Of a stretch of DNA of 64,000 bases, positions 1 to 64,000 are shown piece by piece. The notes beneath the pieces were generated by a model. It did not search any database. It saw only the letters and a list, made by a program, of their open reading frames with translations, and was not told the DNA's origin. Source of the DNA: Minisyncoccota bacterium. Lineage in GTDB: Bacteria > Patescibacteriota > Minisyncoccia > Phycocordibacterales > UBA9973. The position numbers and the translations under genes are program-made. Numbering within the stretch: position 1 is the stretch's first letter; every line of letters begins with the position of its first letter. The DNA is taken from positions 123,166 through 187,165 of the forward strand of contig JBAZYS010000001.1 of the NCBI GenBank assembly GCA_041659205.1, read 5' to 3'.

Positions 1-3000
1 CTCTCGCAATATTTTTTGTTGGTATTAGTGGAATTTTTTTATTTAGTAAAATTACAGAAGCTGCCGCTGCAACTTTCATTCAGTCATCCTGGGCAGGAGG
101 TATCACCGTAAATGTTGCTGCCGATCCTACTGATCAAACTGGATGGACAGAATATGATTCGGCAAATGGAGTTACAGCAGGAGCTACGGTTACTCTCGGT
201 CCAGTGACAAAAAGTTTTATTGACGGTTCTCCTATTACAGCAAATGGAAACCCACCAACTGGTGGGGGATTTTCAAGTGGATTATTCTCTTCTTCAAAAT
301 TTCACGGTGTAAATGGAGAGGGTGGCTGGGTAGGAGCCTTGAATGTGACACTTTTTTCTGGTACTAGTTATGCAGTCGGAGGTTCTCCAAAAAATATTGC
401 TTTTGATTCTATAAATAATGCAGTCTGGGTTACAAATAATAGTAACGGAACGGTAATTAAACTTAATGCAAGTACTGGTTTTCCTATTGGTGTTTATCCG
501 GTTGGTGCTAATCCTCAAGGTATTGCTTTCGATTCTATAAATAATGCAATCTGGGTGACAAATACTTCGGCTAGCACGATTACAAAGGTAGATGGAATAA
601 CAGGCAACATTATAGGGACATATGTAGCTGGAACTACACCTTACGATATTGTATTTGATGCTCCTCAAAATGCAGTTTGGGTTACAGATACTACTGATAA
701 TACAGTAAGTGAATTTGACACAACAACAGGTAATCTTGTTGACACTATACCTGTTGGAAATAGTCCTCAAAGTATTACATACGATAGTACTCTTGGGGAT
801 GAATCTGTTTGGATTGCAAATTACTGGGATAACACTGTCAGCAAAATTAATACTACGACGGGAGTTGTTAGTGGAACTTATGCAGTCGGTGGAAATCCTA
901 CTGATATTGTTTTTGATGTAACAAATAGTTCAGTTTGGGTTTCGAACTATACTGATAGTACAGTTACTCAATTAAATGAATCCAGTGGTGTTCCTATCGG
1001 AACTTACCCAGTTGGGACAAATCCTTCTGGTATTATTTTTGACGTTACCAATAACGCAGTTTGGGTAACAAATAATACTAGTGGTACAGTTACAAAGTTA
1101 GATGCTACAAATGGTAACACTATTATAGGGACTTATTCTACAGGTACAAATCCTGAAGGTGTAGTTTTTGATATTACTAGTAATAGTGTTTGGATAGTAA
1201 ACAATAATAATGGAGTTGGTGATGGTAGTGTTACGAAATTAAATGCTTCAAATGGTAATAACATTGGTGGTCCTTTTGTAACTGGAGCTGGACCTTACGG
1301 TATAGCTTATGATGCGCCGCATAATGCAATTTGGGTAGCAAATAGTGGGGCAAATACTATTAGTGAATATGATGCTTCGACAAGTGTAATTATTGGTAGC
1401 CCTATTGCTACAGGAAATGGTCCTCAAGGTGTTGCATATGACGCAACTAATCATGCAGTGTGGACCCCAAATATAACTGATGGTACTGTTACTAAGATAG
1501 ATACTAATACCAGTACTGTTGTTGGAACGTATGCAGTTGGCACCCTTACTTCTTTTCCTCAAGATATAACTTTTGATGTTACTCAAAATGCTATTTGGGT
1601 TTCAAACCATGGAGATAATGCTGTTGTTAAACTTGATGCTGCGACTGGTGCACCAGTAGGTGCTCCAATTGCAGTAGGTAATTACCCTCAGGGTGTTGCT
1701 TTTGATGTTACCAACAATGCAATTTGGGTAGCAAACAATAGTGATGATACGATTACAAAAGTTGATGCAGCAACGGGTGTTGTTATTGGTAGTCCAATTG
1801 CCGTGGACGTTGGTCCTATGCGTGTTGCTTATGATATTACTCAAAATGCCGTTTGGGTAACAAGCACTAATTCAGTTAGTAAAATTGATGCTACTACAGG
1901 TGTCTTAATTGGTTCCCCAATTTCAGTTGCATTTGCTCCTAGGGGTATCGCATTTGATATTACTAATAATACAATCTTGGTTACAAACAATGGAAATACA
2001 GTTACTAGAATTAATGCTGCCACGGGTGTGATTATGGGGGGACTAATTCCTATGTCTAGTACTTATCCTGAAAATATTGCTTACGATATTACTAATAATG
2101 TTTTTTGGGTGACGGATGTAAGTGGTAATAAAATTTTTAAAATTAAACCCATCGATGGTTCTTATATAACATCTGCTGGGTCTTTTGTTTCTGCTGTTAT
2201 AGATTTTACTGAAGTATCACAATTTACGACATTCGCATTTACAGCAACAACACCCATAAATACAGGAATTACAATGGACGTGCGTGGTTCTGTAGATAAT
2301 ATTACCTGGACATCATGGATAACAAATGTTTCAAATGGAGGAAGCATAAGTGCTCTTACGGGTAATAGATATATTCAATATCGTGCAAATCTTACTTCTA
2401 CAGATGCAACAGTTACCCCTACTCTTAGTGATGTAAGTGTTAGTTCTGCTTCTTGGACATTTATAGACGATGAGCCGACGAGCACCACTCCAGTACCTCC
2501 TTCGGCAAGTGGGGGTGATTTTACTAATGGTACTAATTCTGGCACATCAGCTTCTTGGTATGTTTATCTTACTCCTGGAATAGCCGCTGGAACAAGGACT
2601 GATTATTCTTTAGCTTCAGGGTTTAATCCGATAGGTGTTGCTTTTGATAATGTTACAAATTCAGTATGGGTAGCAATGCATGGTAGTGGTTGGATTGAAA
2701 AAATGGATATTAATACAGGTACAAAAGTTGATTATCCAATGACTGGACATTATTATCTTTCACCGTGGGCAATGGCTTTTGATAATGTTACTAACTCTAT
2801 TTGGGTGACAGAATATTACGAAGGACAAGTTAGTAAAGTAAATGTAAATGATGGCACCTTTGTGGATTATAATGTCGGAGCATTTCCTCAGGCTATTGCG
2901 TTTGATAATGTTACAAATTCAGTATGGGTTACGAATTCTTCTGACAACACAGTGAGTAAGGTAGATATTACTGCAGGTACTAAAGTGGATTATGCAACTG

Positions 3001-4589
3001 GCACTGAACCAATAGGTGTGGCTTTTGATAATTTTACTAATTCTGTGTGGGTGGCAAATTTTGCAGGTGGTGCTGGTAACACTGTAAGTAAAATAAATAT
3101 TAATACTGGTACCAAGGTTGATTACAGTACAGGGACAGGGCCATATGGTGTAGCTTTTGATAATGTTACTAACTCAGTATGGGTGACAAATATGGTTGAT
3201 AATACAGTTACTAAAATTAATGCCACTACTGGTGCCACCATAGGTACTTATGGTGTTGGCTCAGATCCACGTGCAGCTACTTTTGATAATGTTACCAATT
3301 CTATTTGGGTGACAAGCTACAATGCGAATAGTGTAAATAAGATAAACGTAAATACGGGCACAAGCGTTAGCTATGGTGTAGGATGGCAACCTTGGGGTAT
3401 TGCTTTTGATAATGTTACTAACTCAGTATGGGTAGGAAATTATGATAGTTTTGCTAATCATCCGCCAACAAGAATAAGTAAAGTAAAAATTATGAATGAT
3501 CCTTATGTCTCACCTGGTACTTTTACTTCGGCTGTTATAGATTTTGGTGCAGCTGCATTTTTGAATACAATTTCTTTTAGTACAGCTTTGCCCGCGAATA
3601 CAAATATTACTATAGACTTACGAGCTGGTAATGTGGCAGTTCCTGATGGATCTTGGACAGATTGGGCGATAAATACAGATGTTGCAAATGGGGGAGACAT
3701 TAGTGCACTTTCTAGTAATCGATATATTCAGTATCGTGCAAATCTTACGACTACGGATGGAATAAATACACCGGATCTTTATAGTGTTACTTTTAATTAT
3801 TATTTTTCATTACAAAGACAATTAAGTGGTGATCTTACTTCTTCTGTGTATGATGCAGGTTCTGCTGACAATACAATTACGAAGATAGCTTGGAGTGCCA
3901 CGGGAACTTCACCTTCAGAGATTGTTAAATTTCAAGTACGTTCATCTCCTGATGGTGCGACATGGTCCAACTGGTGTGGACCGAGCGTTACTTGCGATGG
4001 TACAGATTATTTCCTTGATGTAAATAATGATGTTGCCCTTGATTCTGGTCATCCACTTAGAAATGGTGCTGATGATGAATTTTTTCAGTATAAAGTATTT
4101 CTTGCTGGAGATGGAAGTGCGACGCCCACTCTCACCTCAGTAACTATTTCATATGATGTAACTCCTGTTACACCTCCTCCCGGCGGAGGTGGAGGCTCAT
4201 TTGCAGTTGGCCCTACTTCAGTTTCTGGAGCGGCTACTTCTGTCACTGTTACTAATGCAATCTTAAATGGAACAGTAAATGCAAATGGGGCAACTGATAC
4301 AATGCGTTATTTTGAGTGGGGAACAGCTCCTGATGTATTGAGCAATCAGACACCACACATAGCCCATACGAATATTCCATCTGGAACCACTGCCACACTT
4401 TCTTGGTCAAACATAAATGGAGCGACATTATGCAAAATAAATGGAGGACAATATGTAGACAAGGTCGTATCGTGTACGGGGGGAAGTCTTATCACAGATA
4501 CACTTACAACAAATACAACTTACATTCTTATGGCTTCAAATGGTTATGGAGGAGAAGTGACGAAGAGTTTGAGTGTAATTGTGCCGTAG
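1..4589 (+). CDS. Giant secreted YVTN-family beta-propeller repeat protein, 5'-partial (the frame is open from nt 3 and the start lies upstream of the window). It has about 20 ~40-aa repeats of the form GIAFD..NNAVWVTN....TV(T/S)K(L/I)(D/N)A.TG..IGTY.VG.NP, two copies of a ~100-aa domain ending NRYIQYRANL, and a C-terminal FN3/Ig-like module with an (R)YFEWGT motif.
   Basis: The ORF at 204..4589 extends in-frame to nt 3, and the upstream translation LAIFFVGISGIFLFSKITEAAAATFIQSSWAGGIT aligns with the N-terminus of the paralog at 9350. The repeat consensus matches the YVTN 40-residue beta-propeller repeat. This is family-level recognition from sequence, with no database search. Confidence 0.75.
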   Translation, partial: LAIFFVGISGIFLFSKITEAAAATFIQSSWAGGITVNVAADPTDQTGWTEYDSANGVTAGATVTLGPVTKSFIDGSPITANGNPPTGGGFSSGLFSSSKFHGVNGEGGWVGALNVTLFSGTSYAVGGSPKNIAFDSINNAVWVTNNSNGTVIKLNASTGFPIGVYPVGANPQGIAFDSINNAIWVTNTSASTITKVDGITGNIIGTYVAGTTPYDIVFDAPQNAVWVTDTTDNTVSEFDTTTGNLVDTIPVGNSPQSITYDSTLGDESVWIANYWDNTVSKINTTTGVVSGTYAVGGNPTDIVFDVTNSSVWVSNYTDSTVTQLNESSGVPIGTYPVGTNPSGIIFDVTNNAVWVTNNTSGTVTKLDATNGNTIIGTYSTGTNPEGVVFDITSNSVWIVNNNNGVGDGSVTKLNASNGNNIGGPFVTGAGPYGIAYDAPHNAIWVANSGANTISEYDASTSVIIGSPIATGNGPQGVAYDATNHAVWTPNITDGTVTKIDTNTSTVVGTYAVGTLTSFPQDITFDVTQNAIWVSNHGDNAVVKLDAATGAPVGAPIAVGNYPQGVAFDVTNNAIWVANNSDDTITKVDAATGVVIGSPIAVDVGPMRVAYDITQNAVWVTSTNSVSKIDATTGVLIGSPISVAFAPRGIAFDITNNTILVTNNGNTVTRINAATGVIMGGLIPMSSTYPENIAYDITNNVFWVTDVSGNKIFKIKPIDGSYITSAGSFVSAVIDFTEVSQFTTFAFTATTPINTGITMDVRGSVDNITWTSWITNVSNGGSISALTGNRYIQYRANLTSTDATVTPTLSDVSVSSASWTFIDDEPTSTTPVPPSASGGDFTNGTNSGTSASWYVYLTPGIAAGTRTDYSLASGFNPIGVAFDNVTNSVWVAMHGSGWIEKMDINTGTKVDYPMTGHYYLSPWAMAFDNVTNSIWVTEYYEGQVSKVNVNDGTFVDYNVGAFPQAIAFDNVTNSVWVTNSSDNTVSKVDITAGTKVDYATGTEPIGVAFDNFTNSVWVANFAGGAGNTVSKININTGTKVDYSTGTGPYGVAFDNVTNSVWVTNMVDNTVTKINATTGATIGTYGVGSDPRAATFDNVTNSIWVTSYNANSVNKINVNTGTSVSYGVGWQPWGIAFDNVTNSVWVGNYDSFANHPPTRISKVKIMNDPYVSPGTFTSAVIDFGAAAFLNTISFSTALPANTNITIDLRAGNVAVPDGSWTDWAINTDVANGGDISALSSNRYIQYRANLTTTDGINTPDLYSVTFNYYFSLQRQLSGDLTSSVYDAGSADNTITKIAWSATGTSPSEIVKFQVRSSPDGATWSNWCGPSVTCDGTDYFLDVNNDVALDSGHPLRNGADDEFFQYKVFLAGDGSATPTLTSVTISYDVTPVTPPPGGGGGSFAVGPTSVSGAATSVTVTNAILNGTVNANGATDTMRYFEWGTAPDVLSNQTPHIAHTNIPSGTTATLSWSNINGATLCKINGGQYVDKVVSCTGGSLITDTLTTNTTYILMASNGYGGEVTKSLSVIVP

Positions 4590-4643
4590 TTATTTTTAAT
4601 TATTATTAACATTTATATTATTATCAGTAGGGAAATTAAATAC

Positions 4644-7600
4644 ATGAAATACAAATCTTATAAAATTATTATTCTTGCAGTTTTAGTAATAGGTTTTCTC
4701 TTTATGAGTAGAGCTTTTGTATCTGCAGTGGCGCTTGATTTTAGGGCTGAAAGTAATCCAACGTTAACATCAGGCCCCATCTATGCTGGAAGTTCAGCTT
4801 CTTTTAAAGCTCAGATTGGAGGAACATATTCTACTGCATCTCTTGTTCCTTCTTTTTGGAGATTGGCTTGGACAACTAATTCAGCAGATTATAACAATAC
4901 TCCTCAGCCAGGCAATTCTTGGACAATTACTCAATATTCTTCTAGTCCATCAACTTCCAACCTAGATAGTAGTGTTGCTAGTTCTAGATATATTTATTCT
5001 TCCCCGATTCCTTTTAGTCAGCCAAATTCAAGTGGGTATAGATATCTTATTATGGGCTGTGTAAATGGAACTTCTCCTGTAAATCCATATTCTAATGCAA
5101 ACGGACCTGATTATACTTCGTATGTAGGTCCTATGAATGGTGTCACCAACGGGGAAACAAATACGCTCGATAATTGTACTTTTTGGACGAGTTTAAATGT
5201 AAATGCTGGTTGTACTAACGGAGCGAATAATCCTCCTTCTTGTAATGCTTGTACTGCACCATTAACTTGGGATGGAAATAATTGTACTCTCCCTGTTATG
5301 TCTGGCACACTTACTCCTGCAAATTCTACTTGTACAATTGCATCAGGGGCAAGTAAGTGTAGTAGAGTTTTAACATGGACAACAGCAAATCCCGTTGGGA
5401 CATCTGCTGTCACAAACGGAAGTGGAGCAACTCCTAATCCTAGTGCAAGTAGTAATAATACTTTTCAAACTTTTTTTATTCCATACAACAATGGCACACC
5501 CATTACTTTTTATCTTTATAATAATGCAGTGAACCTTGCAACAGCAACCGTCACTCCAGTTTGTGTAAATGGTACTGCCTGGGATGGAAGTAAATGCCAG
5601 ACTATTCCCACTCCTGTAAATGGAGTCTGTGGTGCTACTCATTATGTATGTACCGTGGGAACAAGTGCCAGTAATGTAAGTAGTACTTATGCTTGGAATT
5701 GGACCTGTAATGGTTCTGGTGGTGGATTAGATGCATTCTGTAAAGAAAACAAACCCGCAATGTCTGGCACACTTACTCCTGCAACTTCTAGTTGTACGAT
5801 TGCCCTTGGTGCAAGTACTTGTATAAAACTTTTAACTTGGACGACCACAAATCCTGTTGGTACTTCTGCTGTCACTAACGGAAATGGTGCAACTCCAAAT
5901 CCTAGCCCAAGTGCAAATAATAGTTCGAAAACTTTTACCATTCCTTATGGTAGTGGAGCAGGTACAACATTTTATCTTTATAACAATGCGGTGAACCTTG
6001 CGACAGCCAATGTGACACCGAGCTGTGCCACGGGAAGCACCTGGAACGGAAGTATTTGTATTTCTAATACTTGTGACAATGGAGCAAGTAATTATCCTAC
6101 TTGTACTAATTGTCCAGCATCACAAGTTTTGAATAATGCTACAGCAACTTGTGTTCCTCCACTTTCTATTTCATTAGGTTCAACAAATTATTCTGCAACA
6201 TTACCTAATCATACAATTTCAGGAATTTATACTCTCACAAATGGGACATCTTCTAATACGACTTGTAGGTTATTAGATGGTTCTGGTACACCACTTACTA
6301 CATACGCACCATGCACGGGAAGTATTTCAGTTGTTGCCCCATCTTCTGCTGGTTCTTATGGGTATTCTATCCAAGCATTTAAAGCTTCAACCGGAGAAAC
6401 AAAAGTTAGTAATGCATTCACTGTGAATATTATTATTCCTTTTGCAACTCCACCTGCACCAGTAATAACTATTTCTGCAAATCCTGCAGTAATTACATCC
6501 GGGGGAACATCAACGATTAGCTGGTCAGCTCTTAACGTCACTCAAGGTTGTACAGCATCTGGAGCTTGGTCTGGCGCGCAACAAGAAATAGGGACAATTG
6601 GAACGGGAGCACTAACTACGGGGACATATACATACACTCTTACATGTACTGGTGGCCTTGGTAGAAGTGGAAGTGGAAGTGCGACAGTTACCGTAAATCC
6701 TGTAGTAGTTACTAGTTGTACAAATGGTACAAATAATCCTCCTGCATGTAATATTTGCACAGGAGCATTTTCCTGGAATGGTTCCACTTGTGTTGCTAAC
6801 CCTGTAATTGGAACTTTTTCTTCCACTCTTAATACTGGAAATCTTCCTGGTTCATTTTCAGAAATAATTTCTAATCTTTCAAAAAATACTACCTATTATT
6901 TCCGCGCAGTAGCACAAAATTCACAAGGGACATCAAATGGGCAGACTCTTAGTTTTACAACTCTAGATACTCCACCTGCATTAGTTCTTCCATCTGTTAC
7001 TACAGAGAGTGCGACAGCTGTTGCAAATACGTCTGCAACATTTAATGGAAATGTAGACCCTAATGGCACAACTGATACAACTCGATATTTTGAATGGGGA
7101 ACATCTGCATTGAGTTTAAGTAATCAAACGACACACACCAGTCAAGGTCCCACCCTTGGTACTTTCTCGGATACTGTTTCTAGTTTTGCAAAAGATACTA
7201 CCTATTATTTCCGCGCAGTAGCTACAAATTCTAATGGAACAGTATATGGCCAGGTATCTTCTTTTAAAACTACAAATGTTATTGATTTAGAGATACCACT
7301 CGCTCCAGTTGTAACTATTTCTGCTTCACCTAAAACTGTTGTAGTTGATGGAACATCAGTAATTACATATACAGTTAAAAATGTAACTCAAGGTTGTGTT
7401 AAAACAGGAGATTGGTCAGGAGCAACTGAAGGCTCTGGAACATATACAACAGATGCACTTCCTGCTGGTTTATATACATATACTCTCACGTGTACGGGCG
7501 GCCTTGGGATAACAGGAAGTGGAAGTGTGGCAGTGACATCAAGAGAAAAAGTTCCAAATGTGCTTGCTCCTACTGTTACTACGAGTAGTGTGGGATCTAT

Positions 7601-9350
7601 CACTAAGACAGAGGCAGCACTGAGTGGATATTTAAATCCAAATGGTCTTACTGATATGGTTCGTTATTTTGAATGGGGAACATCTGCATCAAGTTTAAGT
7701 AATCAAACTACTCACTATAATCATGGTGCGACAGCAGACGGCTTTTCCGAAAATATTTCTGGTCTTACATCTAATACTCCATATTATTTCCGCGCGGTAG
7801 CAGAGAATTCAAGTGGTACAATTTATGGAACTGTTCTTCCGTTTATTACAGATTCAGATGTTGTAGATTTACAAAATCCTCCTGCTCCCGTAGTTGCAAT
7901 TGCAGCTTCACCAACATTGGTTGCTGCGGGTGATACTTCAGAGATTACTTGGACAACTGCAAACGTTACTCAGGGTTGTGTTTCTTCAGGTGGTTGGTCT
8001 GGAACGAGAGCAGATTCAGGTACACATACTACAATTCCTCTTTCTTCCGGAGAACATACATTTACTCTTACATGTACGGGTGGTCAAAATAGAACTGGAA
8101 GTGCAAGTGTCTTAGTAACAGCAGAATCTCTTGTTGGTCCTGGTGGTACGGGTGGTGGAGGCTCTGGTGGGGGGAATGGAGGTTCTGATACGAACAGCGG
8201 CGGTGGAGGTTTTGGTACTGGAGGAAGTGCGAGTGGTGGTGCAGGTAGTACAGGCACTAGCGGAGGTACAGGTGGGGGAAATACTATTACGGAAGCGATT
8301 GGGAATACATTGTCAGAAATTCTTGCTCCTGTTATTACGCCTGAAGTTAAGAAAATAATTACTACAACTAGAAAAAATATTGCTGAGTATTCAGACACAC
8401 CAGCTGGGGCTGTTACCACGACGACCGTCACCGCTCTCGGTGCAGGAGGAGGAAGTGCCATTGCGCTTGTTTCCGCAGGTGGAACCGTTACTTCTCTAGC
8501 AGATATTCCACTGCTTGCATTACGCTTATGGAGCATGTTGCTCGTGTCTCTGGGACTAAGAAAGAAACGTGCACCTTGGGGAACAGTTTATGATAGTGTC
8601 ACAAAACAACCACTTGATCCAGTGTATGTAATTTTAAATGATCAAGCAGGAAAAGAAATTAAAACAGCAATCACTGACCTAGATGGGCGTTTCGGTTTTC
8701 TTGTACCACCTGGTTCTTACCAAATCACAACGAAGAAAACAAATTACCAAGCTCCATCAACCAAACTTGCTGGTAAAAACAGTGATGAGCTTTATGATAA
8801 TTTGTATTTCGGTGGGGAAGTTGTTCTAGGAGAGGATGCAGTTATCACAAAAAATATTCCGATGGACCCACTTGCTTTCGACTGGAACGAATTTGCAAAA
8901 CGTGATAAAAAACTCATGACTTTCTATTCTAAAAATACTCGCATTCTTTCCATTGTTCTGAACGCTCTCTTTTACGTTGGGCTATTGTCAGTTATTATTC
9001 TTTTTATTGCAAAACCAGATAAGCTTAACCTTGCAATACTTATAGTTTACGGTATTCTTCTTGTTCTTCATTTACTAGGATTTAAACCTAAAACCTTCGG
9101 TACAATTATTGACACTGCAACAAAAGAGCCTCTATCCTTCGCTGTTGTTCGTGTCTTTAGAAAAGGTTTTCCTCAAGAACTCTTCCATCGTGTGGCAGAT
9201 AAATATGGACACTATTATTGTTTACTCGCGAAAGGTGAATATTATGTCACTATCGACAAAAAGAATGTAGATGAATCTTATACCACTATCTTTACTTCAG
9301 AATTAATTAATGCAAAAAAAGGAATTATTAACGAGAACTTCACTGTGTAA
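4644..9350 (+). CDS. Large multi-module membrane/surface protein of 1568 aa. It has an N-terminal signal/TM segment, Cys-rich repeats, three ~95-aa modules ending TYTYTLTCTGG, three FN3-like modules with a RYFEWGTS motif, a Gly-rich linker, several TM helices, and two carboxypeptidase-regulatory-like (CarboxypepD_reg-type) beta-sandwich domains.
   Basis: The ORF has internal triplicated modules (PPAPVITISA...TCTGGLG x3; TDTTRYFEWGTSALSLSNQTTH...YYFRAVA x3). A low-complexity GPGGTGGGGSGGGNGG stretch lies at about 8140-8290. Hydrophobic helices lie at about 8490-8560 and 8950-9090. WGTVYDSVTKQPLDPVYVILNDQAGKEIKTAITDLDGRFGF matches the CarboxypepD_reg pattern. The stop overlaps the next start (TAATG). 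Confidence 0.7.
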   Translation: MKYKSYKIIILAVLVIGFLFMSRAFVSAVALDFRAESNPTLTSGPIYAGSSASFKAQIGGTYSTASLVPSFWRLAWTTNSADYNNTPQPGNSWTITQYSSSPSTSNLDSSVASSRYIYSSPIPFSQPNSSGYRYLIMGCVNGTSPVNPYSNANGPDYTSYVGPMNGVTNGETNTLDNCTFWTSLNVNAGCTNGANNPPSCNACTAPLTWDGNNCTLPVMSGTLTPANSTCTIASGASKCSRVLTWTTANPVGTSAVTNGSGATPNPSASSNNTFQTFFIPYNNGTPITFYLYNNAVNLATATVTPVCVNGTAWDGSKCQTIPTPVNGVCGATHYVCTVGTSASNVSSTYAWNWTCNGSGGGLDAFCKENKPAMSGTLTPATSSCTIALGASTCIKLLTWTTTNPVGTSAVTNGNGATPNPSPSANNSSKTFTIPYGSGAGTTFYLYNNAVNLATANVTPSCATGSTWNGSICISNTCDNGASNYPTCTNCPASQVLNNATATCVPPLSISLGSTNYSATLPNHTISGIYTLTNGTSSNTTCRLLDGSGTPLTTYAPCTGSISVVAPSSAGSYGYSIQAFKASTGETKVSNAFTVNIIIPFATPPAPVITISANPAVITSGGTSTISWSALNVTQGCTASGAWSGAQQEIGTIGTGALTTGTYTYTLTCTGGLGRSGSGSATVTVNPVVVTSCTNGTNNPPACNICTGAFSWNGSTCVANPVIGTFSSTLNTGNLPGSFSEIISNLSKNTTYYFRAVAQNSQGTSNGQTLSFTTLDTPPALVLPSVTTESATAVANTSATFNGNVDPNGTTDTTRYFEWGTSALSLSNQTTHTSQGPTLGTFSDTVSSFAKDTTYYFRAVATNSNGTVYGQVSSFKTTNVIDLEIPLAPVVTISASPKTVVVDGTSVITYTVKNVTQGCVKTGDWSGATEGSGTYTTDALPAGLYTYTLTCTGGLGITGSGSVAVTSREKVPNVLAPTVTTSSVGSITKTEAALSGYLNPNGLTDMVRYFEWGTSASSLSNQTTHYNHGATADGFSENISGLTSNTPYYFRAVAENSSGTIYGTVLPFITDSDVVDLQNPPAPVVAIAASPTLVAAGDTSEITWTTANVTQGCVSSGGWSGTRADSGTHTTIPLSSGEHTFTLTCTGGQNRTGSASVLVTAESLVGPGGTGGGGSGGGNGGSDTNSGGGGFGTGGSASGGAGSTGTSGGTGGGNTITEAIGNTLSEILAPVITPEVKKIITTTRKNIAEYSDTPAGAVTTTTVTALGAGGGSAIALVSAGGTVTSLADIPLLALRLWSMLLVSLGLRKKRAPWGTVYDSVTKQPLDPVYVILNDQAGKEIKTAITDLDGRFGFLVPPGSYQITTKKTNYQAPSTKLAGKNSDELYDNLYFGGEVVLGEDAVITKNIPMDPLAFDWNEFAKRDKKLMTFYSKNTRILSIVLNALFYVGLLSVIILFIAKPDKLNLAILIVYGILLVLHLLGFKPKTFGTIIDTATKEPLSFAVVRVFRKGFPQELFHRVADKYGHYYCLLAKGEYYVTIDKKNVDESYTTIFTSELINAKKGIINENFTV

Positions 9351-12300
9351 TGAAAAGAGAAAATAAAAAAAAGGGAGGGCATGCTTCAATAAAATTTATT
9401 CTTACAACTTGTGCAATAATCTTTGTTGGTATGAGTGGACTTTTTCTCTATGGAAAATTTGTTCAAGCTGCACCTTTTACATTCGTTCAATCTTCATGGG
9501 CGGGTGGAATTACTGCAAATACAGCAGTTCATGCAAGTAACCAAACAGGGTGGACGGAATATTCTCTAAAGAATGATATGACTGCTGGAGGTACCTTGAC
9601 TCTTCCTGTTTCTAGTAAAAATTTTACGGATGATGGAGTGGTTACTACTATTGGAGGATTTGAGCCAATAATTAATGGATTTTTTAATGGGATAGATTCC
9701 GGTACAACTGTTTACGAAAATTTTGATAAGTCTGCTTATGTTGGGCTAGGCACCCCACTTTATTCTGTAGGTAACAATCCACAAGGCGTTGCTTTTGATG
9801 TCACAAATAATGCAACATGGGTGACAAATAGTGCTAGTAATACAGTTACAAAATTAGATGCTGCAACTGGGGCAGTTATTGGTACTTATGCTGTTGGAAA
9901 TAGTCCACGGGGTGTTGTTTTTGATATTACAAATAATGCAGTTTGGATAGCTAATAGTTTGGATAGTACAGTTACAAAATTAAACGCTGCAACTGGAGCA
10001 GTTATTGGTACATATTCGGCAGGGAATCCTCGAGGTATTGCTTTTGATGTTACAAACAATGCAGTGTGGGTGGTTGATGGACTAAATTTAGTTACAAAAT
10101 TAGATGCTACTACTGGTGCCACAATAGGTTCTTATGCTGTTGGTACAAATCCTTGGGAAGTAACGTTTGATATCACAAATAATGCAGTATGGGTAACAAA
10201 TTCTGATGATAATACAGTTTCAAAATTAGATGCTGTATCTGGTGCTAATATAGGAACTTATTCCACCGGGGGAATTTATCCGCTTGGTGTTGTTTTTGAT
10301 ATTACAAATAATGCAACATGGGTGACTAATGCCAACGATAATACTCTTACTAAATTAAATGCTTCTACTGGAGCTATTGTTGGTACTTATTCAACAGGAA
10401 TTAATCCAGGAGGTATTGATTATGATATTACAAGTAATGTTATTTGGGTTAGAGTTAGTGAAAAAAATAGTGTTGATAAATATAATGCTACTACTGGCGT
10501 TCGTATAAGTAGTTATACATTGAGCAGCAATAGGGGGTCTGCTTATCAAGGTGTTGCGTTTGATATTACAAATAATGCTGTATGGTCCGATATTTTTTTT
10601 GATAATAAAGTTAGTAAAATAGATGCAACTAGTTTGAGATATGTTAGTACTGGAATATTTACTGCTGATGTTGTTGATTATGGTGAATCTACGGTATTTA
10701 ACACTTTGTCATACGACAAATCAACACCCGTAGATACTACTTTAACAATAGATGTAAGAGCAGGAAATGTGGCAGTACCTGATGGTACTTGGACAGCATG
10801 GAGTACTAATATTACAAATGGGGGAGATATTAGCGTAATGAGCGGTAATCAATATATTCAATATCGGGCAAATTTTGCGACGACAAACACTGCAATCTCA
10901 CCCGTCCTTTATGATATAACTATTAGTTCTAATTATTGGACATCTGTAGATGATGGTACTCCCTCTACTCAAGGAGGATCTCTTCCTTCTGGTGGATTTT
11001 TTGCTGGAGGTACTAATTTAAACACGATAGTTTCTGGTTCTGGGGCTGGTGCGAGTGTTGTGCTTGGTGAGGCACCAAGTGTTCCGTATGGTGTGGGTAG
11101 TAATCCAGGTGGTATTGCTTTTGATGTTACAAATAATGCTTTATGGGTATTAAGAGGAGGTGTGAATATTGTAACAAAATTAAATGCAACCACTGGTGCA
11201 GTAATAGGTAATTATTCTTTGGTTGATTCCCCCGGGGGCATTGCTTTTGATGTTACAAATAATGCTATATGGGTAACAAATCAACTTATTAATTCTGTTA
11301 CAAAAATAAATGCAGCGACTGGTGCAATTATCGGTACATATAGTGCTGGTATTAGTGCAGGCCCGAATTATATTACATATGATATTACAAACAACGCAGT
11401 TTGGATTATCAATGGGGATAGCACTGTCTCAAAATTAAATGCTACTACTGGTGCACCAATTGGGGGTTTTATTATGATGGGCTCATTTGGAGTAGATACT
11501 GTTTACGATGTTACAAATAATGTGGTTTGGGTTGTTACTAATAATTCCACAACCTTAACAAAGATTAATGCTACCACTGGTGCATTAATTGGTAGTCCAA
11601 TTTCTGTTGGATTTACTATTGGTGGAATTGCTTTTGATGTTACTAATAACCTTTTGTGGGTTGAAAATTATTTCGCTGGAAGTGTTTATAGATATAATGC
11701 AACTACTAATATTGCTGTCGGGTCTCCTGTGCCAATTGGTGTTCATCCGCAAGGAATAGCATTCGATGTTAGTAATAATATGATCTGGGCTTCAAATCGA
11801 GGAAGTAATAATGTTTTTAAAATTGATGCTTCTACTGGTGTATTGGTGGGGATGTCTATTGCAGTAGGAATTTCACCAATGAATGTTGCTTTTGATATTA
11901 CAAATAATTCAGTTTGGGTGACAAACACTGGTGACACTACTGTCAGTAAAATAAATGCCATACCTGTTTACGCAGCTTCCGGTACCTTCACCTCCTCCAT
12001 CATCGATCTTGGAGCTCTTTCTACACTAAATACACTTTCATATAATGTTACGACTCCAATAAATACTAATATTACAATGGACATAAGAGGATCAGTAGAT
12101 AATATTACTTGGGGTGCTTGGGTTACGGGAGTGTCAAATGGAGGATCAGTAGCAGCCCTATCAGGGAACAGATATATACAATATAAAGCAAACTTAAGCA
12201 CTACAGATACAGCAGTAACTCCATCATTGGACGATGTTACTATCAGTTACTCCCAATATCAATCAAGTGGATCTCTTACATCTTCAGTTTTTGATTCAGC

Positions 12301-13030
12301 ATCAGCAGGAAATTTAATTGATAAACTAGCTTGGATAGATAGTGGAACAAGCGTAACAGAGACATTGAGTTTCCAAATTCGTTCTTCTCCTGATGGTTTT
12401 AGTTGGTCAGATTGGTGTGGCCCAACAGTTTTGTGTGATGGCACTAGTAATTTTCTTTCTGTAGACAATGGTGTAGCTTTTGTTTCAGGTCATCCACTTA
12501 AAACAGGAGGAAATGATAGATATTTTCAATATAAAGCCTTCCTTTTTTCAGGTGGATATTTAACGCCAACTCTTTCTTCGGTAACTATTACCTATGATGT
12601 CACTTCAGGTTCACCACCACCTCCATCCGGCGGCGGTTCATTTGCAAGTAGTCCTTCAGCTCTTACTGTGGCAGCATCATCTGTGGCAAACGTTAATGCA
12701 ATATTAAATGGAACAGTAAATTCAAACGGTATTGCTGGTACGACACGTTGGTTTGAGTGGGGGACATCTGCCCTTGGATTAATTAATCAAACGATCCATA
12801 TGCCTCACACAGATACTCCTTCTGGTACAACAGCGACATTATCATGGTCTGGTGTAAAAGGAGCGACAGAATGTAAATTAAATGGAGGACAATATGTAAA
12901 CAAGGTTGTGTCATGTGCGGGAGGAAGCATTACGACAGATGTTCTTACTGTAAATACAACTTATACCCTTACGGCTTCAAATGGGTTTGGACCGGATGTG
13001 ACGAAGAGTTTGAACGTGGTGTTACCCTAG
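9350..13030 (+). CDS. Giant secreted YVTN-family beta-propeller repeat protein, a paralog of the first gene. It has a signal/TM N-terminus, YVTN repeats, two NRYIQY(R/K)ANL domains and a C-terminal FN3-like module with RWFEWGT.
   Basis: It has the same architecture and repeat consensus as gene 1, and its N-terminal 35 aa are alignable to the upstream-extended frame of gene 1. Its ATG overlaps the previous stop, which suggests translational coupling. Confidence 0.75.
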   Translation: MKRENKKKGGHASIKFILTTCAIIFVGMSGLFLYGKFVQAAPFTFVQSSWAGGITANTAVHASNQTGWTEYSLKNDMTAGGTLTLPVSSKNFTDDGVVTTIGGFEPIINGFFNGIDSGTTVYENFDKSAYVGLGTPLYSVGNNPQGVAFDVTNNATWVTNSASNTVTKLDAATGAVIGTYAVGNSPRGVVFDITNNAVWIANSLDSTVTKLNAATGAVIGTYSAGNPRGIAFDVTNNAVWVVDGLNLVTKLDATTGATIGSYAVGTNPWEVTFDITNNAVWVTNSDDNTVSKLDAVSGANIGTYSTGGIYPLGVVFDITNNATWVTNANDNTLTKLNASTGAIVGTYSTGINPGGIDYDITSNVIWVRVSEKNSVDKYNATTGVRISSYTLSSNRGSAYQGVAFDITNNAVWSDIFFDNKVSKIDATSLRYVSTGIFTADVVDYGESTVFNTLSYDKSTPVDTTLTIDVRAGNVAVPDGTWTAWSTNITNGGDISVMSGNQYIQYRANFATTNTAISPVLYDITISSNYWTSVDDGTPSTQGGSLPSGGFFAGGTNLNTIVSGSGAGASVVLGEAPSVPYGVGSNPGGIAFDVTNNALWVLRGGVNIVTKLNATTGAVIGNYSLVDSPGGIAFDVTNNAIWVTNQLINSVTKINAATGAIIGTYSAGISAGPNYITYDITNNAVWIINGDSTVSKLNATTGAPIGGFIMMGSFGVDTVYDVTNNVVWVVTNNSTTLTKINATTGALIGSPISVGFTIGGIAFDVTNNLLWVENYFAGSVYRYNATTNIAVGSPVPIGVHPQGIAFDVSNNMIWASNRGSNNVFKIDASTGVLVGMSIAVGISPMNVAFDITNNSVWVTNTGDTTVSKINAIPVYAASGTFTSSIIDLGALSTLNTLSYNVTTPINTNITMDIRGSVDNITWGAWVTGVSNGGSVAALSGNRYIQYKANLSTTDTAVTPSLDDVTISYSQYQSSGSLTSSVFDSASAGNLIDKLAWIDSGTSVTETLSFQIRSSPDGFSWSDWCGPTVLCDGTSNFLSVDNGVAFVSGHPLKTGGNDRYFQYKAFLFSGGYLTPTLSSVTITYDVTSGSPPPPSGGGSFASSPSALTVAASSVANVNAILNGTVNSNGIAGTTRWFEWGTSALGLINQTIHMPHTDTPSGTTATLSWSGVKGATECKLNGGQYVNKVVSCAGGSITTDVLTVNTTYTLTASNGFGPDVTKSLNVVLP

Positions 13031-13129
13031 AAATAGAGATAATTTAATTTCCTAGTTGGAAGTTAGATTTTCTTTGCATTTTTTTGACAAATTGTTATAC
13101 TTGTCGTTACTTAAATACAAACAAAAAAA

Positions 13130-14521
13130 ATGAAAAAAATAAAAAAACTTGGTAAAAATTGGAAAAAGTTTTGGAAGCTCGGAGCGGATGAATTCAACAC
13201 GCAGTTTTTCGGCGTGAACAAAGATGGTGAGCTCACTGCAACCGAAGGTCACCATATATATAATTTGAGCGACATGGCTCATAAGTATGGCACACCCCTA
13301 CAAGTAATATTTCCTTTTATTATTGAAGACAGACTTAAGGACCTTTTGGGATATTTTCAAGCCTATATGAAAATTTATGGGTATAAAGGTAAATTCTTTT
13401 ACCACTATCCAATGAAAGTAAATCAAAATAAAGAATTTATTCTTCCGATTTTATCTGAGGGAGCGAACCTTGAAGTAACTTCTGCCAACGAACTCTGGAT
13501 AGTAAAAAATCTCTGGGAAAGAGAGAAGTTTAATAGTAAAATTCGGGTATTCTGTAATGGTCCTAAAACTGATCAATATCTTGATTTGATTGAAGAATTG
13601 CGTGCAAAGGGGATGAGTATTGTTCCTATCATCGAGAGTTTAGATGAAGTGGATAGAATTTCTAAGTATAAAGGAGATGTCGGAGTGCGGGTGGATTTAA
13701 ATATTAAAGCAGATACACATTGGGATAAAAAGTTTGATCGTTTTGGGCTTTCTGAAAATGATGCACTTGATTTAAGCAAAATAAAAAATTTAAAGATATT
13801 ACATTATCACCTCGGTTCTCAAATAAAAACTCAAAAAAGTATTTTGGACGGAGTAAAACATGCATTTAGTATTTATGTTCAACTTCAAAAAACACATCCA
13901 TCACTCGACACGCTCGACATTGGTGGTGGTTTTGGTGTGCCTTATGAAAAGAAGAAGTTCTACACTGCCAAGGGTGTCTCTAGTAAAATCATTAAAGTAT
14001 TAAAAAGTTTGTCCGATAAAGCAGGAATTAAACATCCAAACTTGGCTGTGGAGTGGGGTCAATATATTGCTGCACCTGCACAAATTACTATGTATAAAGT
14101 TCTTTCAAAAAAGGCTATTCCAAAAGCAAATGCAAAGGCTTGGTATATTATAGATGGTAGTTTTATGAATGATTTAAAGGATACTTGGGCTATTCATCAA
14201 AAATGGCATGTTATACCAGCAAACAATATGCATAGTGTCCTGAAGACTGTATGGCTCGCAGGGAGCACTTGTGACTCAGATGATAAATATACTGCAGGGG
14301 GGAACTATATTATGATGCCCAAGCTTCATGACAATAATGATGCTCAATTAATAGCAGTTCTTGATACTGGAGCATACCAAGATGGGCTCTCTTCTCACCA
14401 TTGTCTACTTGCTGCACCACTTAAAATTGTTGCTCAAGATGGTATGGTTAAAGTTGCTCGAAAGCGCGAAAATGCAGATTCCATCGGTAAGCTTTTTGGT
14501 TGGAATGGAGATAATAAATAA
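13130..14521 (+). CDS. PLP-dependent decarboxylase of the Orn/DAP/Arg decarboxylase family (alanine-racemase-like fold); most similar in motif to biosynthetic arginine decarboxylase.
   Basis: The motifs HYHLGSQ, DIGGGFGVPY and C-terminal AGSTCDSDD are typical of fold-type III decarboxylases (the SpeA-like H.HLGSQ and CDSxD). The assignment rests on motifs alone. Confidence 0.6.
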   Translation: MKKIKKLGKNWKKFWKLGADEFNTQFFGVNKDGELTATEGHHIYNLSDMAHKYGTPLQVIFPFIIEDRLKDLLGYFQAYMKIYGYKGKFFYHYPMKVNQNKEFILPILSEGANLEVTSANELWIVKNLWEREKFNSKIRVFCNGPKTDQYLDLIEELRAKGMSIVPIIESLDEVDRISKYKGDVGVRVDLNIKADTHWDKKFDRFGLSENDALDLSKIKNLKILHYHLGSQIKTQKSILDGVKHAFSIYVQLQKTHPSLDTLDIGGGFGVPYEKKKFYTAKGVSSKIIKVLKSLSDKAGIKHPNLAVEWGQYIAAPAQITMYKVLSKKAIPKANAKAWYIIDGSFMNDLKDTWAIHQKWHVIPANNMHSVLKTVWLAGSTCDSDDKYTAGGNYIMMPKLHDNNDAQLIAVLDTGAYQDGLSSHHCLLAAPLKIVAQDGMVKVARKRENADSIGKLFGWNGDNK

Positions 14522-14524
14522 TTT

Positions 14525-15037
14525 ATGGAGGAAAATAAAATTAATAAAAAATTTTCTCGGGTCCTCGGAAAAAATCCCCAGACCACTTTAAAATATTTTA
14601 TCAATTTTATTTTATTGTTTGTTTTTTTTATTGGTGGATTTTTTTTACTTAAAGATTTTTCAAAAAATTTAGTAATTGAAGATGTTAAACAAATAGTAAT
14701 CGGTGGGCAGACATTGAATGTGGACCTTGCATTAACCCCTCTGGGGCAGACACAAGGACTTTCAGGAAGAAGTGAATTAAGAGAAAATGAGGGAATGTTA
14801 TTTGTTTTTGAGCAGCCAGGGAAATATTCCTTTTGGATGAAGGATATGAAGTTTCCTTTAGATATTATTTGGATAGGTGAAGATATGAATGTAATTTATA
14901 TACAGAAAAATGCCTCACCTGAATCATATCCAGAAAGTTTTGTCTCAGAAAAAAATGCTAAATATGTTCTAGAGGTTTTTGCAGGTTTTGCAGATAAAAA
15001 TAATTTAAAAGAAGGGGATAAGGTGGAGTATAAATAA
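14525..15037 (+). CDS. DUF192-family protein (COG1430-like) with an N-terminal TM anchor.
   Basis: The core MLFVF...FWMKDMKFPLDIIW...YVLEV resembles the conserved DUF192 core, and there is an N-terminal hydrophobic helix. It is tightly linked (4-nt gap) to the decarboxylase. Confidence 0.55.
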   Translation: MEENKINKKFSRVLGKNPQTTLKYFINFILLFVFFIGGFFLLKDFSKNLVIEDVKQIVIGGQTLNVDLALTPLGQTQGLSGRSELRENEGMLFVFEQPGKYSFWMKDMKFPLDIIWIGEDMNVIYIQKNASPESYPESFVSEKNAKYVLEVFAGFADKNNLKEGDKVEYK

Positions 15038-15064
15038 TAAAATAAGTTTCAAATTTAGATAAAG

Positions 15065-15100
15065 AAAATCCTCCGCTTTTGGCAGAGGATTTTCGTTTTT
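15065..15100. terminator. Bidirectional Rho-independent terminator shared by the DUF192 operon (+) and rnpB (-).
   Basis: The hairpin is aaaatcctccgc-tttt-gcagaggatttt. A T-run follows on the + strand and U-rich sequence follows on the - strand. Confidence 0.6.
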
Positions 15101-15102
15101 GT

Positions 15103-15448
15103 GCAGGTAACTATAAGCCGAATTTTGTGGCCCGACCGAAGTCGAGCGATAGCAATTTATCTAGGCTCTAAATTACTCTAGAGCTCAAGCGATTCTTCCG
15201 CCTCATCGGCGGACACGATCTTGCACAGGAGTAAGGGTTTAGCCGTTTCACTCTGACGTTTCCGTCAGACTATTCCGCAGATTGCTCTATGGAACCCTAG
15301 CCTTTTGGCATTGGCGTCTCTGCTCGCACCTATGTATTGCTACACACGGGTATTACCCGCTACCTGTTTTTCGCCCCGCCGAGGCGGGGTAAACTGTGTT
15401 CGGACTTTCCTCTCCGACCTTACGTCGGAGTAGCTATCCATTGCCTGC
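15103..15448 (-). ncRNA. rnpB: RNase P RNA (bacterial type, about 346 nt).
   Basis: The minus-strand sequence contains the universally conserved P4 strands GAGGAAAGTCCGAAC and ACAAAATTCGGCTTATAG (compare AGGAAAGUCCGGGC / ACAGAACCCGGCUUA). It also contains GUGAAACGGC, and a P1 pairing between gcaggcaa (5') and ttacctgc (3'). The GC-rich structured segment sits in an AT-rich genome. Confidence 0.75.
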
Positions 15449-15520
15449 TTTTATACTATAACATATTTATCATTGTATTTCAATGGGTAATTGTGTAGTG
15501 TCTTTTGCGCGATGGGGGGC

Positions 15521-15549
15521 TTGCTTTTTTTATACATGTATGATATACT
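15521..15549 (+). promoter_or_regulatory. Sigma70-like promoter TTGCTT-17-TGaTATACT, positioned to drive a short transcript that would end at the 15609..15635 terminator.
   Basis: The -35 ttgctt (15521-15526), a 17-nt spacer and the extended -10 tgaTATACT (15541-15549) are all read directly from the sequence. Confidence 0.4.
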
Positions 15550-15608
15550 CTTCTTGTGGGTGTGAGGTAAAATTCACATTTATCGTAAACAACATAAGTG
15601 CCGCAAAA

Positions 15609-15635
15609 GCCCGCCGAAAGGTGGGTTTTTGTTTT
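15609..15635 (+). terminator. Strand-specific intrinsic terminator (its G-U wobble pairs form only in the + sense).
   Basis: The hairpin is gcccgcc-gaaa-ggtgggt followed by ttttgtttt. The reverse strand would carry A-C mismatches in the stem. Confidence 0.45.
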
Positions 15636-15683
15636 GCCCTTTTTTGCTATTCTAGCTATAATAATAGGGAATAGGTCAAGGGC

Positions 15684-15712
15684 TTGCTTTTATTAGATTA
15701 GTGTGATATAAT
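15684..15712 (+). promoter_or_regulatory. Promoter TTGCTT-17-TGaTATAAT that ends 6 nt before the ATG at 15719 (leaderless transcript predicted).
   Basis: The -35 lies at 15684-15689 and the extended -10 tgaTATAAT has its hexamer at 15707-15712. The ATG at 15719 coincides with the expected +1. Confidence 0.5.
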
Positions 15713-15718
15713 ATACTT

Positions 15719-16111
15719 ATGAAAAATGAAAATTTATATGTAGGGGAGGGTCCTTTTAAAGGTAGCTACGAAGGTTTCAAAACGAAGATTTCTGTTCAAC
15801 CTGATGATATAAAAAGAGTTCGCGCTGAAGCTAAATCTCGCGGTCAAGATGAAGATTTGGCTGAAAAAACGTATAGAGAAAAAATCGAAAAAGCTAATGT
15901 AAGAATTAGCGGTAAAGAAATTACTCCTGAACAAAAAGTGGAAATGGATAATTTGGCCAATATGATATTGGCAAAGCAGGCAGAGCAGCAGGCAAAGCAA
16001 GCAGAAAGAAATAAAAAGGAATCAGAAAATTTGCAAGATAGAAAAGATAGATTGCTTGAAATATTAGCAGAGAGAAATGGTCCACGAGATGGTCAGAATA
16101 CTCAACATTAA
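15719..16111 (+). CDS. Hypothetical charged, coiled-coil-rich protein (130 aa).
   Basis: It has a clean ORF, its own promoter, and a downstream hairpin (16122-16143). It has no recognisable motifs. Confidence 0.5.
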   Translation: MKNENLYVGEGPFKGSYEGFKTKISVQPDDIKRVRAEAKSRGQDEDLAEKTYREKIEKANVRISGKEITPEQKVEMDNLANMILAKQAEQQAKQAERNKKESENLQDRKDRLLEILAERNGPRDGQNTQH

Positions 16112-16121
16112 TTAAAACACT

Positions 16122-16143
16122 AAAGTCCCCGAAAGGGGACTTT
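16122..16143. terminator. Hairpin terminator aaagtcccc-gaaa-ggggacttt.
   Basis: It is a perfect 9-bp stem with a GAAA loop, located between convergent units (the + CDS and the - strand tRNA-Ala). Confidence 0.5.
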
Positions 16144-16219
16144 AGTGTTGATTTCATGAATCCTAAACCTAATAGCTTTCACAAAAAAAAGCCTAGCGTG
16201 CGCCAGGCTTTTTTCCTCG

Positions 16220-16292
16220 TGGACCGTACAGGACTCGAACCTGCCACCCCCTCATTGCAAATGAGGTGCTCTACCAGATGAGCTAACGGCCC
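16220..16292 (-). tRNA. tRNA-Ala (anticodon TGC).
   Basis: The reverse complement folds as a cloverleaf with acceptor gggccgt/acggtcc, including the diagnostic G3:U70 pair. The anticodon loop is tttgcaa and the T-loop is ttcgagt. No CCA is encoded. Confidence 0.85.
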
Positions 16293-16346
16293 GTGCATAC
16301 ATTAAAACTTACTTCTCTCTCAATTCTGTATTGCTTTTACTAGGCG

Positions 16347-16367
16347 CTACAGATGAGCTAACGGCCC
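16347..16367 (-). repeat. Duplicated 5' fragment (about 19-21 nt) of the tRNA-Ala gene, 54 bp upstream of the intact copy.
   Basis: ctacagatgagctaacggccc matches tRNA-Ala positions 16272-16292 (gggccgttagctcatctg in tRNA sense). Downstream of the match it diverges (..tagcgcc). Confidence 0.6.
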
Positions 16368-16498
16368 AAACAACCTAAACCAATAAACCCTATATGTACA
16401 AAGATATTCTATCTTATTTTAACAATAATGCAAATTTTGGTGTTGTTTTTTATTAAATTTCTGTTAATATAAAGAAGTTGTTTGAAAAACAACTGAAC

Positions 16499-16570
16499 TC
16501 TGGGGTAGCTCAGCGGTAGAGCGGTCGCCTGTTAAGCGATTGGTCGTAGGTTCGATCCCTACCCCCAGAG
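16499..16570 (+). tRNA. tRNA-Asn (anticodon GTT).
   Basis: The cloverleaf has acceptor tctgggg/ccccaga, D-arm gctc-agcggta-gagc, anticodon loop ctgttaa and T-loop ttcgatc. Confidence 0.85.
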
Positions 16571-16839
16571 CATCGTAAAAACAATATTAAAATAGCCACC
16601 GCCCCTTTTGGGGCGACGGCTTTTTTGGTTTTCTTTTTGACCACATAGAGCGTGAGCCAAAAAGTAATGTCGGCTGTAAGACTTCCTAGAACAGAGCCAA
16701 TAGTTATACCGAAAGCTAGAGAGCTTAGGTAGATAAATAATGGGCGAAGAAAGAATACATCCAGGCAGTCTGCAATTCCTAGGGTCAGGGAGACCACTTT
16801 GATTGCTTCAAAGTAACCTCCGACCATTTCTAATTTCAT
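16510..16839 (-). pseudogene. Doubtful or degenerate ORF for a small hydrophobic peptide. Its frame runs through the terminator hairpin and the tRNA-Asn gene before reaching a stop.
   Basis: The N-terminal ~65 aa (MKLEMVGGYFEAIKVVSLTLGIADCLDVFFLRPLFIYLSSLAFGITIGSVLG..) are TM-like, but the C-terminal third overlaps tRNA-Asn. It overlaps the upstream ORF 16808..17017 out of frame, which suggests a frameshifted or decayed gene. Confidence 0.25.
16595..16627 (+). terminator. Intrinsic terminator after tRNA-Asn.
   Basis: The hairpin is gccaccgcccc-tttt-ggggcgacggc followed by tttttt. Confidence 0.6.
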
Positions 16840-17017
16840 GCCATATTAATAACCCCCATAAAGGAAGACTTTCAGCAATTGCCACAATGGGGGCACTGAA
16901 AGAAGGTGAAAGGGAAAGATTTCCCATGGCCCAGCCAGTAGTGGGGCCAAATACGTTTCCTAGAGCTTCTGCTTGCAGTATGGGGTGCCTGACGAGGCAC
17001 TTTAAGCTAATAGACAT
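16808..17017 (-). CDS. Small hypothetical membrane peptide (70 aa) with a strong Shine-Dalgarno site.
   Basis: The ATG at 17017 is preceded by AGGAGG (rc of 17024-17029) with a 6-nt spacer. The product has hydrophobic segments (PIVAIAESLPLWGLLIW). The locus is higher in GC than its surroundings. Confidence 0.35.
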   Translation of the reverse strand: MSISLKCLVRHPILQAEALGNVFGPTTGWAMGNLSLSPSFSAPIVAIAESLPLWGLLIWHEIRNGRRLL

Positions 17018-17099
17018 AAATAACCTCCTTAGATATTTTACTACAATTAAATAAAAAAAGTAGCAAGTTTTAGGCTCGCTACTCTTCTGCTGATGGATC

Positions 17100-17378
17100 C
17101 TATGATTTAATGCGAAGTTTGCGAAGAAACTCTTCATCTTCTTGTTGTTTCTTTTTAGTTAAGGATGCAGCTTTTTCTTTGCTCGCTTTTATGTCAGCCG
17201 ATTGGGCCAGATGATTTAGAGTCTCCCTTGAGGGTGTCCAAGAACAACCCTTTTTACAGTATGGACAGAAGGCAAAAAAACGACGTCCATCTTTTGCATT
17301 ATATTCAGCCCTGTTAACCGGTAGTTCTTCCTTGCAATATGGGCAAGGGATGTTTACTGCCCACCACTGGCTTTCCAT
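17100..17378 (-). CDS. Small zinc-ribbon protein (CPYC...CPYC) with a Lys/Glu-rich tail; it has a strong SD.
   Basis: Two CxxC pairs (CPYCKEE, CPYCKKGC) sit 22 aa apart. AAGGAGG lies 5 nt upstream of the ATG (rc of 17384-17389). Confidence 0.5.
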   Translation of the reverse strand: MESQWWAVNIPCPYCKEELPVNRAEYNAKDGRRFFAFCPYCKKGCSWTPSRETLNHLAQSADIKASKEKAASLTKKKQQEDEEFLRKLRIKS

Positions 17379-17486
17379 ATCGTCCTCCTTTCAAGGAACT
17401 AGGGTTATGTCGTAAGTATACCTATCTCTTCAAAAATTGCTATAATTAACAGTAGGGTAATTATTATTAACTTTTCATAAAAAAGT

Positions 17487-17675
17487 ATGCAAATATTTAA
17501 AACACGAAGTTTTGAATGGTGGCAAATGGGTTTAATAAAAGTTTGTCTTATTTCTTTGGGTATTTTGTTAGGCTTATATTTTTATGATTATCTTTTAGAG
17601 TTTTTGTGGCTTTGGTGGGGCTTGTTTGTAATCATTGGAATTTATTTTATTGTTAGATTCTTCCGGGGGCAATAA
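17487..17675 (+). CDS. Hypothetical small two-TM membrane protein (62 aa).
   Basis: Its hydrophobic helices are LIKVCLISLGILLGLYFY and LWLWWGLFVIIGIYFIV. No homolog is recognisable. Confidence 0.3.
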   Translation: MQIFKTRSFEWWQMGLIKVCLISLGILLGLYFYDYLLEFLWLWWGLFVIIGIYFIVRFFRGQ

Positions 17676-17778
17676 AATTATATTGACTCTTAATACTTAA
17701 TACTATTTGTGTTTATAAAAAGATAGTAATAACTATGCTATAATAGCAACATTATTAATTTAGTTTTAAGTAGATTAT

Positions 17779-18072
17779 ATGGATAGACTTACTCACAAAA
17801 ATCTTCAAGAAAATCTTAAAGAAAAAATTGGGAATGTAGCATGGGAATCTGCAACTAGCGTAGCGGGACATCTTGTAGATTTGAAAAGGATAGATCTAGC
17901 TAAAAAACATTTAAAAAAAGTAATCGAAAATGGTGAATCGGATGGAAAAGATATAAAAGTTAAACTTAATGGATGGTTGGAAGGTTTGAAAAAAACGGAA
18001 AAGGATGAGGAAAAATTAGACATAATCATTGAATTACTAAGATGGTTAAAAGCCGAAGGAGGGGAAGAATAG
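17779..18072 (+). CDS. Hypothetical acidic/charged protein (97 aa).
   Basis: It is a clean ORF with no motifs. Confidence 0.4.
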   Translation: MDRLTHKNLQENLKEKIGNVAWESATSVAGHLVDLKRIDLAKKHLKKVIENGESDGKDIKVKLNGWLEGLKKTEKDEEKLDIIIELLRWLKAEGGEE

Positions 18073-18148
18073 AACCAACTTCATTGAATTTTTAATGAAT
18101 TTAAAGTATACTAGAAAAAAGCTTATTAATAATGAATAATCAATATAT

Positions 18149-18280
18149 ATGGCAAAAAGATCAACCACGTTGAGTCCAAAAACTAAATCAAGACATTCTC
18201 ACAAGACTGCAAAAAGACTTGCAGTTAAGAGTATCATGCTTACGAAAAAAGCAGCTAGAAACAAAACAAAGTTCGCGTAA
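18149..18280 (+). CDS. Small, highly basic 43-aa ORF (MAKRSTTLSPKTKSRHSHKTAKRLAVKSIMLTKKAARNKTKFA). It could be a ribosomal-protein-like or leader peptide. It is not in the supplied ORF track because it is under 60 aa.
   Basis: It is read directly from the sequence and is 28% K/R. It lies in an intergenic gap upstream of the MFS transporter. Confidence 0.3.
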   Translation: MAKRSTTLSPKTKSRHSHKTAKRLAVKSIMLTKKAARNKTKFA

Positions 18281-18303
18281 ATTACTAACTTATCTAATTT
18301 CTA

Positions 18304-19473
18304 ATGGAGAAAAGATTTTCAAATATTCACCCTGATGTCTTCAAATTAGGTCTTGTGAGCTTTTTAACTGATATTAGCTCAGAGGCCATCTTTTCAGTTT
18401 TTTCTGTGTTTTTCACTGTGATAGTTGGAGCTCCAGCATCGCTTCTAGGTGTGGTGGAGGGTATTTCTGACTTTTCTGCATCTTCCTTAGATTATTTTGC
18501 AGGCTGGCTTTCAGATAAAACGGGTAAAAGAAAACAATTAGCAATTTTTGGTTATGGTTTTTCTACGGTCGCAAAAGTTATTCTTTTGGTAGGAAGTTCA
18601 GTGGCAACGCTTGCATCATTTAGAATTATTGAGCGTGTGGGTAAAAGCTTTCGTGGTCCACCTAGAGATGCTTGGCTTTCTGCTGTTGCCCTTGAGTCAA
18701 ATAGAGGATATACCTTTGGTCTGCATAAAGCGATGGATAAAGCAGGCGCTATATTGGGTCCGCTCGTTGCATATTTTTTACTTTTATATTTAGGGACAAA
18801 TAGAAATACTTTTCATATTATTTTCGTTGTGGCAATATTTGGCGCACTTGGGGCAGTGCTTGTTTTGGCTCTTATGAAGGATCGTCCTGGAATTCCACAC
18901 GAACGAGAAAATATTTTTAAAGCTTGGGGGACATTGAGCCCAGCTTTTAAACTCTTTCTTATTCCTGCTGGTATTTTTTCATTAGCATATTTTAGTTTTG
19001 GTTTTTTACTCCTTCGAGCATATTCTGTCGGTTTTGCTATTAAAGATGTAGTTTTACTCTATGCGCTTTTTAACATTTCATTTGTTTTTATATCTATTCC
19101 AGTAGGGAAGCTTGGTGATTTTATTGGGCGAAGATATATTATTATTCTAGGATATTTGACTTATATTATCATGTCCCTAGGTTTCATTTTTGCAAAAGAA
19201 AAATGGGAAATAATTGCCCTATTTATTTTATTTGGTATTTTCTACAGTATTGATGAAGCTCAGAGTAAAGCATTTATTTCCGACATTGAAAAGGACAGGA
19301 GAGCGACAGCCATTGGTGCCTATAATTTTACTACCGGTTTAATTTATCTTCTTTCTTCTTTAATTGCAGGGGTTCTTTGGGTTTTGAACCCTGTTTATGC
19401 TTTTGTCTTTGCGGCTTCTGTTGCTTTTGCTGCAATGAGTGTATTTATCTATCTTTTTAAGAGAATTGTTTAA
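18304..19473 (+). CDS. Major facilitator superfamily transporter.
   Basis: It has about 12 predicted TM helices. The MFS loop-2/3 signature GKRKQ..IERVGKSFRGPPRDAW (a D-R-x-G-R-[KR]-like motif) is present. Confidence 0.8.
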   Translation: MEKRFSNIHPDVFKLGLVSFLTDISSEAIFSVFSVFFTVIVGAPASLLGVVEGISDFSASSLDYFAGWLSDKTGKRKQLAIFGYGFSTVAKVILLVGSSVATLASFRIIERVGKSFRGPPRDAWLSAVALESNRGYTFGLHKAMDKAGAILGPLVAYFLLLYLGTNRNTFHIIFVVAIFGALGAVLVLALMKDRPGIPHERENIFKAWGTLSPAFKLFLIPAGIFSLAYFSFGFLLLRAYSVGFAIKDVVLLYALFNISFVFISIPVGKLGDFIGRRYIIILGYLTYIIMSLGFIFAKEKWEIIALFILFGIFYSIDEAQSKAFISDIEKDRRATAIGAYNFTTGLIYLLSSLIAGVLWVLNPVYAFVFAASVAFAAMSVFIYLFKRIV

Positions 19474-19491
19474 CTTTTACTTTTTTTAGGT

Positions 19492-19497
19492 TATAAT
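19492..19497 (+). promoter_or_regulatory. -10 box TATAAT 6 nt upstream of the ATG at 19504 (leaderless).
   Basis: The context is ggtTATAATaaaaatATG. Confidence 0.4.
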
Positions 19498-19503
19498 AAA
19501 AAT

Positions 19504-20178
19504 ATGGAAAATATAAAAAATCATGGTATTTGGGTTATTGGTGCAGTATTATTAGTGTTTTCTTTTCTCTCTTTTGCGGCTGCTCAGAATTTTTCTAAGC
19601 AACAGTCTTATGTAGAGGTGAAAGGTTTATCAGAAAAAATTGTTAAAGCGGATGTTGCTATTTGGTCAATTAATTTTGATGTTAAGTCAAATAACATAGA
19701 TTCTCTCTATGCAGATATTGAAAAAAATACTTCTGCGATAAATTCATTTCTTTTAGCTAAAGGATTTGAGGCATCAGAAATAAATGTTGCTCCAGTAAAC
19801 ATTTATCAGGATACATATAAAGATGCTTTATTTAGGTATAATGCGACTACTCAACTGTCAGTTTACACAAAGAAAGTTGATACAGTTCGTTCTGCTTCCA
19901 AGGATACTTTGATTTTAGTAAAACAAGGTGTTACTTTAAATCAAAATTCAATTGCTTTTGAATTTTCTGATATAAACAGTGTTAAACCAGAAATGCTTGC
20001 AGAAGCTATAAAGAATGCAAAAGATGCAGCCGCTCAGTTTGCAAAAGAGTCGGGATCACATTTGGGTGGTGTTTCTCGGGGGAATCAAGGTGTGTTTGAT
20101 ATTACCGATAAGGATCCTGGTTCTCCTGAATACAAGAAGATTCGTGTAGTTTCTACTCTTAGGTTCCTTTTAAAATAA
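19504..20178 (+). CDS. SIMPL-domain (DUF541/YggE-like) secreted protein.
   Basis: It has an N-terminal signal/TM segment. Its overall pattern, with an oxidative-stress-like beta-rich core, matches the SIMPL family. The assignment is from family sequence features alone. Confidence 0.65.
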   Translation: MENIKNHGIWVIGAVLLVFSFLSFAAAQNFSKQQSYVEVKGLSEKIVKADVAIWSINFDVKSNNIDSLYADIEKNTSAINSFLLAKGFEASEINVAPVNIYQDTYKDALFRYNATTQLSVYTKKVDTVRSASKDTLILVKQGVTLNQNSIAFEFSDINSVKPEMLAEAIKNAKDAAAQFAKESGSHLGGVSRGNQGVFDITDKDPGSPEYKKIRVVSTLRFLLK

Positions 20179-20203
20179 TATTAAATAGAAAGTAGCTCAC
20201 TAA

Positions 20204-20232
20204 AAAAAAGCCGTATTATTCGGCTTTTTTTT
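20204..20232 (+). terminator. Intrinsic terminator aaaaaaaagccg-tattatt-cggctttttttt.
   Basis: The hairpin with flanking A and T runs lies between the SIMPL gene and the ATPase gene. Confidence 0.6.
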
Positions 20233-20250
20233 AGTAGAATTGTATATTAA

Positions 20251-20259
20251 TGTTATAAT
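20251..20259 (+). promoter_or_regulatory. Extended -10 TGtTATAAT 7 nt upstream of the ATG at 20267 (leaderless).
   Basis: The context is tgtTATAATacgagatATG. Confidence 0.5.
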
Positions 20260-20266
20260 ACGAGAT

Positions 20267-22897
20267 ATGAATTGGTTCAAACACATTTTTACAAAAAGTA
20301 ATAAAGATAATGAACTGATAGACTCTCTTAAGAAAAATCTTTTTGAAAAATTATACAAATTTGCACAAAATGAACCCAATTTTGCTTTTAATGAATTAAA
20401 TTCAAGAGCAGAGGGATTAAGCAATATTGAGGTAAAAAATAGATTAAAAATATATGGTTCTAATGATATTGCTGATGAAAAAAAGACAAATCATTTTTTG
20501 AAACTATTAAATATTTTAAAAGGACCTTTAAATTTACTACTTTTAGCTTTAGCCCTAGTTTCTTTTTTTGTTGGAGACATGAAGTCTTTTTGGGTAATCA
20601 TTCTAATGGTTTCCCTGAGTGTTGTTTTAAATTTTTATCAAGAAACAAAAGCTGCAATTGCTTCTGATAAGTTAAAACTAATTACGCATACTAAAACTAC
20701 TGTAATTAGAAACAATCTAAAACAGGAGATTCTATTGAGAAACGTTGTCCCGGGTGACGTTATTTATTTGTATTCAGGGACAATTATTCCAGGTGACGTG
20801 AGGTTAATCTCCTCTAAGGATTTATTTATCAATCAAGCGATGCTTACGGGTGAATCATTACCAGTAGAAAAACATGTCGTTGATTCTCTTTTGGACGAGA
20901 AAGGGGCATTAGAATTTTGTAATTTATGTTTTCTTGGTACGAGTGTCGAGTCAGGGGTAGCTACGGCTTTAGTTCTCGCTACAGGCAAAAATACATACTT
21001 GGGAAGTATTGCAACGGACATTGATAAGAATGATAACGTTTCAGATTTTAATAAAGAATTAAAACAATTTGTAATTTTGATTTTGAAATTCATGATAATT
21101 ATGGTGCCAGCTGTTTTCCTTTTAAATGGATTTTTTAAGGGTGATTGGTTTGAAGCATTTATTTTTGCGATTGCCGTCGCTGTCGGGGTTGCTCCTGAGA
21201 TGATACCGACAATCGTGGCTGTAAATTTATCTAAAGGAGCACTGGTTTTGTCAAAAAATAAAGTAATTGTAAAACACTTAGATTCAATAGAAAATCTGGG
21301 TGTGATGGATACATTATGTACAGATAAAACAGGGACACTCACAGAAGGAAAAATAATTTTGGAAAAACATCTAGATATTTATGGAAAAGAGAGTGAAGAA
21401 TCTTTACATTATGCTTTTATAAACAGTTATTTCCAGACAGGAGTTGAAAATATTATAAATGAAGCTATTTTAAAGCATGATGAAGCAAAAGAAAAACTAG
21501 AAATAGTAAATTATTCAAAAATAGATGAAATACCTTTTGATTTCAATAGGAGGAAAATGTCTGTAATCGTTAAAGACAATAAAAAAAATAAATCATTGTT
21601 AGTTTGTACGGGGGCAGTAGAGGAAATTGTTGCGTCTTGTGTAAATGTATTAGTCGATGGGAAAGTTAGTTCTTTGAAGGATTTTAGCAATGAAAAGAAA
21701 TTGTTTATAGAAAAAGAATTAAACGAAGAAGGTTTTCGGGTAGTAGCGGTAGCTTATAAAGAAACAGATATTAATAAAAAAGTATTTAATAAGGGGGATG
21801 AAGAGGACCTTACCTTTGTTGGTTTTTTAGCTTTTTTTGACCCCCCAAAACAAAGCGTTAAAGAGACGATTAAAGAATTGGAAGAAATAGGAGTAAGGGT
21901 AAAGATTCTAACTGGAGACAATGAAATAGTCACTAAAAAAATTTGTGAAGAAGTTGGTATAAAAGTTTCTAAAATACTCCTTGGTAAAGATATTGAAAAA
22001 CTAAGTGATGAAGATCTGGGGAAAGTTGTAGAAGATGTTGTCATTTTTGCAAAATTGTCTCCTTATGATAAAGAAAGAATAATAAAGGGTTTAAGAAATA
22101 GAAATCATGTGGTTGGATTTTTGGGTGATGGAATCAATGACTCTCTTTCTCTTATTGCGGCTGATATCGGTATTTCTGTTGATACTGCAGCTGACATAGC
22201 AAAAGAATCATCAGATTTAATTTTGCTTGAGAAAAGTTTACTTGTTTTAAAAGATGGAATAATTGAGGGAAGGAGAATTTTTGATAATATAATTAAATAT
22301 ATAAAAATGGCTGCTAGCTCAAACTTTGGAAATATGTTTAGCGTGGTGGGTGGAAGTATATTTCTTCCTTTTCTGCCAATGTTGCCAATACAAATTCTTA
22401 CAAATAATATGCTTTACGATTTTTCTCAAATGACGATACCCACAGATAATGTCGATGAAGATCATTTATTAAAGCCAAAAAAGTGGAATTTTAAAAACAT
22501 TAAGCGTTTTATTTTATTTTTCGGTCCAATTAGTTCACTTTTTGATTATGCTACATTTTTTGTTATGCTTTATGTTTTTAATGCCTGGACCAATCCTGAT
22601 CTTTTCCATACTGGGTGGTTCGTGGAATCTCTTCTTACTCAGACTTTGATTGTACATATTATTAGAACTAGTAAAATTCCTATTTTCCAGAGTATGGCGA
22701 GCTGGCCACTTATTGTATCTACATTAAGCGTAATAGGAATAGGAATTTATTTACCATTTTCATCATTTGCAGGAGCGTTTAAATTCTTGCCTTTGCCGCC
22801 ACTTTATTTCGTGTTATTATTTATAGGACTCTTACTATACTTTATAATTACTCAATTCCTTAAAATGTATTTTATTAAAAAATATGAGTGGATTTAG
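20267..22897 (+). CDS. P-type cation-transporting ATPase, MgtA-like (type IIIB, Mg2+-importing) architecture.
   Basis: The phosphorylation motif CTDKTGTLT, the hinge GDGINDS and TGES-type actuator region are present, with 10 TM helices. The track start at 20240 is a TTG; the ATG at 20267 fits the promoter. Confidence 0.85.
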   Translation: MNWFKHIFTKSNKDNELIDSLKKNLFEKLYKFAQNEPNFAFNELNSRAEGLSNIEVKNRLKIYGSNDIADEKKTNHFLKLLNILKGPLNLLLLALALVSFFVGDMKSFWVIILMVSLSVVLNFYQETKAAIASDKLKLITHTKTTVIRNNLKQEILLRNVVPGDVIYLYSGTIIPGDVRLISSKDLFINQAMLTGESLPVEKHVVDSLLDEKGALEFCNLCFLGTSVESGVATALVLATGKNTYLGSIATDIDKNDNVSDFNKELKQFVILILKFMIIMVPAVFLLNGFFKGDWFEAFIFAIAVAVGVAPEMIPTIVAVNLSKGALVLSKNKVIVKHLDSIENLGVMDTLCTDKTGTLTEGKIILEKHLDIYGKESEESLHYAFINSYFQTGVENIINEAILKHDEAKEKLEIVNYSKIDEIPFDFNRRKMSVIVKDNKKNKSLLVCTGAVEEIVASCVNVLVDGKVSSLKDFSNEKKLFIEKELNEEGFRVVAVAYKETDINKKVFNKGDEEDLTFVGFLAFFDPPKQSVKETIKELEEIGVRVKILTGDNEIVTKKICEEVGIKVSKILLGKDIEKLSDEDLGKVVEDVVIFAKLSPYDKERIIKGLRNRNHVVGFLGDGINDSLSLIAADIGISVDTAADIAKESSDLILLEKSLLVLKDGIIEGRRIFDNIIKYIKMAASSNFGNMFSVVGGSIFLPFLPMLPIQILTNNMLYDFSQMTIPTDNVDEDHLLKPKKWNFKNIKRFILFFGPISSLFDYATFFVMLYVFNAWTNPDLFHTGWFVESLLTQTLIVHIIRTSKIPIFQSMASWPLIVSTLSVIGIGIYLPFSSFAGAFKFLPLPPLYFVLLFIGLLLYFIITQFLKMYFIKKYEWI

Positions 22898-22927
22898 TTG
22901 TTTAATTATTAAGACATACTTTTTGTT

Positions 22928-23428
22928 ATGAAGAAAAAAACTTTATTGAGAAAAAAAAAGAAATTAGTAATGGTCAGTGGTGGTTTTGATCCTATGCATA
23001 TTGGTCATGTGCGTATGTTTAATGAAGCAAAAAAATTAGGAACGGAGCTCGTTGTGGTTTTAAATAATGATAATTGGCTGCATTTAAAAAAGGGATATGT
23101 CTTTATGCCTCAACATGAAAGAAAAGAGATAATAGAGGCTCTAGAGGCAGTAGATAAGGTAATAATAACAGGGCATCCACCAGAAACTAAAGATATAAGT
23201 GTTTGTGAGGAATTACGAAAAATTAAGCCCCATGTTTTTGCAAATGGAGGAGATCGAAAACCTGACTGGGATCCTGTGCCTGAAGTAATGGTATGCAAAG
23301 AGCTTGGCATTGAAATGGTATATAATGTAGGTCATGGTGGAAAAGTTAGAAGTTCCTCAGATTTAGTTAAAGAAGCAAAAATTAAAGCAGCTGCTAAAAA
23401 GAAAGCTAAGCGTAGCGGTAAAAAATAA
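22928..23428 (+). CDS. Cytidylyl/adenylyltransferase-like nucleotidyltransferase with a HxGH motif, plus a Lys-rich C-terminal tail.
   Basis: SGGFDPMHIGH matches the (T/H)xGH signature of the cytidylyltransferase/RfaE-domain-II/TagD superfamily. Confidence 0.7.
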   Translation: MKKKTLLRKKKKLVMVSGGFDPMHIGHVRMFNEAKKLGTELVVVLNNDNWLHLKKGYVFMPQHERKEIIEALEAVDKVIITGHPPETKDISVCEELRKIKPHVFANGGDRKPDWDPVPEVMVCKELGIEMVYNVGHGGKVRSSSDLVKEAKIKAAAKKKAKRSGKK

Positions 23429-23429
23429 A

Positions 23430-24191
23430 ATGAAACCTTTAAGTGAATTTTCAAAAAAAGATTTTAGTAAAATAAAAATGATAGTTTTTGACGTGGATGG
23501 TGTTCTTGTCCCAAGAGGGACAAAAATAAAACAAAAAGGGAATACTACTACCTTAGAAACAAAAGTAATTCATGCAAAACAAATAGAGCAAATAAAAAAA
23601 CTTTATGAGTATGGATTGTTGATAAATATTAGCTCTGGTAGAGGGCTTTACATGCTTCAAGAAATGTTCAGAGATATTCTACCCTTTGTTAGTCTTACTT
23701 ATGAGAATGGTAGTGCTACTTGGTATAAAGGGCGTGTTTATCAACATGTGAATAGTTTTGAGTACATAAAAGATATTTTTCCTAAATTAAAAAAAGTAGT
23801 AAATAAAAATAAAAAAGTAAAAGGCTTTGAACCCAAAGAATTTATCATTACAATTCATTGTAATGAAAGAGTACCTGAAATTGAAAAAATTGTAAAAAAT
23901 GAAGGAGGTCTTGTTACTGTGTGGAATGGTGAGGCTTATGATATTTTAATAAATAGAAAACAAACAAAAGCAGTAGGGTTGAGGCATGCAATGGAGATTT
24001 TTAAACTGAAAAAAGAAAACGTAATGGCGATAGGAGATAATTATAATGACCAAGAGCTTCTAAGAGAGAGTGGAATGCCTATATCAGCAGATAAAAGCAG
24101 AGTTAAGGGTAAATTTTATGTTCCTCTTAAAGGTAAATTTCTTCCGGCAGATGAGTTAATGCAAAAAATATTAGCTTTAAAAAAATCATGA
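23430..24191 (+). CDS. HAD-superfamily hydrolase (Cof/HAD-IIB-like sugar-phosphate phosphatase).
   Basis: Motif I FDVDGVL and motif IV IGDNYND are present, with a cap insertion between them. Confidence 0.75.
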   Translation: MKPLSEFSKKDFSKIKMIVFDVDGVLVPRGTKIKQKGNTTTLETKVIHAKQIEQIKKLYEYGLLINISSGRGLYMLQEMFRDILPFVSLTYENGSATWYKGRVYQHVNSFEYIKDIFPKLKKVVNKNKKVKGFEPKEFIITIHCNERVPEIEKIVKNEGGLVTVWNGEAYDILINRKQTKAVGLRHAMEIFKLKKENVMAIGDNYNDQELLRESGMPISADKSRVKGKFYVPLKGKFLPADELMQKILALKKS

Positions 24192-24529
24192 AAACTCTTA
24201 TTGTAAAAAAACCCTGGGGTCAGTTTGATCAGTTTACTCATAATGAATTGACAACTGTTAAAATCCTTTCGGTTAATCAAGGTAGCTCTTTGAGCTTACA
24301 ACAACATAACCATAGAACAGAATTTTGGCGGGTTATTTCAGGGCATCCTCAGGTAACCGTCGGAAATGATACAATAATTGCAAATCCCGGGGATGAGTTT
24401 ATAATTGAAGTATTACAATTACATAGATTAGAGGCGCGAGAGGATGACGTCCAAGTCCTAGAAATCGCTTTTGGTGATTTTGATGAAAGTGATATTATAA
24501 GGATAAAGGATAAATATGGCCGCGCCTAA
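24188..24529 (+). CDS. Cupin-domain protein of the mannose-6-phosphate isomerase type II (ManC C-terminal domain-like) class.
   Basis: KPWGQFDQF...LSLQQHNHRTEFWRVISG matches the EKPWG...LSLQ.H.HR.E.W..V.G signature of PMI-type cupins. Confidence 0.65.
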   Translation: MKTLIVKKPWGQFDQFTHNELTTVKILSVNQGSSLSLQQHNHRTEFWRVISGHPQVTVGNDTIIANPGDEFIIEVLQLHRLEAREDDVQVLEIAFGDFDESDIIRIKDKYGRA

Positions 24530-25739
24530 AAAAAAGAAAACAATACAGAAAGTAGTTAAAAAAACTATCAAAAAGGTTATTGTCAAAAAAAAGACAATAA
24601 TAAAAAAATCTGCCGCAAAAATAAAAAAACTTACTAAAAAGACTACTCGTAAAACAAAAAGTAAAACTAATCGTACCCCGAAGACCTTAAAACTCTCCAG
24701 ATCATTTAATAATCCAATCATCGGGCCTAGATCTTATTCTTGGGAATCTCAAGCTGTATTTAATCCAGCTGTTGTATCTTTGGGTGGGAGGATACATCTT
24801 TTTTACAGAGCGCTTGGTGATGATGGAGTTTCACGTATTGGTTATGCTTCTAGTAAAGACGGAATAAATTTTGATGACAGACTTCTCTATCCAGTATATT
24901 TTCTGAAGAATGTGGAGGAGATAAAAGAGCACTGGCCCTTTACTTCTCCATCACGTCCTGTTTATGACACGATGCTTTATGCTTCAGGTGGTGGGTGGGG
25001 TGGCTGTGAAGACCCTCGAGCTGTGGTTATGGATGGTTACGTTTATATGACCTTTAATGTTTTTAGTGGGTGGAATACTATGCGCGTAGCGGTGACTTCA
25101 ATTAAGGAGGAAGATTTACTTGATAAAAAATGGGACTGGAAAAATTTTGCATATCTTACTCGTCCCGGTGATAGACAGAAAAATTGGGTTTTATTTCCTG
25201 AAAAAATAAATGGTAAGTTTGCGATTTTTCATAATTTAGATAAAGGTGATAGTTCAAAAGTTGCAGTAGCTTATGTAAATAAACTTGATTATTCAGAGAC
25301 ACCAGATATCAAAGATGCACCCGATCCCCAAGTATTGCCAGACCATGTGGTCGCTTGGCATAAACGTACCCGTAGCGCTGCTTCACCACCAATAAAAACC
25401 AAGGAAGGCTGGCTTCTTTTATATCATGCGATGGATAAAGAAGATGGTAATCGTTACAAACTAGGAGCATTATTGCTTGATTTAAAAGACCCTGAAAAAG
25501 TTCTTTATAGAGCAGCTCATCCTATTTTTGAACCAGATGCCTGGTACGAAAATGATTGGAAGCCAGGAATTATTTATGCAAGTGGGGCAATCGTGATAAA
25601 AGATAAACTTTTTGTTTATTATGGTGGTGGAGATAAGTATATTGGGGTAGCTTCTGTTTCACTTAATGATTTGATAGATAGTATGAAAAAGAAAGGTTCG
25701 ATAAAATTAGAAAAAAATAAATCACTGAAGTTTGAATAA
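24516..25739 (+). CDS. GH130-family (DUF377) glycoside phosphorylase-like protein with an unusual ~60-aa Lys-rich N-terminal extension.
   Basis: GGGWGGCEDPRAVVMDGYVYMTF contains the GH130 CEDPR motif. The N-terminal MAAPKKKKTIQKVVKKTIKKVIVKKKTIIKKSAAKIKKLTKK has no alternative ATG before the catalytic domain. Confidence 0.75.
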   Translation: MAAPKKKKTIQKVVKKTIKKVIVKKKTIIKKSAAKIKKLTKKTTRKTKSKTNRTPKTLKLSRSFNNPIIGPRSYSWESQAVFNPAVVSLGGRIHLFYRALGDDGVSRIGYASSKDGINFDDRLLYPVYFLKNVEEIKEHWPFTSPSRPVYDTMLYASGGGWGGCEDPRAVVMDGYVYMTFNVFSGWNTMRVAVTSIKEEDLLDKKWDWKNFAYLTRPGDRQKNWVLFPEKINGKFAIFHNLDKGDSSKVAVAYVNKLDYSETPDIKDAPDPQVLPDHVVAWHKRTRSAASPPIKTKEGWLLLYHAMDKEDGNRYKLGALLLDLKDPEKVLYRAAHPIFEPDAWYENDWKPGIIYASGAIVIKDKLFVYYGGGDKYIGVASVSLNDLIDSMKKKGSIKLEKNKSLKFE

Positions 25740-25744
25740 TATCT

Positions 25745-27676
25745 ATGTATGTAGCAAAAAGATCTCACCATAATCCAATCCTTACACCCTATAGAGATAA
25801 CTATTGGGAATCTTTTGCGACCTTTAATATGAGCGTCATTAAAAAAGGTAAAACTTTTTATGGTGTTTATCGTGCTATCGGAGCAGAAGATAAATTACTT
25901 ACACCTAGCCAAATTTCTATAATAGGTATTGGAAAATCAAAAGATGGTAGACATTTCGAAGACCGTATTCCTTTTATTACACCAAAAGAGGAGTGGGAAA
26001 AATACGGCTGTGAAGATCCAAGAATTACATTTTTTGAGGGTAAATATTATACTTTTTATACCGCGCTTTCGAAATTTCCTTTTGAGGCGAGTGGAATCAA
26101 GGTAGCGGTAGCAATTTCAAAGGATTTAAAAAAAGTAAGTGAACGTCATTTGGTGACACCTTTTAATGCAAAAGCGATGACGCTTTTTCCAGAACGTATA
26201 AATGGAAAGATTACAGTTATTGTGACAGTAAATACAGACATGCCTCCTACAAAAATTGCCGTAGCTCAAGTTAATAAAATAGAAGAATTATGGAATCAAA
26301 AATTTTGGGATAAATGGTATGCAAAAATTGATGAACATGTAATTGATTTAAAAAGGGTCCCTACTGATCATACAGAAATTGGTGCTCCTCCGATAAAAAC
26401 CACCCACGGCTGGCTTATTTTATATTCTCATATACAGCACTATTTTTATTCACCTGATAATCATGACCGTATTTTTGGAATTGAGGCAGTCCTTCTCGAT
26501 TTTGAGAATCCTTTGAAGATACTGGGACGCACTCGTGGTCCGATATTAGTACCCAGTGAGGCATACGAACTTCTAGGTCATGTTCCGAATATAGTGTTTC
26601 CTTCTGGGGCTATTTTGGACAAGGATGTTCTCTCTATTTATTATGGAGCGGCAGATACTACTACTTGTCTTGCGCATGTAAATATTATTGACCTTGTTTC
26701 AACTATGCGCCCACAAACAAGTACAAGGTGGCACTTCTTACGTTCTTTGAATAATCCAATTATAAAACCTGATAAAACACATCCATGGGAGGCGCAAGCG
26801 ACTTTCAATCCTGCCGCTTTACGTATTCGAAATACAACTCATATATTGTATAGAGCACTTTCGGCAGACAATACTTCTACTGTTGGTTACGCATCAACTA
26901 AGGATGGTTTTTTTATTAATGAAAGATTGGTTGATCCTGTGTATATTCCAAGAGAAGGTTTTGAATTAAAAAAAATAGCTGGGGGGAATTCAGGATGTGA
27001 AGATCCCAGGCTGACAAAGATAGGGAAGACTATTTATATGTGCTATACCGCTTTTGACGGCATTGGTCCACCACGAGTAGCAGTTACTTCTATCTCAGAG
27101 AAAAATTTTCTTGCAAAAAAGTGGCAATGGGAAAAACCAATTCTAATTACCCCTGCTGGTTTTGACGACAAAGATACTTGTATTTTGTCTGAAAAAACAA
27201 AAGGAAAATATTTTGTTCTTCACCGGGTGGGTGGAGAAGTTTGTGGAGATTATTTAAAATCGCTTAATTTTACAACAGATACTATTAGGAAATGTATTAG
27301 AATTATTGGACCAAGAAAAAATAAATGGGACAGTGAAAAAGTTGGTATTTCTGCGCCACCCCTGAAGACAAAATACGGATGGCTGCTTCTTTATCATGGG
27401 ATATCTAAAAATCACCATACCTATCGCGTTGGGGCGGCACTCCTTGATATAAATGATCCAGCAATAGTGCTCGCTCGTATTTCTGATCCAATATTTGAAC
27501 CAGAAGAATCATATGAGAAAAGTGGGGTAGTTAATGATGTAGTTTTTCCATGTGGAATGGCGGAAAAAGATGGGATACTCTTTATTTATTATGGTGGAGC
27601 AGATACCGTCGTTGGGGTAGCGACAATAGAGCTCGATATTCTCCTTCGTGCTCTTACTCGAGACATAAAAAAGTGA
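25745..27676 (+). CDS. Tandem double GH130-family glycoside phosphorylase-like protein (two DUF377/GH130 domains).
   Basis: There are two CEDPR motifs (YGCEDPRITFFEGKYY and SGCEDPRLTKIGKTIY), and each domain is about 300 aa. Confidence 0.75.
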   Translation: MYVAKRSHHNPILTPYRDNYWESFATFNMSVIKKGKTFYGVYRAIGAEDKLLTPSQISIIGIGKSKDGRHFEDRIPFITPKEEWEKYGCEDPRITFFEGKYYTFYTALSKFPFEASGIKVAVAISKDLKKVSERHLVTPFNAKAMTLFPERINGKITVIVTVNTDMPPTKIAVAQVNKIEELWNQKFWDKWYAKIDEHVIDLKRVPTDHTEIGAPPIKTTHGWLILYSHIQHYFYSPDNHDRIFGIEAVLLDFENPLKILGRTRGPILVPSEAYELLGHVPNIVFPSGAILDKDVLSIYYGAADTTTCLAHVNIIDLVSTMRPQTSTRWHFLRSLNNPIIKPDKTHPWEAQATFNPAALRIRNTTHILYRALSADNTSTVGYASTKDGFFINERLVDPVYIPREGFELKKIAGGNSGCEDPRLTKIGKTIYMCYTAFDGIGPPRVAVTSISEKNFLAKKWQWEKPILITPAGFDDKDTCILSEKTKGKYFVLHRVGGEVCGDYLKSLNFTTDTIRKCIRIIGPRKNKWDSEKVGISAPPLKTKYGWLLLYHGISKNHHTYRVGAALLDINDPAIVLARISDPIFEPEESYEKSGVVNDVVFPCGMAEKDGILFIYYGGADTVVGVATIELDILLRALTRDIKK

Positions 27677-27717
27677 TATAGTAAAAATATGCTTCTTTTG
27701 GTTGCAATGAATATATA

Positions 27718-30700
27718 ATGAAAAAATTATTACTGACTCGTATTTTAATTGTTAGTACTTTCTTGTTTTGTCTCTTTTTTTCGAGAACAGCTTTTGCGGC
27801 TACTTTAACATTGGGAACTACTGGAGCACTTCCTTTTGATTTAGTAGTGGACGGGGCTGGGAACATATATACAGCGAATTATGTTGCCAGCAATGTTTCG
27901 AAAATTACTCCAGCTGGAGTTTCCACTGTGTTGGGGGTGACGGGTACGAGCCCAGTCGCCATAACTATAGATGCTGCGGGAAATGTGTACACTGCAAATT
28001 CAGGCTCAAATAATGTTTCTAAAATTACCCCAGCGGGAGTGTCAACAATTTTAGGTACTACTGGTTCAAGTCCTTACGGTATAACAATAGACGGAGCAGG
28101 CAATGTGTATACAGCGAATATTGGCTCAAACGATATTTCTAAAATTACTCCAGCAGGGGTGTCTACGATATTTGCAACAACTGGTACTAGTGCACCTTAT
28201 GACATCATTTTGGATGGCGCTGGGAATTTGTATACAGCAAATCCTGGGACGCAAGAGATTTGGAAAATTACCCCCGCTGGTGTCGCTTCTGTTTTAGGCA
28301 CCACTGCGAGTAACGCATACAACTTAGTAATGGATAGTGCCGGTAATATCTACGCGCCAAACTCTAATCCCTCATATACTATTTCTAAAATTACACCAGC
28401 GGGGGCATCTTCCATCTTCGCAGCGGTGACTGCTGACTCTAGTAATATTACAATAGACAGCATCGACAATTTATATATCTCGAATTCCTTTTTGAATAAT
28501 GTTGAGAAGATCACGCCCCTTGGTGTGCTCACGGTTGTGGGTACAACTGGTCTCTATCCGCGTTCTGTTGCGGTGGACGCCACAGGCAATATTTACACAG
28601 GAGACAGCGATTCTAACACTATAACGAAAATTACAAATCCAGCTATCACTGAAACAATACCGGTTCCTAACCCGACAACAACAGATGGTCTATTTTACAC
28701 TTTTGACTCCAATAGTGATGGAGTGATCACTTATGGAGGTTCTTGCAGTTCTGCAACAACGAATGCAGTAGTGGGGAGCAACACAATCACCTTTAATACT
28801 CTTGCAATCGGTACGTACTCTAACTGTTCAATATTTATTACCGACGGGTTTGGCCAGAGCAATACACTCAGTCTCGGATTATTTTATGTAGGTGGAAGTC
28901 ATAACGCTACCGTTTCATCTACGTCTTACACTGTCAGTGTCGGTGGTACGCCGACTGAGACGATAAGTAATGTACCTTACGGAACATCTAAAGCTACATT
29001 TCTTGCAAACTTAACTCCAAACTATGTCGTTCAAACATGGAACGATATTGGTGTTCATGACCCAGTAATTAATGGTGACACTTTGATTATTACTGCAGAA
29101 GATGGCACCACTATAGTGACTTATGATATTTCTGTAATACCTCCAAGTGCTGATGCTACAATTACATCTGCAACATATACCGTGACTGCAGGTGGGACAG
29201 CAAATGAAACTATAAGTAATGTTATGTTTGGAACATCCAAAGCTACTTTTCTTGCAAATTTAAGTCAAGGCTATCCTGTGCAGACATTGAATGATATTGG
29301 GATACATGACCCAGTGGTAAATGGTGACATACTAGTGGTAACTGCAGAAGATGGAATTACAATAGTTACCTACACAGTAGCAGTAAATCCTCAATTAGTT
29401 GGTCCGGCGTCTCTAATAGAATTAGATATTGATATTGCAGGTACAGCTAGTTTTAATTCATATGCTTATGGTCCTAAAAATAATATTTCACTAGATAATA
29501 GATATGTAGTTTTTTCTTCATCTGCAGAAAATCTTGTATTGGATGATACTAATTTAGTAACAGATATTTTTCTAAGAGATACTCAAACAAATACTACAAC
29601 TCGTGTGTCGGTAGCTACTGATGGGGCAGAAGGAAATGCGAGTTCTTATAATACTGCGATTTCTTCTGATGGAAGGTACGTAGTTTTCCAGTCAGATGCC
29701 ACTAATCTTGTATTGGATGATATTAATGGAATGACAGATATTTTTTTAAGAGATACTCAAACAAATACTACAACTCGTGTGTCAGTAGCCACCGATGGGG
29801 CAGAAGGAAATGCGAGTTCTTATAATACTGCGATTTCTTCTGATGGAAGGTACGTAGTTTTCCAATCAGATGCGACCAACTTTGTATTGGATGATACTAA
29901 TTTAGTAACAGATATTTTTCTAAGAGATACTCAAACAAATACTACAACTCGTGTGTCAGTAGCCACCGATGGAACAGAGGGAAATGATTATTCGACAGCA
30001 TCTTTTATATCTTCTGATGGAAGATATGTCGTTTTTGAATCAGTTGCGACTAACCTTGTATTGGATGATACTAATTTAACAACGGATATTTTTCTAAGAG
30101 ATACTCAAACAAATACTACAACTCGTGTGTCGGTAGCTACTGATGGAACCGAAGGGAATAATACTTCCGCTTACTCTGCTATTTCAGGGGATGGTAAATA
30201 TATTGCTTTTCGATCATATGCCACAAACCTTGTAACTGGAGATACAAATAACCAAAGAGATATTTTCTTACGGAATTTGCAAAATAATACTACTACTCGT
30301 GTCTCAGTTTCTTCTTCTGGCGTAGAAGGGGATGGTGCTTCTTATGCTCCTTCCATTTCATCTGACGGAAGATATGTAGCTTTTAGATCGCTTGCCACAA
30401 ATCTTGTAACGGGGGACATAAATAGTTTGTCTGACATTTTTGTACGAGATATTTTAAATAATATCACTACTCGTATATCACTTTCTGTGGACGGGCTAGA
30501 GTCAAACAGTAGTTCTGATTATCCTACTATTTCTGCTGATGGAAAATATGTTGCTTTTCAGTCAAATGCTACAAATCTTATTCCTGATATTCCAGGTTCT
30601 GGCCAGGGTAATTATTATTTAGCTAGAGTTAGAGATCCCATTATTGTCACCCCTGTTCCACAAGATAGTGGTCCGGTTATATTAACTTATGCAGGTAGAG

Positions 30701-31056
30701 TAATGCCTATACTCATTACTCCCATTATTTCAATTACTCCCATTATTCCAATTTCTCCGGTTTTTCAAATGACAGAAACTGTTTGTAGAATAGGAGAAAA
30801 ATTTAGCACAAATACAGGCTTACCCTGTACGTCTTATCAAAATCCTCCAGTATTAAATTGCCCTATTACTCTTACTTTAAGACTTGGCAGTAAGGGAGTT
30901 CAAGTTAAATGCTTGCAGATTGGCCTTAATATATCATCTGATGGTAGTTTTGGCTTAAAAACTAAAGCAGCAGTCATTGTATTTCAAAAGAGTAAAAACT
31001 TAGTACCAGATGGAATTTTTGGGCCTAAATCTAGAGCATTGTGGGACAAGAATTAA
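27718..31056 (+). CDS. Secreted beta-propeller repeat protein. It has an N-terminal repeat region (SKITPAGVSTxxG), six or seven PD40/TolB-like repeats (SSDGRYVVFQSDATNLV..DIFLRD) and a C-terminal peptidoglycan-binding (PG_binding_1-like) domain.
   Basis: Signal peptide MKKLLLTRILIVSTFLFCLFFSRTAFAA is present. The ~58-aa repeats are near-identical. The C-terminus LRLGSKGVQVKCLQIGLNISSDGSFGLKTKAAVIVFQKSKNLVPDGIFGPKSRALW fits the PGBD consensus. Confidence 0.75.
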   Translation: MKKLLLTRILIVSTFLFCLFFSRTAFAATLTLGTTGALPFDLVVDGAGNIYTANYVASNVSKITPAGVSTVLGVTGTSPVAITIDAAGNVYTANSGSNNVSKITPAGVSTILGTTGSSPYGITIDGAGNVYTANIGSNDISKITPAGVSTIFATTGTSAPYDIILDGAGNLYTANPGTQEIWKITPAGVASVLGTTASNAYNLVMDSAGNIYAPNSNPSYTISKITPAGASSIFAAVTADSSNITIDSIDNLYISNSFLNNVEKITPLGVLTVVGTTGLYPRSVAVDATGNIYTGDSDSNTITKITNPAITETIPVPNPTTTDGLFYTFDSNSDGVITYGGSCSSATTNAVVGSNTITFNTLAIGTYSNCSIFITDGFGQSNTLSLGLFYVGGSHNATVSSTSYTVSVGGTPTETISNVPYGTSKATFLANLTPNYVVQTWNDIGVHDPVINGDTLIITAEDGTTIVTYDISVIPPSADATITSATYTVTAGGTANETISNVMFGTSKATFLANLSQGYPVQTLNDIGIHDPVVNGDILVVTAEDGITIVTYTVAVNPQLVGPASLIELDIDIAGTASFNSYAYGPKNNISLDNRYVVFSSSAENLVLDDTNLVTDIFLRDTQTNTTTRVSVATDGAEGNASSYNTAISSDGRYVVFQSDATNLVLDDINGMTDIFLRDTQTNTTTRVSVATDGAEGNASSYNTAISSDGRYVVFQSDATNFVLDDTNLVTDIFLRDTQTNTTTRVSVATDGTEGNDYSTASFISSDGRYVVFESVATNLVLDDTNLTTDIFLRDTQTNTTTRVSVATDGTEGNNTSAYSAISGDGKYIAFRSYATNLVTGDTNNQRDIFLRNLQNNTTTRVSVSSSGVEGDGASYAPSISSDGRYVAFRSLATNLVTGDINSLSDIFVRDILNNITTRISLSVDGLESNSSSDYPTISADGKYVAFQSNATNLIPDIPGSGQGNYYLARVRDPIIVTPVPQDSGPVILTYAGRVMPILITPIISITPIIPISPVFQMTETVCRIGEKFSTNTGLPCTSYQNPPVLNCPITLTLRLGSKGVQVKCLQIGLNISSDGSFGLKTKAAVIVFQKSKNLVPDGIFGPKSRALWDKN
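29530..30580 (+). repeat. Tandem 174-bp coding repeats (six units; the first four are over 90% identical at DNA level) inside the 27718 gene.
   Basis: Unit starts fall at about 29530, 29704, 29878, 30052, 30226 and 30400. Long identical strings such as gatatttttctaagagatactcaaacaaatactacaactcgtgtgtc recur. Confidence 0.8.
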
Positions 31057-31061
31057 AATTG

Positions 31062-31070
31062 TGATATAAT
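31062..31070 (+). promoter_or_regulatory. Extended -10 TGaTATAAT 6 nt upstream of the hpf ATG (leaderless).
   Basis: The context is gtgaTATAATtttaatATG. Confidence 0.5.
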
Positions 31071-31076
31071 TTTAAT

Positions 31077-31472
31077 ATGCAAATAAATTTACAAGGAAAG
31101 GGAATGGAATTAACAGAAGCTATTAAAGATTATGTCTTAAAAAGAGTTACTAATTTAGATAAATTACTTTCTGGTATTGAGAAAAGGGGAGGAGAGGTAA
31201 ATGCAAATTTTGAAGTTGTTAAAACTACAAATCATCACAAAGCCGGTGAGATTTTTCACGCAAGTTGCAAAATTAATCTAGATGGTAAAAGTTTTTTTGG
31301 TGAAAGTGATCATGAAGATTTATATAGTGCAATTGATGAGGTGAAAGAAACCCTTTTTAGTGAAATAAGTAAAAGTAAAGACCGCAAACAAACACTTTTT
31401 AAACGTGGAGCCTCGAGTGTTAAGAAAATGTTAAAAGGTCTCTCCAATAGGAATCCTTTTACTTCTAAGTAG
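31077..31472 (+). CDS. hpf: Ribosome hibernation promoting factor / RaiA family protein.
   Basis: The N-terminus MQINLQGKGMELTEAIKDYV matches the HPF/YfiA consensus (M.I.I.G....T.A...YV), and the length is typical of a short HPF. Confidence 0.75.
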   Translation: MQINLQGKGMELTEAIKDYVLKRVTNLDKLLSGIEKRGGEVNANFEVVKTTNHHKAGEIFHASCKINLDGKSFFGESDHEDLYSAIDEVKETLFSEISKSKDRKQTLFKRGASSVKKMLKGLSNRNPFTSK

Positions 31473-32382
31473 AAGATCTTAGAAAGTCTTCATATTTTAT
31501 CTCTTTTTTACCTTCAGGTAATACTTTTTTTATTATGAATTGTCCGTTTTCTAATGTGGCATCCGTGATGATGATTCTCTTATCATTATGAAAAAAGAAA
31601 GTGCGGGGCCAAGCTGCATAAGCCCTAAATTTATTGTAATTTTTTATAGCATCAGCTTTTAAATCTATTAAACCATCTTCTTTTTTAATTTTTTTACAAA
31701 AGGTTGCTTTTTTTTCATCTTGGATTATTTCTTCGGTATCTCCATTTATATATACAGGTAAAGTTTTTACTAAAAGGTCACCACCCAACTTTATTAAACG
31801 TTTGCGTAATTCTATAGCTTTCTCGTCAGGGAAGATGTTTACTTTTTCTTCACTTATAATAGGACCAGAATCCATCTGGTATTCCATTTTTTGTATAGTA
31901 ATGCCTGTTTCTGTGTCACCGTTTAAAATGGCTGACTCTACAGGTGAGGCACCACGATACTTAGGAAGTAGAGAATAATGTATATTTATGGAGCCCAATT
32001 TAGGAATATTTAAAATATTTTCAGGTATTATTTTTCCATAAGCAACAACCAAGAAGAGCTGGATATTACTTTTATCACCACACATATTTTCCTGCTGGAA
32101 AATTGCTCTTCTCGCCTCGTCAGGCTGCGAAAGGGTTCTAAAAGCAATATCCAGCTCTTCTTTTGTGAGTTTCGCTGGTTGAATGTATGGAATATTATTT
32201 TTTTGAGCCCAGACCTTTACGGGCGGTGGGGTGATAATCATTTTGCGTCCTTGGGGTTTGTCAGGGGAGGTAACAATAAGAGATGGAATATATCCATTTT
32301 CCTTTAAAATTTCTAAAGTTTCCTCAGCTACGTCCGGTGTACCCCAAAATACAAAATTTAAATTATTGTTTTGTGTATCCAT
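31465..32382 (-). CDS. fmt: Methionyl-tRNA formyltransferase.
   Basis: VFWGTPDVA, HYSLLPKYRGASPV and the formyltransferase N- and C-domains are present. It is the last gene of the lepB-hisS-def-fmt operon. Confidence 0.9.
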   Translation of the reverse strand: MDTQNNNLNFVFWGTPDVAEETLEILKENGYIPSLIVTSPDKPQGRKMIITPPPVKVWAQKNNIPYIQPAKLTKEELDIAFRTLSQPDEARRAIFQQENMCGDKSNIQLFLVVAYGKIIPENILNIPKLGSINIHYSLLPKYRGASPVESAILNGDTETGITIQKMEYQMDSGPIISEEKVNIFPDEKAIELRKRLIKLGGDLLVKTLPVYINGDTEEIIQDEKKATFCKKIKKEDGLIDLKADAIKNYNKFRAYAAWPRTFFFHNDKRIIITDATLENGQFIIKKVLPEGKKEIKYEDFLRSST

Positions 32383-32385
32383 AAT

Positions 32386-32946
32386 TTATTTTCTCGCTGG
32401 AAGTTCTTCCTTGATATCTTTAGCATGGTCGATAAAAAGTATACCGTTTAGGTGGTCAGTTTCATGTTGAAAAATTTGAGCAAGAAGCCCGGAGGCACCT
32501 CTTTGGAATTTCTTTCCATTTTCATCGTAAGCCGTGATTATAACCTTTTTGGATCTAAAAGTTTTTCCATAGAGCCATCTGACTGAAAGGCAGCCTTCTG
32601 GTAGCCATTCTTTTTCACGGGAAAGCTTTGAAATTTTTGGGTTGATAAATATTAAATCTTTTAGTATTTCTTTTTTGGGAGCTGGTTTTGCAATATTTTC
32701 ATTTAGAAATTCCTCTTCTCTAGTTTTAGCGAAATCTTTAGCAAATATTTTGCCTGATACGACAAAAATACGTAGTTTGTACCCTATCTGAGGAGCAGCG
32801 ATGGCTACTCCGTCGTCTTGGCTTTTGAGAGAAATCGACATGTCTTTTAGGACATTTTGTATTTTTTTTGTTTTGATATCAGAAATACTCACCTCTTCTG
32901 CTATTTGGTGTAGAACTTTTTCTTTTTGTTGAAGAATTTTCTTCAT
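32386..32946 (-). CDS. def: Peptide deformylase.
   Basis: Motifs GVAIAAPQIG, EGCLS and QHETDHLNG (HExxH) are present. Confidence 0.9.
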   Translation of the reverse strand: MKKILQQKEKVLHQIAEEVSISDIKTKKIQNVLKDMSISLKSQDDGVAIAAPQIGYKLRIFVVSGKIFAKDFAKTREEEFLNENIAKPAPKKEILKDLIFINPKISKLSREKEWLPEGCLSVRWLYGKTFRSKKVIITAYDENGKKFQRGASGLLAQIFQHETDHLNGILFIDHAKDIKEELPARK

Positions 32947-32952
32947 TTGTTT

Positions 32953-34260
32953 TTATTTTAGTTCTTTTAAATATTCTAGAAGTTTAGACATTTTTACTGT
33001 GTCTTGTGATCTGTTTGACATATCTCTAACGATAACAGAATTATCGAGAGCCTCTTTTAATCCGAAGATTATTGAGTAGGGAATAGCGAGTTTTTCAGCA
33101 ATTGCTAATTGAGATCCTAGGCTATCCTTGGACAGAGATTGAGCAATGGGGATGTGGGCTTTACGTAATATTTCTATTATATTTAAGCTTTTTAATTTTG
33201 CTTCAGAGCCTAGTTGAATAAAGTAAATTTTTGGTTTCTTTAGGATACGAGGTGAAAGTTTTTTATACCATTTTGATTCTACTATTCTATCTACTCCCAT
33301 AGAAAATCCAACAGCTGGAACATCTTTTTTGCCTCCAAGTTGTTTTGCAAGATAATCATATCTTCCACCAGAGGCGACTTGAACAGGTAACCCACCTTCT
33401 TCTTCATTTTCCGTGTAAACTTCAAAAACAGTTCGGGTGTAATAAGAAAGTCCACGAACTAAATTTTTATTTACATTATAAGAAATACCCATTTCTTCCA
33501 AGTATTCTAATACTTCTTTGAAGTGTTTTTTACATGAAGGACAAAGAAAAGATACAGAATCTGGAGCATTCATGTTTATTTCTTTTGTTTTTTCTTCTTT
33601 TGAATCGAGAATACGAAGTGGATTTATTTTTAATCTTTCACGATCTATTGCTGGCAAACTACTAATGTGTTTTCTGTAATAATTTGTAAGCTCTTTGAGG
33701 TAGGAATTTCTGCATTCTTTATCACCAAGAGAGTTAATCTCTACAGAAAGATTTTCTGCTCCAGCTTCTTCGAGAATGGTCATACCTGTTTTTATAACAA
33801 GCGCATCCATGATACTCTTCTCATTTCCCAAACAATCTAAATCAAACTGCCAAAACTGTCGGTATCGTCCGCGTTGAGGTTTATCGTGTCTGAATACTGG
33901 ACCATATTGATAAAACATAACAGGCTGAGGCATCGTCTGCATTCCATGCTCTATATAAGCACGCATAAGGGGAGCAGTGTGTTCTGGGCGAAGGGCTAAA
34001 TGATCTCCACCTTTAGTTTTCAAGTTGTACATTTCTTTATCTATGATGTCTGTACCTTCTCCGATAGTAGTGGTAAATATCTCTTCTTGTTCAAGGATTG
34101 GAGTATCGATTGGCTTGAAGCCATAATAGACTGCCACTTCTTGTGCTTTCTCGAAAAAACCTTGAAAACAATAATAGTCTTCATTCATTAAATCACGCAT
34201 TCCTTTTGGTGAGGATATATCTGAGATTTTAGCTTTATTTGTACCTGATGATTTTTTCAT
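32953..34260 (-). CDS. hisS: Histidyl-tRNA synthetase.
   Basis: Class II motifs, GGRYD, GFSMGVDRI and a C-terminal anticodon-binding domain are present. Confidence 0.9.
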   Translation of the reverse strand: MKKSSGTNKAKISDISSPKGMRDLMNEDYYCFQGFFEKAQEVAVYYGFKPIDTPILEQEEIFTTTIGEGTDIIDKEMYNLKTKGGDHLALRPEHTAPLMRAYIEHGMQTMPQPVMFYQYGPVFRHDKPQRGRYRQFWQFDLDCLGNEKSIMDALVIKTGMTILEEAGAENLSVEINSLGDKECRNSYLKELTNYYRKHISSLPAIDRERLKINPLRILDSKEEKTKEINMNAPDSVSFLCPSCKKHFKEVLEYLEEMGISYNVNKNLVRGLSYYTRTVFEVYTENEEEGGLPVQVASGGRYDYLAKQLGGKKDVPAVGFSMGVDRIVESKWYKKLSPRILKKPKIYFIQLGSEAKLKSLNIIEILRKAHIPIAQSLSKDSLGSQLAIAEKLAIPYSIIFGLKEALDNSVIVRDMSNRSQDTVKMSKLLEYLKELK

Positions 34261-34290
34261 ATATTTACTTGTCCCGTAGTGAGTTTTGCT

Positions 34291-34899
34291 CTACTGCTGG
34301 ATTTCTGTTTGCTTATAATTACCTGGTAAAATATCTATTTTATTTATTGGTAGTAGGCGAATGAAAGCTCTTCCGGTGAGAAGATTCCTTTTAACAGCTC
34401 CCCAGTATCTAGAATCGGAGCTCGCTCCTCTGTTGTCACCCATGACGAAATATTCATCATTTTTTAATTCAAAGTGAGTTTCATTATTTGCGGGATTTTT
34501 TACGAAAGGTTGGTCGATTTTTAAAATTGTTGTTTTATCTTCTTTTGTTATTGTTACATCATTGCCTTTTATGTCCACTGTCTCATTCGGAAGACCGATA
34601 ATTCTTTTAATAAAGAATTTTGTTGTGTCGCCTGGATATCGGAAAACCACCACATCATCTCTTTTTGGATCACCTAATTTATAAGATACTTTATCTACAA
34701 TTAAATAATCTCCATTTGCAAACGTTGGTACCATCGAGCTTCCTGAAACAATAAATGGCTCAGCGATGAAAACACGTATTGGGACTACGACGATTAATGC
34801 TATAAATGCAAAGCGTACGAGCTCCCAAAACGATTGCATTTTTGTTTTTTCCTTTACTGATTGTATAGGAAAATCTATTTTTTCTTGTTCCATCGTCAT
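34291..34899 (-). CDS. lepB: Signal peptidase I.
   Basis: SGSSMVPTF (catalytic Ser), GDNRGASSDSRYWG and an N-terminal TM are present. A TGcTATACT box abuts the first ATG, so translation probably starts at the ATG at 34893 (leaderless). Confidence 0.85.
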   Translation of the reverse strand: MTMEQEKIDFPIQSVKEKTKMQSFWELVRFAFIALIVVVPIRVFIAEPFIVSGSSMVPTFANGDYLIVDKVSYKLGDPKRDDVVVFRYPGDTTKFFIKRIIGLPNETVDIKGNDVTITKEDKTTILKIDQPFVKNPANNETHFELKNDEYFVMGDNRGASSDSRYWGAVKRNLLTGRAFIRLLPINKIDILPGNYKQTEIQQ

Positions 34900-34982
34900 A
34901 GTATAGCAGATAAAATCCTTGACAGGTTACTTATATTTGTTTTCTAATAAATTAGAAAAATCTTTAAAGTATAATTTTTTTT

Positions 34983-35046
34983 GGTACGGATTTTTTGAAG
35001 CTTAAAAAATCCTGAAATTCTCGGCTCGTCAGCCTCGAAACCCCGC
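34983..35046 (+). repeat. Left copy of a 64-bp inverted-repeat element. It contains an internal palindrome, ggattttttgaagcttaaaaaatcc.
   Basis: It is the reverse complement of 44735..44798 with 63/64 identity. It lies in the divergent lepB/pth promoter region. Confidence 0.85.
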
Positions 35047-35087
35047 AAAAACTATACTTTTAAGATTTTTTATTAAATGCGATAGTG

Positions 35088-35096
35088 TGTTATTAT
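35088..35096 (+). promoter_or_regulatory. Extended -10 TGtTATTAT 7 nt upstream of the pth ATG (leaderless).
   Basis: The context is gtgtgtTATTATatgaaatATG. Confidence 0.45.
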
Positions 35097-35103
35097 ATGA
35101 AAT

Positions 35104-35643
35104 ATGAAATTAGTTGTTGGTTTAGGAAATCCTGGGAAAGAGTATGAGAATACAAGGCATAATGCTGGACGGATTTTAGTGGGCTTAATTGAGATGAAAT
35201 TCGAAAAAGAGGGTGAAAAAAAGAAAATCAAATTTCTTACCCCTGATACTTTTATGAATAATTCTGGTAAAGCTGTTGCTCCTCTGATAAAAGCGAAAAA
35301 AGATTTGAAAGAGTTGATTGTAGTTTACGATGATATTGATTTGCCACTCGGGAAGATAAAAATTTCTTTTAATCGTTCTTCGGGGGGACATAATGGCCTT
35401 GCCTCTGTTATTAAGTCTGTAAAGAGTGAAGAATTTTTAAGAATAAGAATAGGCATCACGCCAGCCACAGCAAATGGTAGATTGAAAAAACCGAGAGGGG
35501 AGAAAGATGTTTTGAAATTTTTGCTTGGTGAATTTAGAAAACCAGAACTAGAAATACTGAAGAAATTATCTAAAAAAGTCGCTGATGCTGTTGAAACTAT
35601 CTTTGCTGAAGGTAAAGATAAAGCAATGAGTTTGTATAATTAA
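35104..35643 (+). CDS. pth: Peptidyl-tRNA hydrolase.
   Basis: MKLVVGLGNPGKEYENTRHNAG is the canonical Pth N-terminus, with the catalytic His in HNAG. Confidence 0.9.
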   Translation: MKLVVGLGNPGKEYENTRHNAGRILVGLIEMKFEKEGEKKKIKFLTPDTFMNNSGKAVAPLIKAKKDLKELIVVYDDIDLPLGKIKISFNRSSGGHNGLASVIKSVKSEEFLRIRIGITPATANGRLKKPRGEKDVLKFLLGEFRKPELEILKKLSKKVADAVETIFAEGKDKAMSLYN

Positions 35644-35648
35644 TCCTA

Positions 35649-35676
35649 TTGACTTTTTTGTAATATTATATATAAT
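35649..35676 (+). promoter_or_regulatory. Canonical promoter TTGACT-16-TATAAT upstream of the SD-bearing small ORF at 35699.
   Basis: ttgact lies at 35649-35654 and tataat at 35671-35676. AAAGGAGG lies at 35686-35693, 5 nt before the ATG. Confidence 0.45.
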
Positions 35677-35698
35677 AATAAGTTGAAAGGAGGCTCCT

Positions 35699-35941
35699 AT
35701 GCTTCTATGGTTGATGGTCGTCGTGCAGATGATCGTGTGGGGATGGTTCTCGTTTAATGGAGGCAAGCTGAGTGATCGAGCGTTCTTGGTGTTCACTCTC
35801 GGCATGCTTCTTGGACAGCTTGGTGCTGGGGTCGAAACCTATCATCTGGCTGCCTGGAGGGCCTTCGTTATCCAAGTTTACTTTTTCCTCTTCACAGCAC
35901 TCGGCGGGATTCAGCGTATCCGTCAAATGCGTAAGAGTTGA
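35699..35941 (+). CDS. Small (80 aa) GC-rich membrane protein of unknown function. It has a canonical promoter and a strong SD, and it is compositionally atypical for the region.
   Basis: GC content is about 52% against about 33% for the neighbours. It has two or three hydrophobic helices (MLLWLMVVVQMIVWGWFSF.., FLVFTLGMLLGQLGAGV, FVIQVYFFLFTALGG). A terminator-like hairpin follows at about 35957-35990. Confidence 0.45.
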   Translation: MLLWLMVVVQMIVWGWFSFNGGKLSDRAFLVFTLGMLLGQLGAGVETYHLAAWRAFVIQVYFFLFTALGGIQRIRQMRKS

Positions 35942-36015
35942 ACATCCGCCCGTGCAAGGAGATCGCTCCGAGCCGGGCGATCTTTTTTTATATATACAGA
36001 TCAAGTAATATTTTT

Positions 36016-39000
36016 CTAAATCTCTTTTACTGCTTCGATGATGATACTTTTTTCGCCATTCTTGAGAGAGACCTTTCCAGAAAGGGCAATACATTTTTCA
36101 GCTACTAATATATCTACGCAATCTTTAAAGATAGAAGGGAAGCAGACCGCTTCGATGGAATCAGTTAAGTCAGCAATTTTTAGGAAAGCCATGCGTTCGT
36201 TATTTTTTGTTACAACTTGTCTTGTATTTTCTATTATTCCAGCGATAGTTACAGGCATGCCATTGCCGAGTTCTTCTTTGATTTTTTTAATATTTATATC
36301 TCGTTTTTCAAGTTTCTCGCGTATGCGGTCGAGTGGATGTCCTGAAATATAGAGGCCGAGAAGCTCTTTTTCCCAAAGCAATTTTTCTGCTTGGTTTGCA
36401 GCTTTTCCTATTTGGAGTTTGAATTCAGGAGCTTTAATTGTAGATATTCCACCGAAGAGAGAAACTTGGTTTTCATTTTGTTTAGAGTTCTCGTGATTGT
36501 ATTCGAGCATTCCTTCAAGGTTTTGAAGTAGAACTCCTCTATCTTCCCAATCATCCATACAGCCAGACTTAATTAAAGCATCCATTGATTTCTTATTTAA
36601 ATTTTTATGTTTGATTCTGTCTAGAAAATTTGTAATTGAGGTAAATTTTCCATTAAGTTTTCTTTCGGCAATGATTGAGTCAGAGATATCTGTTCCTAGA
36701 TTTTTAATAGTATAAAATCCAAATCTAATTTTTTCACTTTTATTTTTATTATTTATTTCTGTATCTTTTTCATGTGGAAGACAAGTAAAGCCCCCATAAC
36801 TTTCATTAATGTTTGGAGGGAGAATCGGAATATTCATTTTTTTACATTCTTCGATTATCTCAGAAATCTTTTCTACATCGCCTGACTCAGCGGTGAGAAT
36901 TGCTGTCATATACTCCACAGGATAATGGGCTTTCATATAAGCAGTATTGTAGGCGACTTTACCATATGAAGCGGCATGTGCTTTGTTGAAACCATAAGCC
37001 TGGAAAGGTTCGAAGAGTTTCCAGAGTTTTTCGGCGAATTCAGGTGTCTGGCCATTGGTGATTATGCCTTTAGTAAATTTCTCTCTTTGGGCAGCCATTT
37101 CTTTCGGAATTTTTTTACCGACAGCTTTACGGAATTTATCCGCTTCTTCCCAGTTGTATCCAGCTAGATCTATTGCACAAAATAGTAGATCATCTTGGTA
37201 AACGATAAGCCCATAAGATTCACCGAGGAATTTTTTCATTCTTGGGTCTAAATATTTTACGAGTCTTGGGTTTTGTTTGCGTTTAATATATTCAGGTATT
37301 GACTCCATCGGGCCTGGACGATAAAGAGCGACCATAGCATTGATGTCGTGAATAGAAGTAGGTTTTAGTTCTTTTAAGTATCTCGTCATTCCACTACCAT
37401 TCAATTGAAATAAACCTTCTGTTTGGCCATTCGCTAAGAGTTCGAAAGTTTTCTTATCGTCAAGGGGGATACGATCTATGTCTATGTTTACGTTGTAGAA
37501 TTTTTTAACTAAATTTATTGCGTCAGAAAGAATTGCTAAATTTCTGATACCTAGAAAATCGAATTTAAGTAATCCTGCGTCTTCGGCACTATACATGTCG
37601 TACTGAGTAATTATTTTCCCCCCCTTGGGGTCTAGTTGAGTCGGCATATATTCATAGATTGGTCTAGGAGCGATGACGACTCCAGCCGCATGGACAGAGA
37701 TGTGTCTAACACAGCCCTCGAGCTTTTTTGCCAGGTCTATTATTTCTCGTGTGTCTTTTTCTTTTTCATATGCATCCTTTAACTCTGGGACAATTTCCAT
37801 CGCATGGTCTATAGTCATTGGCATTCCTTGAGAACCAAGTGGTATCATCTTTGAGATTCTGTCTCCAATAGTGTATGGGTGAGCGAGCGCTCGAGCGACG
37901 TCACGTACAGCACCCTTGGCCATCATTGTTCCGAAAGTTCCAATCTGTGCAACCTTGTCTTCGCCGTATTTACTTTTTACATATTCAATCATTTCATCGC
38001 GTCTGTTGTCGGCATAGTCCATGTCGATATCAGGTGGCGAAGGACGAAATGGGTTTAAGAATCTTTCGAAGGGAAGTTTGTATTCAATAGGATTTATATT
38101 TGTAATTCCTAAAAGGTAAGTAACCATTGATCCTGCGACTGAGCCTCTAATGGCACTTAAAATTCCGTTTTCTTTAGCAAAACGCAGAAGGTCACCCACA
38201 ACCAAGAAATATGGAGAATATCCTTTATCACAAATAACTTTTAGCTCATATTCTACTCTTTCCTTGATTTCGGGAGTTTCTTTTAACCCGAGTCTTTCAA
38301 AACCTGCATATGCAAGTTCACGAAGTTTTTCGTCGGGAGTTTTTCCTCCTTCTATTTTGAAATCAGGAAAAACCCAGCGACCAAGTTCTATTTCCACATC
38401 ACACATATCCGCAATTTTTGCAGTATTGGTCACAGCTTCCGGAGTATCTTTAAAAAGTTCTTTTGCCTTTTTTGTATCGATGAATGAATAATCATCATCT
38501 CCGAAAGAGAATTTATTTTCGTCTTTGATGTCAGAATTTGTTTGGATAGCGAGCAGAGTTTCATGCGCTTTGTTGTCATCGACACAAGGGTAGTGTGAAT
38601 CAATTGTAGCAACGAGTGGAATATTAAATTTCTTTCCAAGTTTAATAATTTCTGTTCGGACTTCTTCATCACCTGGCACGGTGCTGTGTTTCATTATTTC
38701 TAAGAAATAATTTTCCTTACCGAAAATTTCTTGATGTTCTATTATTATTTTTTCAGCAGACTCGATATTTTTATTAGCTAGCGCCCGAGATAATTCTCCT
38801 CCGAGGCAGCCAGAGAGAGCGATGATTCCTTCACCGTATGTTTTCAATATTTCTTTATCCATTCGTGGTTTATAATAAAAACCTTCTAGATTAGAAATAG
38901 TTACGAGTCGCATTAGGTTTTTATAACCAGTTAGATTTTTTGCAAGTAGGGTAAGGTGATATCTTTTATTATCTATTCCTGGGTCTTTGTTGAGTCTGCT

Positions 39001-39231
39001 ACGATTTGCTACATATGCTTCCACTCCGATGATAGGTTTGATACCAGCTTTTTTGGCTAATTTATAAAACTCTATAGCTCCGTACATATTGCCATGGTCA
39101 GTGATGGCTATTGCCGGCATTTCGAATTTTTTGGCTAGGTCAACCAAATTTTCGAGCTTGGAAAGCCCATCCAATAGTGAGTAGTGGCTGTGGGTATGGA
39201 GATGTATGAATTTAGGTTCTTCTGCCGGCAT
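36016..39231 (-). CDS. dnaE: DNA polymerase III alpha subunit.
   Basis: The N-terminal PHP domain ([14 protein letters not shown]), the polymerase core and an OB-fold C-terminus are present, total 1071 aa. Confidence 0.9.
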
Positions 39232-39237
39232 TTTTCT

Positions 39238-39246
39238 ATAATAGCA
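39238..39246 (-). promoter_or_regulatory. Extended -10 TGcTATTAT 6 nt upstream of the dnaE ATG (leaderless).
   Basis: The reverse complement of 39238-39246 is tgcTATTAT, and the spacer is agaaaa. Confidence 0.5.
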
Positions 39247-39274
39247 TATTTTCTTTTGTTGTTTTATTTACTTT

Positions 39275-39283
39275 TGCTATAAT
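39275..39283 (+). promoter_or_regulatory. Extended -10 TGcTATAAT 6 nt upstream of the gap ATG (leaderless). It sits back-to-back with the dnaE promoter.
   Basis: The context is tgcTATAATgtaaatATG. Confidence 0.5.
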
Positions 39284-39289
39284 GTAAAT

Positions 39290-40333
39290 ATGAAAAAAAT
39301 ACGAGTTGGAATTAATGGTTTCGGCAGAATAGGAAGAGCTTTTTTAAAGATTGCTTATGAGCGTCCCGAAATTGAGGTGGTGGCAGTAAATGACCTTGGT
39401 GATATTGAGAACATGGCTTATTTGCTTAAATATGACACGGTTTACAGGCAGTGGAACCATGATATTAAAGTTGAAGGAGATGGTGTTGTCATTGATGGTA
39501 AAAAAGTAAAAGTTCTAGCGCAAAAAGATCCAACGCTTCTTCCTTGGAAAGATTTAGACATTGATGTGGTTGTAGAGTCCACTGGACTTTTTACTTCTTA
39601 TGACAAAGCGAAAGTTCACTTGGATGCTGGAGCAAAAAAAGTCGTTATCTCTGCACCCGCGAAAGACGGAGACCTGCCTGCGCAGGCAGGTGGAACGGTA
39701 TCAGGGGAAACAATCTTGATGGGCGTAAATGAAGAAAAGTTCGGCACTTGTGATATTTCTTCGAATGGATCTTGCACTACTAATGCTACTAGTCCGCTTA
39801 TGGCAATACTTCATGAGGCAATAGGAATTGAAAAAGCTATGTTGAATACAACTCATTCTTATACAGGAACTCAGGGTATCGTCGATGGGCCAAATAAAAA
39901 AGATTTTCGTGAAGGACGCGCAGCAGCGCAGAATCTTGTGCCTGCTTCGACGGGCGCTGCTATATCTGTTACCAAGGCAATATCTGAATTAGCTGGTAAA
40001 TTTGATGGAGTAGCCGTGAGAGTTCCTACTGTTTGCGGTTCAATAAATAATGTAACTTTTATTTCAAAGAGAGACACCACAGTTGAAGAGGTAAATGATA
40101 TATTACGAAAAGCAGCGAAAGATTCTCGTTGGAAAAATGTTTTTGATGTGGTGGAAGAACCAGTCGTTTCCAGTGACATGCTGGGCAACACTCATGCTTC
40201 AGTAGCTGACCTTCTTTTGACAAAGGTTATTGATGGAAATCTAGTAAGTGTAATGGCTTGGTATGACAACGAAATGGGGTATACTTATACTCTAGTAGAT
40301 CATGTTATTAAAACAGGAAATACGATAAAATAA
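39290..40333 (+). CDS. gap: Glyceraldehyde-3-phosphate dehydrogenase (type I).
   Basis: RVGINGFGRIGR (NAD binding) and SNGSCTTN (the active-site Cys region) are present. Confidence 0.9.
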   Translation: MKKIRVGINGFGRIGRAFLKIAYERPEIEVVAVNDLGDIENMAYLLKYDTVYRQWNHDIKVEGDGVVIDGKKVKVLAQKDPTLLPWKDLDIDVVVESTGLFTSYDKAKVHLDAGAKKVVISAPAKDGDLPAQAGGTVSGETILMGVNEEKFGTCDISSNGSCTTNATSPLMAILHEAIGIEKAMLNTTHSYTGTQGIVDGPNKKDFREGRAAAQNLVPASTGAAISVTKAISELAGKFDGVAVRVPTVCGSINNVTFISKRDTTVEEVNDILRKAAKDSRWKNVFDVVEEPVVSSDMLGNTHASVADLLLTKVIDGNLVSVMAWYDNEMGYTYTLVDHVIKTGNTIK

Positions 40334-40351
40334 AATTTTAAAACTGAAATT

Positions 40352-40386
40352 AAAAAAGCCGCAGAGTGAATCGTACGGCTTTTGGG
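40352..40386 (+). terminator. Hairpin with a T-run after gap.
   Basis: The hairpin is aaaaaagccg-(14 nt loop)-cggcttttg. Confidence 0.45.
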
Positions 40387-40403
40387 TGAAGCAGGGTCGC
40401 GTC

Positions 40404-40559
40404 CTACTTCGAGATTGTCTGCTCTTGTTTGGTGGGAGGTTTCGATGCTGGCATGTACTTCTTCGGGAAGTAGTACAGGAAAAGACATGCGGCGATAAAA
40501 AGGACCACCCCTACGAAAATGAGCTGCGCTTGAAATTCATCCTCTTCTTTAGTGTTCAT
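40404..40559 (-). CDS. Small (51 aa) single-TM peptide with a strong SD (AGGGAG 5 nt upstream). It is GC-richer than its surroundings and is not in the ORF track.
   Basis: The product is MNTKEEDEFQAQLIFVGVVLFIAACLFLYYFPKKYMPASKPPTKQEQTISK, read from the minus strand. The SD is rc of 40565-40570. Confidence 0.35.
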   Translation of the reverse strand: MNTKEEDEFQAQLIFVGVVLFIAACLFLYYFPKKYMPASKPPTKQEQTISK

Positions 40560-40702
40560 AGGAACTCCCTATTTTTATTGGTGAGACAAATGGTTCTCTT
40601 GGCGAGATTGCCAAGGAATCATATTTATCGAAGAATCGTTGCTATCCAAGTAAAATAGTACCGTTTTTTACAGATTTGTCAATACAAAAGATAAAGAAAT
40701 AT

Positions 40703-41506
40703 TTACTTCATTTCTCCTTTAAATACACACACAGCAGGACCAGTGAGCCAGATGTTTTCGTAAGTCCCATTTTTATTTTTTTCAAATTCTACCTTGAGGT
40801 CTCCTCCAGGCATTTTAATATGACAAATATTATCTTTCAAAATTCCCAAGTGGTGGGAAGCGACAGCTACAGAGCAAGCTCCTGTTCCACAAGCTAAAGT
40901 TTCATCTTCTACTCCGCGTTCATATGTACGGACATGAAAAACTCCATCCTTATGTTCTACATAATTTATGTTTACTCCTTTTGGATTTTTTCCATTGTCA
41001 CGAATTTTTTGTGCTTCTGTGCAGACAGGGTAATTTTCAATGTTTTCTATGTATTGGATATGGTGAGGGGTTGTGCCTGAATGTAAAAAGGTTAAATCGT
41101 TCTGGATACTAATCTCGGATACATCTTGCATTTTTAGCTTTATGAGTCCACTTTTTAATATTTCTGCTTCGTGTTCGCCGTCTATGGCAATGAATTTTAT
41201 TTTTTTAGGATTCCCGCCATGGCGAGCAGGTTTAATAATTTTTAAAATATTATTGGCAAAGTGCACAAGACAGCGTCCACCATTGCCGCACATGGGGCCC
41301 ATCGAACCATCATTATTTATAAAAACCATTTTGAAGTCATAACCTTTTTGTTTCTCTAGGAGTATTATACCATCAGCCCCCACACCAAAACGTCTATGGC
41401 ACAGTAGCTTTATTTTTTCCACATCATAAATATCAAACTTTTTATCACGATTATCTATCATGACAAAGTCATTTCCGGCACCATGATATTTGTAAAATTT
41501 AAGCAT
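40703..41506 (-). CDS. dapF: Diaminopimelate epimerase.
   Basis: HGAGNDFV, the two catalytic-Cys regions (MCGNGGRC and ACGTGACS) are present. A leaderless TATAAT box lies at 41513-41518 (rc). Confidence 0.85.
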   Translation of the reverse strand: MLKFYKYHGAGNDFVMIDNRDKKFDIYDVEKIKLLCHRRFGVGADGIILLEKQKGYDFKMVFINNDGSMGPMCGNGGRCLVHFANNILKIIKPARHGGNPKKIKFIAIDGEHEAEILKSGLIKLKMQDVSEISIQNDLTFLHSGTTPHHIQYIENIENYPVCTEAQKIRDNGKNPKGVNINYVEHKDGVFHVRTYERGVEDETLACGTGACSVAVASHHLGILKDNICHIKMPGGDLKVEFEKNKNGTYENIWLTGPAVCVFKGEMK

Positions 41507-41582
41507 GTTTTGATTATACCCCGTAGTAAAATTTTTCTCAAAATTTACTACTGGGCAGGCTATATTTATTCTTTTTTAAAAA

Positions 41583-41591
41583 TGTTATTAT
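41583..41591 (+). promoter_or_regulatory. Extended -10 TGtTATTAT 7 nt upstream of the rpiB ATG (leaderless).
   Basis: The context is tgtTATTATattagatATG. Confidence 0.45.
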
Positions 41592-41598
41592 ATTAGAT

Positions 41599-42081
41599 AT
41601 GAAGATATATATTGGCTCGGATCATGTAGGGTATGAACTAAAAGAAAAACTTAAAATATACTTTAGTGAGCTTGGTAATGCCGTAGAAGATAAAGGTGCT
41701 CTTAATTATGATGAAAATGATGATTATCCGGACTTTATAACTCCTGTAGCGCAAGCTGTTGCGGGGGAAGCTCTGAGCTTCGGAATTATATTGGGTGGTT
41801 CAGGTCAAGGCGAAGCAATGTGTGCTAATAGAGTGCATGGTGCACGAGCTGCTGTATTTTATGGAGAAGCCTTACCGAAGGACACTATCGATATAAAAGG
41901 TAAAAAAAGCATAGACCCTTTTGAAATTATAAAACTTGCTCGCATTCACAACAATGCAAATATCTTATCTTTAGCGGTGCGATTCTTGTCTGAAGATGAA
42001 ATAAAATTTGCGATAGAACTTTTTATGTCTACAAAATTTGAAGGTGAAGAAAGACACGTTCGAAGAATTAATAAATTTTAA
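41599..42081 (+). CDS. rpiB: Ribose-5-phosphate isomerase B (RpiB/LacAB family).
   Basis: The N-terminus MKIYIGSDHVGYELK and GGSGQGEAMCANRVHGARAA are present. Confidence 0.85.
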   Translation: MKIYIGSDHVGYELKEKLKIYFSELGNAVEDKGALNYDENDDYPDFITPVAQAVAGEALSFGIILGGSGQGEAMCANRVHGARAAVFYGEALPKDTIDIKGKKSIDPFEIIKLARIHNNANILSLAVRFLSEDEIKFAIELFMSTKFEGEERHVRRINKF

Positions 42082-42084
42082 TAT

Positions 42085-42783
42085 ATGGCTGAAATAACTC
42101 CAGCGATTTTAGAAAAAGATTATGGCGAAATAAAGAACAAGCTTACTTTTTTGCGTGGGCGAGTGAAAACCGTGCAGCTTGATATTTGTGACGGTATTTT
42201 TGTTGAAAATCAAACTTGGCCTTTTGCAACGGGCGGTTTTGATGACCATGATTTTGTTAAAATTTTAAATGAAGAAGAGGGTTTGCCATTTTGGACTGAT
42301 TTTGATTTTGAGTTTGATTTAATGGTAGCAGATGCTGTAGAAAATTTTGAAACTTATATGAAGCTCGGACCCAAAAGAATGATTTTTCATTTAAGCGCCC
42401 AGAAGGATTTGAAAGAATTCGAGGATTTCTTGGAAGGATTGGATATGTATATACGAGATAACGTGGAAATAGGGCTTGCTTTCAAACCTAGTGATGATTT
42501 GAGTATTGTTTCTAAATTCTCACATAAGGTTGATTTCTTGCAGTGTATGGGTTCTGACAAGATAGGTCACCAAGGTGAAGTATTTTCTATTAAAGCATTA
42601 GAAAATATAAAATATTTTAAAACAAATTTTCCTGGAATTGTAATGTCTGTAGATATAGGAATTAATTTAAAAAATGCGGAAGAGTTGCTTGATGCTGGTG
42701 TGGACAGGCTTACAGTAGGTTCTGGTATTTGGAAAAGTTCTGATCCGATTGACGCTTTAGAAAATTTTCAAAGCTTGGTATAG
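42085..42783 (+). CDS. Ribulose-phosphate 3-epimerase-like TIM-barrel protein (divergent).
   Basis: The pattern ITPAIL..D......VQLDICDGIFV.N.T..., FDLMV and a C-terminal VDIG...AGVDRLTVGSGIW parallels the RPE consensus. The sequence is divergent, so this is a family-level call only. Confidence 0.55.
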   Translation: MAEITPAILEKDYGEIKNKLTFLRGRVKTVQLDICDGIFVENQTWPFATGGFDDHDFVKILNEEEGLPFWTDFDFEFDLMVADAVENFETYMKLGPKRMIFHLSAQKDLKEFEDFLEGLDMYIRDNVEIGLAFKPSDDLSIVSKFSHKVDFLQCMGSDKIGHQGEVFSIKALENIKYFKTNFPGIVMSVDIGINLKNAEELLDAGVDRLTVGSGIWKSSDPIDALENFQSLV

Positions 42784-42864
42784 TATAATTAATACAATGC
42801 TTTTAACTGAAGATAACCCCGAAGGAAAGCAAAGCTTCCTACGGGGCAAGAATTTTAGAATATT

Positions 42865-43710
42865 ATGTCTTACTTAACAGATGAACAAATAAAAGATTTA
42901 GAGAAAAAAGCGAATGATATTCGTATATCTATTATTGAAATGCTTGTAGAAGCAAAGTCTGGACATACCGCAGGGCCACTCGGTATGGCAGATATTTTTA
43001 CACTTTTTTATTTCCACATTCTAAAACATGACCCAAAGAATCCATCTTGGGAAGAGCGTGACAGGTTAGTGCTTTCAAATGGACACATTTGTCCGGTACT
43101 TTATTCCACGATGGCGCATGCTGGATATTTTCCCGTAAAAGAATTAATGACTTTAAGAAAATTCGGCACTAGACTTCAAGGACATCCTCACAGAGAATAT
43201 TTGCCTTATGTTGAGAATTCTTCCGGGCCTCTGGGCTCTGGGCTTTCACAGGCTGTGGGTATGGCGCTCGCTGATAAAATGGATAAAAAAGAAAATGATA
43301 GATATATATATTGTTTTATGTCTGATGGAGAAATGGATGAAGGGAATACCTGGGAAGCAATAATGCTTGCGGGGAAACATAAATTACATAATTTGATTGC
43401 AGTTGTTGATAGAAACAATATTCAAATAGAGGGAGTCACCGAAGACATTATGCCCCTTGAACCTTTTCATGCAAAATGGAAATCTTTTAATTGGCATGTG
43501 ATAGAAGTTTCTGGACATGATTTTAGGTCATTAAATGAAGTAATAGAAGAAGCTCAAGCAGTCTATGAGAAGCCAACAGTTATCATTGCGCATACAATAC
43601 CAGGGAAAGGCGTAAAAGAATTTGAGAAAAATTATAAATGGCATGGTAAACCACCAACAAAAGAAGAAGGGAAAATGGCATTAAAAGAATTAAGAAATAA
43701 TAGATACTAA
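42865..43710 (+). CDS. Transketolase N-terminal (thiamine-diphosphate-binding) subunit of a split transketolase.
   Basis: GHTAGPLGMADIF, the ThDP motif GDGEMDEG (here SDGEMDEGNTWEA) and NNIQIEG are present. It is a separate gene from the C-terminal part. Confidence 0.85.
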   Translation: MSYLTDEQIKDLEKKANDIRISIIEMLVEAKSGHTAGPLGMADIFTLFYFHILKHDPKNPSWEERDRLVLSNGHICPVLYSTMAHAGYFPVKELMTLRKFGTRLQGHPHREYLPYVENSSGPLGSGLSQAVGMALADKMDKKENDRYIYCFMSDGEMDEGNTWEAIMLAGKHKLHNLIAVVDRNNIQIEGVTEDIMPLEPFHAKWKSFNWHVIEVSGHDFRSLNEVIEEAQAVYEKPTVIIAHTIPGKGVKEFEKNYKWHGKPPTKEEGKMALKELRNNRY

Positions 43711-43711
43711 A

Positions 43712-44722
43712 GTGTTAAATCCAAAATTAAAATTAAATCCAAAAATTTTCAACGATGCAGGAGAAAATGCATGCGAGCAAGTTCCGATCCGAAAAGGTTT
43801 CGGGCAAGGCTTACTTGCGGCCGGCGAGGCTGATGTGAATGTCGTAGGGCTTTGCGCTGATCTTACAGAAAGCACACAGATGAATTTATTTGCCGATAAA
43901 TTTCCAAATCGGTTTATTCAAGTTGGAGTGGCTGAGCAGAATCTAGCGACAGTTGCGTCCGGGATGGCTGCTATGGGGAAGATTCCATTCTGTTCTTCTT
44001 ATGCGATGTTTTCTCCAGGAAGAAATTGGGAACAAATAAGAACGACAATTGCTTATAATGATAGGAAAGTTGTAATCGTTGGTTCACATTCTGGTATTTC
44101 TGTAGGTCCTGATGGAGGTACACATCAAGCATTAGAAGATATTGCTCTTATGCGGGTAATTCCTAATATGGATGTCATTTCTCCTTGCGATGCGATAGAA
44201 GCGAAAAAGGCTACACTTGCGCTCGTGAAAACTACTCGGCCTGCTTACTTGCGTTTAGTTCGTGAGAAGACACCGATAATAACCACAGAGGAAACTCCTT
44301 TTGATATAAATAAAGCAGAAATTTATTGGATGCCAGATGTAGGATTTGCTCAAGTGGGAATAATTGCAACGGGTGGACTTTTACATCGAGCTATTCTTGC
44401 TGCAAAAGAACTTGAAGCTGAGGGTATAAAAAGTAAAGTAATGAACTTGGCTACCATCAAGCCCATAGATAGTGATGCAATAATTGCTCTCGCAAAAGAA
44501 ACTAAAGCAGTTGTGACAATAGAGGAACATCAAATAAATGGGGGTATGGGTTCGGCTGTGGCAGAAGTACTCGCACAAAATTTCTCAGTACCCATAGAAT
44601 TTATTGGAATAAAAGATAAATTTGGTCAGTCAGGCACACCCGATGAACTCATCGAACATTATGGTATGGGAAAAAATTCTATAAAAGAAGCAGTTAAAAA
44701 AGTGATAGCTAGAAAAATATAA
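43712..44722 (+). CDS. Transketolase C-terminal (pyrimidine-binding plus C-terminal domain) subunit of a split transketolase.
   Basis: FGQGLLAAGEAD...IQVGVAEQNLATVASGMAAMGKIPF is present. It starts 2 nt after the N-terminal subunit's stop. Confidence 0.85.
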   Translation: MLNPKLKLNPKIFNDAGENACEQVPIRKGFGQGLLAAGEADVNVVGLCADLTESTQMNLFADKFPNRFIQVGVAEQNLATVASGMAAMGKIPFCSSYAMFSPGRNWEQIRTTIAYNDRKVVIVGSHSGISVGPDGGTHQALEDIALMRVIPNMDVISPCDAIEAKKATLALVKTTRPAYLRLVREKTPIITTEETPFDINKAEIYWMPDVGFAQVGIIATGGLLHRAILAAKELEAEGIKSKVMNLATIKPIDSDAIIALAKETKAVVTIEEHQINGGMGSAVAEVLAQNFSVPIEFIGIKDKFGQSGTPDELIEHYGMGKNSIKEAVKKVIARKI

Positions 44723-44734
44723 AATAAGCTTTTT

Positions 44735-44798
44735 GAGGGGTTTCGAGGCTGACGAGCCGAGAATTTCAGGATTTTTTAAGCTTCAAAAAATCCGTACC
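44735..44798 (-). repeat. Right copy of the 64-bp inverted-repeat element, between convergent tktC and the PfkB kinase.
   Basis: It is the reverse complement of 34983..35046 with a single mismatch. The internal palindrome ggattttttaagcttcaaaaaatcc may also terminate both convergent genes. Confidence 0.85.
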
Positions 44799-44812
44799 GG
44801 TAAAAGTTTATT

Positions 44813-45808
44813 TTAGAGTTTTTCTGCTTTGTAGCTTTCAGGAGCCTTAGACAAATATTCCTCTAGTTTTTCTTTTGAAAGGAGTCCTTTTTGAGCACCA
44901 ATTTCTTGAACCACAGACATAGAATTTATGGGTGCCCAAGCGAAGGCTTCAAGTGGAGTTTTACCTAAAGCTAGTGCTGCAGTAAATGTGGAAGAAAAAG
45001 CATCTCCAGCCCCAGTACGGTCTAGAGGAGGAGCGATGTCAGGATATACTGGCATGTGATAGAGTTCATCATTCAAATACAGATAAGCACCATTTGGCCC
45101 GTCAGAAATTACAACTATTTTAGGACCTAAAGCTTGCATCCCTTTCGATAAAGTTAAGATGTCATTGCTGGGTATACCAAGAATCTTTTCAGCTTCTTCC
45201 ATATTACAGAAAAATATTTCGGTTCTACTATAAATGTCTTTTAATTTTTCTGCACCTAGTTTTATCTGGAAAGTTCCTGGTTGGAAAGCGAGCTTTGTTT
45301 CGGGATGATTTTTTAAATATTCTGCTATTTCTAAATGGTAATCTAGGGAATTTTCTGCGAGGGAACTCAAGTATATCCAGCCAACTTTTTCTATTTTTGG
45401 GAATTTATAATTAAATTTTTCATGTTTGATTAATATTGTACGGTCAACATTGTACCAGAGTACATAATGATAGTTTGTATTTTTATCTTTTTCGATTGTG
45501 ACATAGTCGGTGATGACATTGTCATTTTTTAAACTAACTATGCAATCTTCTCCATTTTTATCATTTCCGATATTTGTAATGACGGCGGAGCGCAGACCAA
45601 GTCTAGCAGCTGACACAGCAGCATTTGGACTATTTCCTACTGCGGGAACAATGGTGACAGATTCATAAGGAACCTTGTCTCCGAAACGGACACAAAGTTC
45701 ACGTGTGCCGTGGTCCAACATTTCTTCTGCATCTTTTAGTCGTATAAAAGCATCTATGACAATATCCCCAATTGCTAGGAAATCTATTTTATTTTCATTA
45801 GTAGTCAT
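44813..45808 (-). CDS. PfkB-family (ribokinase-like) carbohydrate kinase.
   Basis: The C-terminal GAGDAF motif and the N-terminal di-glycine region LAIGDIVIDAF are present. A leaderless TGcTACAAT box lies at 45815-45823 (rc). Confidence 0.8.
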   Translation of the reverse strand: MTTNENKIDFLAIGDIVIDAFIRLKDAEEMLDHGTRELCVRFGDKVPYESVTIVPAVGNSPNAAVSAARLGLRSAVITNIGNDKNGEDCIVSLKNDNVITDYVTIEKDKNTNYHYVLWYNVDRTILIKHEKFNYKFPKIEKVGWIYLSSLAENSLDYHLEIAEYLKNHPETKLAFQPGTFQIKLGAEKLKDIYSRTEIFFCNMEEAEKILGIPSNDILTLSKGMQALGPKIVVISDGPNGAYLYLNDELYHMPVYPDIAPPLDRTGAGDAFSSTFTAALALGKTPLEAFAWAPINSMSVVQEIGAQKGLLSKEKLEEYLSKAPESYKAEKL

Positions 45809-45851
45809 GATAATATTGTAGCATATTATAAAATATTAAAAAATTTTCATA

Positions 45852-47297
45852 ATGAAGAAATCAATTTCGGTTTTTGTGTTGGTTTTTTTCTTTTTAGTGG
45901 TTCATCCAGCTTTTGCTAGTTTAAGTATTAATGAGATAAATTATGATTTATCTGGTTCGGATTCTACGAGTAGCAAGGCTCGAGAATGGGTGGAAATTTA
46001 TAATCCTGGTCCCACAGATGTTTCCATTGATGCTACTAAATGGAGATTTTATGATGGAGGAGGGAATAGGACAATAAACGGTGAAGTAGATTTTTCTATT
46101 CCTGCTAATAGTTATGTTATTTTTGCTGGAGACAAAGATACATTTCTTGCGGATCATTCTGGTTTTGGAGGATTAGTTTATGATACTGGCTTTACAAGTT
46201 TAAATAATACAGGGGCGACACTAAAAATTTTAGACCAAGATGGAAATTCTGTCGATGAAGTTAGTTATACATCTTCACAGGGCGGAGCAGGAGATGGAAA
46301 TACTTTGCAAAAAATATCAGGTTCATGGGGTGGCGCAATACCGACACCTGGAATAGCAAATGAAGCTGTCTCTACACCACCCCCTGCTTCTTCTTCAGGT
46401 GGTGGCGGAAGTTCTAACTTATCTACTGCCAATACATCCACAACAGAAACAAAAATAAAAGTAGTTGAAATTCCTAAAATTAAAACTCAAATATTCACCC
46501 AAAATCTTGGTTATGTTAATTTGCCAATTGTTTTTGATGTGATGACTTTAGGATACAGTGGGGAGCAATTACATTATGGAAAATATTATTGGAATTTTGG
46601 CGATGGTGATTCTAAAGAAATACAATTAAATAATAGTAGCAAATTTGCCCATACTTATTTTTATCCTGGAGATTACGTTGTTTCTCTTTCTTATTATTCA
46701 AATTATTACTCAGACAACATAGACGCCTCAGCGCAAAGTACTATAAAAATAGTTGAAGCTGATGTTGTGATATCTAGAGTGGGCGATGAAAAAGATTTTT
46801 TTATTGAGCTATCAAACAATACTGACTACAGTGCTGATCTTTCAAATTGGTCTCTATCGTCTGATAATAAAAGTTTTACAATTCCACGAAATACTATTTT
46901 GGCATCGAAAAAGAAAATGATTATTTCTCCAAAAATTACTGGTTTTATTATAACCGATAAAGATAGTTTAAAATTAATAAATTCAAATATGGAAGTCGTG
47001 TTTGATCATGCTGTTCCTTTAGTTAGGCAAGATTTAATAGTAACTGCAAAAACGGACGTTGGACGTCCGACTGTAATTTCTACGGTAGAAGATATTGCTT
47101 CACCAATTGTTCCATTAGAAAATCTTGGAGCCAATGTATTGCAGAGTGATGCATTGGAAAATAATTCAGATAACACATATTGGCCTATAATTTTTACAGT
47201 TATTTTGGCGGGAGTTGGAGCGGGAGGAGTTTATTTTATCCGTCAGAAAAGGGTTATTCCTGGAGAGGGGGAAGATTTTGAAATTTTAGATGAGTAG
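45852..47297 (+). CDS. Secreted lamin-tail-domain (LTD) plus PKD-domain protein with a C-terminal TM anchor.
   Basis: It has a signal peptide. INEINYD...EWVEIYNPG..V.I..W matches the LTD pattern and YYWNFGDGDS matches the PKD WxFGDG motif. The C-terminal helix is YWPIIFTVILAGVGAGGVYFIRQKR. Confidence 0.7.
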   Translation: MKKSISVFVLVFFFLVVHPAFASLSINEINYDLSGSDSTSSKAREWVEIYNPGPTDVSIDATKWRFYDGGGNRTINGEVDFSIPANSYVIFAGDKDTFLADHSGFGGLVYDTGFTSLNNTGATLKILDQDGNSVDEVSYTSSQGGAGDGNTLQKISGSWGGAIPTPGIANEAVSTPPPASSSGGGGSSNLSTANTSTTETKIKVVEIPKIKTQIFTQNLGYVNLPIVFDVMTLGYSGEQLHYGKYYWNFGDGDSKEIQLNNSSKFAHTYFYPGDYVVSLSYYSNYYSDNIDASAQSTIKIVEADVVISRVGDEKDFFIELSNNTDYSADLSNWSLSSDNKSFTIPRNTILASKKKMIISPKITGFIITDKDSLKLINSNMEVVFDHAVPLVRQDLIVTAKTDVGRPTVISTVEDIASPIVPLENLGANVLQSDALENNSDNTYWPIIFTVILAGVGAGGVYFIRQKRVIPGEGEDFEILDE

Positions 47298-47372
47298 CAG
47301 CATTTTACTATATTAGTTATCCACATAGATATATTTTTCTAGGGTGTTTTTTGATATAATACAATAGTTATC

Positions 47373-50300
47373 GTGAATAAAATGTTAAACAAAAAGACTT
47401 TTAGTTTATTTCTAAAAAAGTTGTTACTTTTAGGTTTTTCTGTGTTTGTAATTTTCTCATTTGCTACTCCTACTTTTGCATTTAATCCTTTTACATATAT
47501 TATCGATACTATAAGTAATTTTATAAATCCTCCAGCCCCTACAGTTCCTATCACTCCTCCTATCTCAAAGCCAGCAGTTAAATCGACAACTGTAAAAAAA
47601 GTTACACCTCCAGTTGTAGTTCCTCCTTCAGAGATAAATACACCACCAGTAAGAACAATAACAGTGCAAGGTCCCGCAGGTCCAAGAGGTCCAGCTGGTC
47701 CACAGGGTGCACAAGGTCCAGCCGGACCAGCAGGACAAACGATAATGTCTCAACCTTCTAGTTACACACCTATACCTGTCAGCTATGCAAATATCGGTAT
47801 TATTCAAGCTAACCCAGCGACCAACTTCGGTGGTAGTAGTATTTTTTCTGCGACAGATTTATCTTCAAGTCACTTCACTACCAATACTGCAAAAGTGACA
47901 GATCTAACTGTAACCGGGAGTTCAACCTTAGGAGCTTTAAATATTGTTGGAAATTCCACTCTCACGGGTAATTTAAATGTTACTGGAAATTCCATTCTTA
48001 CTGGAAACTTAAATGTAACTGGTGCAATCACTGGTTCAATTAACCCAAGTCTTACCCTCGGTTCGGTTTATTTTCAAGGAGCAAGTGGAATGACCGAAGA
48101 TAATGCAAACTTTTTTTATGATGAGACGAACCATAGATTAGGGTTGGGAACAGTTACCCCGACTTCTAAATTGGAAATAAATAGTACAGCAGCACCAACA
48201 GGTGCTGAGCTCATTACGAATGGAACATTTACTGGAGGTACAACGGGGTGGACGTTAGGAACTGACGTTGCTTATGGAACAAATAATGTCATAAGTACAT
48301 ATAATGGAGGTGATCCAAGTATTTCTACTACTTTTGATACAGTTTCAGGAAATACATATATTTTTACATTTGTAGTATCGAATGCGAATACTTCAGGACA
48401 AATATATTTTAGCAACAATACAAGTCCTTCTAGTAATATTTTTGTAAATGGAACATACAGTGTTATTTTTCAAGCTAATTTTACAGGTACAGATACTGTA
48501 AATTTTAATGATATTAGTTTTGTTGTCGGAGATACTTGGACAATTGATAATGTTTCGATAAAGCAAACAAATATATCTCCTGCGCTAAAAATTATTGGTT
48601 ATGATGGGGCTACTTGGTTTTCTTTGGGTTCAGATATATTAGGCAATATTGCGTTGGGTAGTTCAGCGCTTTCTTCTAATACTGTAGGTTATGGGAATAC
48701 AGCTACTGGATATCAATCTCTTTTTTCTAATACAACAGGACGTGACAATACAGCTTTAGGGAATAAAGCACTTTATTCTAACACTACAGGTATTAGAAAT
48801 ACAGCAATCGGACAGAATTCCTTAACTTTCAATACAACAGGTCAAGACAATACTGCAACAGGAAGGGAAACTTTAAAATATAACACAACAGGGAGGTATA
48901 ATACTGCAAATGGTTTGTATGCTCTTACTTTCAACACAACTGGTCAAAACAATACTGCAGTTGGTATTCATGCTCTTTATTCAAATACGATAGGTTCTAA
49001 CAATACTGCTAGTGGTAATTCTACGCTTAACTCAAATACTACTGGATATTACAATACTGCCCAGGGTTCCTTGGCCCTTTATGATTTAACTGGTGAGGCT
49101 GCTGTGACTGCTGGGTCATTTAATGTTGGAACAGAATACACAATTGAAACTTTAGGAGATACAGATTTTACTCTTGTTGGTGCTGGAATTAATGCTGTTG
49201 GAGAAATATTTACAGCTACCGATGTTGGTTCTGGTACAGGTACGGCTACTTTAAATACTGGAAATAACACTGCGCTTGGTTACAATACAGGAAGAGGAAT
49301 TGTTACCGGAATAAACAATACAATAATCGGAGCAAATGTTACGGGGCTTGATGCTGCTCTTTCTGGTAATATTATTATTGCTGACGGTCAAGGAAATAGA
49401 AGAATAAATGTGGATAGTTTAGGTAAAGTAGGTATCGGTACAACAACACCTACTGCTAAATTGGAAATAAGTGGTACAGCAACACCAACAGGTGCTGAGC
49501 TCATTACGAATGGAACATTTACAGGGAGCGCAGTTGGGTGGACATTAGGAACTGATGTTGTGTTTAACGCAGGGACTGATAATGTAACGAGTACTTATGC
49601 AGGTGGTGATCCAAATATTTCCACGACATTTGAAACTGTAGCAGGAAATACATATCTTCTTACTTTTACAGTCTCAAGTGCAAATGCTCCAATGTATTTT
49701 TTCCTTAGTAATTTCTTTAATTATTTTTCAGGTCCATTCGTAAATGGTACACATACTGTTGCTTTTCAGACTGATTTTACCGGGACAGAGACAATAAACT
49801 TTTCTAATTCCAATAATGTTGTAACTGATGCTTTTACGCTTGATGATGTTTCAATCAGACAAACAACCCTATTGTCTCCTGGTTTAAAAGTTATTGGTTA
49901 TGATGGGAATACATGGCTTTCTGTTGGTGGGGATATTTTAGGGAATACTGCGTTAGGTAATTCATCATTAACTTCTAACACCACGGGTAAAAATAATACT
50001 GCAAATGGTTTACGGGCCCTTTATTCTAATACTATTGGTGATTTTAATACTGCGAATGGTAAGGACGCCCTTTTTTCTAACACCGATGGTTCTGACAACA
50101 CAGCTACCGGTTTATCTGCTTTAAGATTTAATACTAATGGCTCCCAAAATACTGCCAATGGTGCGTATGCATTAAATTTTAATGATAGTGGTGGTGACAA
50201 TACTGCTAATGGTTTTGCTGCTCTCTATCGTAATACTGGAGGTGTTAATAACACCGCGAGTGGTGCTTCAGCCCTTTATTCAAATTTAGGTAGTGAAGTA

Positions 50301-52403
50301 TATCATTGGCAAACAGATTCTTATACATATACAGGTTCTTCTAACACAGCAAATGGTTCTACTGCTCTCTACTTAAATACTACAGGAAACAATAATACAG
50401 CAATTGGTGCAAATGCTCTTTCAGTAAATAGTGTTGGTTCTAGCAATGTTGCTTTGGGATATGCGGCTGGTTCATTCGAAACAGGCTCTAATGCTTTTTA
50501 TGTAAATAATATTCAACAAACTTCTTTATCTAATGATCAAAACTTTTCGCTTCTATATGGAAAATTTTCTGGAGTAGCTGGTTCTACGGTAGGTCAGCAA
50601 CTTGTAATTAACGGTAACGTTGGAATTGGGACACCAACGCCTAATAATCTTTTACAAGTAGCAGGTTTGATTGATTTTAATAATACTGATTTTGATACAA
50701 AGCTTGGATATCAGGCAGGAAATAATATTGTAGTTGGAGCTCAATATAATACTTTTGCTGGCTATCAGGCTGGATTATCTAGTGCAACGCTTAGTACGAA
50801 TGCGGCTGATTATAATAGTGCTTTTGGTTACCAAGCTTTATTTTCCAATACCACTGGTTTACTCAATACAACTATTGGTGCTTTTTCTCTTACTGCCAAT
50901 ACTTCTGGTATATCCAATACGGCAAGTGGCGTAAACTCGCTTTTAGCTAATACCACAGGTTCTTCCAACGTAGCTTATGGTAAAGATTCATTTAGAAATA
51001 ACACTACTGGTTCAAGCAATACTGTTATTGGTTATAATTCAGGATTAGGAATTACAACCGGTGATAACAATACGATTATTGGTGCCAACGTAGGTCAGCT
51101 TTTAGCTGGGCTTTCTAATAATATTATTATTGCTGACGGTCAAGGAAATAGAAGAATAAATGTAAATAGTGTAGGGAATGTCGGTATTGGTAATATAAAT
51201 TCAGCAACTCTTTTTTCCGTTACTCCTACTCAGTATAGTACAGGTACGGCTGGGCAATCTCTAACTACAATTACAGGCATAGGAACGACATTTACTTCTG
51301 CGATGGTGGGCTCACAGTTTGTTTTTGCTGACGGCACAAATGCAGGTACGATTACAGCATTTACTGATACGACCCATCTCACTGTTTCTACTTCCCAAAC
51401 AGTTTCATCATTTCAGGCTTTTAAAATTGGATATACTGGTTTACAAGTAGGGAGTACAGGAAATATCGGTATTGGAACGACGTCTCCATCCAACGTCCTT
51501 CATGTCACAGGGGCACCAGCTACTGGCACAGCAGTTGCGAGAATAGCAAATACTCTTGCAGGAACAACTCAAAATAATGGACTTTTAATTTTAGCCGGAA
51601 ATGACACAGGCGTAGCTGCTTCAGAATTAATTACTTTTCAGAGGCCTGATGCTACTGTTATCGGAAGTATTTCTCAAACTGCAGCTGCTGCAATTGCGTA
51701 TAACTCAGGTTCAGATCTACGAATTAAAGATAACATTGTACCTACAGTCTATGGTCTATCAGACTTAATGAAAATAAAAGTAGACGACTTTACTTTTATC
51801 AGTGATATAAACAAACAAAAGATGACAGGTTTCATCGCTCAGGAATTAAAAGATATTTATCCTGGAGCTGTTACCACTAACGGTGACAATGGTACAGATG
51901 CGCTTGCCCTTGGCATGACTCCATGGATGATAGATTATTCCAAGCTTACTCCGCTCATCGTGAAAGCAGTACAAGATTTAAATCTAAGCATAGATGCAGT
52001 TACAGGAACTGTCACTCCAGTTACTGGCTCACCAGCAGAAACTTTTATGACAGCATTCTTTAATAATATTTATTCCAAGGTAGGAGCATGGCTTGCAGAT
52101 GCAGGGAATAGTGTCACAGATATTTTCGCAAATACATTTCATGCTAAAGATAAATTGTGTATCAACAATACTTGTGTGACTGAAGCAGAACTGCAAGCAC
52201 TTTTACAAAATTATGGAACGTCGGCATCTACTCCTACTCCTGCACCCGTAGTTCCAACTTGTACAACTACTCAAACTTTGGTAAATAATGTTTGCGTGGA
52301 TTCTGCACCTGCACCTATGCCAGCCCCAGACCCAATTCCAGCACCGGCTCCTGACCCAGTTCCTGCTCCCACACCTGACCCTACTCCTGCCCCAGTTATT
52401 TAG
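47373..52403 (+). CDS. Giant (1676 aa) secreted collagen-like / tail-fibre-like protein with a C-terminal peptidase-S74 intramolecular-chaperone auto-processing domain.
   Basis: It has a signal peptide, a Pro-rich spacer and a collagen G-X-Y run (GPAGPRGPAGPQGAQGPAGPAGQ, about 47671-47736). NTA(T/N)G..AL..NTTG repeats are present. An internal ~400-aa duplicated lectin/CBM-like module (ELITNGTFTG..GWTLGTDV) occurs twice. The C-terminus SDLRIKDNIVP...MTGFIAQELKDIYPGAV (about 51705-52000) matches the S74 consensus S-D-x-R-x-K...GFIAQE. The protein ends in a Pro-rich tail. The track start at 47373 is GTG and the first ATG is at 47382. The extended -10 tgaTATAAT lies at 47352-47360. Confidence 0.75.
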   Translation: MNKMLNKKTFSLFLKKLLLLGFSVFVIFSFATPTFAFNPFTYIIDTISNFINPPAPTVPITPPISKPAVKSTTVKKVTPPVVVPPSEINTPPVRTITVQGPAGPRGPAGPQGAQGPAGPAGQTIMSQPSSYTPIPVSYANIGIIQANPATNFGGSSIFSATDLSSSHFTTNTAKVTDLTVTGSSTLGALNIVGNSTLTGNLNVTGNSILTGNLNVTGAITGSINPSLTLGSVYFQGASGMTEDNANFFYDETNHRLGLGTVTPTSKLEINSTAAPTGAELITNGTFTGGTTGWTLGTDVAYGTNNVISTYNGGDPSISTTFDTVSGNTYIFTFVVSNANTSGQIYFSNNTSPSSNIFVNGTYSVIFQANFTGTDTVNFNDISFVVGDTWTIDNVSIKQTNISPALKIIGYDGATWFSLGSDILGNIALGSSALSSNTVGYGNTATGYQSLFSNTTGRDNTALGNKALYSNTTGIRNTAIGQNSLTFNTTGQDNTATGRETLKYNTTGRYNTANGLYALTFNTTGQNNTAVGIHALYSNTIGSNNTASGNSTLNSNTTGYYNTAQGSLALYDLTGEAAVTAGSFNVGTEYTIETLGDTDFTLVGAGINAVGEIFTATDVGSGTGTATLNTGNNTALGYNTGRGIVTGINNTIIGANVTGLDAALSGNIIIADGQGNRRINVDSLGKVGIGTTTPTAKLEISGTATPTGAELITNGTFTGSAVGWTLGTDVVFNAGTDNVTSTYAGGDPNISTTFETVAGNTYLLTFTVSSANAPMYFFLSNFFNYFSGPFVNGTHTVAFQTDFTGTETINFSNSNNVVTDAFTLDDVSIRQTTLLSPGLKVIGYDGNTWLSVGGDILGNTALGNSSLTSNTTGKNNTANGLRALYSNTIGDFNTANGKDALFSNTDGSDNTATGLSALRFNTNGSQNTANGAYALNFNDSGGDNTANGFAALYRNTGGVNNTASGASALYSNLGSEVYHWQTDSYTYTGSSNTANGSTALYLNTTGNNNTAIGANALSVNSVGSSNVALGYAAGSFETGSNAFYVNNIQQTSLSNDQNFSLLYGKFSGVAGSTVGQQLVINGNVGIGTPTPNNLLQVAGLIDFNNTDFDTKLGYQAGNNIVVGAQYNTFAGYQAGLSSATLSTNAADYNSAFGYQALFSNTTGLLNTTIGAFSLTANTSGISNTASGVNSLLANTTGSSNVAYGKDSFRNNTTGSSNTVIGYNSGLGITTGDNNTIIGANVGQLLAGLSNNIIIADGQGNRRINVNSVGNVGIGNINSATLFSVTPTQYSTGTAGQSLTTITGIGTTFTSAMVGSQFVFADGTNAGTITAFTDTTHLTVSTSQTVSSFQAFKIGYTGLQVGSTGNIGIGTTSPSNVLHVTGAPATGTAVARIANTLAGTTQNNGLLILAGNDTGVAASELITFQRPDATVIGSISQTAAAAIAYNSGSDLRIKDNIVPTVYGLSDLMKIKVDDFTFISDINKQKMTGFIAQELKDIYPGAVTTNGDNGTDALALGMTPWMIDYSKLTPLIVKAVQDLNLSIDAVTGTVTPVTGSPAETFMTAFFNNIYSKVGAWLADAGNSVTDIFANTFHAKDKLCINNTCVTEAELQALLQNYGTSASTPTPAPVVPTCTTTQTLVNNVCVDSAPAPMPAPDPIPAPAPDPVPAPTPDPTPAPVI

Positions 52404-52457
52404 GGCAACATAACTAATTTTAATATTCAATTAAGGCTTTGAAATAAGGGTTTTTTG

Positions 52458-52466
52458 TGTTATAAT
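52458..52466 (+). promoter_or_regulatory. Extended -10 TGtTATAAT 6 nt upstream of the ATG at 52473 (leaderless). This supports 52473 rather than 52455 as the ABC gene start.
   Basis: The context is tgtTATAATtgcgaaATG. Confidence 0.5.
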
Positions 52467-52472
52467 TGCGAA

Positions 52473-54230
52473 ATGTTCGTGAAAAAGCTTTTTCATCATA
52501 TTTGGCCACAGATTAATAAATACAAATGGTCTTTTTATCTGACATTTGTTTTTTATGCTATTAGAATATTTTTTGGATCTGTTCTTAATGTTTATTTTTT
52601 CAAGAAAATAATTGATGTCATGTCCAATCCTTCTTTTTCGAGGGAGGTTTTAGCTGCGCAGCTTATTTATCTTGTTATTTTAAATATTTTGATAATGGTT
52701 GGTGGAAATATTTTTTCTCGTCTTGGAGCTTGGAGTATTGTTTATTTTCAGAGCAATATGATGCGAGAACTTTCGGATTATTCTTTTAGACAAATAATAA
52801 AGAATTCTTACGGTTTTTTTTCTAATAATTTTTCTGGTAGCCTAGTGACCAAGTCTAGGCGCTTTGTGCGGGCCTTTGAGGTAATGCATGATACGCTTAT
52901 TTTTAATTTTTGGGGAACATTTATTGTATTAACGGGTGTTTTTATGGTTCTTTTTACGCAGGCACCATTTATTGCTTCAATCTTTTTATCCTGGGTTTTT
53001 GTTTACATTATAATTGTCTCCTTTTTCATCAAAAAAAGAATGAGCTACGATATTGCTAAGGCTGCTGCCGACTCAAGGGTTGGGGGGAGACTAGCTGATG
53101 TTTTTTCAAATGTATTTGCTCTAAAGGTTTTTTCTGCGGGAGAAAAAGAAAAAGTTTCTTTTGGTGAAGTTACTCGCAATGAAGAAGAACATCGAAATAA
53201 TTCTTGGTATTTTGGAAACAAACAAGATACTTTACAAGCAGGACTAATGACAATAATCCAAGCTTTTGTTTTGTATCTAATTATAAAACTTTGGATTGCT
53301 GGTTCTATGAATACAGGTACTGTTGTTCTGATTCAAACTTATATGATAATGATTTTTGAGAGATTGTGGGACCTTGGTAAAGCAACGACAAAATTTATGG
53401 AATCTGCTGCTGATATGAAGGAAGTCATAGATATTTTTGAAATTGTGCCAGATATTAAGGACCCAGAAGTTCCTGAGCCACTGAGGATGAAAACCGGGAA
53501 TATTGAGTTTAAAGATGTTTCTTTTGTTTATGCTTCTGGCCAACATGTTTTTAATAATTTTAATTTGAAAATAAAACCTGGGGAAAGGGTTGGTATTGTT
53601 GGTCATTCTGGTGCTGGAAAGACAACAGTTACTAAATTACTTTTAAGGTTTATCGATGTATCTTCTGGTGTGATAGAAATCGATGGACAGGATGTCCGTA
53701 CAGTTTTACAAGATGATTTAAGAAGAGTAATTTCTTATGTTCCCCAAGAGCCAATTTTATTTCACAGAAGTATTAGAGAAAATATTGCTTATGGTGAACC
53801 CGACGCCACCATCGAACAAATAATTGAGGCTGCTCAAAAAGCGCATGCGGATGAGTTTATAAAGAATTTTAAATACGGATATGATACTCTTGTCGGTGAG
53901 CGGGGAGTAAAACTTTCTGGTGGAGAAAGACAGAGAATAATAATTGCTCGTGCAATGTTGAAAAATTCTCCCGTGCTTGTGTTAGATGAAGCTACTAGTT
54001 CACTTGATAGTATTAGTGAGTCATATATCCAAAATGCTTTTAGTGAATTGATGAAAGGTAAGACAACCATTGTGATTGCCCATCGTCTTTCTACTGTGCA
54101 AAAAATGGACAGAATAATTGTCCTTGATGAAGGTGTGATTGTAGAAGATGGAACACATAAGGAATTATTAGAAAAAGGTGGTGTTTATGCCAATTTATGG
54201 AATCACCAAACAGGCGGATTTTTAAATTAA
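52473..54230 (+). CDS. ABC exporter with fused transmembrane and ATPase domains (MsbA-like half-transporter).
   Basis: There are six N-terminal TM helices. Walker A GHSGAGKTT, the signature LSGGERQR, and Walker B VLVLDEATS are all present. Confidence 0.85.
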   Translation: MFVKKLFHHIWPQINKYKWSFYLTFVFYAIRIFFGSVLNVYFFKKIIDVMSNPSFSREVLAAQLIYLVILNILIMVGGNIFSRLGAWSIVYFQSNMMRELSDYSFRQIIKNSYGFFSNNFSGSLVTKSRRFVRAFEVMHDTLIFNFWGTFIVLTGVFMVLFTQAPFIASIFLSWVFVYIIIVSFFIKKRMSYDIAKAAADSRVGGRLADVFSNVFALKVFSAGEKEKVSFGEVTRNEEEHRNNSWYFGNKQDTLQAGLMTIIQAFVLYLIIKLWIAGSMNTGTVVLIQTYMIMIFERLWDLGKATTKFMESAADMKEVIDIFEIVPDIKDPEVPEPLRMKTGNIEFKDVSFVYASGQHVFNNFNLKIKPGERVGIVGHSGAGKTTVTKLLLRFIDVSSGVIEIDGQDVRTVLQDDLRRVISYVPQEPILFHRSIRENIAYGEPDATIEQIIEAAQKAHADEFIKNFKYGYDTLVGERGVKLSGGERQRIIIARAMLKNSPVLVLDEATSSLDSISESYIQNAFSELMKGKTTIVIAHRLSTVQKMDRIIVLDEGVIVEDGTHKELLEKGGVYANLWNHQTGGFLN

Positions 54231-54244
54231 ATATTAAATAATTT

Positions 54245-56050
54245 ATGGATTTGAAACATATTAGAAATTTTTCTATCATCGCTCACATTGATCACGGTAA
54301 GAGTACATTGGCGGACAGAATGCTTGAGATTACGCACACTATCGAGGTGCGTAAAATGCGTGACCAGGTTCTCGATTCTATGGACATTGAAAGAGAAAGG
54401 GGAATTACTATTAAAATGCAGCCCGTCAGAATGGAATACTCTACCGGTAATGAAAAGTATATATTGAACCTTATTGATACACCTGGGCACATAGATTTTT
54501 CATATGAAGTATCTCGAGCTTTAAAGGCCGTAGAGGGGTCCATTTTATTAGTAGACTCAACTCAGGGTGTGCAGGCACAAACCCTTACTACGCTTGCTAT
54601 GGCTCGTTCTGGGGGCCTTAAAATCATTCCTGTGCTCTCAAAAATTGACTCACCTTTGTCTAGGGTGTCTGAAATAAAAGAGGAAGTTGTGAATCTTCTA
54701 GATTGTAGCCCAGAAGATGTTTTATTGGTTTCTGGACGTACGGGGGATGGGGTAGAAAATCTTTTGCAAGAAGTTGTAAAACGTATTCCAGCTCCAATTG
54801 AAAAATATCAAGGTGATAATAATTTACGTGCTCTTGTTTTTGATTTTAAATATTCAAATCATCGAGGGGTGATAGTGTTCGTTCGTGTATTTGACGGAAA
54901 AGTCGCAAAGGGTGATAGTTTAGTTTTCGCAGTTTCTGGCGAGAAATTTACCGCTCTTGAAGTTGGGACTTTCTCTCCGGAAGAGACTCCTCGCGATTTT
55001 CTTTCTCCTGGAGATACGGGTTACATTGTCACTGGGATAAAAAAGCCAGGCATTGCATCTGTCGGTGACACTATCACAATGTCTAAAAATCCATTACCTG
55101 CTTTCTCAGGTTATATGCAACCTTTACCGGTAGTGTGGGCTTCAGTCTTTCCTGAGGATGCAGATGATTTCTCGGAATTAAAACTTTCATTGGGGAAATT
55201 GAAACTCTCTGATTCAGCTTTTTCATATGAAGAAGAATCTTCTGGGTCCCTGGGTCGAGGTTTTAGATGTGGGTTTTTAGGAATGCTCCATTTGGAAATT
55301 ATTACTGAGAGATTAAAAAGAGAATTTAATCTAGAGTTAGTGATTACAATGCCTTCAATCACCTATGAAGTTATATTAAAAAATGGCAAGAAAGAAAAAG
55401 TTTATTCTCCATACCATTTTCCAGATGATGGAAATATTGAGACAGTGTATGAGCCATGGGTAAAATTAAAAATAATTACTCCTGTGCAGTATGTCGGTAA
55501 TATCATGCAACTTCTTTTTGATCACGAAGGAGAGGTGGGTGATACTGAAAACTTTGGAGACAATCGTTCCACCATCTCTGTACAGATGCCACTGCGTGAA
55601 TTAATGCGAAACTTTTTTGATGAATTGAAAAGTACTTCTTCGGGTTATGGTTCTATCTCATATGAAATAGGTGATATGCGGGTTGCGGATGTAACGAGGC
55701 TTGATATTATCGTGGCAGATGAAATAGTGCCAGCTTTTTCTAGAGTTGTTTCGAGAAAGAGAGCGGAGGGTGAAGCAGAAGAAGCGGTAAAAAAACTTGC
55801 AGACATATTGCCACGCCAGATGTTTTCTTTAAAAATTCAAGGCCAGGCCCTCGGACGGATTATATCTTCAAAATCACTTTCAGGGATGAAAAAGGACGTC
55901 ACTCAGCATATGTATGGTGGGGACATCACTCGTAAAATGAAACTTCGTGAAAAACAAAAGAAAGGGAAAAAGAAAATGAAGGAAAGGGGGCGGGTAAATA
56001 TTCCTCAAGATGTTTTTTTGAAGATGATGCGGACAGGAGATAATAATTAA
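54245..56050 (+). CDS. lepA: Translation elongation factor 4 (LepA).
   Basis: NFSIIAHIDHGKSTLADR, DTPGHIDF and the LepA-specific C-terminal domain are present. The length is 601 aa. Confidence 0.9.
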   Translation: MDLKHIRNFSIIAHIDHGKSTLADRMLEITHTIEVRKMRDQVLDSMDIERERGITIKMQPVRMEYSTGNEKYILNLIDTPGHIDFSYEVSRALKAVEGSILLVDSTQGVQAQTLTTLAMARSGGLKIIPVLSKIDSPLSRVSEIKEEVVNLLDCSPEDVLLVSGRTGDGVENLLQEVVKRIPAPIEKYQGDNNLRALVFDFKYSNHRGVIVFVRVFDGKVAKGDSLVFAVSGEKFTALEVGTFSPEETPRDFLSPGDTGYIVTGIKKPGIASVGDTITMSKNPLPAFSGYMQPLPVVWASVFPEDADDFSELKLSLGKLKLSDSAFSYEEESSGSLGRGFRCGFLGMLHLEIITERLKREFNLELVITMPSITYEVILKNGKKEKVYSPYHFPDDGNIETVYEPWVKLKIITPVQYVGNIMQLLFDHEGEVGDTENFGDNRSTISVQMPLRELMRNFFDELKSTSSGYGSISYEIGDMRVADVTRLDIIVADEIVPAFSRVVSRKRAEGEAEEAVKKLADILPRQMFSLKIQGQALGRIISSKSLSGMKKDVTQHMYGGDITRKMKLREKQKKGKKKMKERGRVNIPQDVFLKMMRTGDNN

Positions 56051-56051
56051 T

Positions 56052-56324
56052 TTGATAAATAAAGAAATATCTTTTCGAGGATACAGATTTTTGATTCTGC
56101 GGAATCATGTCGCACAAGTCGTTCTGGTGCGACCAAAAAATTCGTACCCTAAAAGAGTATTTCTTTATTTATTGCCTAAAGATTGGAGAATAGAGGAGGA
56201 GCATACTGACAATGATGAGTACGCTGACTACTGCCCAGACTATTTGAATTCTCTTTTGATGTTTTTTATTGAAAAGCATACAATGAGCATAGCATACTAT
56301 GAGAAATTTTCAAGAAAAAAGTAG
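56052..56324 (+). CDS. Doubtful hypothetical ORF (90 aa). The region also contains two adjacent hairpins and an SD-preceded 11-codon mini-ORF.
   Basis: It has no motifs, and it overlaps the start of the next gene. Confidence 0.2.
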   Translation: MINKEISFRGYRFLILRNHVAQVVLVRPKNSYPKRVFLYLLPKDWRIEEEHTDNDEYADYCPDYLNSLLMFFIEKHTMSIAYYEKFSRKK

Positions 56325-56673
56325 CTGGAGACACATTGTGGAATCAAAACCATTTTTAATACTTTTCAGTATTATAATATTGTTTTTTGCTTGGAATGTT
56401 TTTAGCTTTTTGAATAAGATGTTAGATACTAGTAAAAATATGAAAATTGCTGAAGAGAAGGTGGCGACTCTTAAACAGCAAAAAGAAAACATTTCTAATG
56501 AGATTAATAGTTTGAATACAGACGAGGGTAAAGAGAAATTTTTTAGAGAGAATCTAGGTTTAGTGAAGGACGGAGAAGGTCTGACGGTAGTAGTAGAAGA
56601 TAAAAATCCACCCACAACTCCTAAACCAGAATCTTCAGGCTTTTGGTCATTTTTAACAAGTTGGTTTAAATAA
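56299..56673 (+). CDS. Septum-formation-initiator family (FtsB/DivIC-like) cell-division protein.
   Basis: A single N-terminal TM is followed by a coiled coil and the family motif FRENLGLVKDGE (compare AREELGMVKPGE). Confidence 0.55.
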   Translation: MRNFQEKSSWRHIVESKPFLILFSIIILFFAWNVFSFLNKMLDTSKNMKIAEEKVATLKQQKENISNEINSLNTDEGKEKFFRENLGLVKDGEGLTVVVEDKNPPTTPKPESSGFWSFLTSWFK

Positions 56674-56738
56674 CTTTATTTTGGCCCCCTGCGAGGACTG
56701 CGATTTTAACAGCTTTTGCAAAGCTAAAAAATCGGGAG

Positions 56739-56744
56739 TATAAT
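56739..56744 (+). promoter_or_regulatory. TATAAT box 6 nt upstream of the ATG at 56751 (leaderless).
   Basis: The context is gggagTATAATaaagctATG. Confidence 0.4.
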
Positions 56745-56750
56745 AAAGCT

Positions 56751-57758
56751 ATGAAAATAGTCTTTTTTGAGGTGTCAAAAGCAGAGCAGTCATTTTTTGC
56801 AGAGTCACTTGGTGGTGCGGAAGTTTCTTTTTTTGAAGAAAAATTAAATGAAAATAGTATAGAGAAAGCAAAAGATGCTGACGTTGTCTGTATCTTTGTT
56901 GTTTCTTTGGTAAATAAAAATGTTATCGATGCATTACCTAATTTAAAATTTATTGCTACTCGTTCGACGGGTTTTGACCACATTGATCATGCCTATGCAG
57001 AAACAAAAGGAATAAAAGTTTCTAACGTGCCTGCTTATGGTTCTCATACAGTAGCTGAGTTTGCTTTTACGTTGATGTTAAGTCTCTCAAGAAAAATCAT
57101 TAAAGCAAATAATCATATTACGGAAGAACTAGATTTTAATTATTCAAAGGATATGGAAGGTTTTGATTTACATGGAAAGATTTTGGGAGTCGTCGGTACA
57201 GGGAAAATTGGCAAAAATGTTGTAAAAATTGCTAAAGGTTTTGAAATGGAGGTAATTGCTTATGATTTGTATCCAGACTTAGCTTTCGCTAAAGAAAATA
57301 ATTTTACATATAAAAGTTTAACAGACGTCGTCTCTCTGGCAGATATTATCACTCTGCATGCTCCTTGTTGTATGGAAAATATTCACTTAATTAATAAAGA
57401 AAATATTTCTTTGATGAAAAAAGGAGTTTATCTGATTAATACAGCTCGGGGAGAACTCGTTGATACAGAAGCATTAATCTGGGGTTTGAAAGAGGGAATT
57501 ATCGCAGGAGCGGGAATAGATGTTTTGGAAAATGAAAAACAACTCAAAGATGAAAAGAGCTTTTTAACTAGCGGTAAGGCTACCGAAGAAGAAAAAACAA
57601 GTATTTTAATTAACCACGAATTGATGAAAATGCCCAACGTCATTGTTACTCCCCATATTGCCTTTGATACAAAGGAAGCCATAGCTTTAATTTTAAAAAC
57701 AACTGCAGATAATATCCAAGGTTTTTTAAGCAATATTCCAATAAATTTAATTAAATAA
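56751..57758 (+). CDS. D-isomer-specific 2-hydroxyacid dehydrogenase (glycerate/hydroxypyruvate-reductase or D-lactate dehydrogenase-like).
   Basis: The NAD-binding GKILGVVGTGKIGKNV...D motif and the catalytic R/E/H arrangement typical of the D-2-hydroxyacid dehydrogenase family are present. It is adjacent to glycerate kinase. Confidence 0.8.
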   Translation: MKIVFFEVSKAEQSFFAESLGGAEVSFFEEKLNENSIEKAKDADVVCIFVVSLVNKNVIDALPNLKFIATRSTGFDHIDHAYAETKGIKVSNVPAYGSHTVAEFAFTLMLSLSRKIIKANNHITEELDFNYSKDMEGFDLHGKILGVVGTGKIGKNVVKIAKGFEMEVIAYDLYPDLAFAKENNFTYKSLTDVVSLADIITLHAPCCMENIHLINKENISLMKKGVYLINTARGELVDTEALIWGLKEGIIAGAGIDVLENEKQLKDEKSFLTSGKATEEEKTSILINHELMKMPNVIVTPHIAFDTKEAIALILKTTADNIQGFLSNIPINLIK

Positions 57759-57760
57759 AT

Positions 57761-59053
57761 ATGCAAAAAAGTTGGATTAAAAACCTTGACGAATTAGCCA
57801 CGACTCCCAACAGAAAAAATGCACTAAAAATAGTTGAGGCTGGTTTCAATGCTATAAACACTGAAGAAGTAGTAAAAAGTAAAATAAAATTTCAGAATAA
57901 TATTTTGACTATAAATCATGAGCATTTTGATTTAAATAAATTTAAGAATATATATGTCGTTGGCTTTGGTAAGTCTTCTTGTGATGCAGCCTTAGCACTA
58001 GAGGAAATTTTGGGTTCTAGAATTACAAAAGGTATTGTCATTGGTCTTTCAAGGGTTGATTGTAAATATATTGAGACTTTTGCTGGTACTCATCCAAGGC
58101 CTAGTGAGGTGAATGCCCTTCCTGGTAAAAAGATATATGAAATGCTCAATGATTCCAGTGTGGACGATTTGGTTATCGTACTTGTCTCAGGTGGTGGTTC
58201 GGCTCTACTTTGTTATCCAGAGAGCGAATGGAGAGATGGTGCAAGGCTTTATGACGCTTTTTTAGAATCTGGCAAAACAATATCTGAAATTAATACAGTA
58301 AGAAAACATTTGTCTTTATTAAAAGGGGGCGGATTAGCAAAAATTGCTTTTCCTGCGACAGTTGTCGGTCTTATTTTTTCTGATGTCCCTGGAGATATCT
58401 TTAAAGATGTTGCCTCTGGACCAACCTACAAAGATGAAACCACTATAAGTGATGTTAATAAAATTATTTTAGAGAATAACCTAGGTGAATTTGATTTAAT
58501 TGAAACACCCAAGGAAGATAAGTTTTTTGAAAAAGTTTATAATTTTGTTTTAGTTTCAAATAAAACTGCTGTAGAAGCAATGGCAGAAAAAGCACAAGAA
58601 TTAAATTTTAATGCGAACATTGTTTCGACAAATCTTTATGATGAAGATGAAAAAGCAATTAATAAAATATTTTCTGTGAAAAAAGAAGATTCTGTTGTTC
58701 TTGCCGCGGGTGAGCCAAAGATTATAATTATGAAAAAAGGAGGAAAGGGTGGAAGGAATTTACATATGGGGCTAGAAGTAATAAAAGATAAAATGATTGC
58801 AAAAGAAAATCCTAGTGATTTTGTTTTTATTTCTTTTGCTAGTGATGGGATGGACAACAGTGACGTGGCTGGAGCAGTTGTAGACAAAACTACTCTTGAA
58901 AAAGTGGCTAAATTAAATTTAGATGTAGACGATTATTTAGGACGCTTTGATTCTTACGATTTTTTCCAAAAAACAGGTGATACAATTATTACTGGGCCCA
59001 CGGGGGCGAATGTTTCTGATTTAATGATTTTATTAACTAAAAATAATGAATAA
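57761..59053 (+). CDS. Glycerate 2-kinase of the MOFRL family (DUF4147 plus MOFRL domains).
   Basis: VLVSGGGSALL and LKGGGLAKIA are typical of the MOFRL/GckA glycerate kinase family. The length is 430 aa. Confidence 0.7.
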   Translation: MQKSWIKNLDELATTPNRKNALKIVEAGFNAINTEEVVKSKIKFQNNILTINHEHFDLNKFKNIYVVGFGKSSCDAALALEEILGSRITKGIVIGLSRVDCKYIETFAGTHPRPSEVNALPGKKIYEMLNDSSVDDLVIVLVSGGGSALLCYPESEWRDGARLYDAFLESGKTISEINTVRKHLSLLKGGGLAKIAFPATVVGLIFSDVPGDIFKDVASGPTYKDETTISDVNKIILENNLGEFDLIETPKEDKFFEKVYNFVLVSNKTAVEAMAEKAQELNFNANIVSTNLYDEDEKAINKIFSVKKEDSVVLAAGEPKIIIMKKGGKGGRNLHMGLEVIKDKMIAKENPSDFVFISFASDGMDNSDVAGAVVDKTTLEKVAKLNLDVDDYLGRFDSYDFFQKTGDTIITGPTGANVSDLMILLTKNNE

Positions 59054-60284
59054 TATTACAAAAATTTTAGCAGAAGAAATCAAGGATTCAAGGGGGAATC
59101 CGACTGTAAAGGTGACAGTCTCTGTTGGGGAGGCCTCAGCAAGTTTTTCGGTGCCGTCTGGGGCCTCTACGGGCGCTCATGAGGCACATGAACTGCGGGA
59201 TGCTGATGGGAAGGGGGTAAAGAGTGCAATAGAAAAAATAAATAATGATATTGCGAAGGCTTTGCTTGGAAAAGACATTTTAAATCAAAAAGAAATAGAC
59301 AGAATTATGATTGAGCTAGATGGTACATACAATAAGGATAACCTTGGAGGTAATTCTATGATTGGGGTGAGCATCGCTTGTGCAAAAGTTGCAGCTAAGG
59401 TTACTAATCAAGAAACATATGAATATTTGCAAACACTTGCAGAAATTAAACCTTCCCGAAAAGTTCCTTTTTTATATATGAATTTGATAAACGGGGGAAA
59501 GCATGCAAAAAATGATTTAGCTTTTCAGGAATATCATATTGTCCCAGATACAGAAGATATAAAGGAAGCTGTAGAAATAGGAATAACAATCCAAAATACT
59601 CTTAAAGAAATAATTTTGAAAGATTTAGGTGAAGAATCTGTGGCTCTCGGGGACGAAGGAGGTTTTGCACCAAAAATAAGTGATATCAAGCAACCACTTT
59701 TTTATCTAAGGGCAGCAATAAAACAAAATGATTTAGAGGGCAAGGTTCGTCTTGCGCTCGACGTAGCTTCCTCTTCTTTTTATGAAAATCCTGCCCGCAC
59801 TGGCGGGGGAATTTATAAAGTTGACGGTAAGGATATTTCGAAAGAGGAATTGATGGATATATATCTTTCTTTCGTGAAAGAATTTAATTTACTATCTATC
59901 GAAGATCCTTTTGACGAGGAAGATTTTGATAGCTTTAAAAAGTTGAAAGAAAATAATGAAGTAATAGTAGTTGGGGATGATTTAACTGTCACTAATAAGA
60001 TTTTGTTAAAAGAAGCGATAGACAAAGGGAGTATTAGTGCGATGATAATTAAACCGAACCAAATAGGCACTCTGACTGAGACATTGGAAACCATGAAACT
60101 GGCTCGGGAGAATGATATAGAGCTCATCGTTAGTCACCGAAGTGGAGAAACAGATGATGATTTTATTGCAGACCTTGCTTTTGCTTTTAATTGTTTTGGA
60201 ATGAAGGCTGGTTCTCCACAAAAAGCTGAAAGAATGGTAAAGTATCAAAGGCTAATAAAGATTAGCAATTTATTATTAATGTAA
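59046..60284 (+). CDS. eno: Enolase.
   Basis: KILAEEIKDSRGNPTVKV, SGASTGAHEA and SHRSGETDD are present. It overlaps the glycerate kinase stop by 8 nt. Confidence 0.9.
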   Translation: MNNITKILAEEIKDSRGNPTVKVTVSVGEASASFSVPSGASTGAHEAHELRDADGKGVKSAIEKINNDIAKALLGKDILNQKEIDRIMIELDGTYNKDNLGGNSMIGVSIACAKVAAKVTNQETYEYLQTLAEIKPSRKVPFLYMNLINGGKHAKNDLAFQEYHIVPDTEDIKEAVEIGITIQNTLKEIILKDLGEESVALGDEGGFAPKISDIKQPLFYLRAAIKQNDLEGKVRLALDVASSSFYENPARTGGGIYKVDGKDISKEELMDIYLSFVKEFNLLSIEDPFDEEDFDSFKKLKENNEVIVVGDDLTVTNKILLKEAIDKGSISAMIIKPNQIGTLTETLETMKLARENDIELIVSHRSGETDDDFIADLAFAFNCFGMKAGSPQKAERMVKYQRLIKISNLLLM

Positions 60285-60297
60285 AAAAAAGTTATTT

Positions 60298-62712
60298 ATG
60301 ACAGAAAATTTTGTAAAGTGGTTTAATGAGGTAGGTATTGATGATGTTTCTGTTGTGGGGGGTAAAAATGCTGCACTTGGAGAAATGTATTCTAACCTTG
60401 TACCGCTTGGTGTGAATGTTCCAGATGGCTTTGCTATTACGGCTGATGCTTATCGTCATTTTTTTAAAAAAACTGGTTTAGATGAAAAAATTAAAGAAAT
60501 TCTTGCAGATTTAAATACAAAAGACATTCGTAATTTGCAGGTCCGTGCTAAAAAGTGCCGCGAGGCAATATTGAAAGCTACTTTGCCTCAAGATTTACAA
60601 AACACGATTACAGAATCATATAAAAAATTAGGTGAAAAGTATGGAAAGAACACTGTTGTTGCTGTTCGTTCATCGGCAACAGCGGAAGACCTCCCTGGAG
60701 CTTCTTTTGCTGGACAGCAAGAAACATACTTAAATGTTCACGGTATTGAAAACATTCTCACTTCGACAAAGAAATGTATTGCTTCACTCTTTACTGATAG
60801 AGCTGTTTCCTATCGTGCGGATAAAGGATTCTCACATTTTGATGCTGCTTTGTCTGTCGGTATTCAGCTAATGGTGCGTTCAGATATTTCTTCTTCAGGG
60901 GTGGCATTTACTATCGATACTGAAACAGGTTTTGATAAAGTTATTGTTGTTACAGGAATATATGGTCTCGGAGAATTTATTGTCCAGGGTAAAGTTATTC
61001 CAGATGAATTTATTATTTTTAAACCAAGTCTAGATAATAATAGTAAAAATCCTATAATTGGTAGAAATATAGGAAAGAAAAACATAAAGCTTGTTTATGC
61101 AAAAGATGGAACAAAAGAAGAAAAAGTTTCAACATTGGATCAGCAAAAATTCTCTATTACAAACGAGGAGGCAGTAAAACTTGCAAAATGGTGTTACCAA
61201 ATAGAGAAATATTTTTCTAAGAAACATAACCGTTATCAGCCAATGGATATCGAATGGGCCAAAGATGGAAAAACAGGAGAACTTTTCATTGTGCAGGCTC
61301 GCCCAGAAACAGTTGTTTCCGGACAAGATAAGAATGTTTTAAAAGAATATAAATTAAAGAAAACGAGCAAAGTTTTAGTAAGTGGTATTGCCGTCGGTTC
61401 AAAAATAGGAAGTGGAAAGGTCCGCGTTTTGCATAATGCAAAAAGTATAAACTCCTTCCAAAAAGGAGAAGTACTTGTGACTGAGATTACTGATCCTGAT
61501 TGGGAGCCAATTATGAAGATTGCGAGTGCCATAGTCACAGATAAAGGTGGACGTACTTCTCATGCGGCTATTGTGTCTCGTGAACTTGGTATACCTTGTA
61601 TCGTCGGTTCAAACAATGCGACTAAGGTACTTAAAAATGGCAAGGATGTGACTGTAGACTCTTCAGGAGGTCAGGTAGGGAATGTATATGAGGGGATTAT
61701 TCCTTTTGAAATTATTGAACATCATTTAGATAAGATTCCAAAAGTAGCGACAAAGATAATGGTGAATATTGGTTCTCCTGATGAAGCATTCAAAAATTAT
61801 AATCTTCCAGCACAAGGCGTCGGCCTAGGTAGACTCGAGTTTATTATTGCTTCACATATCGGGGTACATCCAAATGTGTTAATTGATTATAAAAAATTTA
61901 AAGGAGAAAAAAAGACTCCGGAGATAAATAAAGTTCTTAAAAAAATCGATGAACTAACTCCTCTATACAAAGATAAACCACAATTTTATGTTGACAACCT
62001 AGCACTCGGAATTGCGAAAATCGGGGCTACGTTTTATCCAGAAAAAGTTATTATTCGTTTTTCTGATTTTAAGACGAATGAATACCGCACACTCTTGGGT
62101 GGTGATATGTATGAACCGCAAGAGGAAAACCCAATGCTCGGATGGCGTGGAGCGTCTCGTTACTATGATCCTAAATTTAAAGAAGCATTTAGCCTCGAGT
62201 GTAAAGCAATGAAAATTGTACGTGAAGATATGGGGCTTACGAATGTCGTCCCAATGATTCCATTTTGCCGAACTCCAGAAGAAGGGAAGCAAGTAGTGGA
62301 AGTAATGAAAGAATTTGGCCTAGATAGAGCGAAAGATAAAGATCTTCATATCTATGTAATGTGCGAGATACCTTCAAACATTCTTCTCGCTGATGAATTT
62401 CTGGAAATCTTCGATGGTATGTCTATCGGTTCGAATGATTTAACTCAGCTTACCCTAGGGCTCGATCGAGATTCTGGAATAGTTACTCATATTGCAAATG
62501 AAAACAATTCTGCAGTTAAAAAACTTGTCGCTCAAATAATTCATAAATGTAAAGAAAAAGGGAAGTACATTGGTATTTGTGGCCAGGCGCCTTCAGACTA
62601 TCCAGAGTTCGCACAGTTCCTCGTAGACGAGGGTATTGAGAGTATGTCACTCAATCCTGATACAGTTATCAAGATTCTTACAGCGTTAGGGAAAAATCAA
62701 AAAAATAATTAA
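60298..62712 (+). CDS. ppsA: Phosphoenolpyruvate synthase (pyruvate, water dikinase).
   Basis: It has an N-terminal ATP-grasp domain (VGGKNAALGEM), a central phospho-His domain (GGRTSHAAIVSRELGIPCIVG) and a C-terminal PEP-utilising TIM barrel (GMSIGSNDLTQL). Confidence 0.85.
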   Translation: MTENFVKWFNEVGIDDVSVVGGKNAALGEMYSNLVPLGVNVPDGFAITADAYRHFFKKTGLDEKIKEILADLNTKDIRNLQVRAKKCREAILKATLPQDLQNTITESYKKLGEKYGKNTVVAVRSSATAEDLPGASFAGQQETYLNVHGIENILTSTKKCIASLFTDRAVSYRADKGFSHFDAALSVGIQLMVRSDISSSGVAFTIDTETGFDKVIVVTGIYGLGEFIVQGKVIPDEFIIFKPSLDNNSKNPIIGRNIGKKNIKLVYAKDGTKEEKVSTLDQQKFSITNEEAVKLAKWCYQIEKYFSKKHNRYQPMDIEWAKDGKTGELFIVQARPETVVSGQDKNVLKEYKLKKTSKVLVSGIAVGSKIGSGKVRVLHNAKSINSFQKGEVLVTEITDPDWEPIMKIASAIVTDKGGRTSHAAIVSRELGIPCIVGSNNATKVLKNGKDVTVDSSGGQVGNVYEGIIPFEIIEHHLDKIPKVATKIMVNIGSPDEAFKNYNLPAQGVGLGRLEFIIASHIGVHPNVLIDYKKFKGEKKTPEINKVLKKIDELTPLYKDKPQFYVDNLALGIAKIGATFYPEKVIIRFSDFKTNEYRTLLGGDMYEPQEENPMLGWRGASRYYDPKFKEAFSLECKAMKIVREDMGLTNVVPMIPFCRTPEEGKQVVEVMKEFGLDRAKDKDLHIYVMCEIPSNILLADEFLEIFDGMSIGSNDLTQLTLGLDRDSGIVTHIANENNSAVKKLVAQIIHKCKEKGKYIGICGQAPSDYPEFAQFLVDEGIESMSLNPDTVIKILTALGKNQKNN

Positions 62713-62716
62713 TCTG

Positions 62717-62787
62717 TGCGGGATGCGGGAATCGAACCCGCGTCTAATCCTTGGGAAGGATCCGTCATACCACTAAACTAATCCCGC
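62717..62787 (-). tRNA. tRNA-Gly (anticodon CCC).
   Basis: The reverse complement folds with acceptor gcgggat/atcccgc, anticodon loop ttcccaa and T-loop ttcgatt. It lies 5 nt after the ppsA stop. Confidence 0.8.
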
Positions 62788-62870
62788 TTGTTATTAAAAT
62801 ATAGCGTTATTTAAGACGCTTGACAAGTATGCTATAATTAGAATATTAAAAGATAATTTATAAAAAAAGT

Positions 62871-63104
62871 ATGCAAAATGTAACTATTTATTCAACCCCA
62901 ACCTGTCATTATTGCCACATGGCAAAAGATTTCTTTACTGCAAACAGTATTGTCTATACGGAATACGATGTAGCATCTGATCTTGAAAAAAGAAAAGAAA
63001 TGATGGAAAAAAGCGGACAAATGGGCGTGCCTGTAATTGTAATAGGGGACGAACTTACTGTTGGCTTCGATAAACCGAAGATAGCTCAGCTACTAGGTCT
63101 CTAA
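62871..63104 (+). CDS. Glutaredoxin-like protein (NrdH/YruB-type thioredoxin-fold protein).
   Basis: A CHYC redox motif lies near the N-terminus of a 77-aa thioredoxin-fold-sized protein, with a VPVIVIGDE..GF C-terminal motif. An extended -10 tgcTATAAT lies upstream at about 62832-62840. Confidence 0.7.
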   Translation: MQNVTIYSTPTCHYCHMAKDFFTANSIVYTEYDVASDLEKRKEMMEKSGQMGVPVIVIGDELTVGFDKPKIAQLLGL

Positions 63105-63125
63105 ATTGTAATTAGCACACAAACT

Positions 63126-63152
63126 AAAAAACATGCAGAAATGCATGTTTTT
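63126..63152. terminator. Bidirectional intrinsic terminator aaaaa-acatgca-gaaa-tgcatgt-tttt.
   Basis: It is a perfect 7-bp stem flanked by A and T runs, between the + strand gene and the - strand tRNA-Arg. Confidence 0.6.
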
Positions 63153-63161
63153 ATGTTTGTG

Positions 63162-63233
63162 TGCCCTCGGCAGGAATCGAACCTACATCTACTCCTTAGG
63201 ACGGAACTGTTCTATCCATTGAACTACGAGGGC
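63162..63233 (-). tRNA. tRNA-Arg (anticodon CCT).
   Basis: The reverse complement folds with acceptor gccctcg/cgagggc, D-arm gttc-aatggata-gaac, anticodon loop gtcctaa and T-loop ttcgatt. The anticodon stem has two G-U pairs. Confidence 0.7.
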
Positions 63234-63306
63234 TATGACTATAATCTAGCATACAAAAAGCCTATTTGGAATTGGTTTTTTTTATGTTTTATGCTAAATT
63301 ATAAAC

Positions 63307-63585
63307 ATGGATCCTGAGTCCAAAAAATTATTAGAAGATACTTTTGCCCTTGCGCAAGAGAATAATCATATGCTTCATAAGGTTAGAAATGTTCAGAAAT
63401 GGGCTACCTTTTGGCAAATGCTTAAAATATTTATAATAATTGGAGTTGCATTGGGTGCATTTTACTTTTTAGACCCTTATTTGAATAAGATTGTAGAAGT
63501 GTATAATTCAATTTCCGGTACAGGCCAAAAATTTAATGATACAAATAATTCATTTCAGGATTTTTTGAAAAAATTTCAAAATTAA
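63307..63585 (+). CDS. Hypothetical small protein with one TM helix (92 aa).
   Basis: It has a clean ORF and a hydrophobic helix, IFIIIGVALGAFYFL. It has no motifs. Confidence 0.4.
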   Translation: MDPESKKLLEDTFALAQENNHMLHKVRNVQKWATFWQMLKIFIIIGVALGAFYFLDPYLNKIVEVYNSISGTGQKFNDTNNSFQDFLKKFQN

Positions 63586-63656
63586 GCCGAGGTAGCTGTT
63601 TTGGTAAATATACGCAGTTAGTAAGGTGTAAATAAGTTTTAGTTAAGATATCGAAT

Positions 63657-63729
63657 GCCGAGGTAGCTCAGTTGGTAGAGCGCTCCCCTGAAGAGGGAGA
63701 TGTCACCAGTTCAACTCTGGTCCTCGGCA
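63657..63729 (+). tRNA. tRNA-Phe (anticodon GAA).
   Basis: The cloverleaf has acceptor gccgagg/cctcggc, anticodon stem ctccc/gggag and anticodon loop ctgaaga. Confidence 0.9.
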
Positions 63730-63732
63730 CAT

Positions 63733-63766
63733 AAAAACAAAACCCGCTTAGGCGGGTTTTGTTTTT
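63733..63766 (+). terminator. Intrinsic terminator aaaacccgc-ttag-gcgggtttt.
   Basis: The hairpin plus T-run follows tRNA-Phe. It also lies downstream of the convergent hsp20-like gene. Confidence 0.6.
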
Positions 63767-63767
63767 A

Positions 63768-64000
63768 TTAGATAGATTTTACTTTTACTGAATTCTTTTT
63801 TTCTTTGTCTACTTTTCTGATTTTGATAGTTACGAGGCCGTGTCTTTCTGTTGCTTCTACTTGTTCGGGTTCTACTTCCGCAGGAAGGGAGATAGTACGA
63901 GAAAATTTACCCCAGTAGAGTTCTTTTGTAAAATAATTCTCTTCATCTATATTTCTATTTTCTTCACGCTGTCCTCGGATGGTGATGATATCTCGAGCGA
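63768..64000 (-). CDS. Hsp20/alpha-crystallin-family small heat-shock protein, C-terminal part only (the N-terminus lies beyond the window end).
   Basis: The minus-strand translation ...GKFSRTISLPAEVEPEQVEATERHGLVTIKIRKVDKE matches the conserved sHSP C-terminal region (F.R.F.LP..VD...I.A.Y.NGVL.I.LPK). Confidence 0.7.
   Translation of the reverse strand, partial: ARDIITIRGQREENRNIDEENYFTKELYWGKFSRTISLPAEVEPEQVEATERHGLVTIKIRKVDKEKKNSVKVKSI

What the first reader, a model, noticed from the sequence alone, without database searches (positions are those of the whole stretch)
34983..44798. A 64-bp inverted-repeat pair (63/64 identical) bracketing a 9.7 kb block of essential genes.
The copies at 34983-35046 and 44735-44798 are reverse complements of each other. 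Each carries an internal 25-bp palindrome (ggattttttgaagcttaaaaaatcc). Between them lie pth, a GC-rich small ORF, dnaE, gap, dapF, rpiB, the rpe-like gene and the split transketolase. Inverted repeats of this length and identity are substrates for recombination-mediated inversion, so this segment may flip between isolates or strains. Alternatively the element is a dispersed MITE/REP-like repeat that doubles as a divergent-promoter spacer in copy 1 and a bidirectional terminator in copy 2. No transposase is enclosed, so it is not a composite transposon.
Basis: seen in the sequence. Interest (0 to 1): 0.55.

Follow-up and report, generated by a model that had tools for sequence, protein, structure and literature searches.

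The report
Conserved hairpin-tip repeat of Paceibacteria genomes
The two inverted 64-base copies are real, but they are simply two members of a previously undescribed family of conserved, folded repeat elements that sit at the tips of long hairpins just after genes in many tiny "candidate phyla radiation" bacteria, and there is no sign that they flip the genes between them.

Summary
In detail: 34983-35046 and the reverse complement of 44735-44798 are 63/64 identical, and these are the only two such copies in the window. The inversion reading is not supported. Close relatives that lack the repeat have the same gene order and orientation at both junctions. The pair belongs to a dispersed family. 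Each copy is a nearly invariant ~62-nt core folding into a three-way junction: an A/U hairpin, a GC hairpin with conserved UC/UC bulges and a CGYC loop whose 4-bp stem covaries, and a short closing helix. The core caps a 20-30-bp, near-perfect stem that differs at every locus and starts at a stop codon. Copies favour gene 3' ends. Copy 1 is absent from the same spacer in two relatives. At copy 2's site a relative carries a sister element, and more distant relatives have plain terminator hairpins. A sister copy lies in frame inside the window's fmt gene. No Rfam family, phage, plasmid or paper matched. Best reading: a non-autonomous insertion element lodged in terminator hairpins. Its function and its mobilising factor are unknown.

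The parts
34956..35066 (+). Family-A element, copy 1. The whole hairpin as matched by the covariance model; RNAfold pairs 34955-35071.
   Evidence: CM R1 scores 122.2 bits, E about 1e-28. The fold of 34940-35085 gives -32.3 kcal/mol, z = -4.1. The element is absent from the orthologous lepB|pth spacer of L115 and L118.
34983..35044 (+). Copy 1 conserved core: GGUAC, then P2 (GGAUUUUUU-GAAGCUU-AAAAAAUCC), UGAAA, P3 (UUC-UC-GGCU-CGUC-AGCC-UC-GAA), then ACCCC.
   Evidence: Sequence. Helices supported.
34955..34982 (+). Copy 1 left arm (GAAAAATCTTTAAAGTATAATTTTTTTT), complementary to 35045-35071.
   Evidence: own-arm complementarity score 17, against 8.3 on average for arms from different copies.
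35045..35071 (+). Copy 1 right arm (GCAAAAACTATACTTTTAAGATTTTTT).
44715..44825 (-). Family-A element, copy 2. The whole hairpin lies between the stop codons of tktC (+) and the PfkB kinase (-). The sense strand is that of pfkB. U-rich runs follow the stem in both directions.
   Evidence: CM R1 scores 123.3 bits. Fold z = -3.5. Sequence. L121 has a sister element on an orthologous hairpin base, and L130 and L138 have plain terminator hairpins at this junction.
44737..44798 (-). Copy 2 conserved core, identical to the copy 1 core.
34291..34899 (-). lepB (signal peptidase I), divergent left neighbour of copy 1.
   Evidence: Pfam PF10502, E = 4e-43.
35104..35643 (+). pth (peptidyl-tRNA hydrolase), right neighbour of copy 1.
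   Evidence: Pfam PF01195, E = 2e-47.
43712..44722 (+). Transketolase C-terminal half. Its 3' end abuts copy 2.
   Evidence: Pfam PF02779 and PF02780.
44813..45808 (-). PfkB-family sugar kinase. Its 3' end abuts copy 2, with the element's sense strand on the same strand.
   Evidence: Pfam PF00294, E = 3e-33.
32052..32158 (+). Sister ('family B') element with the same architecture: an AUUUUCC-UGCU-GGAAAAU hairpin, a CUC-GCCU-CGUC-AGGC hairpin and 29-nt arms. It lies in frame inside fmt (31465-32382, - strand).
   Evidence: CM R1 scores 27.8 bits, E about 5e-4. Inverted repeat I5. Fold z = -7.0 and -8.5. ORF and Pfam. Ortholog alignments.

Best explanation
The two copies are members of a dispersed family of small non-coding palindromic elements found in Paceibacteria/Nomurabacteria-type Patescibacteria. 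The conserved unit is about 80 nt: T5, a 2-3-nt spacer, GGUAC, an A/U hairpin, UGAAR, a GC hairpin with UC/UC bulges and a CGYC loop, ACCCC, a spacer, A5. It folds into a three-way junction. This unit caps a 20-30-bp, near-perfect stem that is specific to each locus, begins at or next to a stop codon, and often carries A/T tracts at its base. Shown here: the family exists, is conserved and structured, occurs several times per genome, is enriched at gene 3' ends, and is present or absent between close relatives. Inferred: the unit is a non-autonomous insertion element that lodges in the tips of resident bidirectional terminator hairpins, or builds such hairpins. It is tolerated or kept because the composite hairpin still works as a transcript 3'-end structure (terminator or 3' stabiliser). 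The invariant tip would be the recognition site for an unidentified trans-acting factor that mobilises or processes it. The inverted arrangement around the 9.7-kb block is incidental.
For: About 93 are genuine copies, almost all in Patescibacteria MAGs, covering at least 33 assemblies among the titles shown, with 5-8 or more copies in single genomes. The covariance model found about 12 further copies that break the search pattern. Structure: 98.4% of cells form standard pairs, against 92.2% in shuffles and 67% or less when partners are slid. Three base pairs of the GC stem change on both sides in 37-40 of 89 copies, with 0/500 shuffles reaching the covariation score. RNAalifold recovers the same helices. 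Copies outside the search pattern show UUC/GAA changed to UUU/AAA, and a re-registered UUGGC-UC-GC-CGUC-GC-UC-GCCAA stem that keeps the UC/UC bulge and CGUC loop. Arms: a copy's own arms score 18 against 8.3 for arms from different copies, and 92% exceed the 95th percentile of the cross-copy scores. Arms match for 20-30 nt and then diverge abruptly. Context: convergent versus divergent 24:7; tandem sense versus antisense 23:6 (p = 0.002); median distance from stop codon to GGTAC is 27 nt, about one arm length. Insertion: copy 1, arms included, is missing from the 97-nt lepB|pth spacer of L115 and from L118. Only 1 strong hit was found in 664 kb of relatives' DNA. Terminator link: at the orthologous pfkB|tktC junction, L130 and L138 carry plain long hairpins with A/T tracts, and L121 carries the sister element on an orthologous hairpin base. 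L017 reads AAAAGGAGGCCC...core...GGGCCTCCTTTT. Selection on the nucleic acid: the sister element inside fmt keeps its 54-nt core almost unchanged across orthologs with 76-79% protein identity, with a compensatory stem swap and co-varying arms.
Against: No transcript or termination data exist for these organisms. The generic terminator scan does not call these hairpins. With about 10 copies per genome, the element can mark only a minority of gene ends. Copy 1 sits between divergent genes, where a terminator has no obvious role and could hinder pth expression. In many tandem contexts the next gene starts within about 10-40 nt, so termination cannot be complete there. The strand bias weakens to 12:8 when only ORFs of 150 aa or more are counted. 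Mismatches in the arms show no G.U excess on either strand (15 versus 23), and transversions are as common as transitions. That argues the arms are kept as DNA palindromes and are not RNA-selected stems. No target-site duplication, no terminal repeats shared between copies and no transposase were found, so mobility rests on presence/absence and patchy distribution alone.
Confidence: 0.6

Rival explanations
1. Inversion substrate: homologous recombination between the two inverted 64-88-bp copies flips the 9.7-kb block between strains or within the population.
For: The two copies are inverted and 63/64 identical, which is near the minimum length for RecA-dependent exchange (general knowledge). 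Distant relatives (59% PfkB identity or less) have the pentose-phosphate block in the other orientation relative to pfkB (L132-134, L160, L167-172).
Against: Both junctions have the window's orientation in the closest relatives available (L115/L116, L118, L121, L146 and others). Those relatives lack the repeat, so the arrangement pre-dates it. The distant rearranged genomes also lack family-A copies in the stretches examined. The block encloses no recombinase. Copy pairs bracket unrelated housekeeping genes elsewhere, in both direct and inverted orientation.
Confidence: 0.04
2. A structured RNA in its own right. The three-way-junction core would be a functional RNA domain, for example a protein-binding module, a processing signal or an unrecognised ribozyme. 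It would be carried in mRNA 3' ends and perhaps released by RNase III cleavage of the long perfect stem. The hairpin would be a delivery scaffold, not a terminator.
For: Covariation in P3 and P2, with invariant unpaired bases (UGAAR, UC/UC, CGYC). Preference for the sense strand downstream of genes. The sister core inside fmt is conserved more strongly than the surrounding codons. Perfect duplexes of 20-30 bp are classic RNase III substrates, as shown for Correia/NEMIS elements (PMC10969869).
Against: There is no match to any of the 4227 Rfam families, even at E up to 10. Hand-threading onto the hammerhead core fails at G8/A9. Stem mismatches give no G.U signature for either strand. The core alone does not fold better than shuffled sequence (z about -1.2 to -1.3). 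Both hairpins are also near-palindromes that would form equally well in DNA.
Confidence: 0.2
3. A DNA-level element. The conserved tip would be a protein-binding or single-strand-hairpin site. Candidates include the substrate of a REP-associated (RAYT-like) or other hairpin-specific transposase, a nucleoid, gyrase or IHF-type site, or a DNA-uptake signal. Any RNA consequences would be side effects.
For: Arms behave as near-perfect DNA palindromes without an RNA wobble signature. The sequence itself, not only the pairing, of the A/U hairpin is almost invariant. Different element types occupy the same hairpin site in relatives, and another palindrome sits in the same spacer in L118, suggesting palindrome-targeted insertion. 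REP elements likewise sit at gene 3' ends (PMC10969869 and general knowledge).
Against: No transposase or RAYT was seen next to any copy examined, although whole genomes were not screened. Two copies 9.7 kb apart have opposite orientation, so orientation does not simply follow the replication direction. The gene-strand bias is more easily explained at the RNA level.
Confidence: 0.15

Closest known systems
REP/BIME elements of enterobacteria and pseudomonads (repetitive extragenic palindromes)
   Same: Short non-coding palindromic repeats present in several copies per genome. They are strictly extragenic (family A) and concentrated just after genes, including between convergent genes. They are transcribed as hairpins at mRNA 3' ends or between cistrons, and occur in either orientation.
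   Different: A REP is a single 20-40-nt imperfect hairpin with a conserved GTAG-type 5' tetranucleotide, present in hundreds of copies and linked to RAYT transposases. Here the conserved part is an asymmetric ~62-nt three-way junction on top of a locus-specific 20-30-bp stem, with about 10 copies per genome and no RAYT identified.
[quoted passage not shown]
   Same: A repeat family whose copies look like, and sit where, intrinsic terminators do (named in PMC10969869).
   Different: I did not examine SPRITE sequences. The present element has a large structured tip that ordinary terminator hairpins lack, and the generic terminator scan does not call it.
Rickettsia palindromic elements (RPE)
   Same: Palindromic ~100-150-bp repeats able to fold into long hairpins and inserted in frame into housekeeping genes, adding a peptide segment (PMC10969869). 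The sister element in fmt does exactly this.
   Different: A different phylum and an unrelated sequence. Family A itself was never found inside a gene in about 95 copies. Here the nucleotide core is conserved more strongly than the host codons.
Correia/NEMIS elements of Neisseria, and ERIC
   Same: Small non-autonomous repeats whose inverted repeats form long duplexes in transcripts. They are processed by RNase III or E and can act as terminators or modulators of neighbouring genes (PMC10969869).
   Different: Those have terminal inverted repeats of fixed sequence and a TA target duplication. Here the arms differ at every locus and no duplication is seen.

Membership tests
MITE (miniature inverted-repeat transposable element) | Small (50-500 bp), non-coding, several copies per genome | tested here: met
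   The ~110-130-nt hairpin has no ORF: the sense strand has stops in all three frames. Single assemblies hold 5-8 or more copies.
MITE (miniature inverted-repeat transposable element) | Terminal inverted repeats of the same sequence in all copies | tested here: not met
   Only the inner T5/A5 and spacer are shared. The 20-30-nt arms differ between paralogous copies of one genome. Arms from different copies score at background level, 8.3 against 18 for a copy's own arms.
MITE (miniature inverted-repeat transposable element) | Target-site duplication (direct repeat) flanking the element | tested here: not met
   No direct repeat appears at the points where the arms stop matching. The filled-versus-empty comparison with L115 is too diverged to define the boundaries.
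MITE (miniature inverted-repeat transposable element) | A related autonomous element or transposase in the same genomes | not tested
   Only 8-kb stretches around copies were available. Neighbouring genes checked are housekeeping. No whole-genome screen was possible.
REP/BIME | 20-40-nt imperfect palindrome with a conserved GTAG-like 5' tetranucleotide | tested here: not met
   The conserved unit is a ~62-nt three-helix junction. It starts with GGTAC, not GTAG.
REP/BIME | Extragenic, mostly at gene 3' ends or between cistrons | tested here: met
   Convergent:divergent 24:7. Median stop-to-core distance is 27 nt. None lies inside a gene.
REP/BIME | Associated RAYT (Y1 transposase) gene | not tested
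Rho-independent (intrinsic) terminator | Stable stem-loop immediately followed by a U-tract on the transcribed strand | tested here: inconclusive
   Stable long hairpins. T frequency is 0.64-0.67 at 22-27 nt beyond the core, with mirrored A-richness on the left. Copy 2 has UUUUU runs after the stem in both directions. However, the U-runs are often part of the stem, the 'loop' is a 60-nt junction, and the consensus scan does not call them.
Rho-independent (intrinsic) terminator | Demonstrated transcript 3' ends at the site | not testable with these tools
   No transcriptome data are available here.
Rickettsia palindromic elements (RPE-like behaviour) | Palindromic repeat inserted in frame in a protein-coding gene, adding a peptide | tested here: met
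   This applies to the sister element only. It sits in fmt at 32052-32158, in frame. It is present in many orthologs, absent in short ones (P0092, P0111) and partly deleted in P0100 and P0042. Family A itself does not do this.
Programmed invertible segment | Inverted repeats flanking a segment, a recombinase nearby, and both orientations observed | tested here: not met
   The block holds no recombinase. Only one orientation is seen in all close relatives. Population reads could not be tested.
Any Rfam 15 RNA family (including hammerhead, twister, pistol, hatchet) | Covariance-model score at or above the family's gathering threshold | tested here: not met
   No hit at either copy at the gathering threshold. 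At E up to 10 there are only noise matches far below threshold, such as miRNA precursors and Lnt in the flank.

The most novel reading that the evidence does not exclude
The three-way-junction tip and its sister family form a new class of selected nucleic-acid module specific to Paceibacteria. It colonises the tips of terminator hairpins and even coding sequence (fmt). It is held under stronger constraint than the host codons. It depends on an undiscovered trans-acting machinery, such as a hairpin-tip-targeting insertion system or a new RNA-processing or ribozyme activity. That machinery would also generate or maintain the perfect, locus-specific inverted arms.
Probability: 0.2. Interest if true: 0.8.

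Novelty: new variant of a known kind. Interest (0 to 1): 0.6.

Why it matters
Patescibacteria (the candidate phyla radiation) have tiny genomes, cannot be cultured alone, and almost nothing is known about their gene-boundary signals, non-coding RNAs or small mobile elements. This finding defines a conserved, structured, multi-copy element with a covariance model, about 100 instances, clear anatomy and a sister family inside an essential gene. It is a concrete handle for mapping transcript ends, for searching for the protein or RNA that recognises the tip, and for annotating these genomes. The locus-specific yet perfect arms also raise a mechanistic question that ordinary MITE or REP models do not answer: how does a conserved tip come to sit on a different perfect palindrome at each site? 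For the window itself the practical message is modest: the 9.7-kb block of housekeeping genes is not a switch.

Tried and rejected
1. Known RNA families. The Rfam gathering search of the whole window and the permissive searches of both copies gave nothing relevant.
2. Hammerhead ribozyme. The ...CUGAAAUUC... and ...CUCGAAAC... strings look hammerhead-like. Threaded on the three-way junction, however, positions G8/A9 are A/U, and GAA is paired with UUC. Rejected by inspection, consistent with Rfam.
3. Folding significance of the core alone. Not significant (z about -1.2 to -1.3). Only the full hairpin is (z -3.5 to -4.1).
4. Strand assignment from G.U versus A.C mismatches. The first count was contaminated by the conserved internal loop. 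Restricted to the outer arms, there is no bias, so the test is inconclusive.
5. Exact-protein look-ups of the source contig failed for pth, pfkB and even the 100%-identical Fmt P0001. Strain-level comparison of the source genome was therefore impossible.
6. Composite transposon or cargo idea. Genes between copy pairs are housekeeping.
7. Family A inside genes. The single open frame through a copy (L045) is upstream read-through ahead of the real start.
8. Phage or plasmid origin. No viral-contig match to the core (the one hit, L001, lacks the A/U hairpin). No BLAST hit in phage or plasmid collections.
9. Target-site duplication. None seen.
10. Literature. Four searches for Patescibacteria, CPR, Parcubacteria or Nomurabacteria repeats, hairpins, terminators or MITEs found nothing relevant.

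Full report
OBSERVATION. Window 34983-35046 (+) and the reverse complement of 44735-44798 agree at 63 of 64 bases. The repeat finder extends the pair to 88 nt at 90% identity (I1). Searches with either half of the repeat, allowing three mismatches, find only these two copies in the 64-kb window, against none expected in shuffles. The internal 25-mer is an imperfect palindrome, not a perfect one: 9-bp arms around a 7-nt centre. Copy 1 lies between the divergent genes lepB (34291-34899, -) and pth (35104-35643, +). Copy 2 lies between the convergent transketolase C-half (43712-44722, +) and a PfkB-family kinase (44813-45808, -).

A DISPERSED, CONSERVED FAMILY, NOT A PRIVATE PAIR. I scanned one genome per species with a pattern that fixed only the junction bases (TCCTGAAATTCTC, 8-16 free bases, TCGAAAC). 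About 93 of these carry the whole element. The others are chance matches in unrelated phyla and lack the A/U hairpin. The genuine copies come from Patescibacteria MAGs labelled Nomurabacteria, Paceibacterota, Vogelbacteria or 'Saccharibacteria'. They cover at least 33 different assemblies among the titles shown, with five to eight or more copies in single genomes (MFTY01, JBAYFP01, JBAZVG01, CAIMAO01). The parts I had not constrained (GGTAC, GGATTTTTTGAAGCTTAAAAAA, CCCC) are nearly invariant. A covariance model built from 89 copies (R1) scores the two window copies at 122-123 bits. It also finds about a dozen further full copies in the fetched loci that violate my pattern. Counting copies beyond the one that brought each locus in, and the window's 2 in 64 kb, gives a density of roughly one per 30-80 kb, or about ten per genome. 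No copy was found in viral contigs, phage records or plasmids.

ANATOMY. Read in the orientation GGUAC...ACCCC, the core has three helices. P1 is the closing helix GGU/ACC. P2 is GGAUUUUUU-GAAGCUU-AAAAAAUCC. Then comes the unpaired UGAAR. P3 is UUC-UC-NNNN-CGYC-NNNN-UC-GAA. On the 89-copy alignment, 98.4% of cells form standard pairs, against 92.2% after shuffling and 67% or less when partners are slid by one to three columns. No shuffle out of 500 reaches the observed covariation score. The signal comes mainly from the 4-bp stem of P3, where three pairs change on both sides in 37-40 of 89 copies: GGCU/AGCC, GCGC/GCGC, GCCU/AGGC, GCAC/GUGC, GACU/AGUC, GGUU/AACC, GCUC/GAGC. P2 shows U-A to C-G in four copies and U-A to A-U in one. 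RNAalifold recovers the same helices on its own. Columns 55-67 and 80-86 were fixed by my search pattern, so their invariance in that alignment means nothing. The copies found only by the model show what happens there: UGAAA becomes UGAAG; UUC/GAA becomes UUU/AAA; and two copies re-register the stem as UUGGC-UC-GC-CGUC-GC-UC-GCCAA while keeping the UC/UC bulge and CGUC loop. The conserved features therefore include unpaired bases, which is what one expects of a recognition surface.

THE CORE CAPS A LONG, LOCUS-SPECIFIC HAIRPIN. In every copy the core is flanked by T5 on the left and A5 on the right, separated from the core by a small internal loop. Beyond that, the left flank and the reverse complement of the right flank are identical for about 20-30 nt and then diverge abruptly. 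A copy's own arms score 18 on average, against 8.3 for arms taken from different copies, and 92% of copies exceed the 95th percentile of the cross-copy scores. Paralogous copies within one genome have different arms, although subfamilies share some inner arm sequence. Outside the conserved inner 10 nt, the arms are 95% paired and more than half are perfect. The full hairpins fold well beyond shuffled sequence (window copies z = -4.1 and -3.5). The core alone does not (z about -1.2 to -1.3). The bases of the hairpins are A-rich on the left and T-rich on the right (T frequency 0.64-0.67 at 22-27 nt from the core). Some look like textbook bidirectional terminators with a large insert, for example L017: AAAAGGAGGCCC...core...GGGCCTCCTTTT. 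At copy 2, U-rich runs follow the stem in both transcription directions.

WHERE COPIES SIT. Using simple ORF calls, convergent gene pairs outnumber divergent ones 24:7. In tandem contexts the element's sense strand matches the genes' strand 23:6 (p = 0.002). The median distance from the upstream stop codon to GGTAC is 27 nt, about one arm length, so the hairpin starts at the stop codon. The tandem bias is sensitive to gene calling: 17:5 with stricter distances, and 12:8 (not significant) if only ORFs of 150 aa or more are counted. No family-A copy lies inside a real gene. The sense strand has stops in all three frames. Window copy 2 is a typical member. Copy 1, between divergent genes, belongs to the rare class. 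I tried to assign the folded strand from wobble pairs, since a transition mismatch is G.U on one strand and A.C on the other. In the locus-specific arms the counts are 15 versus 23 (not significant), and transversions are as frequent as transitions (the first attempt was contaminated by the conserved internal loop). The arms therefore look like DNA palindromes kept near-perfect by origin or by a DNA-level process, not stems shaped by RNA-level selection. This is the main weakness of a purely RNA-centred reading.

PRESENCE/ABSENCE, AND THE LINK TO TERMINATOR HAIRPINS. The window's Fmt protein has a 100% match (P0001) on a 239-kb Paceibacterota contig, but that contig could not be fetched. Relatives could be. 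In L115/L116 (Fmt 79% identical) and L118 (76%) the order fmt-def-hisS-lepB | pth-dnaE-gap is the same as in the window. The model finds no family-A copy in them. The lepB|pth spacer is 97 nt in L115 against 204 nt in the window. Both share an upstream TCCTTGAC...TTGTTTTCTAAT block and the pth start, and the whole hairpin, arms included, is missing from L115. L118 has instead a perfect 50-nt GC-rich palindrome at that spot. For junction 2, I fetched 59 loci encoding PfkB relatives. L121 (79-81% identical) and ten others keep pfkB convergent with tktC-tktN-rpe-rpiB-gap. Only distant relatives (59% identity or less) have the block co-directional with pfkB. In 664 kb of these loci the model finds one strong copy (L139) and a 30-bit hit in L121 lying exactly at the pfkB|tktC junction. 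That hit is a sister element: ACACAU-AAAAAUC-UGCU-GAUUUUUU...CUC-GGCU-CGUC-AGCC-UGCG. It faces the other way, on a hairpin base (AAAAATATAAAATA...TATTTTAT) that is orthologous to the window's. L130 and L138 carry plain 18-20-bp perfect hairpins with A/T tracts at the same junction. The simplest reading is that long A/T-flanked hairpins are the normal terminators of this clade, and that the conserved cores are modules that come to occupy their tips.

INVERSION. Both junctions have the window's orientation in every close relative available. Those relatives lack the repeat, so the window shows the ancestral arrangement. The block contains pth, a small ORF without Pfam match, dnaE, gap, dapF, rpiB, rpe and the split transketolase, and no recombinase. 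In other genomes, pairs of copies in direct or inverted orientation bracket a ComM/YifB-like ATPase, methionine aminopeptidase, YidC and Jag. Bracketing is therefore what one expects from an element that marks gene ends. Sixty-four to 88 bp of identity could in principle support rare RecA-mediated inversion (general knowledge), and I could not examine reads, so I leave this at about 4%.

A SISTER ELEMENT INSIDE fmt. The model's third-best window hit (32052-32158, 27.8 bits) coincides with inverted repeat I5 (29-nt arms, 54 nt between them) and folds with z = -7.0 and -8.5. It has the family architecture: an AUUUUCC-UGCU-GGAAAAU hairpin and a CUC-GCCU-CGUC-AGGC hairpin. It lies in frame inside methionyl-tRNA formyltransferase (31465-32382, -; Pfam PF00551 and PF02911). 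In the alignment of 21 orthologs, short proteins (P0092, P0111) lack about 25 residues that P0001, P0002, P0003, P0005, P0019, P0071 and P0041 carry. P0100 and P0042 have partial versions. The inserted peptides (TLSQPDEARRA, SIAQADEPSIA, TLGRSDGDGQRK) are translations of the GC hairpin. At the DNA level, the 54-nt core is almost identical in the window, L115 and L118, although the proteins are only 76-79% identical. Among its few differences is a compensatory stem swap (GCCT...AGGC versus GGCT...AGCC). The arms also co-vary, changing amino acids on both sides (GAGCTGG/CCAGCTC versus AATGTCG/CGACATT). This is the behaviour described for Rickettsia palindromic elements (PMC10969869). It also shows that the nucleic-acid fold is maintained, by selection or by a palindrome-correcting mutational process. 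Similar sister copies are intergenic in L013, L049, L060, L106 and L109.

WHAT IT MOST LIKELY IS. Shown: a conserved, structured, multi-copy, mostly 3'-end-associated element with presence/absence polymorphism and a patchy distribution across Paceibacteria. Inferred: it is a non-autonomous insertion element that occupies or builds terminator hairpins. It is retained because the composite hairpin still serves as a transcript 3'-end structure. Its invariant tip is recognised by an unknown factor. I give this 0.6. The rivals are a self-standing functional RNA released from 3' UTRs (0.2), a purely DNA-level site such as a hairpin-transposase substrate (0.15) and the inversion switch (0.04). Against the terminator role: about ten copies per genome is a small minority of gene ends; many downstream genes start within tens of bases of the hairpin; copy 1 sits between divergent genes; and the consensus terminator scan does not recognise these structures.

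COMPARISON WITH KNOWN FAMILIES. It works most like REP/BIME, SPRITE and Correia-type repeats, and its sister behaves like an RPE. It fails the defining tests for membership. There are no terminal repeats common to all copies and no target duplication, which rules out MITE. There is no 20-40-nt GTAG palindrome, which rules out REP. No Rfam family matches. The combination of an asymmetric, covarying three-way-junction tip with a different perfect palindrome at every locus is not something I can place in a described family. Four literature searches found nothing on it. I therefore rate it a new variant of a known kind, the bacterial interspersed palindromic repeats, with interest 0.6.

Noticed in passing
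window 32052-32158 (inside fmt, 31465-32382, - strand): A diverged sister of the repeat is inserted in frame in methionyl-tRNA formyltransferase. It has 29-nt arms and a 54-nt core. It is present in many orthologs, absent or partly deleted in others. Its core is more conserved than the surrounding codons, and its arms co-vary within coding sequence. This is RPE-like behaviour.
   Followed up: partly
window 56056-56175: Another very stable long hairpin (z = -7.3) lies directly after lepA (54245-56050, +) and before a DivIC-like gene. It enters with AGGGUAC like family A, but its interior is different: two GC-containing hairpins. It may be a third family of tip modules.
   Followed up: partly
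window 14533-14608: A weak model hit (24 bits) on an A/T-armed hairpin lies just after the Orn/DAP decarboxylase-like gene (13130-14521, +) and overlaps the called start of a DUF192 gene. Its fold is not significant (z = -1.6).
   Followed up: partly
L118 7440-7500 (lepB|pth spacer of a relative): A perfect 50-nt GC-rich palindrome, TTCCCCCACACCAGGTGAAGGGGAATTCCCCTTCACCTGGTGTGGGGGAA, occupies the site where the window has copy 1. It is flanked by what looks like a 6-bp direct repeat, AAAATG. This is a different palindromic insertion at the same spot.
   Followed up: no
L146 8600-9110 (pfkB-tktC spacer of a relative): Several GC-rich palindromes of the type CCCCTCTCCTT(G/C)T(G/C)AAGGAGAGGGG are repeated in one spacer. 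This is yet another palindromic repeat family in these genomes.
   Followed up: no
L132-L134, L160, L167-L172 versus L121, L130, L135-L138 and others: In distant relatives (PfkB 59% identical or less) the gap-rpiB-rpe-tktN-tktC block is co-directional with pfkB instead of convergent. A rearrangement happened deep in the clade, with no family-A copies in the stretches examined.
   Followed up: partly
window 35956-35987 (+): A conventional terminator-like hairpin (13 pairs, followed by TTTTTTT) lies in the GC-richer stretch between pth and dnaE, where two overlapping small ORFs (35699-35941 + and 35705-36094 -) have no Pfam match.
   Followed up: no
window 35085-35106, and L115 7465-7490 (- strand): A TATTAT -10-like hexamer lies 7 nt upstream of the pth ATG in the window, and in a similar position in L115. 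lepB likewise has TATACT/TATAAT-like hexamers just upstream of its ATG. These genes may be transcribed as leaderless mRNAs, which would place copy 1 upstream of both promoters and outside any transcript. This rests on inspection only.
   Followed up: no
window 369-12993 and 28896-30495: There are extensive in-gene tandem repeats. About 126-nt units appear in two regions (about 370-3450 and 9700-12000), and 174-nt units at 29500-30495 inside a 1112-aa protein. The orthologous large proteins in L115 and L118 hit Vgb_lyase, NHL, SBBP and PG_binding_1 families.
   Followed up: no
source genome (protein P0001): The 100%-identical Fmt is on record from NCBI and JGI on a 239,165-bp Paceibacterota contig. 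Yet exact-protein look-ups for it, pth and pfkB all returned 'not on record', so the source contig could not be retrieved.
   Followed up: yes

What the first reader, a model, noticed from the sequence alone, without database searches (positions are those of the whole stretch)
39232..39289. Near-universal leaderless gene starts: a (TGn)TATAAT box 6-7 nt before the ATG.
At least 12 genes in this window have a -10 hexamer, often with the TGn extension, placed so that the predicted +1 is the A of the start codon. They are dnaE and gap (back-to-back here), the 15719 ORF, the SIMPL gene, the P-type ATPase, hpf, lepB, pth, dapF, rpiB, the PfkB kinase, the ABC exporter and the 2-hydroxyacid dehydrogenase. 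No Shine-Dalgarno site is present at any of these. The spacing is far too regular to be chance. It implies that leaderless translation initiation is the default mode in this organism, which is characteristic of some reduced genomes. It also re-sets several start codons (ABC exporter 52473, ATPase 20267, lepB 34893).
Basis: seen in the sequence. Interest (0 to 1): 0.55.

Follow-up and report, generated by a model that had tools for sequence, protein, structure and literature searches.

The report
Leaderless gene starts in a Nomurabacteria genome
In this ultra-small groundwater-type bacterium (Candidate Phyla Radiation), about 60% of transcription units have a promoter -10 box placed so that the mRNA should begin at the AUG, and no ribosome-binding (Shine-Dalgarno) sites are used; this gene-start style is known from other bacteria but I found no report of it for this group.

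Summary
All 13 named genes carry TAnnnT (10 of 13 with TGn) 6-7 nt before an ATG. TATAAT-N6-ATG occurs 8 times against 1.4 expected.

The window is a Ca. Nomurabacteria-like (Paceibacteria, CPR) genome. The pattern holds across the clade in 160 related loci:
- 36% of all TGnTATAAT boxes sit exactly 6 nt before an ATG.
- 59% of first genes in close relatives show it, against 6-10% at decoy spacings.
- It is conserved in orthologues (dnaE 62/76, pth 50/55, lepB 47/55) although the spacer sequence varies.

Independent promoter marks accompany the box: a weak TTG -35 at 17 bp, TG at -15/-14, and a pyrimidine at -1. The peak is specific to ATG.

Shine-Dalgarno motifs are at or below background. Two relatives' 16S rRNAs lack CCUCC, which is already published for about half of Parcubacteria.

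"Near-universal" overstates the case. About one third of genes, or about 60% of unit heads, are leaderless-type. The rest are tightly packed, SD-less internal genes, probably translated by reinitiation.

No transcription start sites have been mapped. This is a new member of a known kind (GeneMarkS-2 "group C"-like, but low-GC and without SD).

The parts
39229..39246 (-). dnaE leaderless-type start: TGc TATTAT (39243-39238), spacer agaaaa, ATG 39231-39229
   Evidence: The Pfam PHP domain starts at residue 10. 62 of 76 orthologues keep a -10 box 6-8 nt before the ATG.
39275..39292 (+). gap leaderless-type start: TGc TATAAT (39278-39283), spacer gtaaat, ATG 39290. Weak -35 TTGTTG at 39256-39261.
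   Evidence: Pfam Gp_dh_N starts at residue 4. 35 of 49 orthologues keep the arrangement.
15704..15721 (+). TGa TATAAT N6 ATG 15719 (130-aa ORF, no family match)
19489..19506 (+). TATAAT N6 ATG 19504 (SIMPL/DUF541 protein), no TG extension
   Evidence: 4 of 8 family members keep the arrangement.
20251..20269 (+). TGt TATAAT N7 ATG 20267 (P-type ATPase). The longest-ORF TTG at 20240 lies upstream of the -10 box.
31062..31079 (+). TGa TATAAT N6 ATG 31077 (hpf). The promoter sits in and just after the 3' end of the upstream gene.
   Evidence: 31 of 40 orthologues keep it, with free variation of the 6-nt spacer.
34891..34908 (-). TGc TATACT N6 ATG 34893 (lepB, head of the lepB-hisS-def-fmt operon). 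The ATG at 34899 abuts the -10 box.
   Evidence: 47 of 55 orthologues keep it, and their N-termini start ME(E/Q), matching 34893.
35088..35106 (+). TGt TATTAT N7 ATG 35104 (pth)
   Evidence: 50 of 55 orthologues keep it.
41504..41521 (-). TATAAT N6 ATG 41506 (dapF), no TG extension
   Evidence: 7 of 10 orthologues keep it.
41583..41601 (+). TGt TATTAT N7 ATG 41599 (rpiB)
   Evidence: 25 of 43 orthologues keep it.
45806..45823 (-). TGc TACAAT N6 ATG 45808 (PfkB-family kinase)
   Evidence: 32 of 40 orthologues keep it.
52458..52475 (+). TGt TATAAT N6 ATG 52473 (ABC exporter). The longest-ORF TTG at 52455 is just upstream of the box.
56736..56753 (+). TATAAT N6 ATG 56751 (D-2-hydroxyacid dehydrogenase), -35 TTGCAA at 17 bp
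   Evidence: 3 of 3 family members keep it.
63292..63309 (+).
42781..42877 (+). Additional case: TATAAT (42784-42789) N7 ATG 42797 opens a 26-codon leaderless mini-ORF. Its peptide, MLLTED..., copies the transketolase N-terminus. It contains a palindromic element and stops at 42875-42877, 13 nt past the first base of the annotated transketolase ATG (42865).

Best explanation
These are sigma-70 promoters of the extended -10 class: TGn + TAnnnT, with only a vestigial TTG -35 element. They sit directly in front of start codons, so RNA polymerase should start the transcript at, or 1 nt before, the A of the AUG. The resulting mRNAs have no 5' leader and cannot carry a ribosome-binding site. The ribosome, loaded with fMet-tRNA, would recognise the 5'-terminal AUG itself.

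This organism is a Ca. Nomurabacteria-like member of the Paceibacteria (CPR). Here and in its relatives this is the main way the first gene of a transcription unit is expressed, at roughly 60% of unit heads. SD/anti-SD pairing is not used for native genes. Downstream genes are packed within a few nucleotides of the preceding stop codon behind A-rich, G-poor sequence. They are most likely translated by ribosomes that reinitiate after termination.

Shown: the sequence architecture, its statistics, its conservation, the absence of SD motifs, and the loss of CCUCC in two relatives' 16S rRNA.

Inferred: the transcription start positions, the initiation mechanism, and the anti-SD state of this particular organism.
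For: (1) Position, without any annotation. In 80 dnaE loci of relatives, 87 of 242 TGnTATAAT boxes have ATG at spacing 6 and 27 at spacing 7, against about 3 at other spacings. 76 of the 87 open ORFs of at least 100 codons. An independent set of 80 metagenome loci around the PPDK gene replicates this: 51 of 164 at spacing 6.

(2) Gene-based counts. 344 of 645 unit heads have the arrangement, against 41-52 at three decoy spacings. With TGn the figures are 253 against 4-10. Close relatives show 276 of 471 heads.

(3) The signal does not come from a few syntenic promoters. 109 of 395 protein families have at least one member with the arrangement (decoys 38-47). 17 of 34 families with at least 5 members show it in at least 50% of members (decoys 0-1).

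(4) Orthologues keep the spacing while the spacer sequence varies freely.

(5) Promoter hallmarks that were only partly (TG) or not at all (-35, -1) used for selection appear in the family-weighted profile. T is 73% and G 66% at the TG positions. TTG lies exactly 17 bp upstream of the hexamer. 71% of sites have a pyrimidine at -1 before the A.

(6) The peak is specific to ATG: 270 ATG against 8 GTG, 3 TTG and 0 CTG at spacing 6.

(7) Pfam profiles align from residues 1-4 of the proposed proteins.

(8) SD absence. GGAGG occurs 0 times at -20..-5 of 469 closely spaced internal genes. SD 4-mers are at or below control frequency. G drops to 6-10% near start codons.

(9) The 16S 3' tails of relatives L074 and L079 read AAUAAUUCAAUU where the Rfam consensus has AUCACCUCCUUU. 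On these same two contigs 6 of 12 and 11 of 15 heads are leaderless-type.

(10) Literature. The anti-SD motif was detected in only 48% of Parcubacteria, and bS21 is often absent (PMC9297842). Campbellbacteria and Wolfebacteria are listed as 'SD-scarce, lacking CCUCC' (PMC10783764).

(11) 360 of 812 same-strand gene pairs are 10 nt or less apart or overlap.

(12) Where a palindromic element separates a leaderless ATG from the gene body, the leaderless mini-ORF ends -4 to +13 nt from the main ATG in 4 of 5 cases. This fits reinitiation.

(13) fmt and def, which make and remove the formyl group of the initiator Met, are present in the window.
Against: - No experimental transcription start sites exist for this organism or any close relative, so +1 = A is inferred from the usual -10-to-start distance.
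- For the spacing-7 and spacing-8 cases a 1-2 nt leader is equally possible.
- The anti-SD status of the window's own organism is unknown. No 16S rRNA is in the window or in the 158 other loci. About half of Parcubacteria keep the motif.
- Three small ORFs in the window have perfect AAGGAGG-N5-6-ATG sites. This could mean the ribosome still reads SD sequences, although these ORFs are GC-rich (43-52% against 36%) and absent from relatives.
- About 40% of unit heads lack the arrangement and appear to have SD-less leaders of 20-40 nt, for example 13130, 17779 and 47382. Leaderless initiation is therefore not the only entry route.
- A classical -35/-10 scanner finds no promoter in the dnaE-gap spacer, because the -35 elements are weak.
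Confidence: 0.8

Rival explanations
1. The TATAAT-like box is an AT-rich, non-SD translation signal within a longer leader. This would resemble the A-rich 'Kozak-like' context of Bacteroidetes (GeneMarkS-2 group B). On this reading transcription starts further upstream.
For: The genome is SD-free, and the region upstream of all genes is A/T-rich and G-poor, as in Bacteroidetes. TA-rich 5-mers are enriched before internal genes.
Against: - The box is concentrated at unit heads (53%) and rarer at internal genes (18%, against a background of about 6%). A group B motif precedes all genes (PMC6028130).
- It carries TG at -15/-14 and a TTG exactly 17 bp upstream. These are RNA-polymerase contacts, not ribosome contacts.
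- The 58-bp dnaE-gap spacer has no room for other promoters.
- The spacing peak is 1 nt sharp.
Confidence: 0.06
2. The boxes are real promoters, but the mRNAs are not strictly leaderless. Either transcription starts a few nucleotides away from the A, or the ATG next to the box is not the codon used and translation begins at a downstream ATG after a short leader.
For: - Spacings of 7-8 nt occur in about a third of cases.
- -10-to-start distances vary between species.
- In the transketolase gene and in four dnaE orthologues the promoter-adjacent ATG opens only a short ORF, and the protein starts further down.
Against: - The peak is specific to ATG, which would not be needed if that codon were unused.
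- Most of the ATGs open the full-length ORF (76 of 87).
- Pfam profiles align from residues 1-4.
- Orthologous N-termini coincide with the promoter-adjacent ATG.
Confidence: 0.12
3. Chance in an AT-rich genome: TATAAT-like hexamers are common, and some fall before ATGs.
For: The window holds 94 TATAAT and 3316 TAnnnT hexamers on the two strands.
Against: - 0 of 100 shuffles reach the observed count.
- The excess over neighbouring spacings is about 30-fold in 160 related loci.
- The arrangement is conserved in orthologues.
Confidence: 0.01

Closest known systems
Leaderless-rich bacteria of GeneMarkS-2 'group C' (Mycobacterium, Streptomyces, Corynebacterium, Deinococcus)
   Same: A TAnnnT Pribnow box lies 6-8 nt before the start codon of the first gene in the operon. 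A large fraction of operons is affected: 25-50% is predicted in group C, and leaderless starts were confirmed by dRNA-seq in M. tuberculosis and D. deserti (PMC6028130).
   Different: - Group C genomes still use SD sites for internal and leadered genes. Here SD motifs are absent.
- Code-11 group C genomes are almost all high-GC (bioRxiv 10.1101/2022.07.25.500264). This lineage is 28-45% GC.
- The leaderless fraction here (about 60% of heads) is at or above the top of the group C range.
- The promoters carry a strong TGn extension.
- Leaderless starts here are ATG only. That GTG also serves in mycobacteria is from my own knowledge, not tested here.
Mycoplasma genomes classed as group C (genetic code 4)
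   Same: Low-GC, reduced genomes with 30-60% of transcripts predicted to be leaderless.
   Different: Those genomes keep SD-type RBS models for other genes and use code 4. Here TGA acts as a stop codon (the long ORFs and Pfam-confirmed genes were read with table 11) and no SD is used.
Anti-SD-less / SD-scarce Parcubacteria described by Tsurumaki et al. 2022 (RNA 28:1041) and in PLoS One 2024 (PMC10783764)
   Same: Same broad clade. The 16S 3' tail lacks CCUCC, which I verified for two relatives. SD motifs are scarce. bS21 is often missing according to the paper.
   Different: Those papers describe the ribosome side only. Neither was returned by the searches pairing 'leaderless' with Patescibacteria or candidate phyla radiation. 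The only passages on leaderless mRNA that I saw in PMC10783764 concern archaea and Flavobacteriia. The -10-box/ATG architecture that would explain how such cells start translation does not appear there.
Bacteroidetes (Flavobacterium johnsoniae) SD-independent initiation
   Same: Native mRNAs lack SD. The region upstream of start codons is A-rich and G-poor (PMC6847099 abstract).
   Different: Bacteroidetes keep the anti-SD and use leadered mRNAs. Here promoters abut the start codon, and at least some relatives have lost the anti-SD.
Archaeal (Haloferax, Sulfolobus) and mammalian mitochondrial leaderless mRNAs
   Same: Leaderless mRNA is a dominant class, with little or no reliance on SD pairing. 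Nanoarchaeia also lack CCUCC.
   Different: The promoter type differs: a TATA/BRE box lies about 22-26 nt upstream in archaea. The initiation factors also differ. The mitochondrial comparison rests on general knowledge and was not tested here.

Membership tests
Bacterial leaderless-type gene organisation (GeneMarkS-2 group C) | Pribnow-type TAnnnT box localised 6-8 nt upstream of the start codon of first genes in operons | tested here: met
   There is a sharp peak at spacing 6-7 in the window and in 160 related loci. 344 of 645 heads show it, against 41-52 at decoy spacings.
Bacterial leaderless-type gene organisation (GeneMarkS-2 group C) | A substantial share of operons (about 25-50%) is affected | tested here: met
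   12 of 19 heads in the window and 276 of 471 in close relatives.
Bacterial leaderless-type gene organisation (GeneMarkS-2 group C) | Remaining (internal or leadered) genes carry SD-type ribosome-binding sites | tested here: not met
   SD 4-mers occur in 7.0% of internal genes against 11.7% in the control window. GGAGG occurs 0 times in 469 internal genes.
Bacterial leaderless-type gene organisation (GeneMarkS-2 group C) | Primary transcript 5' ends mapped at the start codon (5' UTR of 0-5 nt) | not testable with these tools
   No transcript data are available, and the library searches returned no paper on leaderless transcripts in CPR.
Extended -10 (TGn) sigma-70 promoters | TG dinucleotide one base upstream of the -10 hexamer | tested here: met
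   10 of 13 sites in the window. T is 73% and G 66% in the family-weighted profile.
Extended -10 (TGn) sigma-70 promoters | Weak or dispensable -35 element at a spacer of about 17 bp | tested here: met
   Only TTG is enriched, exactly 17 bp upstream of the hexamer. The classical scanner, which needs 4 of 6 matches in the -35, finds nothing in the dnaE-gap spacer.
SD-scarce bacteria lacking the CCUCC anti-SD core (subgroup of Parcubacteria) | No SD enrichment upstream of start codons | tested here: met
   The exceptions are a few GC-rich, apparently foreign ORFs.
SD-scarce bacteria lacking the CCUCC anti-SD core (subgroup of Parcubacteria) | 16S rRNA 3' tail without CCUCC | tested here: inconclusive
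   Met in relatives L074 and L079 (AAUAAUUCAAUU against the consensus AUCACCUCCUUU). No 16S rRNA is available for the window organism or its closer relatives.
Bacteroidetes-type non-SD initiation (GeneMarkS-2 group B) | The same non-SD motif precedes first and internal genes alike, on leadered mRNAs | tested here: not met
   The box is about 3 times more frequent at heads than at internal genes, and it carries promoter marks (TG, -35).

The most novel reading that the evidence does not exclude
This Paceibacteria lineage has given up SD/anti-SD pairing altogether, with the rRNA tail lost as in relatives L074 and L079. The cells would then rely on only two entry routes for ribosomes: recognition of a 5'-terminal AUG set by an extended -10 promoter, and reinitiation at closely spaced downstream cistrons. 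The promoter -10 box would in effect be the start-site selector for translation as well as for transcription. If so, this would be a free-standing bacterial clade with an archaeal- or mitochondrial-style initiation regime. Start codons in thousands of CPR genomes could then be re-annotated from promoter positions. The GC-rich genes with perfect SD sites would be recent imports that cannot yet be read efficiently.
Probability: 0.45. Interest if true: 0.6.

Novelty: new member of a known kind. Interest (0 to 1): 0.45.

Why it matters
CPR/Patescibacteria make up a large share of bacterial diversity, yet almost nothing is known about how they express their genes. Earlier work showed that many Parcubacteria ribosomes lack the anti-SD and bS21, but did not say how start codons are then chosen. 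The -10-box/ATG architecture, together with tight cistron packing, gives a concrete and testable answer.

It also has practical value:
- It fixes start codons, as for lepB, the ABC exporter and the ATPase here.
- It predicts promoters and transcription-unit boundaries in uncultured genomes.
- It gives design rules for expression constructs in the few cultivable CPR.
- It flags foreign genes, which are GC-rich and SD-led.

The phenomenon itself, leaderless-rich bacteria, is well established elsewhere. This extends it to a new clade and a more extreme SD-free state; it does not introduce a new principle.

Tried and rejected
(1) A replacement anti-SD. L074 and L079 share the 16S tail GGAAUAAUUCAAUUU. 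I tested whether 5-mers complementary to it are enriched before non-leaderless genes. They are not, beyond general AT-richness (ratios 0.4-2.5).

(2) Leaderless mini-ORFs as a general coupling device. Mini-ORFs behind TGnTAnnnT-N6/7-ATG that end next to a long ORF are no more frequent than at decoy spacings (17 and 12 against 2-17). Most turned out to be C-terminal ends of upstream genes. The 9-codon ORF at 27689 therefore remains a single case.

(3) Finding the organism's own 16S rRNA.
- Rfam finds only five tRNAs in the window.
- Only 2 of 160 loci contain a 16S 3' end.
- The window's proteins are not in the exact-match contig index.

(4) The classical -35/-10 promoter scanner finds nothing in the dnaE-gap spacer. 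This was expected for extended -10 promoters.

(5) The RNAalifold run on the palindromic element failed because MAFFT right-justified the sequences, so I folded the copies one by one instead. Rfam gives no credible match even at E-value <= 10.

(6) Pfam and PHROGs give no identification for the SD-led small ORFs.

(7) Literature searches pairing 'leaderless' with Patescibacteria, candidate phyla radiation or Saccharibacteria returned nothing on leaderless mRNA in CPR; a min-2-of-5 search that also listed Parcubacteria and Nomurabacteria listed no paper containing the word.

Full report
THE OBSERVATION

The 58-bp spacer between dnaE (minus strand, ATG at 39231) and gap (ATG at 39290) holds two back-to-back boxes. 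They read TGcTATTAT-agaaaa-ATG for dnaE and TGcTATAAT-gtaaat-ATG for gap.

Pfam confirms every gene name. For hpf, pth, dapF, rpiB, gap and the 2-hydroxyacid dehydrogenase the profile aligns from residues 1-4 of the proposed protein.

TATAAT-N6-ATG occurs 8 times against 1.39 expected, and no shuffle out of 100 reaches 8. Seven of the eight open ORFs of at least 100 codons.

With simple gene calls, 12 of 19 transcription-unit heads in the window have the arrangement, against 0-3 at decoy spacings. Fifteen of 46 called genes have it in all. "At least 12 genes" is therefore right, and "near-universal" is not.

THE ORGANISM

DnaE is 76-87% identical to proteins of Ca. Nomurabacteria / Paceibacterota / Patescibacteria genomes assembled from metagenomes. 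The window is 36% GC. It encodes a split transketolase and several giant surface proteins, which I take from general knowledge as common in this group.

CLADE-WIDE TEST

I fetched 80 dnaE loci from species-representative genomes (1.41 Mb). I later fetched 80 loci around the PPDK gene from metagenomes (1.12 Mb).

Without any annotation, 87 of 242 TGnTATAAT boxes in the first set have ATG at spacing 6, 27 at spacing 7, 9 at 8 and 12 at 9. Other spacings have about 3 each. Of the 87, 76 open ORFs of at least 100 codons. In the second set the figure is 51 of 164 at spacing 6.

With gene calls (window plus the 80 dnaE loci), 344 of 645 heads have a -10-like box 6-8 nt before an in-frame ATG, against 41-52 at three decoy spacings. 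With TGn the figures are 253 against 4-10. The breakdown is:
- close relatives: 276 of 471 heads, and 418 of 1013 genes;
- distant relatives (dnaE 64-67% identical): 45 of 129 heads.

The loci are syntenic, so I clustered the proteins to check independence. 109 of 395 families have at least one such member (decoys 38-47). 17 of 34 families with at least 5 members have it in half or more of their members (decoys 0-1).

Orthologues of the window's genes keep the arrangement: dnaE 62/76, pth 50/55, lepB 47/55, gap 35/49, PfkB 32/40, hpf 31/40. Operon-internal genes do not: fmt 3/46, hisS 3/53. Between orthologues the 6-nt spacer changes freely while its length stays fixed.

WHY THESE ARE PROMOTERS

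The family-weighted profile of 504 sites shows features that were only partly or not at all used to select them:
- T 73% and G 66% at the TG positions;
- TTG exactly 17 bp upstream of the hexamer;
- 71% pyrimidine at the position before the A, which is the usual pyrimidine(-1)/purine(+1) start context.

The box is about three times more frequent at heads (53%) than at closely spaced internal genes (18%). The peak is specific to ATG: at spacing 6 there are 270 ATG against 8 GTG, 3 TTG and 0 CTG. This fits the known dependence of leaderless translation on a 5'-terminal AUG. The distance from a -10 hexamer to the transcription start is normally about 7 nt, by established knowledge. A spacing of 6 therefore puts +1 on the A.

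START CODONS

LepB orthologues all begin ME(E/Q)... right after TGnTATATT-N6-ATG. This supports 34893 over 34899, which abuts the box. The TTG codons at 20240 and 52455 lie upstream of or inside the promoter.

SHINE-DALGARNO

SD 4-mers within -20..-4 occur in 7.4% of heads and 7.0% of internal genes, against 5.7% and 11.7% in control windows. GGAGG occurs 0 times in 469 internal genes. G falls to 6-10% just before starts, and A rises to 50-60%.

Two relatives have a 16S 3' end on the fetched contig. Rfam aligns their tail AAUAAUUCAAUU to the consensus AUCACCUCCUUU, so CCUCC is gone. On these same contigs 6 of 12 and 11 of 15 heads are leaderless-type. One distant relative, L073, uses SD (9 of 20 genes) and has few leaderless heads (3 of 17).

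The ribosome side is already published. Tsurumaki et al. 2022 found the anti-SD motif in only 48% of Parcubacteria and frequent loss of bS21 (PMC9297842). A 2024 survey lists Campbellbacteria and Wolfebacteria among SD-scarce organisms lacking CCUCC (PMC10783764). I could not obtain a 16S rRNA for the window's own lineage.

THE OTHER GENES

Of 812 same-strand neighbour pairs, 360 are 10 nt or less apart or overlap. With no SD, the most economical reading is reinitiation by terminating ribosomes. This is an inference.

A natural experiment fits it. In the window's transketolase gene and in dnaE of L023, L036 and L047, a palindromic element separates a leaderless ATG from the gene body. The leaderless mini-ORF then ends -4 to +13 nt from the main ATG. 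The one exception is L062, at +44.

About 21% of closely spaced "internal" genes in close relatives have their own leaderless-type promoter inside the 3' end of the upstream gene. An example is hpf at 31077.

Some heads have SD-less leaders of 20-40 nt, for example 13130, 17779 and 47382. How these are initiated is open.

EXCEPTIONS

Three small ORFs in the window have perfect AAGGAGG-N5-6-ATG sites: 35699, 17378(-) and 17017(-). They are GC-rich (52% and 43%, against 36% for the window) and absent from 80 related loci. One group lies next to a tRNA gene. Relatives hold similar GC-rich, SD-led genes. They look like recent imports. They also leave open that this ribosome can still read SD sequences.

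COMPARISON AND NOVELTY

A Pribnow box 6-8 nt before the first gene of an operon defines GeneMarkS-2 group C: Actinobacteria, Deinococcus and some Mycoplasma, with 25-50% of operons leaderless (PMC6028130). This lineage matches group C in architecture. It differs in having no SD for the remaining genes, in low GC, in strong TGn extensions and in a higher leaderless share.

Searches pairing "leaderless" with Patescibacteria, candidate phyla radiation or Saccharibacteria returned nothing on leaderless mRNA in these bacteria, and a broader search that also listed Parcubacteria and Nomurabacteria found no paper containing the word. Subscription journals are not covered. I rate it a new member of a known kind.

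LIMITS

- There are no transcript or protein data.
- My gene calls are crude (longest ORFs, first ATG).
- The related loci are biased to two genomic neighbourhoods.
- The anti-SD state of this organism is inferred.

Noticed in passing
window 42816-42849 (+), 41518-41558 (+), about 34268-34300 (-); L023, L036, L038, L047 (dnaE 5' end); L062, L072 (transketolase 5' end); L081, L087, L088, L092, L095, L113, L151 (inside enolase): A short GC-rich palindromic element. Its outline is CCCC(G/A)AA, then an inner hairpin, then TACGGGGCA(A/G)G.
- The inner hairpin varies with compensatory changes, for example GGAAAGCAAAGCTTCC, CCAGAGCAAGCTCGG and CCAAAGTGCTTCGCACTTGG.
- All copies fold into the same two-stem hairpin, with z-scores of -2.8 to -4.3. 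There is no Rfam match.
- It occurs in spacers, and in frame inside genes as a 12-residue insert (enolase ELRD-PEPEQARYGAG-ADGKGG).
- It also occurs at gene 5' ends, inside a leaderless mini-ORF that duplicates the gene's own N-terminus, for example MxxKFIHLH...THS followed by [12 protein letters not shown] in dnaE.
- It is reminiscent of Rickettsia palindromic elements. I found no description of it for CPR.
   Followed up: partly
window 35682-35941 (+), 17100-17395 (-), 16808-17034 (-): Three small ORFs (80, 92 and 69 aa) have perfect AAGGAGG sites 5-6 nt before ATG, in a genome that otherwise has no SD.
- They are GC-rich: 52% for the first, and 43% for the island next to the tRNA gene at 16499-16570, against 36% for the window.
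- They have no homologues in 80 related loci.
- They have no Pfam or PHROGs identity, apart from a weak zinc-ribbon hint.
- Relatives carry similar GC-rich, SD-led genes.
They are probably recent horizontal imports.
   Followed up: partly
window 27674-27720 (+): TGaTATAGT-N6-ATG (27689) opens a 9-codon ORF, MLLLVAMNI. Its TAA stop overlaps the ATG of the 1112-aa beta-propeller protein gene at 27718 (TAATG). It could be a leaderless coupling mini-ORF. A general search showed no enrichment of such mini-ORFs over decoy spacings, and this gene has no orthologue in the loci.
   Followed up: partly
L074 21205-21260 (-), L079 (-) near the locus end: Two rather different relatives (40% and 30% GC) share the identical non-canonical 16S 3' tail GGAAUAAUUCAAUUUGAAA. 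This suggests that the new tail is itself conserved. 5-mers complementary to it are not specifically enriched upstream of genes.
   Followed up: partly
L073 (whole locus): A distant relative (dnaE 65% identical, 44% GC) has SD-like sites before 9 of 20 genes and only 3 of 17 leaderless-type heads. It is a natural contrast lineage for dating the switch away from SD.
   Followed up: partly
window 31062-31079; also seen across L001-L063: About a fifth of genes lying less than 25 nt behind another gene on the same strand have their own leaderless-type promoter embedded in the 3' end of the upstream gene (79 of 379, against 15-24 at decoy spacings). Many apparent operons may therefore be nested or separate transcription units.
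   Followed up: partly
window 204-13030, 27718-31056, 45852-52403: There is a run of very large predicted surface proteins of 1461, 1568, 1226, 1112 and 1676 aa, plus a 481-aa protein with LTD and PKD domains. They carry NHL/beta-propeller, lamin-tail, PKD and endosialidase-chaperone (Peptidase_S74) domains, and one has no Pfam match at all. The 1568-, 1112- and 1676-aa genes and the 481-aa LTD/PKD gene lack the leaderless arrangement; the 1226-aa gene is operon-internal and the 1461-aa ORF starts too near the window edge to judge.
   Followed up: no
window 39290-40333, 60298-62712: Exact-sequence look-ups of two window proteins found no record in the large contig index. The best relatives in both nucleotide collections are no more than 90% identical. 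This genome itself therefore seems absent from the searchable collections.
   Followed up: no

Follow-up and report, generated by a model that had tools for sequence, protein, structure and literature searches.

A candidate stand-alone surface fibre related to phage tail fibres in a Candidatus Paceibacterota bacterium

Three adjacent genes in a housekeeping region

The locus studied here raises the question of whether a giant protein built like a phage tail fibre is part of a phage particle, works together with the proteins encoded on either side of it, or is a cellular fibre in its own right. It lies in a window of 64,000 nucleotides (64 kb, the whole stretch of DNA that was analysed) from a small uncultured CPR bacterium, Candidatus Paceibacterota. 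With moderate confidence, we favour a cellular protein that is homologous to phage tail fibres, stands alone, and forms a trimeric surface fibre resembling the MAT (mosaic adhesive trimer) fibres and is encoded outside any neighbour operon. The protein is probably a cell-surface adhesin.

An ORF check of the window recovered the three ORFs described in a first-pass annotation, and nearly all the features it had listed (coordinates, Pfam domains, repeats, and an internal duplication) are real. The genes are adjacent on one strand, separated by gaps of 75 and about 50-70 bp.

45852..47297, + strand: LTD-PKD-LTD protein, 481 aa, signal-like at its N terminus and anchored by a C-terminal TM helix (aa 443-463)
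about 47352-47360, + strand: extended -10-like element TGATATAAT before the fibre gene, read by eye
47373..52403, + strand: fibre gene, 1676 aa from GTG
52439..52466, + strand: sigma-70-like promoter TTGAAA-16-(TG)TATAAT before the ABC gene, a consensus match only
52455-54230, + strand: ORF of an MsbA-like half-size ABC exporter, 591 aa
52473..54230, + strand: the same gene from its probable start, ATG 52473 rather than TTG 52455

Both neighbours are what the first-pass annotation had called them. The upstream protein matches Pfam LTD in two stretches (2.8e-23, 82.8 bits versus 34.3) and marginally PKD (1.4e-5, 25.4 bits versus 23.5), with PKD_4 below its cut-off, and carries the expected TM helix, while the exporter is identified by Pfam ABC_membrane and ABC_tran. 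The probable true start of the fibre gene is the ATG at 47382, which gives 1673 aa. The NCBI copy starts there as well; this entry (P0001, NCBI/JGI, 1673 aa) is 100% identical and carries the name 'tail fiber domain-containing protein [Candidatus Paceibacterota bacterium]'. Pfam and ORF scans of the window place the fibre gene, by itself, among housekeeping genes that include those for transketolase, PfkB, LepA, enolase, and DnaE. Several further giant surface proteins are encoded in the same window.

Architecture of the fibre protein

The fibre protein is divided as follows, with residues numbered from the GTG.

47382..47480, + strand: putative Sec-type signal peptide or signal-anchor, aa 4-36, composed of MLNKKTFSLFLKK, a hydrophobic core, and TFA|F
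47481..47669, + strand: proline-rich linker, aa 37-99, with 14 Pro in aa 37-98
47670..47741, + strand: short collagen-like run, aa 100-123, 8 G-X-Y triplets
48135..48602, + strand: neck motif LGLGTVTPTSKL (aa 256-267) and CBM-like jelly-roll module 1 (aa about 255-410)
48621..49082, + strand: 17-residue repeat array 1, xSNTTGxxNTAxGxxAL, about 9 units, aa 417-570
49425..49922, + strand: neck motif VGIGTTTPTAKL (aa 686-697) and CBM-like module 2 (aa about 685-850)
49920..50480, + strand: 17-residue repeat array 2, aa 850-1036
50721..51128, + strand: third 17-residue repeat array, aa 1117-1252, with a neck motif (aa 1083-1094) ahead of it
51150..51710, + strand: distal tip region, aa 1260-1446, which contains the neck/capping motif IGIGTTSPSNVL (aa 1365-1376)
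51711..52007, + strand: Peptidase_S74 intramolecular chaperone/auto-protease core, aa 1447 to about 1545
51711-51713 and 51726-51728, + strand: catalytic Ser1447 and Lys1452, with the predicted cut at Gly1446/Ser1447
52008..52400, + strand: C-terminal extension of the released fragment, aa 1546-1676

The putative N-terminal signal was assigned by reading the sequence, which has a Sec-like n-h-c pattern. In two homologues (P0060 and P0070), this end instead consists of a cytoplasmic HTH and then a single TM helix, so anchoring with the N terminus inside and the C terminus outside exists within the fibre family. The collagen-like run, which coincides with a DNA repeat of period 9 at 47669-47734, is present as first described, but calling the whole protein a collagen-like fibre was an overstatement: the run occupies 24 of 1676 residues with no long G-X-Y array, its Pfam Collagen (PF01391) score of 17.2 bits falls below the gathering score of 27.2, and only 4 of the 120 best homologues have one. 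Among the profiles named in the first-pass annotation, Peptidase_S74, LTD, and PKD score above their cut-offs and Collagen below.

The body of the fibre combines repeats with two copies of a globular module. Twenty-three strict NTxxG motifs, spaced mostly by 17 residues, fall into three arrays, and four copies of the neck motif G[IVL]GTxxPxxxL are present (aa 256, 686, 1083, and 1365). Array 1 matches phrog_23837, phrog_4636 (tail spike), and phrog_6002 in PHROGs at 1e-53 to 1e-61 and is 35-48% identical to phage tail-fibre genes by tblastn. The duplicated lectin/CBM-like module reported earlier is also borne out, as aa 204-570 resemble aa 639-1000 at about 60% identity, and the two modules themselves are 61% identical. 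An AF2 model of the module (pLDDT 75.6 overall, core >90) adopts a jelly roll of the CBM4/16/22/29 type; its best Foldseek matches are CBM4-2, CBM29, CBM16, CBM22, Cry1/Vip3 domains, and phage tailspike CBMs, with probability 1.0 for 4bj0, 2y64, 1gwl, 2zex, 1cx1, and 1gui and for the phage tailspike CBMs 5w6h, 8iq9, and 7xyc. At the profile level, the module matches Bd2133 (8ond, 2.2e-8) and also 8ojn, 8oml, 8on4, and 8ol4, all of them Bdellovibrio MAT fibres to which it aligns across the neck motif, as well as a GH10 CBM (4mgq, 6.6e-5) and the CenC CBM4 (about 0.05). In Pfam, the copy in the window has no match, and homologues match weakly (AlcCBM31 0.023, DUF642 5.9e-5).

The C terminus is an S74 auto-chaperone domain, as had been proposed. 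Residues 1447-1500 align with positions 1-57 of the 58 in Pfam Peptidase_S74 (PF13884; 8.6e-8, 32.8 bits versus a cut-off of 22), beginning with SDLRIK at nt 51711-51728, which fits the S-D-x-x-x-K motif (S1447-K1452). Across 20 aligned homologues, the Ser and Lys are invariant and the Asp and Arg at least 90% conserved. A PDB profile search matched five independent S74 structures (E 1e-20 to 7.5e-5), and a fold search matched the MyRF ICA domain, so that the fold is like that of solved S74 chaperones. The extension that follows consists of long helices, a C-x4-C hairpin, a Pro-rich tail, and a C-x10-C hairpin. Core and extension form a cassette of about 250 aa that is 65-86% identical in three homologues (P0002, P0005, and P0015), although their bodies differ. 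Upstream of the cut, the distal tip region is predicted to be the C-terminal end of the mature fibre. The tail-fibre family phrog_9942 matches across the junction (aa 1394-1553, 5e-18), and the tip resembles that of Bd3182 weakly and non-significantly (8ojn, E 0.15). By analogy with the S74 fibres of phage T5 and Bd3182 (PMC10769870), we infer that this region is the binding tip.

A widespread protein type and its possible role

The first-pass annotation had regarded this mix of features as unusual for a free-standing bacterial gene. Its sequence instead places the fibre in a protein type that is widespread, already has a name, and is not unusual: more than 1000 cellular homologues of 1000-2900 aa come from Paceibacterota, Nomurabacteria, Moranbacteria, Limnobacter, and Bacteroidota, on contigs of chromosomal size, and MAT fibres of this kind have been characterised (PMC10769870). 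The C-terminal domain is present in 26,031 protein clusters, and 79 of the 120 best homologues end in S74.

Since free-living Limnobacter and Bacteroidota have members of the family as well, a role in host contact is not implied by family membership. The same molecule could thus do a general job, as a matrix, particle, or biofilm adhesin or as an envelope fibre, instead of recognising the host of an episymbiont; this is unlikely in our estimate, although it deserves real weight. Close architectural relatives are abundant in these free-living bacteria, CBM-like modules generally bind polysaccharides, and the fibre is one of several giant surface proteins in the window. Against this reading, the characterised cellular relatives, the MAT fibres, function in cell-cell recognition (PMC10769870), and the shuffling of cassettes and bodies among close relatives resembles the evolution of receptor-binding proteins; neither point is decisive. 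A host-contact role of the fibre in an episymbiont is plausible by analogy only.

Neighbouring genes are not conserved partners

The first-pass annotation had further suggested that the two neighbours may work with the fibre, and a three-gene module can be imagined, with the LTD/PKD membrane protein as the anchor of the fibre and the ABC exporter secreting or serving it. The arrangement on one strand with short gaps speaks for such a module. In related genomes, however, the LTD-fibre-ABC adjacency is not conserved (about 14 LTD lineages and eight fibre loci). The LTD orthologues (51-64% identical) always stand behind rpe-tktN-tktC-pfkB(-) and are kept there in about 14 related lineages, with varying genes downstream; an S74 fibre comes after the LTD gene only here and in one close relative. 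In eleven other lineages with the same rpe-tkt-pfkB context, the LTD gene is followed by unrelated genes (YchF, EamA, DUF5671, LeuRS, MurJ, P-type ATPase, enolase, or response regulator). The closest relative (L085, transketolase identity 86%) encodes an S74 fibre two genes downstream of its LTD orthologue, and a functional link to the LTD protein therefore keeps some probability. In the L012/L093 lineage, a fibre-like protein of 1526 aa that has no S74 is encoded three ORFs downstream of LTD. Seen from the fibre, an LTD neighbour is present at one of eight homologue loci examined and absent at the other seven, and an ABC neighbour at none of the eight.

The exporter itself also argues against a module. 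It begins directly with its TM domain, has no C39 peptidase domain, and all its NCBIfam matches are below the cut-offs, those to T1SS and bacteriocin models far below. Exporter type, the Sec-like N terminus of the supposed substrate, and adjacency do not fit a T1SS- or bacteriocin-type pairing of substrate and exporter. Its promoter-like site is strong, with 11 of 12 matches, the best within 11.7 kb. An operon or module of LTD, fibre, and ABC is not supported, given the synteny of LTD with rpe-tkt-pfkB, the fibre loci without ABC, and the separate promoter-like site of the ABC gene, and we consider it improbable. Because the contexts of the homologues differ and the fibre and ABC genes are each preceded by a promoter-like element, the fibre gene appears to stand alone.

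Probably a cellular rather than a phage gene

Repeats and an S74 domain of this sort are typically found in phage tail fibres, and the NCBI name is that of a tail fibre, so the protein might be a component of a particle (phage, prophage remnant, tailocin, or contractile-injection system) and not a cell-surface protein. We hold this to be very improbable. Searches with Pfam, PHROGs, and PADLOC found no phage structural (capsid, portal, tail, sheath, or baseplate), terminase, integrase, contractile-injection, or defence genes among the ORFs of the window, no tRNA (att-like) or repeat boundary adjoins the gene, and its GC content of 0.35-0.39 is the same as that of its flanks, indicating a native composition. 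The signal-like N terminus, by our own criterion, speaks against a virion protein. By tblastn, no phage record is more than 60% identical to the fibre or covers at least 80% of it, whereas homologues are found between housekeeping genes in at least eight differing contexts, on contigs of up to 1.5 Mb. As the surrounding 64 kb is all housekeeping, the gene is not a prophage fibre, and its chromosomal setting points to the cellular, 'domesticated' trimeric fibre that had been proposed.

Endosialidases are the proteins on which S74 was first described, and two uncultured phage records matched by the repeats (H6 and H7) are annotated 'endo n acetylneuraminidase', but a tailspike-like depolymerase that degrades polysaccharide is scarcely credible, given that searches of Pfam, NCBIfam, and PDB sequences found no glycosidase, lyase, or esterase domain in the fibre, the phage-record matches are confined to the repeat arrays, and the sole globular modules found are non-catalytic CBM-type jelly rolls.

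Proposed assembly of the fibre

For the stand-alone surface fibre that we favour, export would proceed via Sec, directed by the N-terminal signal or signal-anchor. The S74 intramolecular chaperone would align three chains, starting at the C terminus, and the repeat arrays and short collagen run would then zip into a long homotrimeric shaft. The Ser1447-Lys1452 pair is predicted to cut at Gly1446/Ser1447, freeing a 230-aa C-terminal fragment and exposing the distal tip. The mature fibre may be tethered at its N terminus, where a TM segment left uncleaved or the Pro-rich segment in the wall would hold it, and the tip and the two lateral CBM-like modules may bind surface glycans of another cell or particle. 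If the signal peptide is cleaved, retention of the fibre on the cell lacks an explanation, which counts against this scheme.

Comparison with known systems

Among phage fibres, the S74 domain is shared with K1F endosialidase (3GW6), T5 pb1 (8HQZ/4UW8), the S16 long tail fibre (6F45), phi29 gp12 (3GUD), and 8JOV, and the repeats are of the type seen, at 35-48% identity, in the tail fibres of pelagiphages, roseophages, cyanophages, and SPO1. The window fibre differs from them in having no phage genome around it, in its putative N-terminal export signal, and in being larger than most. The ICA domain of MYRF (PDB 7DC3), a eukaryotic membrane-bound transcription factor, is cut to free a DNA-binding domain from the ER membrane, whereas the predicted cut in the window fibre would take place outside the cell and free only the chaperone. 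The NCBI set of 'tail fiber domain-containing proteins', to which the window protein belongs, comprises giant proteins with repeat arrays under a purely descriptive label, with no member studied; unlike most of them, the window fibre has a collagen run (4 of 120) and a duplicated CBM-like module.

Trimeric autotransporter adhesins (YadA/Hep_Hag), the JGI label on several homologues, are trimeric fibre adhesins that are likewise repetitive and rich in Gly, Asn, Thr, and Ala, with short periodic repeats. However, no YadA-type beta-barrel anchor and no YadA_anchor or Hep_Hag Pfam match was found in the window fibre, which ends in S74 and a Pro-rich tail, so that any anchoring would be N-terminal. 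With BclA, Scl, and collagen-like phage tail fibres, it shares a G-X-Y run adjoining a fibre that is predicted to be trimeric, and there is a weak match (0.0079) to phrog_1806 ('collagen like minor tail'). Compared with them, it has only eight triplets, which are sub-threshold in Pfam, and the run is not a feature of the family.

The closest characterised relatives are the MAT surface fibres of Bdellovibrio bacteriovorus, especially the S74 subgroup, for example Bd3182 (Caulton et al. 2024, PMC10769870). A signal peptide, surface display, trimeric state, S74 self-cleavage, and glycan binding have been demonstrated experimentally for MAT fibres (PMC10769870), whereas the corresponding properties of the window fibre are predicted. 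The hosts also differ, being a Paceibacterota (CPR) bacterium here and a diderm predator for MAT. In MAT fibres, a beta-rich domain that is conserved and about 130 aa long directly follows the signal peptide (PMC10769870); in its place, the window fibre has the Pro-rich linker and eight collagen triplets (aa 37-123), a stretch that is not globular and beta-rich, and thus appears to lack the conserved MAT N-terminal docking domain. Further differences are the two CBM-like modules inserted in the shaft, the 17-residue repeat of the shaft itself, and, in the released C-terminal fragment, about 130 additional aa forming a module with two Cys hairpins and a Pro-rich tail. Both are nevertheless cellular, chromosomal proteins with a length of about 1000 aa or more; the N-terminal signal of MAT fibres has a putative counterpart, read from the sequence, in the window fibre. 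They share a phage-like body, trimeric in MAT fibres and predicted to be so in the window fibre, punctuated by the neck/capping motif V-G-x-G-T-x-x-P-x-x-x-L, which in the window fibre is one residue longer than the published MAT consensus V-G-G/N-pi-x-x-P-x-x-x-L. Both terminate in S74 with an SDxxxK motif, and both are mosaic, with swappable ends.

Domain architecture of the fibre protein

The gene at 47373-52403 encodes a cellular fibre of no unusual kind, ending in a Peptidase_S74 (S74) intramolecular chaperone/auto-protease domain, and its membership of a module is not supported. The three open reading frames that the first-pass annotation had joined into one cell-surface module were all recovered where it placed them:

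45852-47297, + strand, LTD gene, encoding an LTD/PKD protein
47373-52403, + strand, fibre gene, encoding 1676 aa
52455-54230, + strand, ABC gene, encoding an exporter

Features of the fibre protein, all on the + strand (residue numbers count from the GTG of the ORF; the NCBI version begins at Met4)
aa 4-36, Sec-type n-h-c segment, ending in TFA before F (from sequence)
aa 37-99, Pro-rich linker (from sequence)
aa 100-123, collagen run of eight G-X-Y triplets (from sequence)
aa 204-570 and 639-1000, large ancient tandem duplication, ~60% identical (from chunked BLAST)
aa 1083 and 1365, neck motifs beyond the duplication
aa 1117-1252, third 17-residue repeat array
aa 1447-1452, SDLRIK, followed by the remainder of the S74 domain
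aa 1546-1676, two long helices, C-x4-C hairpin, Pro-rich tail, and C-x10-C hairpin

In each copy of the duplication, which was revealed by BLAST of chunks after whole-protein self-BLAST had returned the identity match only, a neck motif (G-[IVL]-G-T-x-x-P-x-x-x-L) accompanies a ~150-aa globular module and strict 17-residue repeats (x-S-N-T-T-G-x-x-N-T-A-x-G-x-x-A-L) set in an array. The earlier reading of the duplicated module as lectin/CBM-like is borne out by its AF2 model, the core of which has a pLDDT >90 and matches the jelly rolls of CBM4-2, CBM16, CBM22, and CBM29. The model also resembles CBMs inserted in phage tailspikes, and a profile search of the PDB gave weak sequence support (4mgq, 6.6e-5). 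The 17-residue repeats match PHROG tail-spike and virion-structural families (1e-53 to 1e-61) and share 35-48% identity with the tail-fibre genes of pelagiphages, roseophages, cyanophages, and SPO1. As for the collagen claim, the G-X-Y run is real, but its eight triplets fall under the Pfam threshold and such a run is present in only 4 of the 120 best homologues, so "collagen-like fibre" is an overstatement. The NCBIfam search returned no model for the fibre, and full-length phmmer against PDB sequences gave chance matches only; sub-region profiles were needed for PDB matches. The tip region (aa 1255-1447) had no significant match in the PDB, where the top hit was the tip of Bd3182 (E 0.15).

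The C-terminal S74 domain

In the C-terminal part of the fibre, Peptidase_S74 scores over its Pfam gathering score, and an alignment that adds 19 diverse homologues shows no variation at Ser1447 or Lys1452. The profile of this alignment recovered five independent solved S74 chaperones from the PDB, namely 8jov (1.3e-20), the S16 fibre 6f45 (4.3e-18), MyRF 7dc3 (1.1e-12), T5 pb1 8hqz (7.2e-12), and phi29 gp12 3gud (7.5e-5). A fold search likewise matched the MyRF ICA domain. Because these four results, the Pfam score, the invariant Ser/Lys pair, the profile matches to solved chaperones, and the fold match, agree, the S74 auto-chaperone that had been read from the sequence at this end of the protein holds.

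Prevalence of S74 fibres

The combination of features in this protein had been regarded as unusual for a free-standing bacterial gene, which the database searches do not support. The window fibre is 100% identical to P0001, a NCBI/JGI protein encoded on a 239-kb contig of a Candidatus Paceibacterota MAG, and a word-index search with 8000 candidates scored returned at least 1081 homologues at E <=1e-10. Most of the homologues listed are 1000-2900 aa long, many lie on contigs of 0.1-1.5 Mb, and their standard NCBI name is "tail fiber domain-containing protein". Their hosts are Paceibacterota, Nomurabacteria, Moranbacteria, Dehalococcoidales, Bacteroidota, and chiefly free-living Limnobacter. The S74 end is present in 79 of the 120 best homologues. 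When the last 277 aa were used as the query in an exhaustive search, 26,031 clusters (at 50% identity) were matched at E <=1e-3, 2,899 at 1e-10, and 129 at 1e-30. Furthermore, the C-terminal cassette of ~250 aa of the window fibre, consisting of S74, helices, Cys hairpin, and Pro-rich tail, is 65-86% identical in the homologues P0002 (1145 aa), P0005 (1406 aa, with a lactonase/NHL beta-propeller body), and P0015, which come from loci L003/L004 and L087. The bodies of these three proteins differ around the common cassette, which indicates that modules have been shuffled, and this shuffling resembles that of phage receptor-binding proteins. Taken together, the homologue and cluster counts, the frequency of S74, and the shuffled cassettes demonstrate that the combination is not rare in free-standing bacterial genes.

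Two further homologues, P0060 (L002, 10001-15574) and P0070, carry a cytoplasmic HTH (weak MerR/HTH_17 matches) and one TM helix ahead of the fibre repeats and S74, so N-in/C-out anchoring exists in the family. This arrangement, in which a membrane-anchored S74 fibre bears a DNA-binding head, recalls MYRF, except that the S74 domain of P0060 and P0070 lies on the outside. The Nomurabacteria locus L002 contains two S74 fibre genes (10001-15574 and 20775-25574) ~5 kb apart, so some CPR genomes, at least, carry more than one S74 fibre.

Genomic neighbourhood of the fibre

The synteny comparison with related genomes does not uphold the proposed LTD, fibre, and ABC module: LTD is kept with rpe-tkt-pfkB, and the fibre homologues occur in many contexts.

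Neighbours of fibre-homologue genes
P0003: TGT on one side; a giant protein and OrnDC on the other
P0060: ATP synthase; second S74 gene 5 kb off
P0002: GatC
P0015: M48 peptidase and GatC
P0004: TGT
P0069: GrpE and PaaX

A C-terminal module of CarboxypepD_reg and several TM helices is encoded beside the fibre in four of the nine loci examined (L001, L003/L004, L085, and L087).

CarboxypepD_reg and TM modules
Window, 8295-9347 (C-terminus of ORF 4644-9350)
L004, 2-1171
L087, 2-1231
L085, 6242-7978
L001, 16124-19972

Outside the window, the identity of these modules to the C-terminal end of ORF 4644-9350 is 60-82% (33% in L085). The protein was set aside as a conserved fibre partner, as it is not adjacent in the remaining loci and its window orthologue lies 38 kb from the fibre; this distance makes it a lead and not a part of the system. 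The module may be a recurrent partner or anchor, or may reflect the clustering of surface-protein genes alone.

In Pfam, the LTD protein matches LTD in two stretches (2.8e-23) and PKD marginally; its N-terminus is signal-like, and a TM helix lies near its C-terminus. Full-length orthologues, 51-64% identical, are present in about a dozen related lineages, and in the loci that include upstream sequence they follow rpe-tktN-tktC-pfkB(-). Downstream of LTD, by contrast with this conserved block, 11 lineages have unrelated genes.

Genes downstream of LTD in related genomes
L005, L006, L009: YchF, EamA, DUF5671, LeuRS, TPR protein, and MurJ, with an ABC gene ~10 kb further on in L009
L007: P-type ATPase
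L015: enolase
L013: response regulator
L014, L017, L088-L090, L099: other genes

Of the loci examined, the window and L085 alone have an S74 fibre close to LTD, and L085 is also the one fibre-homologue locus examined with an LTD neighbour. Transketolase identity (86%) makes L085 the closest relative, but its LTD is just 34% identical; LTD is followed there by a 578-aa membrane protein, a much shorter fibre of 934 aa, and then CsoR and a Cu-ATPase, with no ABC gene. In the L012/L093 lineage, a fibre-like protein of 1526 aa without S74 is encoded three ORFs downstream of LTD. The association of LTD with the fibre is thus at most a weak, lineage-restricted proximity.

The flank downstream of LTD is the most variable part of the otherwise conserved rpe-tkt-pfkB-LTD block. 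Many contigs that carry the LTD orthologue (loci L008, L010, L011, L013, L092, L097, L100, and L101) end inside LTD or within ~1 kb downstream. This flank could be a variable spot for surface genes that breaks assemblies, or the MAG contigs may simply be short.

The ABC protein is an MsbA-like half-size exporter according to Pfam; all its NCBIfam matches are under the curated cut-offs, and a peptidase domain is absent. The top sigma-70-like site in 11.7 kb (TTGAAA-16-TGnTATAAT, 11 of 12 consensus matches) begins at 52439, downstream of the fibre stop, and ends 6 nt ahead of the ABC ATG at 52473. The nominal TTG start (52455), which it overlaps, is probably wrong. With this near-consensus extended -10 promoter so close, the ABC mRNA would be nearly leaderless. 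An extended -10-like sequence, TGATATAAT, also lies ahead of the fibre ATG. No ABC gene adjoins the fibre homologue at any of the loci examined. The locus comparison, the promoter-like sites, and the Sec-type N-terminus of the fibre argue against co-function of the fibre and the exporter; the varied LTD flanks, the missing ABC neighbours, and the promoter-like site of the ABC gene's own speak against the three-gene module as a whole.

Gene content of the window

The window is a chromosomal stretch of low GC (0.31-0.40 across its length) with housekeeping genes for split transketolase, Rpe, RpiB, GAPDH, DnaE, PfkB, LepA, DivIC, enolase, PPDK, HisRS, Def, Fmt, LepB, and Pth, and it encodes several further giant surface proteins besides the fibre. 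Scans of the 64-kb window found no phage, contractile-injection, or defence genes among its ORFs, and the GC content of the fibre equals that of its flanks, in agreement with the first-pass view that this is not a prophage fibre. PADLOC returned generic ABC ATPase matches and nothing else, Rfam returned tRNAs only, the nearest being >10 kb from the fibre gene, and TRF returned short diverged arrays only. A diversity-generating retroelement target was rejected, as Pfam scans of the window ORFs gave no reverse transcriptase match.

Three adjoining paralogous giant surface proteins of 1461, 1568, and 1226 aa (ORFs 204-4589, 4644-9350, and 9350-13030) carry NHL/Vgb_lyase propellers and CarboxypepD_reg domains, and the first and third are 45% identical across 1139 aa. 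At the corresponding place, the related genome L001 has the S74 fibre P0003 (2005 aa) and one mosaic protein of 1282 aa, upstream of OrnDC and DUF192. A tandem pair of GH130 (mannoside phosphorylase family) genes at 24516-27676, the second with a long N-terminal extension, adjoins a cytidylyltransferase-like gene and a HAD hydrolase gene. The signal-bearing surface protein of 1112 aa at 27718-31056 combines propeller repeats of the NHL, PD40, and Kelch types with a peptidoglycan-binding domain (PG_binding_1) at its C-terminus, and it exemplifies a kind of wall anchoring absent from the fibre.

Discussion

Established knowledge of S74 fibres and of the mosaic adhesive trimer (MAT) fibres of Bdellovibrio suggests how the protein may mature. 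It would be exported via Sec, and the S74 domain would make the chains trimerise from the C-terminus and the shaft fold. The Ser1447/Lys1452 pair would then cut between Gly1446 and Ser1447, freeing a 230-aa fragment and exposing the tip (aa ~1260-1446). The N terminus could serve as a tether, with the Pro-rich linker crossing the wall and the collagen run acting as an N-terminal trimer clamp, and glycans may be bound by the tip and by both of the lateral CBM-like modules, in a role that may be either host contact or general adhesion. Scaled from the ~550 Å full-length model of Bd3182 (PMC10769870), the fibre would be roughly 70-100 nm long.

How ultrasmall CPR bacteria recognize and hold their hosts is largely unknown, and the literature found treats type IV pili; our search found no paper describing Peptidase_S74 or tail fibres in Patescibacteria/CPR. 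By parallel with the use of MAT fibres by Bdellovibrio, we offer a speculative and rather unlikely reading, in which the host-recognition apparatus of Paceibacteria/Nomurabacteria, and perhaps of CPR generally, would consist of a set of trimeric, S74-matured fibres of phage origin, with bodies, CBM modules, and C-terminal cassettes shuffled between genes and with the LTD flank and the 204-13030 cluster as recurrent landing sites. If true, S74 fibres would decide to which hosts an episymbiont can attach. On the cell surface, a phage-type receptor-binding fibre would be a testable candidate for host specificity, with a predictable cleavage site and CBM-like modules suited to expression and glycan arrays. 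The gene is one among >1000 similar ones already named, many of them in free-living bacteria, and its locus is not distinctive; its worth is that of a representative candidate and not of the discovery of a new system.

The closest characterised relatives are the MAT fibres. The profile of the duplicated module matches the Bdellovibrio structures 8ond (Bd2133, 2.2e-8), 8ojn, 8oml, 8on4, and 8ol4, all labelled "cell wall surface anchor family", and the match runs through the neck motif. Caulton et al. 2024 described 21 MAT paralogues with a signal peptide, 13 of which end in S74 with SDxxxK, and displayed on the predator surface (PMC10769870). Self-cleavage of Bd3182 was shown at S782, leaving a fibre that ends at A781; a capping-loop motif, V-G-G/N-pi-x-x-P-x-x-x-L, is common to MAT and MyRF, and one MAT member binds prey glycans (PMC10769870). 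The authors noted MAT relatives in other bacteria, their table comprising predators and Omnitrophica and no CPR (PMC10769870). MAT fibres have a conserved beta-rich N-terminal domain, whereas the window protein probably does without it, since the Pro-rich/collagen segment occupies that place. On every other point tested, the window protein appears to work as a MAT fibre does.
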